A stretch of DNA of 64,000 bases from Selaginella moellendorffii (lineage: Eukaryota; Plantae; Lycopodiophyta), in contig NW_003314272.1 in NCBI RefSeq assembly GCF_000143415.4, positions 1,212,184 to 1,276,183 of the forward strand, given 5' to 3'. Below, piece by piece: positions 1 to 64,000 of the stretch (its first letter is position 1; every line of letters begins with the position of its first letter). The translations under genes and the position numbers were made by a program. The notes under the pieces were generated by a model. It worked only from the letters and a program-made list of their open reading frames with translations. It did no database searches and was not told the origin of the DNA.

Positions 1-141
1 ACCAAGGCAGAGTACGAGCAGATGCCCGAGTGGCTGCTGGATCGGCTGCTCGAGGAGTATGGGCTGCCCGCGCGGAGCATGGGAGGCCTGGAAGCCAAGC
101 GCCAGTATGCAATTGGGGCTTTCATCTGGTCCCTGGATTGA
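1..141 (+). CDS. 3' end of a small plant-specific protein (FQMPxHYPR...MPEW..DRLL.EYGL family), paralogue of 55609-56049; truncated by window edge
   Basis: Frame 1 reads TKAEYEQMPEWLLDRLLEEYGLPARSMGGLEAKRQYAIGAFIWSLD*, aligning directly with the C-terminus of the 55609-56049 ORF. Confidence 0.85.
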   Translation, partial: TKAEYEQMPEWLLDRLLEEYGLPARSMGGLEAKRQYAIGAFIWSLD

Positions 142-502
142 CCGGAATCGATGTCTCTGTCTTTCCCTGTTGAAATTTGTATCGATTCCTTCCACCTCAA
201 GGTGGAGAATTATGTGATTAAAGGCCGACATCGCTCAAGACTCCACTCCACTTGCAAGACTAGTATCTATATCACTTGGAAAAATTTCATAGATTAGAAA
301 GTAGAGTACATCAAAGACCACTGTTTCAATCAAACTCATGATTTTCCAATAGAGAATGCAATTTTCACGTATCTAATACCTTTCAAGGATCCGTTGCTGC
401 AAGCAATTGGAAGAAGAAGCCATGATTCCAAGCACTTACTTTGCCAGAAGCCCTCTTTCTGCTTTTAGGGTTTATGGATTTTTCCCGCTCTAGGGTTTTG
501 AA

Positions 503-1260
503 ATGCAGGGATGCGTCCTCAGCGAGGAGCAGCGAGCACGGAGCCTAGGCGCTGCCAAGGCGCGACTGGCTAGGAAATCCATCGGCGCTGGCGCGCATTT
601 GAATAAGAGGTATCGATTTTGTTAGCTTTTGCTCTCGAAAATGTGATGAGAGATCGCCTTGACAGGAAGGAGGTGTGCGGGGTAAGGCCGCCTCTCGTGG
701 TTGTGAATGTGAAAGGTGCTGTGTGCGGGGGGAAAGCAGAACTATCCACTGTTGGTCCCCATACTTCATTGGAGGACCTCGACGATTTTGATGATGACGC
801 TTTCGAGGGGATTGATAGGCTTTGAGGAAGGAGGACGCTCGCGATGGAGGTTCTGGTTCATGTCAACGTATCTCCGGAAGCTCAATGTGTCCCAAAGGGA
901 TGCAGCGGTGAGCGACATTCTTCTGATTGTTGCCGGGCCACTATTTGAGAAGCTCGCGGATTTAGAAGTAGCTCCAGCAGCCATGGATTGCCTCTTTTAG
1001 GTTGACTGGTATTGTAATCACATCAATGATGTTTGGCTACTCTGACTCTGGAAAGGACGTGGGGAGATTATGTTTTGCTTAGAAACTGTTCCAGATGCAG
1101 GAAAAATATAAGAAGTTTCATCAAGGCCTTTCTAATGTAATTCCCTTGGATGATTGGAGGTGCCATCATCCAAATCATTGATTTTTTTCTTCTCCTTAGT
1201 CACTTCTTCCCACAGGTGGACAGACAAACTTATGGTAGCCAAGAGCAAGATGAGAACACG
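503..1260 (+). pseudogene. Degenerate SRS2-like (UvrD/Rep family) helicase pseudogene, 5' part; may extend to ~2500
   Basis: ATG 503 gives MQGCVLSEEQRARS.AAKARLARK, then acidic DLDDFDDDAFEGIDRL and YLRKLNVSQRDAAVSDILLIVAGP (UvrD Q-motif and start of Walker A). The GSGKT part is deleted and stops/frameshifts follow. Confidence 0.55.
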
Positions 1261-3781
1261 TGAGAAAGCAATGTGTACTTATCCAGATTCTTGAGTGTAG
1301 TTAAGGTTACAGGGTGATGCTGCTGGCTAGTGGTGGATGCCAGGCACAAGTCAGATCTGTCACTAGGCCAAATTGCAAGGCAAAGTAGAATCAGTTAGAT
1401 GGGTTTGCTAGGGTGGCTGCTGTCAATGGCCAATACATCATTGGAGTATGCTCTATGACCAATATAAAATTAATTTTCAATTATAATCCTGCTGAAGGAG
1501 GTGAAGTTTGCTCTCTTCCTCTTTGTGATTGTGCAAGAATGACTCATTGTTTTACAGAGAAAAGAGGAGTATAGCAATTTTATTTTATTTATTTGGAAGC
1601 TCGTATTGTCATGAGAGCTATCTTAATCTTTCTAGTGTGTAAGTGGAGATTCACAAGATGTTATCATGAGATAGGGGGTGTTGGATTAAATGGTATGTTG
1701 GATTGGTTGTTAAAATATGGCTTGACTGGTATGTTTTAAGTTTTAAACTTAGATCTCAACTCATATTTTTATAGGTGGAGTTTATGAATCTGGAATGCCA
1801 ACTACTGCATAAGAAGTGCCAAGAAGAGGAGAAAGGATGTAAATTTCTCATATGAACTTAGCAGAGTCGACTTTTGAAATTTCATTAAAGGAGTCTTTGG
1901 AAGTTTATAACCCATACATCTGGTAAATGATCCTTTTTTCCTTTTCCTATTTTTCTTTCTTTGTATTCTTCTTTTTGTGATAGAGTTTTCTTCTGCTGGT
2001 TTCAAGTGTGTTCTACAGCAATTATATATAGATCCTTGGGAGGCACCACCACTTTTGAAAGAGCTTGACTAGATGGAACTTGTTTCGCTGCTGTGGAGTG
2101 GAGAGAACTTGATTGTGAGCAACTGGATAGACTATCTAGGTTGAAGCAGCAGGTTCAAGAGCATGTGCCAAATGAAAGGGACGATGGGGATGTCTCCAGG
2201 AGCGGACCTGGTTCAGATGTACACATACGCTCAGTGCTTCTTTATGTGTTGCTATGGTTAGTGTTCATCATTTCATACACATGTTTTATTGGGGGAATAA
2301 GGCACCTTTGAGTGTCCTTCAATAGAAATAAGCTCCTTGGATCTTGGCAAGCATTTCATGCTACTTCTAGGAGCAGCTTCCAAGTGCTTGATATGGCTTG
2401 GAGGCAGTGTTGACTGCAGTTGTGGAAGAACAGTTCTACAGAAACGCTGCAAAGAATTATTTGTGGTTCTTGATTTCATATCAAATAAATCTAGCAAGGA
2501 ACCAATATCAAGGAAAGGAGATTAAACTAAATTATAGATACATTGAAACTTTCAATTTATAATATAGTTAGAAAATAATGTACATACATTTTTATATAGT
2601 AATATCATTCACTAGATGTTAAAATACTAGTTTACTTAAATGTATTCAAATTAGTTAAATTCTAAATATATAATAAAGCATACTGTACAATTATTATATT
2701 AATATAAATTAGCACGTATTCATTAATTAACTATACATCTATTTTAAATATTTTTCTCAGAGACTACTTTATAGTTTGCAAGTACCCTGCAATATCACTA
2801 ATAAATAGGGTATAGTTAATTATAACTATTGTAACAATAATAATTGTAAACTATATTAATACATTAAGCTAACTATATTATAATATAGCTAACTAATCAT
2901 AGCTAATTTAATTCCAGTTCTAATTTATTTAATCATAAAAGAAATATAGTTAAAAAGATCTGGTAGGGTCTCTCTCTGCAAAAGGCTTTCTTTCAGTAAC
3001 TTCAAGATGTATAGGATTTCTCATAAGGCGGAGTTCCTGTGTTAGCATGTTTGCAGCTGGAAAAGAAGATAGAGCTAATCTAACATTGCACATTGGGAGT
3101 AATTTGCAAACATCCACTAATTTAAAAAGATTCTTCTCTCATATCTTGTCTATCTCTTCCTGGTACTTGTTTAGCACCTTTATGCCACTACATGCTACCA
3201 ACTAATTCAATGTCACTTTCTACCATTATGTCAATTGTGCAACTACTTTGACTAGAATTGCTTTATTGAAATAAATCACAGATCATATAACTTAGGAAGG
3301 TGCTCAAGGAGCTCAAGACACTCAAAGTTGGAAGGCACTCAAGCTGCTGAAGATAAGGGACTCAAGGCACTCAAGGTGATTAAGACAGACATGTATGTTA
3401 GATCATCTTATGGGTGTTGTTGGTGGTGTTTAAGGGGCACTATGTCACAGGCCTTCAACCCTCATGCTCCCCAAAACCAAGATTTGCAAGGCAAGCCCAA
3501 AAGATTAATGAAGTGACATAGCATGAGCAATAGAGCAATTGAAGTATCAGAGTGGAGAGTGATTGAGCCATAAAGGAACCTGAAAGAGCAAGAATCTAGA
3601 TTTATGCACAATTATCCATTCAGATTAAGCAAAGGGTTATGCAACGCATATTGTAATTCAAAAAACAAAACACTTCAATTTAATTAATTAAAAACATTTA
3701 GTTTAGAATTAATTTAATTAATATGAATTAAAGTTGATATTTTAACTTAAATAAGTGTGATGAAACATTAAGCTATTTAAT

Positions 3782-5672
3782 TTAAATATTTTTACATATA
3801 TGAGTCGAAACTACTCTACAACAGCAAACATGTTCTTCACCAAGAGCAAGAAGGATCGTGGTCTTCATATCTGCAGGCGCCAATGCATGAACTGCAAGTT
3901 CCTGTAAAATTTGAAGCTTCCGCTGCCTGTTCCAGCAAAGTCTCTCTGGAAAAATCCCCAACAGGTAAGCAAAGCTGAGCCCAAGGGAAAGCCAGTCATC
4001 TCGACAGCAGTACTCCCCACCTTCATCAAGCACAGGAGAGCGGAACATAACAGTTCCAACCTCCTCTCTCATGCTATCGTCCCAGTGAGCAGCACAGTCG
4101 AAGTCGTTCAAAACGAGCCTCTGGTCTCCAGTTCCGTGTTCCATGACGATGAAATTGCTCGGTTTGATATCCCTGTGGAAAACTTTGCGATGATGCAGAG
4201 CTCTCACCGCCTCCGACGCTTCTCTCCAGCACTTGGCAATCTGTTTCGCAGTTGAGACGTGCTTCTTGCTGAAGGGGACACCCACTCCCTCCAGCTCCAC
4301 AAATCTGAGACCCCGGCCTGCTCCATTCACTCGACCATGTCCGATCATCTTCCGTAAGTATCTGCAATCAGATGAGTGACCCAAGAAGTGCGCCCGGATA
4401 TCAAGATCGATGTAGTTTTCAGAAGACACCTTGACAACGCTGGCCAATCCTGCTGTTGCAAAGACGCAAGACCTGGGCCCTGAAGCCAGCACGCTCGAAA
4501 CTTGAACGCTGCCGGTTTTGCTTTCATAGACGAACTCGACTGGGCCGTAGCAGTCAGGTGCCACACTTCTGAAATACTTGACCAGTGAATGGAAACCTTC
4601 AGGTGGTGCGAAAGGAAGTAACTCCTGGAAGCTAGCACTGTGCATACGAGATAACAAAGCCTCTGGCACGTCCATGTCTTGCACCGGCTTTATAGACCAG
4701 TTTCTTTCGATCCCAAACTCGTTATTGATCAAGCGCGCCATGTCGATCAAGCACACTTCCCATAGCCCAGCCTCTGCAGTCATCTGACCGCTTCCCCTTT
4801 GGAAGCCAGGAGCATATTCTAGCAGCTCCAAGCTTCCTAGATCATCCTCGCCATTCTTCCTGATGTGAAACTTGAAAAAAAAGACAAATTGGACACGAAT
4901 GATCAATGCAGCCATACAACTGTAGTTGCCCACCCTGTTTTTGTTGTAGTTGAGAACATAGTTAAGCAGCTGGCTGAGGCTGTCTGAATTCGTGGCAATT
5001 CCATCTGGATCATCGACACTCCCATGGGACCATGTAACCTGCACGTCCAATGGAATCACCTCGTTGCGGTCGATGATCACCTGCACATCCGGAATGACGC
5101 CAAATATTTCAACACGCCCTTGGTCGCTGACAGCAGCTGCCCTTGCAATTGCGAGAAGGTAAGGGTAGTACCTTCTTTCGTGCAAAGTCGACATAAAAGC
5201 TGATAGATTTGGTGAGTCCCCGAAGAGGTGTAGCCACAACCAGCTAAGAGCAGCTGCAACACGAAAGCTTTGAGTGCCAACGAGCTCTGTCACAAGAACA
5301 CATCTTGTCTTCCCTTGAAAATAAGACGCCTTCAACTTCTTGGAAGGTCGTAGCGGTGATGAGAAGTACGGCAAGGCAGACAAAGTACCTGCAAAACCGA
5401 ACACTCACTAAGACTCTCGTGTCTAAGGTATGCCATGTGCTCATACCTTCTGCTTGAGCTGCACTCGGCTGAGGAATGTAAACGAGGTGATCTTTAGCAA
5501 ACACTGTGTCGTCGTCAATGACAGAAACCCCATCCACTTCAAGGGCACCATGAAGCCCATACCTCTCCAACTGCTTGTAAATTTTCTTTGCCAGCAGCCC
5601 TGCTGGAGGAATTCGCACCTTGATTACCTCCGTGCTATCGTTGGCTCGCACAATCGTTACTGTCGTCACCAT
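3782..5672 (-). CDS. Crinkler/CR-like protein: small N-terminal header + PD-(D/E)xK-like domain + atypical protein kinase (~610 aa; exons 5672-5447 and 5388-3782)
   Basis: 58-nt intron (AAG|GTATGA...TTTTGCAG|GT) joins the 5244-5678 and 3782-5404 ORFs in frame (AQAE-G-TLSAL). Kinase motifs: LASGPRSCVF, VVKV, HRDIKPSN, NDFD, GTVMFRSP, RDDWLSLG. Middle domain has IPDV...PLDVQ...QLLNY. Confidence 0.75.
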
Positions 5673-7031
5673 ATGCACATCTGTATCCTAGAAAGTGCCT
5701 TTGCACGGCGTGCAGGCTTCGATTCGACTCGCGCTTCTCCTAGAACATCATCGTGCGATCGGCGGGCGAGATCTTTGAATGCTCAAGAACCCTAATCCTA
5801 AAATTAGCATTTGTACATAATACCCGCGGGCATCGGTTGCAAATCCCCCAGCCGGTGTGCTCCCCGTTGGGAAGGGCACTCCAACGGGGTGTAATACTGT
5901 ATACAACAACTGAAAATCTGATTTGATATTTTTCTAAAAAAATGTGAAAAACAATATAGTTTATATGAGAAATATAAAACCACGTTATAATCTTGTTAGC
6001 TTTTATTATTGTATAAAATGCATTATTATTGATGTCATTGTTGACACTTGAAACTAAGACAACGCAAGAAGATCACTGTCTGGAGCAAGGTAGAAATTGG
6101 CAGCCATTCACAGGGATGCAATGCAAGCTTAGATATTCTAGATAATTTTTGTTTACATCTATTTAATTTTCTGTTCACTATCTATTTTCAAGCTCTTAAT
6201 GATAATTACTTATGAAGTTTATGGTTATTTAATTGTGACAATATTTCTTACATTAATTAGGCTAATTTTGTATTCATTGTCATATGAGTCATATGCTAAC
6301 TCATTTTTTCACATATGCCCAGTAAGTAGTAACCATGGGCTTTACCACATAAATCCATTGCTCCTAAAGGCCATCAGTACGACAATCAATTTGGGCAAAA
6401 TGTTTTCTAGCCTTTAGTGGGGTTTTTTCTTCTTGGATGTGAGTTCTAGTACATTTTTCTCAGACATGTATGATCAGCCCCTTCTGAAATAATATGACAT
6501 GATAGAATCCCCACTTGATACTGAATGCCACTAACGCTGATGTGGTGTAGCATGTTCTGAAGAATATGCTAACCAGGTGGATATGAGTTTAGGGTAACAT
6601 GGCTAGTGGATGTCTAACAAAGGAGGAGCAATAACAAAGGAGTAAGTCTCCAACCATGGTGACGGTTGCAATTGCTGCCATTCTTCCATTTCTTGTTGAC
6701 CTATGCTCTTCCTTATCTCCTCTGGCCATTTCAGACACCTGGATCACAATAGCCTCTCGGTCACCAAATCCAAAGTAAGTGTTGTGTTTAAAAAGGTTGT
6801 ATGTTGTGTTTAATGACATGTATGTGCCACTGGCTCAATAGCGCAGAGACAAGGCAATAAAACACGCAGCTCCTATATTTTATTTGCTTTTGCTACACTC
6901 CATTGGTGCAATCTGGGACAACAGGTATGTGTTCCCATAAAGTTTAGTATTGTTTTGGAGATATCTAATGCATTTTGTTGCAGGCGATGAAAACAAAACT
7001 TAGAAGTAGAGCAAAATGAGTTTGAGATCCA

Positions 7032-7510
7032 TTGGCCGGTCTCACAGACCGTGCAAGCAAGCTCACAATAGACCTTGAAGGATCCAATTTTAACCGGGGA
7101 GTGCAAGTGACAGTGAGTCTTAAGTCTGCATCAACCAGCACACATACTGAGACATCTGTGGTGCCACATTTATCAAACTGCAACAAACACCATAACACTC
7201 AGTGTAAGCCAATTCCTTCCAAGGTGTGTGTAAAATGTGGTCGACACATGAAGTTGTTTCTATCAAGGACTGCGAAGCATTCTAACATGCCACTTTTCAA
7301 ATGCTTGAATAAGGTGAGTTTACTATTCGTATAGATTATGAACTTACAGTGCTCTTCCAAGAGTGCAACAACTTTGAGTGGGTTTCAGATTGCCTGAAAA
7401 GTGGAAGTCCGAGTCTAATAACCACAATAAGAAGAGGTGGTTGTTTTAGATGTGGTGCTTTAGATCACTGGATACAAGACTGTTCATATCCTCCCGCAAA
7501 GGATATGTAG
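7032..7510 (+). pseudogene. Gene remnant encoding a GRF-type zinc finger followed by a CCHC zinc knuckle
   Basis: CVKCGRHMKLFLSRTAKHSNMPLFKC, a short GT-AG intron, then ECNNFEW and CFRCGALDHWIQDC (CX2CX4HX4C, 7442-7483). Exon phases do not join cleanly. Confidence 0.5.
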
Positions 7511-9249
7511 AGTTCATATGGTTTCACAGTATGCCAAATGAAGCCCCTCCTGAACGTAGAGCACTACCCAAATGAGTAGATTCACAACTGGAAGCAGCAA
7601 ATCCGCCACCAGCAGAGTCGATAAAACAAGAAATGGTGGTTTCACCACCTCTGCCTGAGAAAAATGATTATTCGTAGTACCAATGTAAAGTATAATATTT
7701 ACTTTGTAGGACTCTTTTTTATATGTAATATCAGGACTTGGATTTAAGATTCTGAAGCATTGTGTTCCCCATGAACTAATTTAAGCCTCGACAGTATAAA
7801 ACTTCACATTCATAAAAGGTTTATAATTAGACATCGCACCAAGGCATCAAATTTGCCATATATGTAGCTAAAATAACTACTTGGAGGCCAACCTCATTTA
7901 GCAGCTGAAGCACAAACATAAGCTTCCTGGATGCGATTGCCACTTTCAGCTGCTCCTCGTACTGCATGAAGGAGGACAAAGTCTGCATCTCCTTTAGCAT
8001 GTTCCTTGATGCAGGCAGTAACATACCCATACCCTCACTCCCATTTCCATTTTCCTTGTGAATTATGTGCATGATAGCCACCATGACTTCCTTTATTGCA
8101 GTACGGCAAGCTACTGCTTCACCAGAGTCTGCGATGGACTCTGACGACACTTCAACAATTTCCACATGCCGTTTCGGAGGGCTGAGAGGTGGGCCAACCT
8201 CAAGGTCAACCTCAACATAAACAATACAAGCCTTGATTGACTCTGTGGACTCACTCTTGAGATAACTCTTGGGAGTTTGCAAGCGTCTGCATGGGAGTCT
8301 CTCAAGGCTCCAGCAGATGTTGTAGTGTTCACCACTTCAAATGGGACAGTCGTAGGCAAATGAAATGGAGTAGGTGGTACACCTGGGCTGAAGGGAAAAT
8401 CCAACTGTCAGCCAGCAAAGGGTGTGTAGAACTCTGCATAAAGATCCATAGGGGGAATATTTTTTGAGGTGAGAAAGTTGGTACCAAGAGTTGCAGGCAT
8501 TACCATTGGAGACATGGGGACAACTTGTGTAGGTCATGCAGATTGGCCTGGTGGGAGATAGCCTTCCCAACCGTTTTTGGTGGGATCCTATGATAAAGCT
8601 TCTATTGAAATGATGTTGACTTTCCCTACAACATTCATTGTTGGGAAGGTTGAAGCAAATGCAGCACCACAAGATCAATGCAGCAGTGGAGATGTTGAAA
8701 GGCTGCATATGATGAGAGGCAGCCTCTAACCCTAGATGTCATTCATCCTCTTAACTTTGAAGTGGAAGGAAACTAATATATACATGTATAGTGCAAAAGT
8801 TTGCCTAATATTTTCAATTTTCAATGATAGGCTTGCTTTGCTAAAGTGATTATTAACTTCAACTTCCTGGAAGTATTGTATTATGCTTCAAAACACGAAA
8901 TTAAGAATTTTAACTGTATCACAATAGTTAGTACTTCTACAGGCTACAAGACATAATAAACTCCAGATGAACAAATGTCATTAAAAATAACATTATATAT
9001 ATATTAATGCATCAAATCCAAAATAAAATGAACAATAGCTTATTCTAATATTAGTAGGGATAAATTTGTATCTTTGAAGATTTACATTTCACTATTTCCT
9101 TAGCTTTTTAACAACATTGTGAAACAACAACAGAATGATTTGATGATGGTATCAATAAATGCAGGAATGCAAAAGATAGAGTAGTAGTGAATCATAAAAA
9201 CTGAATTATAATAATAATTATCATAATCAGATGCACCATTCTGGGGTTC

Positions 9250-9570
9250 ACTTTCCAGGATATAGATGTGCATATGGCGACAATGGTAATGATTGTGCAA
9301 GCCAATGATGGCACAAGAGGTGATCAAGGTGCAATTTCCTCCAGCAGGGATGCTAGTAGAGAAGATCTACAAGCAATTAGAGAGGTATAGGCTTCATGGT
9401 GCCCTTGAAGTGGATGGGGTTTCTATCAATGACGACAACATAGTGTTCGCTGAAGATTGCCTTGTCTACATTCCTCAACCAAGTAGAGCTCAAGTAGAAG
9501 GTATAAGCACATGGCATACCTTAAACAGTGAGTGTTGGATTTTGCAAGTACTGTGTCTATTTCTCATCAC
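9250..9570 (+). pseudogene. Inverted degenerate copy of exon 1 and intron of the Crinkler-like gene
   Basis: EVIKVQFPPAGMLVEKIYKQLERYRLHGALEVDGVSINDDNIVFAEDCLVYIPQPS matches the 5672-5447 exon. It has a +1 frameshift, acceptor AG changed to AA and CpG->TpG/CpA changes. Confidence 0.9.
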
Positions 9571-9825
9571 TAGATAAATGGTTGATTTCATGTTTACCCT
9601 TTTTCTTTTGGTCTACTTTGTGTGGTTCTTTAGTTGAGCTATAGTGTGCTATGTTCTTTTGACATGCTGTGGGTGTCCGGCATGGTCGTGCCTAGATCTG
9701 GCTCCTTGTTTGGGGTACTCACTATGGCTGTTGTCTTCCATTGGTACTCAACTGGTTATCTTCCCTGTCACTAATAGCCTTGTGCCTTGGATCTGTGTTT
9801 CAATTTGTGTTATGGCCATGGTGGT

Positions 9826-10690
9826 GCACGAGGTGATTGCTGCCAGTGACCCTAAATGAGAGGGTCCAGGCAAGGTCCACCTAGAGAGGAATGAAACAGG
9901 AGGCATAGTAAGAACATAGAAATCCTCTGTTTTCTTTTATCTCTTACTGCTAGTTCCTGAGGAAATCCAACTTAAAGGGTCAAAAAGAAAAGGAATGGAA
10001 TGAATTGTGGGTTGGCTGCCTTTACAGGCCCACAAAAAATAGTGAAAGCAAATCAAAATGCCCAGTGAAGGGAGCACCAAAAAGTGACGTGGCTGATGTG
10101 TATATTACATTACAGACACTTTATAAATTTCATTAGGGGCCATGCTGAAAGACAAAAAAGAGAAAAAAAGTTGGTGGACCATCATGCAAGTGACTTATCC
10201 ATTTTTATTTTTCCTTACCTCCTCATGTGCAACAAGAGATCACAAAATGGTCCTATTGTATCAACTAACAACCGAACAAGATGCCCAGTATCCCTCCTTT
10301 CGATTCCATACTCTATATCATATCAATTCCTGGGAGAATTTGGTAAAGTTGTGTGTTCCGAAGTTGGTGTAGGGTTCTTCCTAGAGCCATGAATATAACA
10401 ACGTTGTCTCATGCACAAGCTCTGCCACCTTTCGTGCCAGGACATGTAAAGGAATTGCACATGTTTTGGCTCTGCAGCGGAGCAGCATTTGCGTTTCAGT
10501 AGGGAGACCGTTTCGCAGCACATTAAATCTGTCCAGCCGAGCACAAAGTAACAGAAAAGAGAGAGTTATGAGGGCCTATCGTGAGTTTGGGAGAGTTAAC
10601 TTTCTCAATTAGAAGCTCTTGGATCATTTGTCTTGCACTAGCCAGAGGCTCTGGGATAGGATTTGGGATTTCCTCAGTGGCCATGACGAT
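9826..10690 (-). pseudogene. Collapsed copy of the 11609-12485 expansin (coding fragments 9826-9962) with its upstream region (~9980-10690)
   Basis: Blocks match expansin exon 3 (ctgccagtgaccctaaatgagagg), intron 1/exon 1 (gagaggaatgaaac...cttactgctagttcctgagg) and the 12600-13340 upstream sequence. Confidence 0.8.
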
Positions 10691-11608
10691 TGCGGAAGTT
10701 GAATATTTTCTTGCAAAATGTTCCTGCTCCCATTAGGGATGGAAATCCCCCATCCTCTAGTTGCTCTGATCGCTACCGGACGGGTGATAGACTAGTTACA
10801 GATAAAATTTAATTTATAACGATGTTTTTTTTTTGGGAAGTCGAAATAACATATGTAGCTATGAAATTAGTTGGCCGTATTTGGGAACTCGTACACAAAC
10901 GAGTAAGGCAGCTGCCCGAGGTGGTTGATGGTCGTGAGATCGTAAATGAGATCCATGAGGAGATTGGAGAGGCTGAAGCTTCAAATGGGAGGAGCTTTGT
11001 GATATACCAATGAAAAACTAGATTAATTTCCTGGATGTCAATTTCGAAACTTTTTAGCTCCTCCACAGCCACACTTTGGTCTTTGGGAGTTGGAAGGCTC
11101 CTATACTTACATGGTCATGGAAAAATTATTCAACATCATATAAAGGTTTTTTTTAATGTGATGAAGCCAATTTCATAGGATAAATGAGGTTTTTGAAAAA
11201 ACAATCTATAAAAGAGGATATTATTGGTAAAATAGATGTTTTTGTAGGAAGTATGTTTCAAACATGTTTGAAAGAAGTTTATTGTGAGAAGTAAATAGTA
11301 TTTTTATATTAATTTGATGCATGACCATTTGTAATTATTTTATTTTCTTGTAAAATAAGTGGAAATATGCAAAGTTATTATTTGGAATAAGATTTTATTA
11401 ATTGTAAAAATTAAATTTTGATTTAAAAACAGCATATACATGGAATCTTCTCCGAAAGCCGCGGAAGCAAAAGAATGGGGTGATTCTCGCCATAGCCCAC
11501 CTCCTGTGTTTTCCTTTCCACGCTCGGCTCTACAGGAAAATCGCACAAACCGTATAAGCTCCCTCTCTCACTCGCTCGCTCCATCGATTGATCGATCGAG
11601 ATAGAGGT

Positions 11609-12485
11609 TTAGAACTGGCCACCACTGTAGGCTCTACCAAATTGCCAGTTCGCCGGCGCGACGTTGAGCGAGGTGACCTTGCGGCCATCGCTGCCGGTGA
11701 CCCTAAACGAGAGGCTCTGACCGCCAAGGTTGCCCCCGATCATCCAGTTCTGGCCCCAATTCCTTGCCATGGGCATCCAATTGGTGTTTGAGCCTTTGAT
11801 TTCCACGCCCACGACATCGCCGCTGCCGCCTACATTCTCGATCAGCACCAGATTGAAGAAGGTGTGCCCATTGATCGTGTAGTGGATGGCACCTTGCCTT
11901 TGGCACGGCACTCTAGATCATCACAGCACATCACAGGCGATTTTAGGAGGGGCTCTTGCGGTGGATCGATTATCTGTCTCGCTTACCTGCGGTACTGGAG
12001 GAGGACGTGACCATAGGGAATGCTGGCGATCTGGGAGAAGGCCGGCTGCGAGAGATCAAAGTGCTGCTTGGGCGGATCGCACCAGCCGCCATTGCTCCCC
12101 GGAGGACAGAGATTGGTAGCGGTGACGACGGTGGAAGGATTTCTCGGGAGGCATCCCGTGCCCGCGCAGCGAATCTCATAGCAAGCGCCGCAAATGTCGC
12201 CGTTTTCGAAGAGCGGGGTGCTGAGGGCAGTGGTGATGTAGCCATAGCCGGCGCTCAGCTGGTTTCCATAGCCGCAAGCTCCATCTGGAGAGGAATGAAA
12301 CCGGGGGCGTGGTAAGAACAGGGGAATTGAATTCTCTGTTTCTTTTATCGCTTACTGTTAGTTCCCGAGGCATCGCTTCCTCCATAGTACGTCGCGTGAG
12401 CATCTAGCCATCCGCCATCGCCGCGAGCTCCTGGCATTGCCGCGATGAGAGCTAGCAAAATCCAAGCAGTGGCAAGCGCCGCCAT
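11609..12485 (-). CDS. EXPA: Alpha-expansin (243 aa; exons 12485-12356, 12284-11987, 11912-11609)
   Basis: Signal peptide, [40 protein letters not shown]; canonical GT-AG introns keep the frame. Confidence 0.95.
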
Positions 12486-14118
12486 GGATTCAAATGTGTT
12501 TAAAACAGAGCTTCCAAAGCTAGAAGATTGATCGATCGAGAGTGGAAGATCTGGTCAAGGCCTAGAGATTGGAGAAGATCCAACTGACGGATCAGAAGAA
12601 AAGAGAAAGAAAAGGAATGGAATGAGTTGTGGGTGAGAGTTGGCTGCTTTTATAGGCCCGGGAAAGATAGTGAAAACAAATCAAAATGCCCAGTGAGGGG
12701 ATCTATTGTAGCTCATGTGGGACTACTGTATGAAATGAAAAAGAGAGAAAAAAAAGTTGGTGCACCAACATGCAAGTGACTTATCCATTTTTTTTTCTTT
12801 TTTTTCTTTTCAACGAGCCTCCCCATGTGCAATAAGAGATCACAAAATGGCCTTATCATATCAACGAACAACCGAACAAGATGCCTAGGATCCCTCTTTT
12901 GGATTCCTTAAGATTTACACTCTATATCATATCAGAAGTTGGTACAGTTGATATATATTTGTATGCTACAAAGAAGGGTTTCTCCCACAGCCATGATTAT
13001 AACAACGGTAGCTCTGCCACCATTTTACTTGGGTGTCAGGACATGTAAAAGAGTGAGGAATTGCACATGTTTTGGCTCTGCAGCGGCGCAGCGGTTGCAT
13101 TTCGGTAGGGAGACCGTTTCGCAGCGCATTGAATCTGTCTAGCCGAGCACAAAGTGACAGAAAAGAGAGTTCTGGGGCCCCATTCTGAGACCGGGAAACT
13201 GGGTCAGTCACAGAGTTTCCAATTGGAGAGTTAACTTTTTTTAGTTCTCAATCAATTTCTGACACAAAGTCTAGAGAGCGATCGAAGAGAGAAGCTTTGA
13301 ATCTTGGATAGGACTGGGCATTTCGTCGGTGGCCATGACATTTGCTGTCTGACGTTTGATGAATCTTTTCATGCAACATGGTCTCCAACCCGAAAGCTTG
13401 TGGGGAATTGGAAGACACCCTTTGGAATCCGAGGGCTTTGAAGTTTGTGTGGCCGGTTTGGTGTGCAGTGGGGTGGTTTGTTGATTCTGTTTTCATGGGT
13501 ACCAGACGTGTCTGTAGCGCATTTGACAAACTTGCAAAACAGCAAACAGAAGGTGAGTGCGACGCACAATCACGCAGCCTGTGGGAAAAAGAGAGAGAGA
13601 GAGAGAGAGAAAAGAAGAACCAGAAAGCGATCACATGTGCTATCACATGGATGAGGTATTACCAATTCTTTATGCAAATTTCATGAAATCCCCGGAATCG
13701 AATCGTTTGGGGGCGAGAGTTAACGAGGCGAAGAATCATGTGGTGAGTTTGGTCAATCCCATGTGTTCGCTGCACTAACTGGTGGTGTTGTTTCAACAGC
13801 CCAGCAGCAGCTGCACACTGCTGCACGCCGCACTGCATTGCACTGCACACAACTGTGTAGTGTTGTTGTCACAAACCACGAACTTTTTCTTTTTCTTTTT
13901 TTTTCTGATCACCCATGTTCAATGAATATATAGCAACAACCAGACTGCCTTTAAGTGCCTCTTTGACTATATAAGCAAAGCACCTCCAAGCCACCCCAAC
14001 ACCATCAATTCATTCATTGGTTTCCTCCTTTTAACTCTCCTCTTGGGCAGCTCCGGTCACATTCTCTTCTCCCAAGTTTTTTCGTTGATTCTTTTCGCAT
14101 ACACATTTTTCCAAAGGC

Positions 14119-15063
14119 ATGGCGAACAAGTGGGCTGCAATGATGAAAGTCTGTGCGGTGTTTGCCGCTGCCGCGCTCATGCTCCTGCGGCGAGTGCATG
14201 GAGATGGAGGCTGGCTGGACGGAGCGCACGCAACTTACTACGGAGGGAGCGATGCGTCCGGGACAAACAGTGAGATCCCTTGAAAACCTCCCCTGTTCTA
14301 TTCTCTTCTGGTTTCTCATTCGCATTCTCTTTCCTCTCCTTGCCAGATGGAGCTTGCGGCTATGGAAACCAGCTGAGCGCCGGCTACGGCTACATCACCA
14401 CCGCCCTGAGCACTCCGCTCTTCGAAAACGGCGACATCTGCGGAGCGTGCTTCGAGATCCGGTGCGCCGGTGGCGCGGGATGCCTGCCGGGCAATCCCTC
14501 CACCGTCGTCACCGCCACGAATCTCTGCCCCCCAGGGAGCAACGGTGGCTGGTGCGACCCGCCCAAGCCCCACTTCGACCTCTCGCAGCCCGCATTCAGC
14601 AGGATCGCGAGCATCCCGAATGGCCACGTTCAGCTCCAATACAGGAGGTAAGAGAGAGCGCTCACTCACTGCTTAACTCACTCACTCTCACTCAGCTGAC
14701 TAAATGACTTGAGTCGTTGACTAGTTCACCTTTTGACTTGACGATGACTATCAATGCAGAGTTGCGTGCGATAGGCAAGGGGGGATTCGCTTCACGGTCA
14801 ACGGCCACACCTTCTTCAACCTTGTCCTGGTGGAGAACGTTGGCGGTAGCGGCGACGTGGTGGCAGTGGAGGTGAAGGGCTCCGCCACCGGGTGGCGGCA
14901 AATGCAGAGGAACTGGGGCCAGAACTGGCAAGACATGGGCGACCTTAACGGCCAGGCGCTCTCCTTTCGGGTCACCGGGAGCGATGGGAAGGTGGTCACG
15001 TCCATGAATGTGGCTCCCGCGGACTGGCAGTTTGGGAGAACTTACAGCGGCGGCCAGTTCTGA
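14119..15063 (+). CDS. EXPA: Alpha-expansin (251 aa; exons 14119-14269, 14347-14647, 14760-15063), divergent from the previous expansin
   Basis: Same expansin motifs (HATYYGG, GACGYG, HFDLS, NWGQNW); GT-AG introns in the same positions. Confidence 0.95.
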
Positions 15064-15289
15064 TCAGCGAGAGATCCACGAACACAAATTCCATAGCTCT
15101 AGGGAGATTGGAGAAAGCGTGATTTTTGAAGAGGAGGTGACGATACTGGCACCCACTTCGCAGCGAAACCCGATTCTATACACATCCATTTGTATCAAAC
15201 AAAGCGATCAATGACACGTCGATTTATTTTATCAGCGCTCTTCCAATTCCAAGGTTTTGGAAGACAAACCTTCCACCCTTGTTGATATC

Positions 15290-16466
15290 CTAGAAGGACG
15301 CAACGTCTCCCACTTCGGTGGTGATCCTGGAGTTCACGACCGAGCACTTCTTCCTTATCTCCCCGTTGGCTCTCGTCTTCCACTCGATGTTTCCCATGTT
15401 GATCATCGACTGCGCGAACATGGAGCGGAACGTTGGCGGGTTCTGAGCGAGCGAGTTGATGAGATTGGCAGCGTCCGGGTCGGTTCGGAGCACCGCGTCC
15501 GACGAAAGCAGCCCCCTGTTGGCCTCGAGGTTCCTGTAGTAAGCATTGTCGAAGCTAAACTCCGAGTTCCTGTCCAGCGCCACCGTCGGGCTCGGGTTTG
15601 CTCCCTGCGGGCAAATCCGCCGGAGCTCCTCACGGTACGTAGCGTCCAGGCTTGGGTCGGGACGTCCGGTGTTGTTAAAGTTGTAAACACGAGTCTCGAC
15701 GAATCTACACTTCGCGCGACCAATGGTGTGTCCGCCTGTTATTGCAATGTTAGTGGAGAGTTCTAGCTTCAAGAGAAGCTTCTTACCGGAGAGCAGCACG
15801 AGGTCATGAACTGACAAGCCTTTGCCCCTGAAGATGTCTCTCAGCCGACTGAACGAGGAAGCGGGACCCGGTAAGCTGTTGGCTTCTGTTCTGCTAGAGA
15901 TTCGTCCGTCAAGGCGACCCGTTGGCACCGTGTAGAACATCCCTCCAAACTACATCAATCAGACTCGGCGATGAGCAACAAAGTCAAAAAGGGAAAATCA
16001 TACGTAAGTCGTCGCGTCCCTGGCAGCAAAAGCGAGCACATCCGCACAGCTCACAACTCCCGGGCACACAGCCTCCAGGCGAGTTTTTGCGGCCTCGATA
16101 ATATCGAAACCACGAGCAGAGTTGTTGTTCCCGAGCGCGAACATCTCGACATCTCTGCCATCAGTAGGAGTGGATTCCAAAAGTATCGATCCATCGCACC
16201 CCTGGACAAATGAGTCACATTCGTTACAACTCACATACATAAAGCTTAGACGATGAACTTACCTGGACAAAGCAGTCATGGAAGAACAAGCGGATAATCC
16301 CGGCTGGTGCTGTTGGATCCCAGTCAGCTGCACTCTTGACAGTGGCCGCGACTATCTGTTCAGCGCTCGGACAAGATCGAGCATAGCTGTGAAGAGAATC
16401 GGGAGCAGACGCAGAACAAGCTGCTGCTACGAGGAGTGCAAGGCAGAGAAGTTGCATTGAAGCCAT
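15290..16466 (-). CDS. Class III secretory peroxidase, 4 exons
   Basis: Signal peptide, [19 protein letters not shown] (distal His), [22 protein letters not shown] (proximal His), FDNAYY, GEIRKKC; short C-terminal extension. Confidence 0.95.
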
Positions 16467-17087
16467 AGAGCTAATGCAAAGCCAAGCTTCTGAGGATATA
16501 TATATACATACGCCACACACCATGCACACGCAGGCGCCCACCCGAGACTCCGGGGGCTGCTCAAGGAAGTCTGGTTGCTCTGCGTGGTCGTGGAGACACA
16601 TACACCATCGGCCGCCAGCTGTGGACCGAATAGAAAATGAGTGTGCTGTCCTTGGTACATGAACTTGTAAGACGAGCTTGGCTTTTGCGTTGCTTTCTCG
16701 ATTGACGAATATTAGTGTGTCTAATGACCTGTCCTTACTCTCAGCTGGGCCGATGGAAAGCTTTTTAGACCAGCTATCTCTCTACAATAAAAGGTGTATA
16801 CATACTTTGTTCGCGTGCATGTCCACGTCAAAGTGCAACGGGGACAGGGGTGGTGGTGTGGACATGGGAATTTCGGCGTTACCTTGTTGTCTTTGCTCGC
16901 CCACTTATCCATCGCTCCAAGTTCCGTGTCGAGACCTTGTTGTTGGCTTGAATGAACGTACGATACGCTTTAGCGTATCGTGTGGGCCGCATTCTTGCTC
17001 TTGTAGCCGCAGTCGAGAACTGCGAGGCGTCATCTTGTTGACGGCTTGTGCGGTCATCCTTTTGCCTTCGTCAACTTCGTTCCCCCA

Positions 17088-17330
17088 TGAATCTCTGTCC
17101 CCCGGGACGGCGGCTGGTGCGAGCCCACCAGCAGGATCGCGATCATCCCAAACGCCACGCATCCACACAATTTAATCAATAATGTCGTTGGGTGAAGGGC
17201 CACACCTGCTTCAACCTTGGCGGCAGCGGCGACCTGGTGGCGGTCGAGGTGAGGTGGCCATTGGTCATGTCCTTGAACGTTGCGGACTGGCAGTTTGGGA
17301 GAACTTACAGCGGTGGCCAGACCACGCTCT
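17088..17330 (+). pseudogene. Heavily deleted copy of the 14119-15063 expansin
   Basis: Ordered fragments gaatctctgtccccc, ggctggtgcga, cagcaggatcgcga, ggccacacctgcttcaaccttggcggcagcggcgac, gcggactggcagtttgggagaacttacagcgg match exons 2-3. Confidence 0.85.
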
Positions 17331-17481
17331 AGAGAGTGATTTTTGAAGAGGATCGAACCCCGATTCTATCCGTATGAAATATTTTCACAGTTTACAAAGT
17401 GATTCAGTGACACATTGATTTATTTTTCCAGCGCTCTTCCAATTTGCCAAGACAAACCGTCCACCCTTGTTGATTGATATC

Positions 17482-18676
<1,195 letters not shown>

Positions 18677-19362
18677 AAGAGCGGAACTGCGAATGATGAA
18701 AAACCAAGCTTTATGAGGACATATATACGCCACGCACCAGACACATGCCAGCGGCCACCCAAGACTTTAAGTCCAGTTTGACAACTATGGGGGCTGCTTG
18801 AGGAACTCTGCTTGGTTTGCGTGGTCATGGTGGACGTGGGAGCCACACAAACAGTCGGCTGCCAACAGTGGACCGAATAGAAAATGAATTTGCTGCAGCC
18901 TTTTTTGATAATTGTGAACTGGTAAGACGAGCTTCGGCTTTCATTTGCGTTTGTTCTTGGACTGATTTGCCTGATGACTTGTCTTTCTTAGCCTCGTAGA
19001 GCCATGTAATCTTCACACCGACACGCCAAGTCTGTACAGCCAAAGATTTATCTTTTAGGATATGCATATGGTACTGTACGATACCGCGAAGATGTTGAGG
19101 AAAGTTCAGCTAGTGAGGTGTAGTCACTCTAGGCAAAAGAACGCTTTTAAAGCGAGCTGGGCCGGTAGCAGCTTTTTAAACTAGCTGCCTCGTCACTGGA
19201 TGGTGTTCTTGTCAATCACTTCGGCTAAGATGCTTACTTACTTTCGCTTTGTTCACGTGCCTGTCCTCGTCAATGAAGGGCAACTGAGTGCTGAGCTTGT
19301 GGTCGAAAGTATTGCCCCGTGCTATTCATGCGGCCGATATAATAGCTCGAAGAGAATCAAAA

Positions 19363-22300
19363 TCATTCAAGGGATGAATTCGACCAGTACTCTGCTACTA
19401 ATCGGCAAAACAGGGAGGATTTGTTCCCCAACAGTTTTGCAGGTCTGTCGAACTCCATCAGTAATCCTGAAAAGATTCACTCAGAGGTGTAAGTATTATC
19501 GCCCCGATGGGTTCTGCGTACCATCTTCAAGCGCCAGAACCATGTCGCTACTAACCACAGTTGGGATTCTGTGAGCGACTGTGATCGTTGTGCATTTGCC
19601 AAACTCGTCTCCGAGCACTTTTTGGAGAACTGCGTCGGTGGTATTGTCGATGGACGCCGTTGCCTCGTCAAGCACCAGGATCTGGCTGCGCTTTAAAAGC
19701 GTACGAGCCAAGCAAAACAATTGTCTCTCTCCCACGCTCCAGTTCTCGCCGTCGTCTCCAACTATGAAAATGTAGCTGTCACTCTCGGCTTCAAACTAAA
19801 GAGAGCCTTACCAAAGGACTCCAGCTTGAGATTTTTTTCTCTCACACTTTCTCCAAGTTGGCATTTATCCAAGGCCTGCAACATACAACAACAGTCGTAA
19901 AGAAAACGATGAAATAAAATCGATCGACCTCCCAAATCTTTTGATCAGTGTACTTAGAAAACGGATCCAGGTTGAAGCGGACGGTGCCACGAAACAATGT
20001 TGGTTCTTGAGGGATTATACTCACCCTAGATCTCAAGGCTGTAACGCCAATGGTCATAATATCAACTCCATCTATAAGTATTCGTCCACCGGCTGGATCA
20101 ATAATGCGAAAGAGCGCACTAATGAGAGTAGTCTTTCCGCTGCCAGTCCGTCCTACGACTCCGACTTTCTGACCACTTTCAAAAGTACACGTGATGCCAC
20201 GAAGCACGAGAGGTGCGTCTGCACTGTATCTAATCTGGAAAACAGGTATGGTGGAAAAAGAACTATAATGAAAGTGCAATACCTGGAGGTTGTGAAGTTC
20301 TACTTTCCCCTCACTGGGCCAAGACGGCCAGAGTCCAGTTTTAGAGGAAGTTTCAACAGGTAAAGATAAGTACTGCTTAATTCGTTCGACCGAAATAATC
20401 ATGTTAGCCAGGTTGCACTGGTTTTGCACGCTCGCAACCTGAGAATTGTTTAAAGACAGACCGTAAGAAAGTACAAGCCCAACAAATCCTGGGAGTAAAG
20501 AAAAGAGATCAGTCAATTCACGAACACGAACGATCGTACCGCTCACCAGGAGAAATTGTACCAGGGGGCAAAATAACCATAATCAACGCGGAGGAGCAAA
20601 GAACAGCAGACCACAGCGACTCCAGCCTTTGAATAAGCCACTCTCTTGCAGCAAAATTGTGGAAGAAAGGACTCGTATTAGTGTCAATCATATCCAGAAT
20701 CTTCCTCGTGAAATCCTCCTGCTTGCGGAAAGCTCTTATTGTAGTAGCACCTGACATAGCTTCTCCGAAGTAGTTCAAAATCGGTGCCTTTGTAGTTCCG
20801 TTGATTCTCATCAGCTCACGAGCAGATGCCAAGTTATAAACCTGGCCTTGACACAAGATTTAAACAGTCAGTTCTCAGAAACCAAATGCTCTGTTACCAC
20901 CTGTAAGAGTCTGTTGATGTACATCATGGGGACAACGATCACCAGAATCTGCCATGTTACAGAAGATGTCATTCCCAAGTTAGCTAAAGCACTCAGGAAG
21001 GCCGAGATTGAAAACCCAAAGGAAAACGGAATATCGAGGTCCAAGATGCTCAAGTCCACTGAGAGCTGGCAAGTCGAAGTTAGTTTAAGTAGTGAACAGG
21101 AAGAAACCATTACCCGACTTAGTATTCGGCCGCTTGGTGTGGAATCGAAAAAAGACATTGGTGCTGAGAATAAAGAATCCATTGTGCTGTTGAAGAACGA
21201 CCTCGACGCTGCCAGTCCCATAATAACAATGAGAACCGATCGAATGAAGAGGAAAGCTCCCGTTGTCAACCCAATTGCAGAATACACACCTATGAGTTTT
21301 CCTGTATTTGTCTCTGAACTTTCAACCTCAGAAGCCATCCACCAGTTAGAAGCCATCTGACCCGAGAGAAAGACAATGTATGAAAGTGTGGATAGCCCGT
21401 AGTAAAAGAATCCGTTGGCTTGCTTCATGTAGTCCAAGTAGGCAGCATTACCAAATTCTTTCTTCTCGTCCTTGGTTAGCTGATTAAACTTCGAAGCTTC
21501 AGGTGTGCAATCTTCACCTTTCCGATGCTGAAGACCCGTCTTCTTCGATACGGTTGTCGTGCCTCTCGCGTCCAAAGTGGACATTACATCCTTGTGTGCC
21601 ATCACGAGATCCCGAAACACGGCGCCTCGCGCAAGAAGGTCATCATAATTTCCAGACTCCAAAACTTCTCCATTCTGCATCACCTGCATGAGCCATCAAG
21701 CGATGATAATCGCGGAAAGCACAAGTACAACACTCACCAAGATGGCATCAAACTTTTGAAGAAACTCGACTTGGTGCGTCACAAGGATGACAGTCTTCTG
21801 AGACAGAACTCCAAGAATACAGTTCTGCAGGGCATCACAAGTAAGAATTGAAAAGCTGTACAAGGTCAAGTACCTTGAAAAGCGAAGATCCGGTTTGTGC
21901 ATCCACGGCACTAAACGGAGGTAAACAGACGCGTCTTGATAAACTGCACGAGCAAGTTGAATGCGTTGCTTCTGCCCGCCGCTCAAGTTAAGTCCCCTCT
22001 CTCCGATCTCAGTCAAGTCACCGAAAGGAAAGCTTTCTATGTCCTTGTCCAATTCGCAAGCTTTCAGAGCCATAGCATAGCGATTATTGTCCATATCCAT
22101 GCCAAATAAAACGTTGTCCCTGACTGTTCCAGATTGTACCCATGCTACCTGAGCCACGTACGCTATACTACCAGAGACTTTAACCTGCAAGTGAAAGGAG
22201 AAACATCCAAAGGCATTAGTATAAGTATTTTTTTCTTCTAATTATTGTACCTTTCCGTGTAGAAGGGGAACTTCTCCTAGGATAGAGAGAAGTAATGTCG

Positions 22301-24050
22301 ACTTCCCAGAGCCAACCTCACCGCACACTGCCACCCGTGATCCGTTGTGGACGGTCAGGTTTATATCTTTCAGCGTAGATGCCTCAGCTTTAGCCTTGCC
22401 TTCGTCCGGGTCCCAGCTAAGGCTGGCGTTGTGCATATGAATGTCGACGCCATCGCCACTAACGTCTCTTTCGATAGCTTTAGGATCAAGCTCTTCGTCT
22501 TGTAAGAAAGTTGAAACCCTTCCGAGGGAAACTCGTACTTGAACGATTGCGGAAATCACTTCCGGGACCAGCCTGATCGGCTCCTGGATTATCCTGAAGG
22601 TGGCCAGTGTCGTAAACACGTTGCTCGCATCCAGCGGGTACCCCGTAAGCCAGCAAACGATGAAAGTGCTCGTCGAAACCAGGACCGGCAGCAGCCAGAA
22701 GATGAAGGCGTTGTAAGTTTTGCGGTACTGGACTTTGGACAGCCACACCAGCTCTTCGCCCCTCAGCTCCTTGATTCGGGCTTTAAACATCTCTTCCCAA
22801 GCTTGCAGCTTCACAGTCTTCATGTTTCGCAAAATGGCGGAAGTAGCTCTCATTCTCTTGTCCTGAGCACTCATGAGGCCGTTCTGGAACTTCCGCTGGA
22901 GCCTGGCCATGGGCCTGTTGGCCAGCATGGAGAGTCCTATGACCGTGAGACCTGCGAACGCTGGCGCCGTTCCAACCGAATGCACGAGAATTGCCCCTGC
23001 CATCGCGATCTGAAGCGGAGTAGTCCACACAACATGGACCCAGTAGCCGAATTCTCCTATCCTGTAAGCGTCCACAGCCATGTAGCTTATCACCTCGCCT
23101 GTCGCGTGAGTTCTCCGAGCGAGGCCCGAGAGCTTGAGCTGCTTGCTGTATAAAACTCCCATAACCGCGGATCGCATTCGCATTCCCAGCCTCTTGCTTC
23201 CGAAAAGCCACTGCCTCTGGGAGACCGACTCCACCGCCTTTCCCAGGAACAAAACCAGCACCAGAAAATACCCCTGTGAGACGTTGCCACCCTTTGCTGT
23301 GCTCGCCACGAAAGTTTTGAGGACGAGAGGACCAGCCGTCACAGTGACACATTTTCCCAATGCGTAGACGCCATTCTGGAGAAAGTTTTTCCAGTAGCAC
23401 CGTCCGAGGGTCCAAAACAAAGATGGCTGGCTGCTGCTGCTGTTGCTGCTACTCCAGAGCTCCACAAAAGCCTTGTAATTTGTGTCTGCTCGATCCTCTG
23501 GAGCCACTCGAGGCATGTCCTGCTCTTCCAAAGTCTTTCTACTTCCCAGAGCTAGCAAAGGATTGAGCCACAGGAAATAGAGACGGCTGATCCATCCAGC
23601 TCCACTGATGAGGCAAACATTCTTGCTTCGAGCTTCGTCGTGTAGAAGAAGAGGCTCCTGGAGCCTAGCGCGTGCCTCTTCTTCGCTCTTCTTCTCTTTG
23701 ATCGCCAAGAAAAGCAAGCTGATTGGAAATGCCGCAATATCCAGCACGAGCTTCCAGAATGCCGGCCCTGTTTCCTGCTGTGATCGATCACTAATCCTCA
23801 CCACGGCCACGGCCGCCAAGCCCGTGGCAATCGCCGCGGCGCAAACCCTGACGTATTTCCCCGGAATCCGCCTCAGAGCGGCCGATGCAGCAAGAACCAG
23901 CCATGCCGATCCCTGCATTGTCGCGGGAATCCATCGCAGCGCCGGCCAGAGACGATTCTCCGCCAGAACGATCGCGAGATAGAGAAATCCCGCGGTGGCT
24001 GCCAACGTACCAGTGCAGATTCGAAGAAGCGCTTCCATCACCGCCGACAT
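19363..24050 (-). CDS. ABCC/MRP-type ABC transporter, multi-exon; frameshifting deletion in NBD1 Walker B (possible pseudogene allele)
   Basis: TMD1, NBD1 ([26 protein letters not shown]), TMD2 ([13 protein letters not shown]), NBD2 ([47 protein letters not shown]), end [13 protein letters not shown]. The LDD of LLDDPFSAVD is missing at ~21919. Confidence 0.9.
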
Positions 24051-24283
24051 TGCTCGCGCTTGCTGGAGAACCGCCAGCTCCCGGAAAACTCCAAGCACGC
24101 ACTGACAAAGGAAGAAGATCCCAAAATCATCATAAACCCTAAATTACGGACAAGGTGGAGGAGGGATATGCTTAGTACTGAAGAATCTATTGGTCTTCTT
24201 TCTTTAAACTTTACGATGATCAAACAAGCTAAAGGAGCTTCTTGTTTAGAGGTTAATCAGTATCTTATACAGAGTAAATGCTG

Positions 24284-27063
24284 TTAGTGAGTGACAGGCT
24301 CACTCCGCGGGAAGCTGGCCGTGCTCATGTCAAACCAATTCGAATGGCAGTCGTGCGCGAGGCTCTGCAGGAAAAAATCGTTTAGTTCTATCATCAACCT
24401 TCTGTAGGGATACCTGAGCCTGAGATCTAAAGTACATGAATGGAGTGAATCGAAGAAAATTTGAGACTCGAGAAGTATAGATATCTGCGTACCTGTCAAA
24501 GAAGAAACATAAGAACTAGAGAAAGAGAGACGAAATGAGCTTACTTCTCGATTTGTCTCATAAGATGGCTTTTGTCCCACAATCCAGCTCTGGAGAGGTA
24601 ACCCCATCTAAAACGAGCGGTCATTAGCAGAGAAAAGAAGACGGATGAAAAGTAGGCAAACCTTTTGTTGAAGTACTCTCCATCCGCCTCGAGCATTGGC
24701 GCAATCTTCTGATCGATGCGAGTCATTAGGACGAGCAAGTTTTGCATACTATCAGCCAGTTCGTCAGTGTCCATCGTCGTCGCGGCATTCGTCTACAGAG
24801 AAACAAAATCTCGGTTTGAAAGTTTCCAGCTCAAACATCTGCACAGACCTGTGCTTCACGTCCGCTATTACGGCGCTGAAGCGCAAGGCGGAGCTGATTG
24901 AAAACATCGCCTACAACTTCTTTTTGGTTCATGAGCTCGATGAGCTTCGCTCTATGGTCTTTACCGTATGCCAAGGCATTCACCTGGGTCCAAAAAAAGT
25001 ACAGGTAAGAGATTGAGAAAACGCATTTTCACCTCCTTTTCGAGCTCGGAACAAATGAGAGCAGTCCTCCACCGAAGGTGAACCTTGGATTGACTAACGT
25101 CAGTGTAGATATGGTCTCCAACGTAGAGCGTCTCGTCGCCGTGGACACCGAGAGCTTGCTCCACCATTTGCGCGCTACCACCACAATACAAACCACCTAT
25201 AAGGCAAGCCGGAAGTTCATACATAGCACTGAACCAGAGTAGTACCTGGGTTTGCTTTGAAACATGGACGCATCAAGCCATCCTTGGTAACGATCTCGTA
25301 CAAGGGATGTGACATTTGGAAAAACTCTGGCTTTCTCGCTGACACAATCACCTGTAAGCTCCCAAGGACAGAAATCAGAATAAAAAAGGTACATTGTATG
25401 TTACCATGTCAAATAGATCCCTCCAGTCCATGTTATTAGGAAGAAACTGATTGTAAGCGTACTGCATCATTTTGTTAGTGTATTGATAGTCCGAGTTTGT
25501 GATTAGAAGAAGCTTTTTTCCTGCCTGAAATGGCACGAGAATAAGTAAAATGTAAGAAAAAGCGAAAGAGCTTATCACGTAAATATGTTTCACCTCTCTT
25601 TGATCCAAGAGTGTCAAGGGAAGCTCAGCATCAGGCTCTACAAAACGCTCTGGCTCGTTAACTATTTCAGCCTGCGTGCTTGAAATGTGTGAGAAAAATA
25701 ATCCCGAGTCAACTACTCACAGCACCTTCAATCTTCCTTCTACGTGAGCTCTGAAAAGGGCTTTCGCCACAACTTTGTAGAGGCTGTTGTAATCCAAGGG
25801 TCCAAGCTGTGGTGGTATAGCACCCTCATCCAATCTGTCAACCATCTGCACGATCAATCACACTCTTGTAACAAGAAACAAACAAACAACGATTCCCGCG
25901 AACCTGCATGTACATTACAGCCTCCGAAACCGAGAACAGTGTGTTTAGAAACTCCCATCTGTTCTCGTTACGTAAGTCTACAAGCTCACGGCCATAGATT
26001 TCACTGCACCGAGGAATAAAAGAACTCCTCAAATCACTCTTGACGGAAACGAGAATCAATTACCTTATCGTGCGATTGGAAACCATTCTAGTCCCATGCA
26101 TTGCTCTCTTTACGTAGCCAAATCGGTCGGCCTTCACGAGATTTCCCTTTTCCTTGTCCATGATAAGGCCTCGTATAACCTGGCCAGTTTAAAAGAATGT
26201 GAAAAACTCACGACAGCTACACAGAATACCAGCTCCGGGTCAAACTTCAGCCCATCTACTGGGTACCCCATGCTTCTCAAATTGTCCATACCATACTTGT
26301 ATGCTCTCCCTTCCCAAGCCTGCAAGAAAGAGAGTTTCGAGAGAAATAAAAATCACAGGAGAGAAAGAACTTACATTGACATTATACTGAATCAAAGTGT
26401 AGTCCATGTCGTAGCCAATTGCTGCGATGGAGCGAAGATTTAATGTCCTGCTACAGAAAATTCCTCGTGACGCTATTCCATGAGGATACTGTGCCTGTCA
26501 ATAAAAAAGAAGAAAGAGTCTGTAAAAGAAGTAAATCTATCAGGAGAAACAAGAAGGAAAAAGAATAAAAATCATCAAAAACATACTGGAACATTTAGTT
26601 CTTCCAGAAGGCACTCTGCCTCGCGTGCTTCTTCTCTTGCGAGTTCTTCAATTGATCCGGGAGCCAGATCTACGCTTCCTGATAGAATAGAAAAACTACA
26701 TTGTTAACAAATACTAGAGAATATAAACAACGGGAGAACGATACCAAGATCTTCACGCTTGACGGTCATGTCTCCCATCGTGCTCTCGCCCAGATAATCA
26801 ATGTCGAACTTGCTATCGCTCGGGTTCCTCACGACATCAAACTTATCGGCAACTTGCTCTCTTTTCCTACTCCCATTGCTACGATCATCATCCACGGCAT
26901 TCTCATTCCCGCCCTTGGTCACCGACAAGACCCTCAGCTGAGCCAATGATCCCCTCCGGCTGGAAATCGGGGCCAAAATCCCACTCCTAGAGCTGCCCGG
27001 GCCATGATTCTTGGCGAAGACAATCGCGCCGACGGCGCCCATTCTAGAATCGCGCATTGCCAT
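24284..27063 (-). CDS. HAD-superfamily cytosolic-IMP-type 5'-nucleotidase (cN-II family), multi-exon, probable plastid transit peptide
   Basis: GIFCSRTLNLRSIAAIGYDMDYTL (HAD motif I DxD), LLLITNSDY, LYVGDHIYTDV, WRTALI, YADIYTSRVSNF. Confidence 0.92.
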
Positions 27064-27314
27064 ACCTCAAAAGCCCTGATTCGTCGCCGAGACCTCGCGC
27101 TGCCCCGGGCGATGGCGAGAGCGCGAAGGACGAATCCTCTCCTCGCTCGATCGATTCTTTTGAGTGGGGCCAGTCACAGCCGTCGGATCGCAGCCAACGG
27201 CAGCGATCTTCTCATCCATAGCATATATATAGCGTCAAACCCTTAGGGCTAGGGCTAGGGCAAGGGTCCATTTGCGTTTTTGCGGCGTAGGGAGCGAGAA
27301 GCGAGCGAACAAGG
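27064..27314. promoter_or_regulatory. Short bidirectional promoter between the nucleotidase and RPL41
   Basis: 251 bp between divergent ATGs; TATA-like ATATATAT (~27223-27230) and telo-box-like AAACCCTTAGGGCTAGGGCTAGGG (~27237-27260). Confidence 0.55.
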
Positions 27315-27458
27315 ATGAGGGCAAAGGTATGTCGCGCTAGAGATTCTTCTTTGCTCTAGATTCTTCTCTGAATCGCTTGTGTGCATTTCCAGTGGAAGAA
27401 GAAACGCATGAGGCGGCTCAAGCGCAAGCGCCGAAAGATGAGACAGAGATCCAAGTAG
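27315..27458 (+). CDS. RPL41: Ribosomal protein L41 (eL41), 25 aa; exons 27315-27326 and 27393-27458
   Basis: Spliced translation MRAK|WKKKRMRRLKRKRRKMRQRSK*; 66-nt GT-AG intron. Confidence 0.97.
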
Positions 27459-27855
27459 GAGGAGGGAAGCGCCCGCGCCCGGTGAGTGCCAAGTAAGAGT
27501 TACTCCACTCTTGGCACAAATCTTAGCAAAAGGTGTGGCGGCATTCCTCCCGTTTTTCCTTTCTTCCAAGTCAAATGTATTCGAGGCTATATTTCAGTAA
27601 AATCTCACTTTGATCTCGTTTATTGATCGATCGGTTTGGTTCTTCAATTCTGATAGATTCACATATTTCTGTTACAAGGAAACTATGCCCGTTTGGATTG
27701 AGAGCTCAAAAAGATAAGCTAAGATCGATCGATTTGGTTCGATTCTGATAGATTCACAAAAACTTCTGTTACAAGGAAAGTAAGAGTCTACTTAAAAGAA
27801 CATACGGCTGTTTATACGGCCGTAAAAATCTTAAAATACGAAGAGATCTCTCATT

Positions 27856-29298
27856 TTATATTAGTTCTAGCAACACAACGACCATTGCCAAAACCAATGC
27901 ACGAAACCTCCAATGATTTCCGGGAAGAGAGGAAGAACTTTCTTGCCGGGAAGAAGCAGCGTCCCATCCCAACACCGACGGCGACGACGACAACGAAGAG
28001 CCATCGTCCTCGCACTTGGCGATGCCAAACGAATTGAGATCGCCCAAGGCATCGTTTCTCTCGTCGTCGATCAATACATGGCAGAGCCCCGAGTTGTTCT
28101 TGACGACCAAGTTCCTCCCCAGCCGGCTAAAGAACTGGCGCGAGAAGGGGAGCTTCCCGGAGAGCCGGTTGGAGCTGAGATTGAGATGATAGAGCGCGCT
28201 CAATCCGGCCAGGGACGCCGGGACGCCGCCGCTCAGGAAATTCCCATCCAGCGCTAGTGAATTCAATCGCGGCAGCGAGCCAATGCTGTCCGGAATAGGA
28301 CCCGAGAGCCCGGAGCCCGATAGCGCCACCATCTCCAGCCCCCTGAGATTGCCCAGGAAGCCTGGAACACCGCCACCTAACAGAGGATTCCCGCGCATGA
28401 AGAGATTTTCCAGTCCGGCTAGCGCCGCCATCGATCCGGGGATGCCACCGCTGAGATTGTTGTAGCTCAAGTCGAGGAATCGCAGAGGACTGGTGGAGCT
28501 GGGTAGAACAAGACCACCCTGGATGCGATTGGAGCTCAAATCCATCTTCTCCAAGCTGGAAAGAGAACCCACCTCGGGCGGGAAGGGGCCGGAGAGATCG
28601 TTGGAGCTAAGATCCAGGATCATGAGCTTCGAGAGCCCGCCTAGGCTGATGGGAATGCTACCAGAGAGAAGATTGTGGCTGAGAACGAGCTGCTTGAGAT
28701 TGACAAGGCGCCCCATCTCCGCTGGGATTGATCCAACGAGACGATTCTCCGTGAGGACGAGGCGCTCCAGGGATGTGAGGTTGCCCAGCTGAGGCGGGAT
28801 CTCTTCGGTTAGCGCGCTGTTGTCCTGGAAAGTGAGATGGACGAGTGACTTGAGCTGCGAGACCTCGGGCGGGATGCCCATGGGCTTGCCGAAGAAGCAC
28901 TGATAGAAGAAGAGCTTGCGGAGACGCGAGAATTTGAGGATGGATCTGTGGATGGTGGCATTAGCGGCGCATGGGGGATTGTTGACGCTGTCCGACACCC
29001 AACCAAGATTGAGCTCCACGACGCGAAGCTTGCCATCGTCGGAGAGGTCGCAATTCACGCCGTGTGGGCCGCCAGTGCAGGGATTGTCGCCCGGGAAGAG
29101 CGCCCTCCAATCGATCTCGCTATTGATCGCGCCCAGGACGTCGAAGACCGCCTTGGCCTCCTCGGCGTCCATAGCCGGATCTTCGTTCACTGCTGCGTAG
29201 TCCAGTGATGATCCCCCATCGCTGCGAATCGAGGAGACTGACAGAGCGAGGACTAGATAGAACAGGAGTGATCTTTCGAGTAAGACGATGGAACCCAT
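27856..29298 (-). CDS. LRR receptor-like protein without kinase (TMM/PII-2-related clade), intronless
   Basis: Signal peptide, Cys-pair cap (NPCTGGPHGVNC...NPPC...LRKLFFYQCF), ~10 plant LRRs LxxLxLxxNxLxGxIP, Ser-rich linker, hydrophobic C-terminus. Confidence 0.9.
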   Translation of the reverse strand: MGSIVLLERSLLFYLVLALSVSSIRSDGGSSLDYAAVNEDPAMDAEEAKAVFDVLGAINSEIDWRALFPGDNPCTGGPHGVNCDLSDDGKLRVVELNLGWVSDSVNNPPCAANATIHRSILKFSRLRKLFFYQCFFGKPMGIPPEVSQLKSLVHLTFQDNSALTEEIPPQLGNLTSLERLVLTENRLVGSIPAEMGRLVNLKQLVLSHNLLSGSIPISLGGLSKLMILDLSSNDLSGPFPPEVGSLSSLEKMDLSSNRIQGGLVLPSSTSPLRFLDLSYNNLSGGIPGSMAALAGLENLFMRGNPLLGGGVPGFLGNLRGLEMVALSGSGLSGPIPDSIGSLPRLNSLALDGNFLSGGVPASLAGLSALYHLNLSSNRLSGKLPFSRQFFSRLGRNLVVKNNSGLCHVLIDDERNDALGDLNSFGIAKCEDDGSSLSSSPSVLGWDAASSRQESSSSLPGNHWRFRALVLAMVVVLLELI

Positions 29299-32200
29299 TT
29301 TACTTTCTTTTTTCTCTCTCGCGATTCGCTTGGACGGTACTACGCAACAACAGCACCCAAGTAAAAGAGGAAGGGAATGTCCCGCAATAGGGGAACAGCG
29401 CGATCCAACACGCGAGAGTGGTAGGGGAGCGTTATTAGAAAAATCGCTTTTTTACGCTCAAAAAGGGCAAACGACGCGAGCCCTGCTGATGGGCAGCGCG
29501 GATCTTTCGTGCTCGAAGTAGAAATGCGAAGAAGGGTGGGAGGATACCATCGCGCGAGAGAGAGAAAGAGAGGATTACACACTGCTGGCAACCCAAAACG
29601 GACGATCAAGAGCTCGCTAAAAGCTTATCCCTGCGAGGAATTCCCCTGGTTGCAGAGAAATCGTCCGGTCAGACGGATCGGTGAATCAAAAAAGGGGGAA
29701 AGAAAGAGAGTAAGAAAGAGGAAGACAAAAGCTCTTTCGATCGATCATTCATCACCTGTTTGATGTGCTGGGTTTGAAAGCCACACGCATGCCGGCCAGG
29801 ACCATTGCCCAGCAGAGCACAGGCCAGGCTTTTTTAACACCTCCTCGCAGCTTTGCTCTGTCCCTTCCTTCGTCTTCCTCGCTCTGAACACACTGGTCCC
29901 CAAAAGGAGGGAAGAAAGCAAAAAAAAATCCAACCGAAAACTCAATCCCCTCAAATCCGATGAGCGAGCGATTCACTGGAAGAGGGTTTTCGAATGCGCT
30001 CGCCCGAGCTCGGCAGATCGTTCTCTCTCTCGATCGCAAACTCGGCGCAGTGGTGTGGTGTTTTTACTGCCTCGTTGTGAAACGGGACTGGAGACCGTTA
30101 GGTTATATCGCTGTGATAAAGGAGCGCGAATATTCCCAGAGGTTCGCGCCACCGTTTTCGATTTTGACTTGGACAATGACCCTGATCCGAGCTTTCCATT
30201 TTCATCGCGTTAGATTACACACAAAACCATGTACTATCAGGGTATGGTTTTCTGGGCCCCCGTAATAGCGACCATGGCCATTCCGATACCAATCCAAACG
30301 TTTGGTTCTTACCACATTGGAGCATTTTCTCGAGGATATGTTCTCGAGGAGGTGGTAAAAAATTTCTTCCTTTTCTTTTTTACTTTTGGTTTTGAATGGT
30401 TCTTGTTTTTCTTCCGGGGTTTCGATGCAAATCCGTCGCTGTAGCGGCATTCAAGCCTTGCCCTTTCGGGGCAGCAAATGCCAGCGAGCGGCATCAAGAA
30501 AACAGGGGCCACAGAGCCCACAATTACGCATTTTGCTTGTTCTCTCGCGCTCTCTGGGCCGCCCTGTTACCAGAGAACCCGAATTAAACACTCAAAATGG
30601 ATCGCTCGCAGCACTCGACCCACACAAAAGAAGCCCTTGCGGATCATAAAAGTGATTTTCCTTCTGGTTTTAGAGCCTGGCCCGGGAAAACCTTTGAATG
30701 CAACATAAGTTATCTCGCTCGCTCGCTCGCAATCTCTGCGTGTCGATCTCCATTGCTTGAATGAGAGATCTTTAGAAGCGCCGTAGCGAAGTTTAAAAAC
30801 GAAAGATATATATATATATATAAAAAAAACAAGGTGATGGATCAATCAATCAAACAAACCAGCCCGTGACATACACCGCGCGATGAATGACAAATGCCCC
30901 GACTGGGCTTCTTGCGCAGGGATGGCGATGGGATTCAAGAATGGAATTTCTGCAACCGGCAAAAGAAACGTCTCGGTTGTCCCCCGCCGTCGGATGCGCG
31001 AGCGGGCCAGGACGGCGGAGATGGCGCTGCACGGAAGCCGCAGGACAAATACCCTCCATTTGCGCGCAGTAAATGCCAATGGATAGGTGACTGCGCTCCT
31101 AGGTGTACGGAAGAATGATTGATCGTTTTGTCACACAGCTCCATTCTTATCTTTCTTGCGTATACGAGATACAATAGGCTGGTTTTGCTTAGGCTTTAGG
31201 GATTCTTAGCGGATTTTTGGTTTTGCCGGAAGATTTGCAAGGACGGTGGTGCATCCTCGAAAAGTTTTCCTCGCTTTGCTAGTTTAGGTTTCATAGCTGA
31301 AATAATCGACGCTGTGCTCGATCCGCCACACCCTCCTCGAAAACGAGGGGTGGAAGAGAGCGAAACGCAACGCCCGCGCGCGGCTTTAAAGGTGCATTGA
31401 GTACAGTAATTATCCTCTCCAATCACCACCACGCTATAGCTACGAGAGACCTATTCGAAGATAAAGGTCGTGGAGTGGGGTGACTATTTGGGTAGCCTCC
31501 CCTCCCCATAGTAGCCTGCCTCGGTAAACGCCTGTGATGGCACTGTGACGGCAAATTCACGTGCCTATAAAATTATGCCAGACGCCGGTACACATTCCCG
31601 TCTGTAACGACATCAAAGAAAAGGGGCATATTCTGGGCGGATCGGGACGGCCAGTAACGGCATATGCTTAAGAATATCCAGCGCGGCGCTGACGGCGACG
31701 TTACCGGTCACCCGCCGTACGACAGGTCAAGCGCCGTTTTCCGAGGAATAAGCGAATTTTCCTCTTTAACGGATAACTGTGGGCTCCGCTTTATTTCGTG
31801 TGGTTTTAGGATTACATTAGTTGTCACAGTGAGCTTGCTAATGTCTTTTGTGTATTCAGCCAATCTTTCACGGTCTTTGACACCTTGTTCAGCAGTCTCC
31901 AATCCTCGCCACTATTGATCCTCTCTCGTTGTGCATCCAATGGAAGAACAAAAAACACCCTTTGCAATATAGGATGAGAGGAGGCCTAATAAATAGTCTA
32001 CTCATATAAAAACATACTTTAATTCTTAATATATTCGATATCTTCATACAATTATATATCTATCTATCTATATATTTGTTTTGATAGTTTCTGGATGCCC
32101 ATCTTGAAGCATGAGAGCGATGGATATGGTCCCATCTTAAAGTATGAGACCGATGAATTGCAATCTGGGTAATTTTAGTGGTGTCATTCTATGTCTTTGG

Positions 32201-32584
32201 CATCCTCAATCCTTACCCATTTTAGCTTCTTGGGGTGCCTAGATCTTTACTTGCATTCCTTATGTTGCAGTGTCATATGATGTAGGGAGAACTAGTGGCT
32301 TTGTTTGTAAGGAGTGGGTGTCTATTGGGTTCAGCTGATCTCTTGTGTTCTATCTCCTATTAATTTGTTAGTTTATTTTTCAGTCCGGAATTTTTTATTT
32401 AAAACTAATTATGTCTATTACAAAATATTTTTTAATTCATACAGTTGGACTTAATTTTCAAGGTTGAATTTTAAGTACACATTGTAGCTACAAGAATTCT
32501 TAATTGCACTTCTAGCTAGCCAATGTGTCAAGAAGCCTAACTTCAGAATTTTTAATAGGAAATAAAATAAAAGAATACAAAAAG

Positions 32585-32586
<2 letters not shown>

Positions 32587-32644
<58 letters not shown>
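32587..32644. repeat. (AT)n microsatellite, about 29 units
   Basis: Uninterrupted AT run. Confidence 0.95.
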
Positions 32645-32646
<2 letters not shown>

Positions 32647-34410
32647 AGGATGATAATTTTAAAATATTTTTAGATATATACTATTTTTGAGAAGTAAAAT
32701 TATATCCACATGAAAATGGTTTCATTATATTCATTGTCTTGTTATTTTATGCATCCAAGACACATAAAAACAGTTTTCAATTGAAAGACTAAAGAGTAAA
32801 CCATGACTCAATTAATAAAATAGTGAACAACTTATAAGAAATCTCTTTCACAAAAATTGTTACCACCTTACTAGGATAAAAGTGAAAGAGCCCATCCAAA
32901 AAAATGATCCATAGCTCTTAGAAAAGCTTAGGCATATAAGCAATATCAGTTATAAATAAGCATTATTACACTTCTTTTCTGGTTAGTAAATAGTTTAACA
33001 GTTTACATAATCAGCAGATTAGGAAATCAATGCTATGGTTAGTAAAATAAATCTTATCCATTGAATTAAATTATAATGAAATTTGAACTATTAAAAAAGA
33101 AGAAAACATATAAAACAAAAAAACTCAAAATATAGATAATTTTCATGCAACAACACTTAGTTTTCTTAATAATTGTGTTATTCCTGGTTAGTTTTAATTA
33201 TTAATCCAACTGATCAATAATTGTAAACATGTTTAATGTAAGATGGTAGTATAAATTAAAATATACTAGAAAGTGTTTAGAAAAGTTTATAAATTATGAA
33301 TTTTTTTATAAATTATAAATATATGTTTAATCTAAATGAATAACAATCATTATATCCTTTACTTAAGCAAACTATAAATCCATTAAACCTTACTCCAGAA
33401 GAAGAATCTCTTTACTCCATCCCCCAAATAAGATGCTTGAGAGGATCACTGTTGGTGCGTGGCCACTAGGTCTGCAGCCCATCTTTTTCGACCCAGATAG
33501 CATTGTGATCAAATCGTATTCGAGAATTCTACCATTGATTATCCACAAAGGTACAAAGACCAGAAAAAGGTAAAGAAGGATTTGAAATTGCTCAACATGG
33601 GGGCCATGTTTCACGATGTGTTTGTCAAAAGGGGGGTCCGCCGGCAGACACGAATCATGATCAAAAACTTATAAGCGGCGGAATAAATCAATCCAGCAAC
33701 TACCAACCGTCTTGACTTGGGATCCAAGCACTGGATCAGAGATTCCAAAATCTATCCCCATTGTTCCCCATATCTTGAGGCCCAAGTATACTACAAGTAG
33801 CAAACGCTCCTTTTGCTGGCCACAATACGAACACCGAAGGAACAGTGACCCGGCAACTAGCGAAACAAAGCACTAGACTTTTTGCTTGCTTCTCACGAGA
33901 TCAGTGAGTGTGTGAACTGAGCTGCAACACTGGAATGATGAACGCACCAGCTTTCCGGGAGAAAGCGTAATTCAAGAAAAGATTCAAAGCGAAGTGTGCG
34001 TAACACCTGCATTCAAACCCAAAACTCTTTCTTTTTCATCTCAATGTTTCTAGAGTATCTACCAAGAGACGTGAATTGCTAAAGGTCTCTGGCACGTCGA
34101 GAAGTTGCGATCATAATTTTTGTTTTTGCTACTAGTGGGGTTGTCTCCAGTGGATCATGGGTTATAAAAAAGTCTCAAGCTCGTAGTGTGACGACCAGAC
34201 GAGCACAGGAAGATTGCGAGGGAGTCAGTTTTGCGGTGAGACTTCTTCTCTTTTTTCTTCTCCTCCCGTGACTCCACTAGTGGAGCTTTCTCCGAGAATA
34301 TTGTGGGCTTGCAGCTCATAAATCTTGTACAATCTTGACCAGCTGCTTCGATTCTACACGAGATCACGTTGTTTATAAGACCTGTGCTTCGTGGATGCAG
34401 GCACAGGATC

Positions 34411-35383
34411 ATGGACTCCAAGCCGCTGCTCACTGCTCTCTCGATCTTCTTCCTGGTTTCTACAGCACTCCTTGCAAATGCCGATGCCAAGAAGCCGGGT
34501 GGCCACCACAAATATGGCAGAGGCGGGAGCCAAGGATCATGGCAATGGGGAGCCCACGCGACTTACTACGGTGGGAGCGACGCATCTGGGACAAACAGTA
34601 CGATCCAATTCTCTCCACTCCTTGATCTTGATCTTATTCACGAGCTTATATACTCCCTCTCGACAAAATCTGGTTTTGCAGATGGAGCATGCGGCTATGG
34701 AAACCAGCTGAGCGCCGGCTATGGAACCATCACCACTGCTCTAAGCACCCCTCTCTTCCGCGGGGGCAATGTGTGTGGAGCGTGCTACCAAGTCCGGTGC
34801 TGGGGCGATCCAGCGTGCCTCCCGGGAAATCCCTCCGTCGTCGTCACCGCCACCAATCTCTGCCCGCCGGGGAGCAATGGCGGCTGGTGTGATCCGCCCA
34901 AGCCCCACTTTGATCTCTCGCAGCCGGCATTTTCTCGCATCGCCAGGATCCCCAACGGCCACGCCCAGATCCAGTACCGAAGGTAAACCAACTTTCTTCC
35001 TCGATCGCTTGGAGGAGCGATCTTGGTTTGATCGGATGGATTCTGATCCAATGCTCCATCGATCCAGGGTCAAGTGCCAGCGGCAGGGAGGGATTCGCTT
35101 CACGATCAATGGCCACACTTACTTCAATCTGGTGCTCGTCACGAACGTGGGCGGCATGGGCGACGTCGTGGGCGTGTCGATCAAGGGATCTAGCAGCGGC
35201 TGGCGATCCATGAGCCGGAACTGGGGCCAGAACTGGGAGGAGGGAAGCAATCTCAATGGCCAGGCGCTCTCCTTCCGCGTCACCACCAGCGATGGCAGGA
35301 CCGTCACCGCCTACAATGTCGCGCCCGGGGACTGGCAATTCGGGAGAACTTACACTGGCAACACCGCCTCGCAGTACTACTGA
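34411..35383 (+). CDS. EXPA: Alpha-expansin (267 aa; exons 34411-34597, 34682-34982, 35068-35383) with a basic Gly/His-rich stretch after the signal peptide
   Basis: [32 protein letters not shown]; [13 protein letters not shown] insertion. Confidence 0.95.
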
Positions 35384-35524
35384 TCGATCCCAAAGCTCTC
35401 GTTTGATTGATCGAGAGATAGAGCTTATATCCCCTGTTTTTTTTGTTTGAGCTGAGCTGAGCTGAGGTGAAAATTTCTTCTCTCACCCGCTGCTCTACAA
35501 GATCTTAATCTCTACTATGATAGA

Positions 35525-37735
35525 ATGCATCAATCCAAATGCCTGGAGCGCATGGAATCCTGCAAGAGCCTGGGCGAGGGCGAGGAGCTCCACGCCCAGA
35601 TCCTCGGCAACAAATTCCTCGCCGCGGATGCCTTCGTGGCCAACAAGCTGATCGAGATGTATGGGCGGCTCGGCAGCACCAGGAGGGCGCGGGAAGTGTT
35701 CGAGCGCATGGGCGAGGACAGGAACTCCTTCTCGTGGGTGATCATCCTCTCAGCATACTCCAAGACCGGGCAAGTGGAAGAGGCCAAGCAGCTGTTCGAT
35801 GCGATGCCGGATCGATGCCCAGTGTCGTGGAACGCGATGCTGGGCGTGTTTACGAAGAATGCTCGGCTTCGCGAGGCCAAGACGGTGTTCGATAGAATGC
35901 CGGAGTGGACGTATGTCTCGTGGACCGCCATCTTTTCAGCATATGCCAAGCATGGGCACTTTGCAGAAGCGAAAACGATCTTTGATGCTATGCCGCAGAG
36001 GAACATTGTTTCGTGGACTGCCATGCTAGCTGCGTATTGCCAATCTGGGCAGTTTTCCGAAGCACGAAAGTGTTTTGATCGCATGCCGGAGCACGATCTC
36101 TTCGTGTGGAACACAATGGTTACAGCACTTGCCGCTAACGGGCATCTTGCGAATGCCAAAGAGATCTTCTACGCCATGCCTGATCGCAACCTCGTCTCCT
36201 GGAACGCAGTCTTGACTGCGAGCGCGCACCACGGAGAGCTACGAGACTCCAAGTCTTTGTTCGACGCGATGCCCCAGCGCGATCTTGTCTCCTGGACCGC
36301 AATGCTCGCCATGTTTGCCCGTGCTGGGCATCTTGAGCAAGCACTAGTGATCTTCCACTCGATGCCGGCGAGGGACAGGATTGCGTGGAACGTGATGCTC
36401 TCGTCGGCCTCCAAGAACGGGGAGCTCGAGGAATCCAAGCGCTTGTTTGATTCCATGCCGCAGCGCGATCACGTCTCCTGGAACGCGATGCTCGGGGCCT
36501 ACGCTCACAATGGCCACTGGGACGAGGCCGTGGCGCTCTTCTCCGCCATGCCCGAATGGGATCTCATCTCCTCCACGGCCGTGCTCTGCGAGTATGCCCA
36601 TCGCGGCATGATCCATCACGCGAGGACGGTGTTTGATCGCATGCCCGAGCGCGATCTCACCTGCTGGAACGCGATGCTGGGCGCCTACGCCCAGAACGGC
36701 CACGCCCACGCCGCCAAGAGGCTCTTCCTTGATCTGCCCGAGTCGAACCTCGTCTCGTGCAACATCATGCTGGCGATGCACGCCGAGGAGGGCTCGGTGG
36801 ACGAGGCGAGGCGGATCTTTCACCGGATGCCGGAGCTCAATCTCGTGTCCGAGAACGCGATGCTCACCGCGCTCGGCGAGAGCGGCCACATCCTCGAGTC
36901 GCGGGTGATCTTTGAGGAGATGCCGCAGAGGAACAATGTGAGCTGGAATGCGATGCTGAGCACCTATGCCCGTAACGGGCATCTTGATGAGGCTTGGCAT
37001 ATCTTTGACTGGATGCCGGAACGTGATGTTATTTCCTGGAACTCAATCCTCTCAGCAAATTCCCAAAGCGGGCATCTTGAACAGACGAAGTTTTTGTTTG
37101 ATACAATGCCTGTGCAGGGCTTGGTTGCAGTAACCACCATGCTAACAAGTTACGGGCAAAGTGGTCGTGTCACGGCGTCCAAGAAAATATTTGATCAAAT
37201 GCCAGATAAAGATCCGATTGCCTGGAACGCCATGATTTCGGCTTATGCGCATAACGGGCATTTTCAAAACGCGCTGGATCTTTATGGTGCGATCAAGGTT
37301 GAAGAGGAGAGACCGGACGATCGTTGCTTCACCTTGGTTCTTCTCGTGTGTGGACGCACTGGAAAGGTTTGGGATGGCTTGCGTTGCTTCGCGGAGATGG
37401 TGGTCGATTATGGGATCGTTGCAAACAAGCTCCAGTACCGATGTATGATCGATCTCTTGAGCAGGGCCGGGCATCTGAGAGAGGCGGAGGAGCTTATTGC
37501 GAGCATGCCATTCGAGGCGGAGGTGATGGACTGGCGATGTTTGCTGGGTGCATCGACGAGCTACAGCAATTTGGAACATGGTGCCCACGCAGCTAAGGCT
37601 CTCTTGGGTGGCCAAAACGAAGATTCAGCCGCCTATGTCCTCCTTGCGAACATGTATGCGATGAAAAATGGAGTGCCCAGGAAAAGTATAAACATCTCAA
37701 AGAGGAGAAGAAGGTTGGCTGAGAGTTTGCGATGA
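35525..37735 (+). CDS. PLS-class PPR protein with E-type C-terminus, no DYW domain
   Basis: Many ~31-aa repeats (FDxMPxRDxVSWNAMLxAYAxxG), YRCMIDLLSRAGHL, WRCLLGA, AYVLLANMY. Confidence 0.93.
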   Translation: MHQSKCLERMESCKSLGEGEELHAQILGNKFLAADAFVANKLIEMYGRLGSTRRAREVFERMGEDRNSFSWVIILSAYSKTGQVEEAKQLFDAMPDRCPVSWNAMLGVFTKNARLREAKTVFDRMPEWTYVSWTAIFSAYAKHGHFAEAKTIFDAMPQRNIVSWTAMLAAYCQSGQFSEARKCFDRMPEHDLFVWNTMVTALAANGHLANAKEIFYAMPDRNLVSWNAVLTASAHHGELRDSKSLFDAMPQRDLVSWTAMLAMFARAGHLEQALVIFHSMPARDRIAWNVMLSSASKNGELEESKRLFDSMPQRDHVSWNAMLGAYAHNGHWDEAVALFSAMPEWDLISSTAVLCEYAHRGMIHHARTVFDRMPERDLTCWNAMLGAYAQNGHAHAAKRLFLDLPESNLVSCNIMLAMHAEEGSVDEARRIFHRMPELNLVSENAMLTALGESGHILESRVIFEEMPQRNNVSWNAMLSTYARNGHLDEAWHIFDWMPERDVISWNSILSANSQSGHLEQTKFLFDTMPVQGLVAVTTMLTSYGQSGRVTASKKIFDQMPDKDPIAWNAMISAYAHNGHFQNALDLYGAIKVEEERPDDRCFTLVLLVCGRTGKVWDGLRCFAEMVVDYGIVANKLQYRCMIDLLSRAGHLREAEELIASMPFEAEVMDWRCLLGASTSYSNLEHGAHAAKALLGGQNEDSAAYVLLANMYAMKNGVPRKSINISKRRRRLAESLR

Positions 37736-37839
37736 GATGATGGTTGCTCTGCCTCTAAGAACTGGATCGCCCTGCTGCTCCTGCCCCGACCTCGACTGTT
37801 CGAGGGTGAGATATCGCTCCAACTTGCTGATTCACAGGT

Positions 37840-38710
37840 ATGGGAAACGGAAACTTGGAGCTTGCACGCGAGGCTTTTGAGGCCATCAAGCATCCACCTT
37901 TTGGGAGCTTGCGGGAAGCAAGAGGGTTTGACAGGATGCCTTACAAAGACATTGTACAATCCTGCGTGGGAATTTCCGGCTCGGTAACCTTCGTGAAGCT
38001 ATGGTGGTGTTTCAAAAGATGCCGGAGAGGGACGTCGTTTCGTGGACTACTCCCCTTTTCGCAAATGGCCAAGAAGGGCATTTTTAATTTTCAACGGCCT
38101 TGTTTAATATGATGCCCGTACGTAGCGTCTGCAATACACTTTTACAAGCGTACACATTGTTCGGAAAACTGGAAGAGGCTCGCAATTTTTTTTTCTAAAT
38201 GCCTTACAGAGATGTTTCAACGTATGCTGTAGTGGGGCATTGTGCTGAGGCTCAAACATGCTTTTAATCTATCCCAGAGATGGACGTGGTTTCTTTCACG
38301 GCAATGATAAAGCCTTTGGCGAGGTTGGGGACTTGCAAGGAGCGCAAAAAGTATTCGATTCCTCTCCCGCGAAGACATCGTGTGCTGGAGCGCTATGGTA
38401 ACTAACGCGTATGCCCAGCGTGGGCATCCGGAAGATGCTAAGTGCCTGTTTGACAGGATGCCTGAATGGAACAGGGTGGCCTGGTCGGCCTTGATCTCGG
38501 TCTACGAGTTCCATCTCGAGGCAGCCATGCAGGTGTTCTTTGCGGTTTCCTGCAATGCAGTCTTGACCGTTTACTCCAAAAGCTGCCACCTTGAGGCAGC
38601 CATGCAGACGTTCGACGCAATAGCCTACCGTAATCTGGGATCCTGGAACTCACTGCTCGCAGCTTATGCCGATAACGGGAGTCTAACAAACTCAGCAAAG
38701 GTATTTGCAA
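37840..38710 (+). pseudogene. Fragmented PPR pseudogene
   Basis: PPR-like pieces (FDRMPYKDIV, KMPERDVVSWT, AKCLFDRMPEWNRVAWSALI, NLGSWNSLLAAYA) in changing frames with stops. Confidence 0.8.
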
Positions 38711-39525
38711 TGATCACCTGGGTATTTTGTTCGGTACCAGCTCTTCTTGTCCGCCTCAAGACAGTATAGCGTGGCGTCATCGACGGGCAGCCCCACCACA
38801 GCACCATCTTCCTCCGTCTTGACAACAATCCCACTCAGCCTCATGCTCCTTGAATCTGAATCCCATTCAACGATAATATCACCCATTTGGACACCAGCCA
38901 CTTCATATGGTAAGTAGTGCTCCTTGATGATTGCAGGGAGTTCAACTTCCCCAGCCCGCCGCACAAAAACCACCTCTTCATTTCGAGGCAGACCAATCTT
39001 AAGAGGCACCTTAGGAGGTAGTTCCAACTGAATCAGAAAAACACCCACTCAGGATGCATCGGGATATTGAAGCAGTAGCTTACCGGTTCGAAGAGCTCAA
39101 CAGCAGCCACCCAAGGCTTCCTGGGAAACAGGGAAACAACCTCACCTTTCACAGTCTGCCCATTGATCGTCACAGTAACTTCTTCACCTTCCTTCCACAC
39201 CATGGTCTCCTTGTAACCCACGACGTTGGCTGTGGGCTTAACACTAGAGTCGCAGGTGGAGTTCCGATGAAAAGAGCGACCCCTTTATTGCTACAGGTGC
39301 CCACAAACTGTAGCAGCTTCAAAGCGCCAGGAGGAGGCTTCATAGGAGGAGGATTCACAGGAGGAGGGTTTGCAGCCGTTGTCAGAGAGGTCTTTATAAG
39401 TGCCTTAATTTGCTAACTAAAGATGTTATTCTCAATCTATGTACCTCAAGTTTCCTTTGCATGTCATTTAGCTTCCTCTCGAGCTCTTCCCTCGCCTTTT
39501 CAATCTACGCTAATAGCCTCTCCAT
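38692..39525 (-). pseudogene. Decayed gene: coiled-coil + Pro-rich linker + probable inactive trypsin/HtrA-like fold
   Basis: MERLLA*IEKAREELERKLNDMQRKLE | QIKAL...NPPPVNPPPMKPPP...GVALFIG...LVLS/TANVVG...VTVTINGQTVKGEVV...SMRLSGIVVKTEEDGAVVGL across two frameshifts. Confidence 0.45.
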
Positions 39526-39975
39526 GACCAACTAACTTTAGGACACCTAAAGCATAAACTATCTTTAGTTTCAGCCGAGAACTCAAAGGTACTAGTTAAG
39601 GTATGTAGATTCACAGCAAGCGGATTAAAGTTTGGCAACTCGCACATGAACAGAAAAGATAGTGTTTGGCTTTTCAAAACCAAAGGATGGATGGGAGAAT
39701 GTTTAGAATGTTCAGCAGGAGTGGGATCCAAAGCCCTTAATCGAGCGTCACCTTTTTTGAGGCCAGTGGCTTCGTGTGGTCGATGGAGTACTCAACCTTG
39801 CCGGAAAATCAACTGATAGAAGAGGCCACCTTGTACCAAGTCTGGCGCTCGCACATGGCTTGAGGCTGTTGCTGCTAGTGTTGGTGGTGGATTGAGAGTT
39901 TGAGTTTGCTTCTTCTTGAGTGCCTCCAGTGCAAAACAATGGTGGAAATGGTGGATGTCTCATCTATGTGGTCAA

Positions 39976-41990
39976 TGTTACACTGGCAAGCCGTATGAAG
40001 TACGGACAGACACAAGTGCCAGCTAGGACGCCAGCGTTTTTGGTTTGACCAAAATCTCATGGATAGAAATTCATTCAATGGTCAAACACAACATGGTATT
40101 GGAGCAGATTTATGATCCTGGATGACAGAGCATAAGGCTTACAGGATTTTCAACCTAGTCTCAAGGAAGCTGATGATCTCCCGTGACGTTGAGAATGCCA
40201 CTCGTTCTCATCTAGTGGGAGATCTCTTCCCTCTTGCCCCGATTCTTCGAACTGAAGACTCTTCTTCAACCTTTGGTGGTAGTCTCTCCTATCTTACTGC
40301 AGCAAGTGGGAGCTTGCAGAGCAGATTTCCAGGTGGGAGATCTGCGCGTTCCGGTTTTGCCAAATTCGCCGCCCTATCTCACGGCTCCCCTGTTCGACCT
40401 CAACCGCCACTCAGGGATGACATATATTTCGATGGAGAACCAGCCGCAGCTGCCCAGCGCCCACCGGATTCTCCTTGAGGCCCTCAGGAGCAACCTGCAG
40501 TACCTCCGGATCAACCTCCCCGCAGGTCTTCCCAGTCAAATTTAGGTGTCCCTTTGCAGCGGCTGATCGAGACAATGCTCTCGGTCGTTCAAGACATTCC
40601 TGAAGGCTTGGTTGAGACATTGCTTGCTCGAGTGGACATTCCGGAATTCCTCACACCTACGTCGATGCTCTTGCCTCTCCTAACAGAGACAAATGGGTTG
40701 CAGCCTTTGTTGAGGAGTATAACTCCTTTCTCAAGAACAACACTTTCTCTTTGGTGGAAAGAGCTCCTGCCGGGCGTAAACTAGTGAAATCCATGTGGAT
40801 TCCTAGTATCAAGCTCAGCCCAGACCACACCATTTCTCGCCACAAGGCTCGCTTGGTGGCAAAAGGCTACTCTCAAGTGGCTGGTGTGGATTACATTGAG
40901 ACGTTTGCCCCGGTGGTCAAGCTGACTACCATTCGCACCTTGCTCGCTTTAGCAGCTGTGCACACCAGATGGATGTTAGATGGCTTTCCTGAATGGAGAG
41001 CTTGATGAGGCTACAAGGTCCCAGGAGACATTCTCTTGAAGGACCTTGGTGAAGCTTGTTACTGCCTTGGCATCCAGATTGATCACAAACAAGATGGCTC
41101 CCTCTTTCTGCATCAAAGAAGATGTCCTGCAATGATTTGCCATGGACTCTTGTGCGCCTGCACCCATGCCAATGGTTGCTGGCTTAAGACTTCAAGACTT
41201 TCCAAGGATACGTCTCCTTCTACAGATTTGGATAGTAGGAAAATGGCAAACGTTCCTTACTGACGTGCTGTGGGAAGCTTGATGTACCTGGTAGTGTGCA
41301 CACGACCAGACATTGCCTTCTCAGTGAACATGGTAAGCAGGTTTCTCGACAATCCAGGCCTTACACATTGGCAAGCAGTAAAAAGAATTTTTAGGTACTT
41401 ACAAGCTACCACTTCGTTTGGTCTACTTTACATGCCAAAAGTCACAAGGCTACTGTGATTCACAGACAGGCTATTTTTTTAGCTTGCAACAAGCAGCTCT
41501 TTCTTGGAGCAACAAGAAACAGAGTGTTGTGACCTGCTCTAGTTGCAAAGCTGAGTATATGGCCACTAGTGCTACTTGCAGGCTTTGACGTCTTCTAACA
41601 GACTGGGAACACTCTCTTCCAGGTTCAACAGCGATCTATTGCGACAATCAAGGCTGCAGTGCCTTAAGCAAGAATCGCAAGATCAATTCAAGAATGAAGC
41701 ACATGGACACAATACACCATTTTTTTCGCAAGATGGAATTGTTGAGCTTGTGTATTGTCCTACTCAGGACATGCCTGCTGACGTTCTGACCAAGGCACTC
41801 TCCCAACTGAAATTTTCTCAGTTTTGGGCTGCACTTGGCATCTGCCCGAGTGGGAGTGTTACGGTGGCAAGCCATACAACATATGGACAGCCACCAGTGC
41901 CAGCTAGGACGTCAAGAGATGCATCGTTTTTTGGTTGTACATTGACCAAAATCTCATGGATAAAAATTCATTTGATGGTCAAACACAACA
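39976..41990 (+). mobile_element. Internally deleted Ty1/copia LTR retrotransposon (LTRs 39976-40093 and 41857-41990, TSD GTCAA)
   Basis: Both LTRs TGTTAC...CAACA; PBS TGGTATTGGAGC; PPT GAGTGGGAG; GTCAA on both flanks; pol remnants KAYRIFN..ISRDV, KARLVAKGYSQ, MKDLG, GSLMYLVVCTRPDIAFSV, AEYMA, ADVLTKAL. Confidence 0.92.
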
Positions 41991-42007
41991 GTCAAGATAT
42001 CACCATA

Positions 42008-42048
42008 ACCAAGGTAGCTCAATGGTAGAGCATTGTTCAATCCCTGGT
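42008..42048 (+). pseudogene. tRNA-derived fragment (D-arm/A box and T-arm/B box, anticodon arm absent)
   Basis: GGTAGCTCAATGGTAGAGCA directly followed by GTTCAATCCCTGGT. Confidence 0.45.
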
Positions 42049-42389
42049 CAATTTCCAATAGTGGGCAGTGCCTCTTGCAATGATTTCAATCTCTTGCTTG
42101 GGCTTGAATTCAGCTTACCTATCCTTGCTTTTGAGTAGCACTTTACTACACAACCTTGCAAATGCCCAGGTTACACATCTTGTTATTGTCCAGTTCTATG
42201 GATAAAGCTTTCCTGCCAATGATCCACAGCTTATGATTAATGAGTGAGCAATGTGTAGACTGCATCTACTACAATGTAATTGGGTTGATGTTGATTCCCA
42301 TGCTGCAAACACTTTGCAGTTTTGCATTCATTTGTCTCAAAGAGTCAGTTTTAGATTTTAGGCAAACAAGGGACTTGATTTTAGATCTC

Positions 42390-43560
42390 CTTGTAGATCT
42401 TCTGTTGAGATTATCTCCTACTTAACTATGTTTGCATCTTTAGTTTTTTTGCTCTTTTGTTCCCTCTTTCATTGTTGGTAGGTTGACACAAATTAGTGCA
42501 CCAGCTCCAAGCATATCATACTTCAGCTAGTTGCTACACTTCATTTGGATCCTTGTAATTGATTCTTCTTGTAAAGCCATCCTCGGCATTGAAGGCTCTC
42601 AAACTAATCTTTGGCGAGAGCTGACATTCATAAGAATTGTCAATCCCTAAGCCATACATCAGTCTAGCCTACCATAACTTTAGCTGATCATGTGTATCTA
42701 GAGAGTGGAATTCTTAGCAATGCTAGCTATAGCAAGCTGTTGGATTTGAAAAAGACCATGTTGATGGAACACAACAGTATAACCAATGGTTATTCAAAAG
42801 AGCTATGGAATTTGAATTGCTTGAAAAGCTATGCACCCTTGAGCACAACTTCTTTGATGTCTAGAAGACCTATTGATGGTATGTGAGTAGTCCTTATCAA
42901 GAATAAGATATATAGTGCTTCAAATTCTAGTAATCATATCCAGAGTAAATGGCAAGAAATGATTCATCTATTACTGCTTATAGCAATAGTGAATCTGGGA
43001 TTATTTCAACATACTAATGGCCTAACATAAGGATATGGGTACTTTAACTTAAGTTTAACTCAAGCCGAATGTAAAACATGTTTAATGAGAGGCTAAACAA
43101 CATCTATTTAGCTATGCCTGACCTACCCACTATCTTTATTATACATTTGAAACCCCCTTTATAAACATTTGTCTCAAATAGCCAAGTTTAAATTTCAGGC
43201 AAATGAAAGACTTGATTTTCTCCTTATAGATCTTCTATAAGTAATTGAGATTATCTCCTATTTAACTATATTTGCATCTCTCATTTTTTTTCTCTTTTGT
43301 TCCCTCCATTATTGGCAGATTAATATGAATTTCATTGTTGTGTTCTCTCATACACTTTTCTTCAAGTGTATCATACTTTAGCCACTTGCTACACTTCCTT
43401 TTAATCCTTGCAATTGATTCTTCTTGCAAAGCCACCCTTGGCATTGAAGGCTCTCAAGCTGATCTCTAGCTAAAGTTGGCGCTCATAAGGATTGTCAATC
43501 CCCAAACCATATATAAATTTGGCCTACCACATTGAAAACAACTTTAGTTGATAGCTGATA
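42390..43560. repeat. Diverged ~300-bp direct repeat (approx. 42390-42690 and 43222-43560), origin unknown
   Basis: Shared blocks ttgagattatctccta, ctcttttgttccctc, gattcttcttg.aaagcca, ggcattgaaggctctcaa, attgtcaatccc. Confidence 0.75.
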
Positions 43561-43713
43561 GTTATTTCTTGGAGTAGTAAGACATAAAGTGTGATTGCCT
43601 CTTCAAGCTATAAAACAAAGTATATTATTTTTTATGAGACTAATTTTAAGATGGGGTAATTAGCTACTATCCCATATAGGACATGCTCATATATTCACTT
43701 TTAAAACTATTAT

Positions 43714-46700
43714 TGTAGCACATGTGGTTTTTACCCTTTATCCTATGGTGATTTACTATAGGATAACCATGAAGCGGAACCTAAACTCTCTTTGTGCCAC
43801 ATGACAAATGCCACGTGTCTAAAGGACAGTGGTGTGGAACTCGAGTTTTAGGGCCTTGGGCCACTGAACAAAAGAACAGTGCCAAACTCCCAAGCATGGA
43901 GCCAAGGAGTGATAGAATCGAACCACGGAGCAACTCCTAAGCATATAGCCCAAGGAGCGAAGGGATAGAGGTACAGAGCGACTTGGAATAGTCCTAAAGT
44001 AATCAATATCCCAATGCCAGGACCAGCACGCAAAACAGAGCCAAATGGAGTCTTGCGCTATTTCAGCATACTGGTGGCCTAACGTGAGGACATGGGTACT
44101 CCACCAGCTAGCATGGAATGGAACTTGGGCTTAGACCCAAGCCGAACGTAGAACAAGGATAGGCACGCAAGCAAGGGTTAAACTATGCCTCAAGTTGGTT
44201 AGCCATGCCCAACTAAGCCTCCCTTAGTATCAAGAGTTAGTCTCTGGGACAAACTCGAAACTTATTAAATATAGAATGGCACTAGATTGCGAATTTGGAC
44301 ACAAGACGAACACCATTGTGTTCAGGCCAATCTTTACATTCCGTAGATATGCCAAATGAGCAAATCTAAACACTTTCCATAAATAGCATTTGGGACCGAA
44401 ATGAGACTAACACAAAGGGCATGATAGTGAGGGTGTTTGGCAGACACGGTAAGCTATCATCTAGCGATATTAAAGGATCAAGCTTAATATCGTAGGTTCC
44501 TAACACTAGCAAGTGCAAGTCAATGAATGAGTTTCTCTAACTAGGTCAAGTATGCTTGACTAAATAGACACTTAGGAATTCCTTCCTTATGCTCATCTAG
44601 TCAAGTCCACATACGAAGACTAATTTCTCAACTAGCTTAGGCAGAGACTGATAATAAGTCTAGCAATACAAACCTCCTGCCATCGTGGCAGTAAGGAAAG
44701 AGTGTCCGTAAAGACTGATTGACAGGTAACTTTTGATACCCGAAGTCACATTCGTGACACTCTTCCCCCCTAGGGAAGATCGACGTCCTCGTCGATGCAT
44801 ACTCGAGTCTAGAATACCGCCAAGGAAACAACTCTAGAAAAAGTTCACGGTATTCACACTATGTGAGAAATGCACCAACTTAAATGAGTTAAGGGTAACC
44901 TCTTTGTCTAACGCAGATGCGCTACCAACTCAGACACCTTCCGTCCGTCACCGACAAGGAAATGACCAATGAAGTGAGCCATCTTTGCTGCTCTGGGTGT
45001 CACCCAACTACAAAAGTGTGATACGCCCTTGCTTGTAAGGACATAGAGGGAGGAGTTAGAGGCCCCAACCCTCCTGAGCAAAGAAACCAAACCCGTCGGT
45101 AAGGTTTATATAGACTACTGTAAACAGGTAGTTAGAGTTGTTTACACGGTCACGCCCTTTTAACAGAATAAGGATCATTGACAGAGAGGTGGGTTATGTG
45201 ACCAGTCGACAGTAACTACCCCATGACTAGAGATTTCACCATGCACATGAAGTGCCGAAGTTAGCCTACCTATACTAACCCAAACTCAAAGATCAATATA
45301 TGGACAATATCAAAGTCATAAACAATGATATCTTAGAAATTTGATTATTAGTGAATAAAGCTTAGATTAGAACACAAAAGTATTCCAAGTAAGTTATTAT
45401 CTGATAAACTAGTATTACAGTATAGGAACCACCAAGATCAGCAGAATTGGAAAACATAAGATGTATTATCCAACAAAATTCAATAACAAGTATATCATTA
45501 AGGAAACTCAATGATGAAACTTAACTATCAAAGATTGCAAATAGAATGCCAAACAACTTACGAAAGAGAACTCAAAGTACACAAAGTATTATCGACTGGC
45601 AAGCAAAATGCTCGTGAATGTGTCACCCGAAGGAAATAACATCATATCTATTAGAACTATAACAGAATAGAATGAAAGTTGTAAAGCAAACAAACACTCA
45701 TTCATGCCAACTATTTGCACCAGTCAATCGAAATAGATCCCGGTTAACAACACCAAGGAACTAGAGTTGCTTTAGCAAGTGTCAGCAATATTTTACTGAT
45801 GGCTCAAACCCAACAGACCAATCTAGAGCAAACCACAAAGAACATGTGGTATTGCAAAAAGCCAAAAGCTATCAAAGAGAATAACTCTTTAGCATTGAAG
45901 CTAGTTCGTGTGAAACTTATGATCATTGTTAGGCAAGACTTAACTATAGGCTTCTTCGAACTTTTGGTTCCTTGAGTTTTGCACTCATTGTTTCATTCGT
46001 TAGAAGTTGTTGGGGAAGGCATTTTAGCTCCTAGCTTCGATGTTAAAGTTAGTATTTGCATCTGGCAATCATTGGTGATTATTGACTATCATCTAGGAAA
46101 GTTGATTATTCTTATCAAAAAGTTTTGCTTGATTATTGTTGATGTACAATGATTTGCTATTCTTTAGGATAGTAGATTCTTTCTTCAACGATGATTGTGC
46201 ATCTCTCTGTTTGATAGGATGATTGATGATTTTTCATGATGGTTAAGAAAATCATGGTACAACCCATAATATCCTCCTTAACACATCCATAAGCTAAACT
46301 TCATAATACCAAAGCTAATGAAGAGCATGTTTGCATCAATCTAAAAGCTTAGTATAACAAAGTTATACTTAACAAGTGATCATTAAACGATCCTCCATGA
46401 ATCCATCTATAGCAAGATGTAACTTACTTCATAACAAACACAAGAAGAATCATCAACGATCAATATATCCCAAACTCAAATCTAATAAGGACTCAAACAT
46501 TTTAATATCGAACACTAATTCTTCCTCTTGTAAAGCTAGTATAGTCTATGGCTAAATCATTTTTCAAAGAAAAGCTGAAGCTCTACCTTTACTAAATAAT
46601 CTTGTGTAGAACACAACTAACTCAAACTTACCACTCAGTTCATTTGAACGTCAATATAGTTGCTAACTAGCAAATGTGCAAATGTTAATAACACAAAGCT

Positions 46701-48565
46701 ACAACTAAATCATCAACACTATCTCTATTGAGACTAATGAAACTTAATATCAATCTTTCGGAGAGATATTTCATCCCACTTAAATCTCAACGTTAATAAT
46801 ATCAACGATAAGGCATCACTTGAATGCTATCAACACCAGAAGAAAGCTAAAAGAAAGCAAGAGTGAATCACCACTTAAAACTCTCTAGCAACTAAGTTAA
46901 CCAAAGTCGAAAATACCTTAGTTAGTATCCGAGACCAATCCTTAAGCAATACTTAGTTTCAGATAACACATCATCAAGGTGTGATTCACCACATCCACGA
47001 CTCAATGAAATCCAACACTACGGACTAAATGTAACCAAATGATATCAATAGAGGTAGAGTCAATATGCCAACATGGAAAACCCATGTAAGTTTAACAACA
47101 CGATCCTCCGCAACACCATTCGGTAAAGCAAGTCCATCACCATTAAATCATCATCGAGGAAAGCAAGTGTCAAATAGTCCTCAACAAAGTCTCCAAGCAA
47201 TCATTAGTTGTCAAGAAATTAATAATCACTCTTTCAACTTGCCTTCACAAGACCCAAACACTAAACTCATGTCATCAAGTCATATACTTGTCCAACATGA
47301 ACGTGATACCCTAGGTACAAGATAAAAGTTCATAGACAAGCACAAAATAAATGACCACTCAAATCCAACTTAACCACAATAAACTCACTAAAACATTTAG
47401 CCAACAGCTCTGAACATGTCTTGAAGAGGCTAGCTATGCATGATCAACACTTAGTCGAAAATTAAAGTGAAGACCATAAAATGGACTCATATTAGGATAC
47501 AACCTCCTCTTAGACAAAGCTATAGTATGGGTACCAACACCTCAAACTCAAACAACTAAATTGGACATCACCATCCTTAGCCAAGGCGTAAGGCCACCAA
47601 GACCAAGTCAAGATCAGTGAGAGGTCACTACTTTCATAGAGTATAACGAAATGCAAGGTGCAAACTACTACCAAGCACAATGCTATAAAAGAAAGGCACA
47701 AAGGTCACTTTTCTTAGAAAAGCGCAATAACCACTTTCTACACCAACTCCAGACTCTATCCAACTCAATTGCCTTAGCCCTAAAAGTCAACATCCCTTTC
47801 AGGCTGCATCATGCAAACTACTTACTAAGGTCTAAGCCCAAAGCGACATGAGCCCAGAGCAACTTGGAATAGTCCTAGAGCAACCGACATCCCAATGCCA
47901 AGACCAACACGCAAAACAGAGCCAAACGAAGTCTAGCGCTATTTCAGTATACTGGTGGCTTAACATGAGGACATGGGTACTCCACCAACTAGCATGGAAT
48001 GGAACTTGGGCTTAGACCCAAGCCGGATGCAGAACAAGAATAGGCACGCAAGTAAGAGCTAGACTATACCTCAGGTTGGTCGGCCATGCCCAACTTACCC
48101 CCTATCCCTATTATACATTTGGAACCCCCCACAACACCCTCCCCCCCTTCCCCCCCTTGAGAAACACACGCTTTGGGCTTTCACCCCAAGCTTCCCTTAG
48201 TATTAGGAATTAGTCTCTAGGACAAACTCGAAACTTATTAAATATGGAATGGCACTAGATTGCGAATTTGGATACGAGACGAACACCATTGTGTTTAGGT
48301 CAATCTCTACATTCCGTAGATATGCCAAATGAGCAAATCTAGACACTTTCCATAAATATCATTTGGGACTGGAATGAGACTAATGCTAAGGGCATGATAG
48401 CAAGGGTGTTTGGTAGACACGATAAGCTATCATCTAGCGATATTAAGGGACTAAGCTTAATATCCCAACATTAGCAAGTGCAAGTTAATGGTGGCAGTAA
48501 GGAAAGAGTGTCCATAAGGATTGGTTGATAGATAACTTTCAATACCCGAAGTCACATTTGTGACA
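43714..48565 (-). mobile_element. Non-coding LTR element: LTR 43714-44759, ~3 kb ORF-free interior, truncated second LTR ~47830-48565
   Basis: LTR termini TGTAGCAC...GTGACA; purine tract GGGGGGAAGAG (minus strand) abutting 44759; long direct similarity between the two copies. Confidence 0.75.
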
Positions 48566-49118
48566 GATATAATCGCATGATGAGGTAGTCCCAAAGATCA
48601 ATAAGACTTAATGGTCAAGTCTTCAGGCCTTGATCTAATAGTGGTGTTGATGGGCACTATCATGGACGAAATAAAACTTGGTGTGGACTAAAGAAGGGAT
48701 ATTGAGGAAATATGTTCTTCATATCTTTGGGCATTCTAAAGATGCTAAGGTGTAGTTATGAGATGACAGATGGCCTAGTCTTTGAGAGATGGGATTATAG
48801 TATAGGTGGTCTTGGACTACCAATGATATAAAGGTGAATGAATATAACTTTAGTGTAATGGGTTAATATGTCAATGGTATCTTGAGATGTTTATTATGGG
48901 ATTGAATACGTGGAGCACTTGGATGAAGTGAAAAAGTTGAGTGGTATTGAGGCTATTCATGGGGCTAGCAAAGGAATAAAACTTATAAAAGTTGTAAGTG
49001 AAACTTTTTAAGTGGTCAAAGTTGTGGTTAAATAATTAAAGTAAAATGAAAAATTTAGTTGTTTACAATTCACAATTTAATAAATAGAAGTTGGGAGTCA
49101 AGCTAATGTCAATCTCAA

Positions 49119-50387
49119 TGTAACACACGTGGTTTTTACCCTTTATCCTATAGTGATTTACTATAGGATAACACCACGAAGCGGAACCTAAACCCTCTTT
49201 TATGCCATGTGACAGATGCCACATGTCACATGCCACATGTCCAAAAGACAATGGTGTGGAACCCAAGTTTTAGGGCCTTAAGCCACTGAATAAAGGAACA
49301 GTCAAACTCCTAAGTATGGAGCCAAGGAGTGATGGAACTGAACCACAAAGCAACTCCTGAGCATACAGACCAAGGAGCAAAGGGATAGGGGCATAAAGTG
49401 ACTTGGAACAGTTTTAGAGCAACTAGCATCCCAATGCCAAGACTAGCATGCAAAATGGAGCCAAACAATATCTGGCACTATTTCAGCATACCGGTGGCCT
49501 AACACGAGGATATGGGTACTCGACCAGCTAGCATGGTGTAAAGCTTGGGCTTAGACCTAAGCCAAATGCAAAATAAGGACGGACACGCAAGCGAGAGCTA
49601 GATTATGCCTCAGATTGGTCGGCCATACCCAACCTACCCACTATCCCTACTATACATTTAGAAACCCCCTACAACNNNNNNNNNNNNNNNNNNNNNNNNN
49701 NNNNNNNNNNNNNNNNNNNNNNNNNNNNNNNNNNNNNNNNNNNNNNNNNNNNNNNNNNNNNNNNNNNNNNNNNNNCCGCACCCCCCCCCCCCCCCCCCCT
49801 CCCCCTAAAGAATACATGTTTTGGGCTTTCACCCCAAGCCTCCCTTAGTATTAGGAGTTAGTCTTTGGGACAAGTTCAAAACTTATTAAATATGGAATGT
49901 CTTCCATAAATTGCAAATTTGGACACGGGACGAACACTATTGTGTTCAAGACAATCTCTACATTCCATAGATATGCCAAATAAGCAAATCTAGATGCTTT
50001 CCATAAATAGTATTTAGGACCAAATTGAGACTAACACAAAGGGCATGATAATGAGGGTATTTAGCAGACACGGTAAGATATCATGTAGCAATATTGAGGG
50101 ACTAATCTCAATATGCGAGGGGTTCTTATCACTAGCAAGTGCAAGATAAAATGAGATGGGAACTCTTTACCGGGCTTAGTATGTTTAGCTAATAATACGT
50201 AGGAATTCCGTCCTTATGCTCGTCCGGTCTAAATACACTTGAAATGCCCAGTTAACTCCACCAGCACAAGAGGGACTGATAAAGGATTCAACAATATCGA
50301 CCTTCTGCTATCGTGGCAGTAAAGAAAGAGTGTTCATAAGGACTAGCCGACAGATAACTTTCAATACCTGAAGTCACATTTGCGACA
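49119..50387 (-). mobile_element. Solo LTR of the same family with TSD CTCAA; contains the assembly gap
   Basis: TGTAACAC...GCGACA flanked by CTCAA at 49114-49118 and 50388-50392; collinear with 43714-44759. Confidence 0.88.
49676..49775. other. Assembly gap (100 N)
   Basis: Run of N next to a poly-C tract. Confidence 1.
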
Positions 50388-51666
50388 CTCAATATGTGAT
50401 ATGATTTTATATAATAATGCCAAATGTAAGCTTTTAGATTTAAACTTCTTATGATATCACTTAGTTGTAAACTTTTGAATTTATTCAAACCCAAAAGCAC
50501 TTAACCCTAAGTATCCTTAACCAATTAAAAAAGAGGGTGCATTTTTATTTATAAGCTATTTCCCTTCTCTTGAGTTGTTCTTTTTAGTTATTTACACCAT
50601 CCAATACTACTCAAATTTAAGGGTGCTTAACTTCAAGTATCCCAAAACTCTTAACCGATTGGAAAAAAAAGTGTTCTTTTATTCATAAATCATTTCCATT
50701 TATTTTGAACTCTTATGAATCATCTTTTGAGTCATTCTCTTTAGTTGTTTATAATTTTCATTAGTGACTATGAAAAAAAGTTACAATTACCATAAGAAAC
50801 AAATTCCCACCCCAAATTGCTAATATGTATGATGTGGATTTTCCAAATTTTTAGATATGCTATTATCATCTACAAGCACACTTACAATCTAACTAATCCA
50901 TAGTGCAATGCTGTTGAAAAGGAAGAAGTGATGTAATGATAATATGTATGGACAAATTTTTATTAAGAAAAAGGATATAAGTTTTGGTAAGAAATTAAGT
51001 TATAATTAGTAAGAACTATACATGAGATAATAAGAAGTTATAATAATATTCAATATGAAATTTATAGTCACTTTAATTTGAAATTATGTTGCTATGGAGT
51101 GTGTTTCACAAAATGGTTTTAGAAGGCATGTGGCTAATGGAATTTACTTTTGTCCTTGCTTTTAGTCCTTATAAAACGTTAAAGTATGGATTTTAGGGAT
51201 GGCTCTAGTCAACTTATACTCAATGAAACAAATAAGGAGTGACCCTAGACCAACCTCCCAACTTTTAAAGCATAACAGCACATGCTATAGAATATTCTTA
51301 GGATATTCTTGTGGTTTGTGTTATTCTCCCCTCATGAACCAACTGTGGATGGCAATCTCAAGAAGTTAAATGAGCTTTACATGAAGAGAGTCCAAGGCAA
51401 TATAACCATGGAGAAAAAATGTGTAAATGGCAACACCAACATTGTGCCAAAAGGCTACGAAAGAAAGAAAACATTATGGCTTTCTCATATAATAATATGA
51501 TCATGGAAACAAGAGAATATAAATAAAACAAACAATTATAGACCTCCCTTTCATCAGGAATGTCATTTAAGTCATATCCAAAACTCATTAACACTCTCTT
51601 TATATCATCCTCAATTTCCTATATAGCTTCATCTATGAAATAATTATTCCACTAAACCAACAACTC

Positions 51667-54100
51667 CTAAGTTATTTTACATGTGTTTTTAAGCATGATT
51701 ATTGGCCAGATTTGCCTTCTTTGTATCAATATAGGGATGATGGACTTATCCATGACATCACTAGAGTGCAAACACACTTTAAACTTGCTCACATGGAATG
51801 TTGGATGAATCTTTAAACTAATTAGCAAGTCCAAGATATAAGCAAGATCCCCCACATACTGTAAAATTATCTATGGCTCACAATACCATGGAAACAACTT
51901 AGCATTGCCACCTTCTTTTAAAAATTATTGTATATTCAACAGCTTAAGGAAAACTTTGTTACCAACTTCATACTCCTAATAACAACAATGCTCATTAACC
52001 AATCTTTAATTTTATTCTTGAGGTTATTTCATATTCAACTTTGCCAACTCAAGCTTATCTTCTATATCCTCTAGGAAATCACAAGCATGAGACACCCTAA
52101 CTAAAGCCAAACTCAAACTCATGAAAGATTTAAACTCATAATCATATATTACCATAGGTATCGAAGAAAATGGCACAGGTTCGATTCCCATTAATTAATA
52201 GTTACTTAAAATGTAATATACCCTTGAGTAAGATATATTCCTACCCCTAAATTTGAAATCATATATATTGGGCATCCATGTGTATGTCCTTCCTCTTGTG
52301 GAGCATCAAATGGATGACTAGTTGCTTTATATGGAATAATTAATCTACACAATAAAAGAATTGGTAGATTCAATGTGAAAATGGAGGTGTTGATTCCTTT
52401 TGGCTCAATAAAAATTGTTAGTCAATAGTCAATGAGGATATTGACATATGTTAATTCCCTTTAGCTTAGTAGGGGTTGTTAATCAATAGTTATTGAGGAT
52501 ATTGACATTTTTTAAGGGGGGTGAGTGTAGTGCATGTGATTATGGGATAACATTTGGATATACTGTCACTGTGGATCCTTGGAACCTCAAGTTGGAAATA
52601 AAGGTGTTAGTTCTTCTTGGCTTAGTAGGGGTTAATAGTCAATAATTAATGAAGATATTGACATCTCTGAAGGGGGGGTAAGTTTCTTGGAACCTTAAAA
52701 AATAAATGGGGATAAAATAACTACTAAGGGTTCTCTCATTAAGCAATTACTTCTTTTTCAGTTGGCTTTAAGGGAGAGAAATAGGGTGTTACATATTGTG
52801 AGCAAATTGGACTAAAGGCAATTACTTTCCCATACTCCTTGGCAAGTCAAATTTCTAAAAAATTATATATATTTAAGAAAAATGACATAAGAGAAGAGGG
52901 AGGAGAAAACACTTTGGTGACAGGGATCACGCAACAAAAGCCAGGCTGCATGGAGAAACACATAAAAGACAAGTCAAATTCTTTATAAAAAATCTCAACA
53001 TATCTTCCAAGAGTTGATTTATGCATTCTATCTACCTATTCAATTATGGATGCTCACCATTACTTATATTTAACTTAGTCTTTAGTTTCTCAAATACTAT
53101 TTGCCAAAACTTGGACTTGAACTTGGGATCCCAATCACTCATAATATCACCTGACAAACCATAAAGATTGATTAACTGGTTTATAAATAGCTTAGTAAAT
53201 TTAGAAGCTTTAATTGTCATTTTCACTAAGAAGAAGTGAACCATCTTCATTAAATGATCCACAACAACAAAAATAGCATTATTTCTTAAAAGGTCTTGAG
53301 CAAACTAGTGAAAAATTTATCAAGATGCTATCCCACTTATTTATTGGTACGTGTAGAGGATGATAGAGGCTAATGAGCTTCTAATGATCAACTTTGGTTA
53401 CTTAGCAAGTCAAACAACCATATGTATACTTATCAACATCTAACTTCATCTTAAGCCAAAAGAAATGCCTCTTCATTAGCATATATGTTTTTAATACCTT
53501 GAATGCCCAATATTTGGCACATCATGACACTCAACCAAAATTTGTTTAACAAATTTATCAATATAAGAAACTATCATATGTCACTTCTTCACCTGAATTC
53601 TATCATACATCTTGAATAACATAAATTATCACACTTTAAATTTGTAGAGGCATCTCTCTATAAAACCTTTTCATGAATATCAATGATAAAAGAGTTGAAG
53701 TCAATAAACTCTTTAAGAATATTTGGTTTGAATTCAAATGGAAATCTAATCCATACAAATAATGTTACCATTTCTTCATAGTAACAATTACAACATACAA
53801 CTCCTTATCTTGAATAAACTAACTCTATTATGTGGCATCAAACTTATGGCTCATGTATGTAAGTAGATGGCTAGTTGTCCAATAGACTTCTCAAAATCAA
53901 AAATCTTCAACACAAGAGCAGAGATACAACACTATTAACACCAATTAACACTTCTCATCCCAACCATGAATAATAATATATTTTAATGTATTCTAAAGAA
54001 TATCAGTCAAGCAAGCAATTATCTTTGAGACATTTTTCACAAATCATTGAAAAATTCTAGCTATACCAAAAATACTACAAAGATCATTACTCCCTATACT
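51667..54100 (-). mobile_element. Degenerate Ty3/gypsy pol remnants (RT/RNase H, integrase core, C-terminal region)
   Basis: FVKNVSKIIACLTD, IFVVVDHLMKMVHF, LYGLSGDIMSDWDPKFKSKFW, LPLVQFAHN, GDLAYILDL...IHPTFHVSKFK. Confidence 0.8.
52212..52793. mobile_element. Probable second-family LTR inserted in the gypsy integrase, with internal ~60-bp repeats
   Basis: Starts TGTAATATACCC and ends GGGTGTTACA; three copies of (agtc)aatagt.a.tgaggatattgacat; no matching TSD seen. Confidence 0.45.
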
Positions 54101-55608
54101 AATGAAATGAACAAGGAGCAAGCCTACACCAACCTCCCAACCCTTTAGGCCAAATCCCATAGGCTGTAGAATATTCGTAGAATATTCCTATGGTTTATGT
54201 CACTCAAGCTCTGGACAGATAAATCAAACTAGCAAGATTTTTGGCATGTCCAATAGGTCTTATGATCATATCCATTGCATAAAGCTAGAGCTCTGAGGTG
54301 TATGAGAGTGGTGGTCCAAGAAGAACAATAGCAAACCTTTGAAGAATGCCTCTTTTTTTTGCTCCAAAGCTCTTCAATTGACAAAGTACAAGAAATCAAG
54401 GGCCTTCTCTGAGGTGTTTTATCTCCACAAGTGGGAGCTGCTCTTGTCACTTTTTCCATGAGGTATGGTTGAGGAGGGCCTTTGGGAGGTTGGAGCTTGT
54501 TAACTTGGAACACAATAATGGGTACATACTAGGTACATGTGGATAGCTTCACGTTTTCAAGCATCTATGGAGCTTGCTTGGACCTTTGCAACAAGTCCAT
54601 TCACCAGCGAGTAGTCTCTGTTGGACAAAGCCAACTTGGTTATGAAGAATGTGCATGTACAAGGTGTGCTCACTTGGACTACACAAGGAAGAGATGGTAG
54701 GGATGAGACAACCATATTTCCTGGATGGCCTTCCTGGCTGCATGCTAGTTACACAATGAAGATATAGCCCAAGAGAGACAGGGTCGATCACCTGGAGTCG
54801 TTGTTGATCATCATGGTTCTCATGAGATAATCTCTGTCATCCATTTGCTCCTGCACCATGCTAATGCTTGTGCTTCCTATTGAGTCTTGAGGCAAAATCT
54901 TTCTTTCACTGGTGAAATGGTGTCAAAGAGACAACCTTTCTTAGCATGTGGAACGAGGTCCATGAACCACTGGCCTTGTACCATTTGCTCCAAGAACTCG
55001 GTGTACCTCATTGAGCAACTTGGGCTCTTGCTTCCCGCTGTCCACGAAGAGATCTTGTTTAAGACCGCTTGATTCACGCTCATTGAGAATGCAAATTTAT
55101 GAATGTTCCAATTTGACAGCTTTGGTTAGCAAATTGAGGCGCTAAGGACAGCTGTGAACCTCGCAGCACTTCGAAGCTGCTGCAGTTTGTGGGCATGCCA
55201 CGCCTTAAACATGCACTTCGTGGGCACCTGTAGCGATAAAGGGTACTGGAAGAGCGATGCGTCTTCAAAATTATGCATTTGTTTTAGCTTGAGCTTCTTC
55301 AGTATCTCAAGAGATTGATCCACGACGTTTTAGAAGGAAAGACTCTCTTATGGTTGAATAGTCAAGATTGACCATAATAACTCCGGAAGCTTGCTGGGCG
55401 AGGCTCTGGTGTTAAAATTATTTAGTTAAGCATGTTTTATGTTAAACAGAAAAGGAGCAGTTTAGGGCAGCTAGAGGATATCCTCTGTGGATGCCGTGAA
55501 GGGACGGTTATAGAACCGCCACGTGTAAGAAGGCGGGCCATTGTTAGGCATTATTTAAGAAGTTAGGGCACGGGAGCTCGAGTCGGGGTCGATCGAGAGC
55601 AAGGGAGG

Positions 55609-56049
55609 ATGCCATCGGTTATGGGCGGCGGCAGCGGCAGCGGCGAGAATGAATCGCCCATTCGCAGCGGCGGGCGGCCCCCGCGCACATTCAGCCTCAG
55701 CAATCTCATATCGGAGCTGGTTGGATCGTCGTCGTCCAAGAGCCAGCAGCAGCAGCAGCAGCAGCCACCAGCGGCGCCGCCCATCCGGCGGATGTGGTCC
55801 GCGGGGGACGTGGAGGGGCTGACGCGCTGCCCCTACTCGGCGGTGGTGAAGAACCCGGGCGTGCCATTCGAGTTCCAGATGCCCGTCCACTACCCGCGCT
55901 TCACCCGGCAGCAGTACGCCACCATGCCCGAGTGGCAGATCGATCGGCTGCTCGAGGAGTATGGGCTGCCCGCGCACGACATGGGTGGCGTTGAGGACAA
56001 GCGCCAGTACGCCATCGGTGCCTTCCTGTGGAAGGAGCAGCAATCTTAA
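55609..56049 (+). CDS. Small plant-specific protein of unknown function (FQMPxHYPR family)
   Basis: GC-rich intact ORF; conserved C-terminal FQMPVHYPRFTRQQYATMPEWQIDRLLEEYGLP...KRQYAIGAFLW; low-complexity N-terminus. Confidence 0.88.
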   Translation: MPSVMGGGSGSGENESPIRSGGRPPRTFSLSNLISELVGSSSSKSQQQQQQQPPAAPPIRRMWSAGDVEGLTRCPYSAVVKNPGVPFEFQMPVHYPRFTRQQYATMPEWQIDRLLEEYGLPAHDMGGVEDKRQYAIGAFLWKEQQS

Positions 56050-57111
56050 GCGCGCCCGCGATCCAGGCGGTTTTCTTCACGAGGAGGTGAGAGATAGAGG
56101 AGTGGGAGAGAGTTGGAATCCATAGCTTTCGCTTGTGTTGGTGACGAAAGGGAAGAAAGGATTTCGAATATTCTGACCTAAAGTGGCACGGTGGCCGTGG
56201 ATCCGGTCGCACGGCCGGCGGCTGCGATTCTCTGGGGGATAGCGCGGGGGATATACCGTGCCGTCCCTGCCGCCAGTCTTGGCGGCTAGCCCCCAGATTT
56301 AGCGTAGCGCGTCTTTTTGTAAAAGTAGAAAACGTTTGGAATACACAAAGCTGTTCCTTCACGGCATTCCCGTTGTTCCAACGCGGTAGCTTTGGTGGCA
56401 AACCTCGCTAACTAACATAACATAACGTAACAGCCCTGGCGGCTAACTTAACCGCTGTGTTAGTGGAGTCCGCAACCGAAAAGCGTGTGTTGTTGAATGT
56501 GGGTTGGATAGATAGACTTTGGTTTTTTTTTTTTTTTCTCCTGGTGGGCTTTGATCGCTCAATCAAGAGAGAGGGAGAGAGAGGCGTGGTCTTGCAAAAA
56601 TCCACTAAAAAAGAACTCGTCAAGAAAAGGAAGGAGTAAAAAGAAAGAGAAACTTGGAAACCCCCCCTGTGTGTTTCATGGTACTGGAGTTACGATCTCC
56701 ACGACGGCACGCGGTGGTGGTGGAGTCAAAGGGCCGCCAAGCCCAAGGCGAGAGAGAGATCCCTGGGAGAGCTCTCTCGTAGGTAGGCACCACTTCGTGT
56801 TACTACTTTAGCACTACCAGTCACTGGGACACCGCGAGAGTTCCCGTCTGGGATCTACCAAGGGTACCACCAACACAAACAAAAAGTAAGAGATTTGGGG
56901 AGAGCTCCTCTTTTTTTGCTCCTTTGGGGGTCAGTGACATGGTTAGTCGTGCTGCCCCCTGATGATGAGAAAGAGGCGGAGGAAGCTAAGGCTTTCGTGT
57001 AAGTTTTTTCTCTTGTTGTGGATCTAGAAGATGGTCTCGTTTCTAACTTCGCTTGGTTCTTGGTTTTTTTTTTTTGGCCTATGGCAGAGAGCGGTGTGAA
57101 GCCAAGTCGCC

Positions 57112-60424
<3,313 letters not shown>

Positions 60425-61711
60425 CCGTGGCCTCCTCTTTTGCGATCGTGATTCATTTAGGACTGATCGTAGTCGCGCTCTGATTCGAGCCAAACTAAAC
60501 TGTTTTGCTGCTAATAAGCTGCTGCTGAGTGTAAATATCGAACAAGAAACTCTCACTCTTCTTCCATAGTCCTGTTTGCTAGGGGATCAAGTAGGACGAG
60601 GTGCTACCCAAAGTGCCGACTTTGCAGCTGTGTGTTCCTAAAACTTCTGAAGTCCAACACGGTTTTGCATAAATCTAAATTAAAGTAGATAATCATACAT
60701 TTCTCCTATATAATTAGACTATATTTCTGCTCAAATAAGTGACAAATTTTACTTCATATGTTTTTTAAGTCTTACTTAATATTCTATTTCCTATTATTAA
60801 TATTATCTAAAATATTATTATTACAATGGCATCATGACTAAAAAATATTATAAATTAAAATTTTAATAATTTTCAAATGAGAATTTTCTTATAAAGACAT
60901 ATATAATTAAAAATGACAATATAATGTGTTCTAAACTATAAACTTTATATTTTAATTATATAATAACTAAGGAATATCTTATAATATTATTTCTTAAAAT
61001 AAATATTCAGAATACATTAATCCAGCTTCCCAAGTGGATTATGTTGGCTTGTATGGAAGGTGTTTGAACACTCTTGACACAAAGAAAGTTTTTGACAAAC
61101 TAAAAGACCAAAATATTAATTAGTGGAGCATAATAATCTTGGCAATCTTTTACATACATTATGATGATAGAAAGTAACCATGTCCATTATGTAAAAAAGT
61201 AGAGATTTATGTAGATTCAAGTGTCTTAGTAACACAAGCTTTGAATTAGGAACATACTATGTGGTTTTTATGTTGAGATTAGTTTGATTCTTTGTTCAAG
61301 AGTTACATGTGTAAAAAGTGCTTCTAAAGGTTGTGTTATAAAAATCAAGCAGAAAGTAGAGGCCAAAGTCTATATATAATTATTAATCTTCCCATCAAAT
61401 CTCTCAATCCTGGTTGGAGAAGTGAGAGCCTGTGTTAACATTAGATTAAGGAAGATTCTAAAATATTCCTGGCTATTCCCATAAAGTTTTCTAAAACCAA
61501 AATTTCATATAAGAAGCAGGACAAAATAGGAAGAATTAAATAAATAGGTTTTATAAGATTTGTAATTAAGGTAAATAGCATATAAACTGATCACCTATTC
61601 CCCTGCTTTACTTTAGATTGTTCTTGAACAGATCAACGAGCAAATCACAGTTTTTTCGGATTTCGCAGTGTTTTCTAAGGTCTTCTGCCCCAAGGGGTTG
61701 ACTGAGGGTGT

Positions 61712-63457
61712 TCACATTAAATACAATCTTGAGCGCTCCTTGCTCCCCTGACAAGTGTTCGCTAGGATCAAGTAGGACGAGGTGCTCACTGGAGATAGCC
61801 TAAGTGCCGACTTTGCAGCTTTGGCAGCGATGGTGTGATCCTTTTGAGTGCTGCTCGCAGCAAGCAAGCACCTCCAGTCGATGGCGTCCGGCGGGAATGG
61901 CATCTCCGCGACAAGCTCCTTGGCCTCTCTCGTGTGCCCGGCTCGCGCCAGCAAATCCACCATGCAGCTAAACGCTAGCTTGCTCGGCTCCACTCCATAG
62001 TCCGCCACCATCGAGTAGAAGCATCTCCAGCCAGCGGCGAGAGCTCCAACGCGACTACATGCCGCGAGAACGCACACGAAAGCGGCCTCGTCGGGCTTGC
62101 GCCCGCCTCCAGCATCCATCTCCCGCAGCAGCTCCAAGCACGCCTCAAATTCGCCCTTGACGGCGTAGGCCCCGAGCAGGGAATTCACCGCCACTCCATC
62201 CCTCTCGGGCATTCCTTCCAGCAGCTTCTCGGCGTGGCGGACGAGCCCCTTGCTCGTGTAGGCCGAGACCATGGCGTTCCACGAGACCGAGTTCCTGACG
62301 GGCATGGCGTGGAAGACAGCTCTCGCCTTCCCCGCGAGCTTGTTTTGAGCGTAGGCCGCGAGCGTCACGGTCCACGACACTACGTCCTTGCCTGGGATCC
62401 GAGAGAAGAGAGTTTCCATCTCTTGGACGTGGCCGGTTTGAGCGTAGGCCGTGAGCAGCGACGTCCAGCTCCCGGTGTTGCGCTCGGGCATTTGATCATA
62501 CAGGCTCGTGGCCTCCTCGAGCCGGCAATGCCCCTTTTGGGCATACGAATCCAGCATCGTGTTCCAGGAGATGATGTCTCGTTCAGGCATCCCATCGAAA
62601 AAGAGCTTTGCGTCGTCGATCTTCCCGGACAGGGTGTAAGCAGCCAGCATTGAGTTCCAGGACACCAAGTTTGGTTGCGGCACTAGATCAAACAGCCTCT
62701 TTGCTTGATCCAATTGCCCATCTCGGGCAAATGCTGCTAGCATCACGTTCCAGGAGACTGAATCCAGCTCCGGCATCGATGTGAAGACATTTTTTGCCGA
62801 TTCGATGTCTCCACTTTGTGAAAATGCCGATAAGATTGCGGTCCATGAGACCAAGCTCCACTCCGCCATGCAATCAAAGACTCGTTTGGTTTGCAAAATA
62901 TGCCCGGTTTGGGCATATCCGGATAGAAGAGCGTTCCAAGTCACAAGGTTCCTTTCTTCCATGCTGGAAAACACTCGGGTAGCCGAATCGAAGTCATTGC
63001 TGTTGATGTAGCTCGTCAAGAGGGCTGTCCACGAGATCACGTTCCACTCTGGGATCTCGTCAAACAGGAGCTTTGCTTGGAGGACATACCCCGAGTGAGC
63101 ATACGCTCCCAAGAGAGAGTTCCAAACAACCAAGTCCCACGCGGGCATTCGATCGAACAGAGCCTTTGCTTCACGAATTTCGCCGCTGTGAGTGTAGGCG
63201 GAGAGGAGAAGAGACCACGAGTAGGAATTTCTCTTGTGGTCGAGGATGCCATCGAAGACCGCTCTTGCGGTGCTGGAACTCTTAAACTTGCCGTAGACAA
63301 GGATGAGAACGTTGGAGAGGTAGGTCCTGGCGCGCAGGAGCTCTGGATCGATCCGAGCATGGATGCTCTTCACCTGCGCGAGCGTGGTGCACGATCGGAT
63401 TAGACCATCCAAGGCTTCTACTTCGACAGCACTGGAAGATCGAGAATGATCGAGCAT
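61712..63457 (-). CDS. PLS-class PPR protein with E-type C-terminus, no DYW domain
   Basis: ~31-aa repeats (FDxMPExNxVSWxALLxAY), FSCMVDLLARAG, DWRCLLAA, SSYLILAN. Confidence 0.93.
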   Translation of the reverse strand: MLDHSRSSSAVEVEALDGLIRSCTTLAQVKSIHARIDPELLRARTYLSNVLILVYGKFKSSSTARAVFDGILDHKRNSYSWSLLLSAYTHSGEIREAKALFDRMPAWDLVVWNSLLGAYAHSGYVLQAKLLFDEIPEWNVISWTALLTSYINSNDFDSATRVFSSMEERNLVTWNALLSGYAQTGHILQTKRVFDCMAEWSLVSWTAILSAFSQSGDIESAKNVFTSMPELDSVSWNVMLAAFARDGQLDQAKRLFDLVPQPNLVSWNSMLAAYTLSGKIDDAKLFFDGMPERDIISWNTMLDSYAQKGHCRLEEATSLYDQMPERNTGSWTSLLTAYAQTGHVQEMETLFSRIPGKDVVSWTVTLAAYAQNKLAGKARAVFHAMPVRNSVSWNAMVSAYTSKGLVRHAEKLLEGMPERDGVAVNSLLGAYAVKGEFEACLELLREMDAGGGRKPDEAAFVCVLAACSRVGALAAGWRCFYSMVADYGVEPSKLAFSCMVDLLARAGHTREAKELVAEMPFPPDAIDWRCLLAASSTQKDHTIAAKAAKSALRLSPVSTSSYLILANTCQGSKERSRLYLM

Positions 63458-63469
63458 TCTTTTGATCGA

Positions 63470-64000
63470 TCATGGGTGTTCTTCCGAAAGAACCGGTCGA
63501 CCACCTTCCTCACGCAAAAGATTGACGAGACCAACGTACGAGAAGGACGAGGTCTCGGCTGCCGCCATGGCCTTCTCTCCCAAGTCAAGATTCCTGTGAG
63601 TCATGCAAGCTCCAAGGATCGTCCCCCACGCGATCCCATGCGGCGAAAACGGCATCGTCTGGATGAGCTCCTCGGCCTTGGCGAGCTCCCCAGCTCGGGC
63701 CAGGAGATCGATCATGCAGCAGTAGTGCTCGATCCTGGGAGCCAGCTCGTAGTCGGAGGAGATGGATCTAAAGCAGCCGAGGCCCTGCTCGAGCAGCCCG
63801 GCGCGACTGTACGCTGCGAGCACGCTGGTGAGGAGGGATTCATCTGCTCTCACACCGTCACCTTGCAAAGCTCGAAAGAGCGCGATCGTTTCGGTGATAT
63901 ACCCGTTCTGGGCGTACGCTCCCAGGAGCAAGTTCCACGACACCAGATCCTTCCGAGGCATGAGCTCGAAGGTGATGCTCGCCTTCTCCATCAATCCGGC
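63470..64000 (-). CDS. 3' end of another PLS/E-class PPR protein (truncated by window edge)
   Basis: KDLVSWNLLLGAYAQNG, HYCCMIDLLARAG, AWGTILGAC, SYVGLVNL. Confidence 0.9.
   Translation of the reverse strand, partial: AGLMEKASITFELMPRKDLVSWNLLLGAYAQNGYITETIALFRALQGDGVRADESLLTSVLAAYSRAGLLEQGLGCFRSISSDYELAPRIEHYCCMIDLLARAGELAKAEELIQTMPFSPHGIAWGTILGACMTHRNLDLGEKAMAAAETSSFSYVGLVNLLREEGGRPVLSEEHP

What the first reader, a model, noticed from the sequence alone, without database searches (positions are those of the whole stretch)
3782..5672. Crinkler/CR-type header-nuclease-kinase gene in a land-plant genome
Seen: two separate ORFs splice in frame through a 58-nt intron into ~610 aa. The protein has (i) a ~75-aa compact header on its own exon (VTTVTIVRAN..EVIKVRIP...LEVDG...LVYIPQ), (ii) a middle domain with E...IPDV...PLDVQ...SQLLNY followed by hydrophobic strands, and (iii) a kinase with HRDIKPSN intact but DFD for DFG and RDDWLSLG in subdomain IX. 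It has no signal peptide or TM segment. The long ORF is intact and keeps its CpGs inside an otherwise decayed region. Established: Crinkler/CR effectors of oomycetes and fungi combine a ubiquitin-like header with PD-(D/E)xK restriction-endonuclease-fold domains and/or atypical kinases, and relatives have been reported in some early-diverging plants. Inference: this is a plant-encoded toxin/defence-type effector (PD...DxQ variant nuclease plus active kinase) rather than an ordinary plant kinase, possibly from a lineage-specific modular family.
Basis: partly seen in the sequence, partly recalled or inferred. Interest (0 to 1): 0.85.

Follow-up and report, generated by a model that had tools for sequence, protein, structure and literature searches.

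The report
Disarmed Crinkler-type nuclease-kinase in spikemoss
A spliced, transcribed spikemoss gene joins a predicted restriction-enzyme-fold domain to an unusual kinase, as Crinkler-type toxins do, but its DNA-cutting site has eroded, so it likely works as a disarmed kinase rather than a toxin.

Summary
The gene is real: it is Selaginella moellendorffii SELMODRAFT_409812 (610 aa). The 58-nt intron is seen in 7 stranded RNA reads and in contigs of three more runs. The middle domain models as a restriction-endonuclease fold (best match BpuSI, Z 9.2). The kinase belongs to a small algal/protist/lycophyte family, not a standard plant family. So the Crinkler (CR)-type architecture holds. The 'active PD..DxQ nuclease toxin' reading does not hold well. 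All 10 full-length relatives have E..D..ExK. This copy keeps 9-10 of 26 family-conserved nuclease positions but 26 of 28 kinase positions. Its Gln is one base from the Lys still present in the sister copy. A second, 91-nt alternative intron, seen in contigs of two studies, removes the catalytic Asp strand and puts a stop at codon 149. Best reading: a CR-type module whose nuclease has likely decayed while the kinase is kept. The header's ubiquitin fold is suggested but unproven, and sequence kinship to CRN8 could not be tested. CR proteins in land plants are already reported, so this is a new variant of a known kind.

The parts
5447..5672 (-). Exon 1 coding part: 75-aa header, likely a ubiquitin-like (beta-grasp) fold
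   Evidence: ESM hits to ubiquitin-like families score 0.76-0.81, lead only; model pLDDT <50; no Pfam or PDB hit.
5389..5446 (-). Intron 1, 58 nt, GT..AG, phase 1
   Evidence: 7 junction reads in 3 RNA runs; contigs of X1, X5, X14.
3782..5388 (-). Exon 2, to the stop codon
   Evidence: RNA cover from about 3805 to 5820.
5330..5350 (-). Basic motif RPSKKLK (residues 89-95), a candidate nuclear localisation signal
   Evidence: A K-K/R-x-K/R motif lies in the first 135 residues of 9 of 12 family members, just before the nuclease domain in most; function untested.
4556..5311 (-). Restriction-endonuclease-fold domain (residues about 102-353); E146 and D176 kept, D190 for Glu, Q192 for Lys, N209 kept
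   Evidence: Model; VIA Z 9.2 to BpuSI; profile matches; conservation counts.
5039..5041 (-). Codon 192, CAG (Gln), at the family's invariant catalytic-motif Lys
   Evidence: Lys in 10 of 10 relatives and in P0005. No other letter in contigs of X1, X2, X3, X5 that cover it.
5081..5171 (-). Alternative 91-nt GT..AG intron inside exon 2, covering residues 148-179; splicing it out gives a stop at codon 149
   Evidence: Joint in contigs of X1 (depth 4.6) and X5 (7.68); unspliced form in X1 (6.8), X2, X3 and raw reads.
3845..4549 (-). Atypical protein kinase (residues about 356-590): K395, D405 for the family Glu, HRDIKPSN, NDFD, D540; no GxGxxG loop
   Evidence: Pfam Pkinase E 4e-15; Pkinase_fungal 30.1 bits, cut-off 24.1; 26 of 28 family positions kept.
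9249..9558 (+). Decayed inverted copy of the header exon, intron 1 and the first bases of exon 2
   Evidence: 83% identical; 8 of the gene's 11 CpGs are TG/CA/TA in the copy; out of frame after the start codon.

Best explanation
This is a spliced, transcribed Selaginella gene with the Crinkler-type layout (header, predicted restriction-endonuclease fold, atypical kinase) whose nuclease site has eroded while the kinase has been kept, so it likely works as a kinase carrying a disarmed nuclease domain. Shown: gene structure, transcription, family membership of both domains and the unequal loss of conserved residues. Predicted: the nuclease fold. Inferred: the ancestor was a nuclear nuclease-kinase conflict protein; this copy no longer cuts DNA; the kinase still phosphorylates itself or a partner, with the pseudo-nuclease as a scaffold or nucleic-acid-binding module; and the 91-nt alternative intron lowers the full-length product further by giving a stop at codon 149.
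For: Family core E..D..ExK..N is invariant in 10 of 10 relatives. This copy keeps 9 of 26 nuclease-domain positions (10 with E146 re-registered by eye) against 26 of 28 kinase positions, Fisher p 9e-6 to 3e-5. Eight closer relatives keep 14-16 of 16-21. It also lacks the 8-10-residue F-x-x-E segment before the Asp. Q192 is a one-base change from the Lys in P0005. Where the two sister copies differ in the kinase, the window copy is nearer the family at 12 of 16 sites, P0005 at 3, with 1 tie. DFD/DYD/DLD is the family norm, not decay. The fold is REase-like. The mRNA is spliced and on the right strand. The alternative intron removes exactly the helix and Asp strand.
Against: No activity was measured. 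The kinase has Asp for the otherwise invariant alpha-C Glu (10 of 10) and no glycine-rich loop. Two distant relatives show the same bias more weakly (P0052 p 0.015, P0117 p 0.038), so part of it is faster divergence of nuclease domains in general. Working nucleases with Gln at this place exist (BglII, BstYI; recalled, no call). The sister copies differ at 30 of 600 residues with an excess of CpG-type changes (12 of 20 transitions, 23% expected, p 4e-4), which fits methylation and loose constraint. Read depth is low (74 reads in about 27.6 million records). The 91-nt joint was not listed in the raw RNA reads and rests on contigs whose RNA status is a guess.
Confidence: 0.5

Rival explanations
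1. A transcribed relic on its way to becoming a pseudogene: both domains have lost their role, and the frame is intact only because decay is recent.
For: It sits in a CpG-depleted stretch between a decayed gene copy and a zinc-knuckle remnant. The gene's own CpG level is lowered (0.69). Differences between copies are CpG-biased. A third allele in X14 has several further changes. A frameshifting cryptic intron is tolerated. Expression is low.
Against: The lineage sits on a long branch (1.36-1.76 changes per column) yet keeps 26 of 28 kinase positions and an open 610-codon frame in two copies. The nuclease erosion is shared by both copies and so is older than their split.
Confidence: 0.25
2. An active nuclease-kinase toxin or defence protein, using a D-x-Q variant site.
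For: E146, D176, an acidic residue at 190 and N209 remain. The fold is intact in the model. The basic motif could take it to the nucleus. In CR proteins the REase domain is thought to carry toxicity (PMC5289972, section 11). An intron that deletes the site could be a safety switch.
Against: Lys is invariant elsewhere and the Gln is private to this copy. 16-17 of 26 conserved positions are lost. No large expansion was seen (three lineages). No signal peptide is apparent.
Confidence: 0.2
3. An ordinary plant kinase with an unrelated N-terminus, or a contaminant or mis-joined gene model.
For: Pfam names only the kinase. Foldseek found no match at E<=0.001. The closest relatives are mostly protist, algal or unnamed.
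Against: Spliced, stranded transcripts; plant genes around it; a methylation-decayed partial copy nearby; a sister copy on another scaffold beside its own header fragment; relatives share both domains in the same order.
Confidence: 0.05

Closest known systems
CR (Crinkler-RHS-type) proteins with REase + kinase C-terminus (Zhang et al. 2016, read only through PMC5289972); example CRN8 of Phytophthora infestans (PMC3426532)
   Same: Header, REase-fold domain, then an RD-type kinase; basic motif ahead of the enzyme domains; reported to occur in land plants and algae.
   Different: No LxLFLAK motif; encoded by the plant itself; nuclease site eroded; no evidence of secretion or of a large recent expansion; sequence kinship to CRN8 or a numbered CR-REase clade untested.
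Unnamed REase-kinase family found here: SELMODRAFT_420115/423694, Coccomyxa (CAL8466526.1, BDA49441.1), Colponema vietnamica, Ceratiomyxa fruticulosa, metagenomic proteins
   Same: Homologous nuclease and kinase domains in the same order; NDFD and RDD-type motifs; the GF..LV linker helix.
   Different: Relatives keep E..D..ExK and have unrelated N-termini, many of them helical-looking; the beta-rich header was found only in this gene, its sister copy and two fragments.
Fungal DUF6826 / FunK1 (PF17667) proteins
   Same: Best ESM Atlas cluster for residues 110-330 (score 0.93; DUF6826 on 31%, PF17667 on 10% of members); PF17667 passes its cut-off.
   Different: PF17667 matches only residues 451-526 and Pkinase scores higher; no direct DUF6826 hit; 161 shared features, under the tool's 170 mark for same-family hits.
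Type IIG restriction endonuclease BpuSI nuclease domain (PDB 3s1s)
   Same: Fold: Z 9.2, rmsd 3.5, 142 residues aligned.
   Different: 17% identity; no methyltransferase; catalytic Lys position is Gln in this copy.

Membership tests
CR (Crinkler-RHS-type) REase+kinase proteins | REase-superfamily domain followed by a protein kinase domain | tested here: met
   Model and VIA search, Z 9.2 to BpuSI; 14 of the top 20 rows are nucleases I recall as PD-(D/E)xK folds; Pfam kinase.
CR (Crinkler-RHS-type) REase+kinase proteins | N-terminal header (ubiquitin-like or helical) | tested here: inconclusive
   75-aa module on its own exon. The 6 named ESM families are ones I recall as ubiquitin-like, but all score under 0.9; pLDDT <50; no Pfam or PDB hit.
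CR (Crinkler-RHS-type) REase+kinase proteins | Intact PD-(D/E)xK active site | tested here: not met
   D176 kept, Glu to Asp190, Lys to Gln192; 9-10 of 26 conserved positions kept. Met in the relatives, 10 of 10.
CR (Crinkler-RHS-type) REase+kinase proteins | Sequence homology to a defined CR-REase / CR-kinase clade or to CRN8 | not testable with these tools
   Zhang et al. 2016 and its alignments are not held; no CRN sequence came back from searches; none of 20 hits looked up was named as oomycete or fungus.
Classical oomycete CRN | LxLFLAK and HVLxxP motifs | tested here: not met
   No LxLFLAK. The header ends in HLVYIP, but the His is Arg in P0005 and P0029 and Cys in the nearby copy, so the likeness to HVLxxP is weak.
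Classical oomycete CRN | Delivery into another cell, nuclear localisation, cell death | not testable with these tools
   Needs bench work; only a candidate basic motif is seen.
Standard plant protein kinase families (RLK, CK1, CDPK and others) | Many close plant homologues; GxGxxG, DFG and APE motifs | tested here: not met
   Only 3 of 1.84 billion representatives reach E<=1e-30: itself, an unnamed family member and a 1,724-aa protein scored by 24 short stretches that I did not examine. Best PDB kinase E 1.5e-8. The motifs are absent. No named plant kinase was available for the tree.
FunK1 (PF17667) | Full-length match to the FunK1 profile | tested here: inconclusive
   30.1 bits against a cut-off of 24.1, but only profile positions 280-361 of 387.
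Active protein kinase | Beta-3 Lys, alpha-C Glu, HRDxKxxN, Mg-binding Asp, alpha-F Asp | tested here: inconclusive
   K395, HRDIKPSN, D504 and D540 present; alpha-C Glu is Asp405.

The most novel reading that the evidence does not exclude
A lycophyte has tamed a Crinkler-type DNA-cutting toxin into a house kinase: the nuclease is now a pseudo-enzyme, a beta-grasp header was added by exon shuffling, and an alternative intron that cuts out the old active site switches between the full-length protein and a header-only or kinase-only product.
Probability: 0.2. Interest if true: 0.7.

Novelty: new variant of a known kind. Interest (0 to 1): 0.45.

Why it matters
Why free-living eukaryotes keep Crinkler-type genes is an open question (PMC12957317, introduction). 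This locus offers a natural comparison in one plant: a paralogue with the full nuclease motif (SELMODRAFT_420115), a sister copy with the Lys, and an expressed copy without it. That makes 'toxin, tamed kinase or relic' directly testable. It also marks out an unnamed nuclease-kinase family across a lycophyte, green algae, an alveolate and an amoebozoan that Pfam sees only as a kinase.

Tried and rejected
Single-sequence fold of the full protein was useless (pLDDT 33). Foldseek against PDB and BFVD gave no match at E<=0.001. The VIA second look ranked mitoribosomal chains first (Z 7.4-8.2), then BsaXI and Hjc; BpuSI was not among its rows. Word-index homology searches were crowded out by generic kinases and added no new family member. 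Pattern scans of metagenome, viral and prokaryotic contigs returned only generic kinases; none of 237 loci matched the nuclease-domain profile. NCBIfam and PADLOC gave only kinase hits, in NCBIfam all far below the curated cut-offs. A PDB sequence search with the nuclease alignment gave nothing significant. The header gave nothing in Pfam or PDB. One alignment put the Asp in another register; searches agree on D176. No whole genome is held, so family size and dN/dS could not be measured. The careful kinase tree did not finish; quick trees were used, without named plant, CK1, FunK1 or CRN8 kinases. Literature: no paper held names these gene ids, DUF6826, or Selaginella with REase and kinase; some searches gave only general papers or none. 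Zhang et al. 2016 and its supplements could not be read and may already list this protein. Earlier scan findings: none.

Full report
Identity and gene structure. The two reading frames at 5672-5447 and 5388-3782 (minus strand) join through a 58-nt GT..AG intron into 610 codons. The product is identical to Selaginella moellendorffii SELMODRAFT_409812, EFJ30136.1, so the gene model was already annotated, as a hypothetical kinase-domain protein. Raw reads of three stranded RNA runs from one study cover about 3805-5820; 74 reads were laid, all with the first mate on the + strand, which fits a minus-strand RNA, and 7 cross the junction. Contigs of 3 of 4 further runs cross it too. The neighbours are ordinary plant genes: expansin-like, peroxidase, ABC transporter, LRR, PPR and JmjN. 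Contamination is therefore unlikely.

Relatives. A full HMMER search of 1.84 billion representatives gave 1,161 hits at E<=0.001, 34 at 1e-10 and 3 at 1e-30. A standard plant kinase would have far more strong hits (inference). I looked up 20 of the 150 listed hits. Seven carry organism names: Selaginella SELMODRAFT_420115, 429079 and XP_024520586.1, Colponema vietnamica, two Coccomyxa species and Ceratiomyxa fruticulosa. Thirteen are unnamed metagenomic proteins, and none is named as oomycete or fungus. The longer relatives (500-640 aa) share the region before the kinase. A profile built from nine non-Selaginella middle domains scores the query at 30.7 bits against at most 4.8 in 1,000 shuffles, and hhalign gives probability 98.2, E 4e-14. 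In a quick tree of 62 kinase regions, 21 of the 22 family rows formed one branch (SH-aLRT 91) apart from 40 generic kinases; no named plant, CK1, FunK1 or CRN8 kinase was available. The four Selaginella rows did not group together (p-AU 0.031, long branches), which argues weakly against a recent lineage-specific expansion.

Fold of the middle domain. Folding residues 1-355 with a 16-row alignment gave mean pLDDT 60, with 77-89 over residues 101-130 and 211-270 and under 50 over most of 1-96. Against 48,161 PDB representatives the best match was the nuclease domain of the type IIG enzyme BpuSI (Z 9.2, rmsd 3.5, 142 aligned), the only one at Z>=8. Next came two mitoribosomal chains (Z 7.7, 7.5), then DrdV (6.2), HsdR (6.0), Hjc, Vsr and EcoRI; 14 of the top 20 rows are nucleases I recall as PD-(D/E)xK folds. 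Foldseek alone found nothing significant. The ESM Atlas placed residues 110-330 nearest to fungal clusters carrying DUF6826 and Pkinase_fungal (0.93). The REase fold is thus well supported as a prediction.

The nuclease site is eroded. In ten full-length relatives E, D, E-x-K and N are invariant. The window copy keeps E146, D176 and N209, has Asp190 for Glu and Gln192 for Lys, and lacks the F-x-x-E segment before the Asp. It keeps 9 of 26 positions conserved in the nuclease domain (10 if E146 is registered by eye) and 26 of 28 in the kinase (Fisher p 9e-6 to 3e-5). Eight closer relatives keep 14-16 of 16-21; two distant ones show a weaker bias the same way (p 0.015, 0.038). The sister copy P0005 (SELMODRAFT_429077) differs at 30 of 600 residues and still has the Lys; the difference is one base. 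P0005 lies on another scaffold that also holds a header-only fragment two gene numbers away, like the arrangement in this window, so it is probably the other haplotype (inference). P0005 keeps only 10 of 26, so most erosion is older than the split. Contigs of four runs that cover codon 192 show no other letter, so the Gln form is the one seen in those runs. Nucleases with Gln at this place do exist (BglII, BstYI; recalled), so loss of activity is likely, not proven.

The kinase is kept. K395, HRDIKPSN, D504 and D540 are present. Against activity: the alpha-C Glu, invariant in 10 of 10 relatives, is Asp405, and there is no glycine-rich loop. At the 16 kinase sites where the sister copies differ, the window copy is nearer the family at 12, P0005 at 3, with 1 tie.

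A second, alternative intron. Contigs from two runs of two studies skip 5081-5171 (91 nt, GT..AG on the minus strand; depths 4.6 and 7.68), while X1, X2, X3 and the raw reads also show the unspliced form. The skipped piece encodes residues 148-179, the helix and the D176 strand, and its removal puts a stop at codon 149. The database also holds two shorter products of this locus that start at M234 and M278; they would fit such transcripts, but I could not check how they were annotated. The joint was not listed in the raw reads, where the threshold is three reads and depth was 0.5-4.5, and the RNA status of the contig runs is a guess. It may be regulated or may be splicing noise in a relaxed region.

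Header and surroundings. The header has no Pfam or PDB hit. Its six named ESM neighbours (TDP-43_N, GRHL1_C, KHA, CIDE-N, Par3_HAL_N_term, Ubiquitin_GT-1) are families I recall as ubiquitin-like, but all score under 0.9. It was found only in this gene, P0005, P0029 and an inverted, out-of-frame copy at 9249-9558 that has lost 8 of 11 CpGs; other family members have unrelated N-termini. A basic motif precedes the nuclease domain in most members. CpG observed/expected in the gene (0.69-0.72) lies between the flanks (0.37-0.43) and other genes (0.89-1.05), and 12 of 20 transition-type differences between the sister copies are in CpG context against 23% expected (p 4e-4). The locus is probably methylated, which keeps the relic reading alive.

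Comparison with what is known. PMC5289972 (passages and section 11) reports from Zhang et al. 2016 that CR proteins occur in land plants and free-living eukaryotes, have ubiquitin-like or helical headers, and that REase + kinase makes up about one-sixth of their C-termini, with toxicity ascribed to the REase. PMC3426532 (passages) shows CRN8 is an active RD kinase and mentions unpublished CRN8-like plant kinases. PMC6131194 (passages) and PMC11342252 (passages) use the CR-REase classes. PMC12957317 (abstract and introduction) treats the role of such genes in free-living hosts as open. Zhang et al. 2016 itself could not be read, and its supplements may list this protein. No held paper names these gene ids.

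Verdict. The architecture works like a CR REase-kinase protein, and formal membership is likely but untested by sequence. This copy most likely has a disarmed nuclease and a retained kinase (0.5). A decaying relic (0.25) and an active toxin (0.2) remain possible. New variant of a known kind; interest 0.45.

Noticed in passing
window 9249-9860 (+): Out-of-frame, CpG-depleted copy of the header exon; the sequence after it resembles the tail of SELMODRAFT_429079 (P0029), its likely counterpart on the other scaffold.
   Followed up: partly
window 7313-7510 (+): CCHC zinc knuckle (Pfam E 4e-4, just under cut-off) in a CpG-depleted stretch between the gene and its header copy; possibly a retroelement remnant.
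   Followed up: partly
window 1027-2429: Short pieces match, at under 90% identity, abundant transcripts that run on elsewhere; looks like a decayed copy of a multi-exon gene, not identified.
   Followed up: partly
window 4753, 4800, 4848, 4850, 5631, 5636: Run X14 carries a third allele with six other letters, two of them matching P0005's residues; low depth (3.6-4.9), so some may be errors.
   Followed up: partly
window 3819-5758, run X1: A run under a different organism label holds this gene at 99% or more identity; a label error or a very close species.
   Followed up: no
window 9870-18900: Tandem and inverted duplicates: expansin-like genes (about 11.6-12.3 kb and 14.3-15.1 kb) and a peroxidase region repeated at about 2.2 kb spacing.
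   Followed up: no
window 19845-24143, 27859-29451, 35471-39400, 57736-60082, 61715-63469: Ordinary plant genes: ABCC-type transporter, LRR protein, PPR proteins, a JmjN/C5HC2/FYRN protein.
   Followed up: no
window 40001-54000: Second CpG-depleted, mostly AT-rich block (observed/expected 0.08-0.58) with a 100-N gap at 49676-49775.
   Followed up: no
P0024 / P0166 (SELMODRAFT_420115, 423694) and P0032 (XP_024520586.1): Other Selaginella members of the family; P0024 keeps the full E..D..ExK motif, and P0032 is named 'spindle assembly checkpoint kinase' by its source, which looks like an automatic misnomer.
   Followed up: partly
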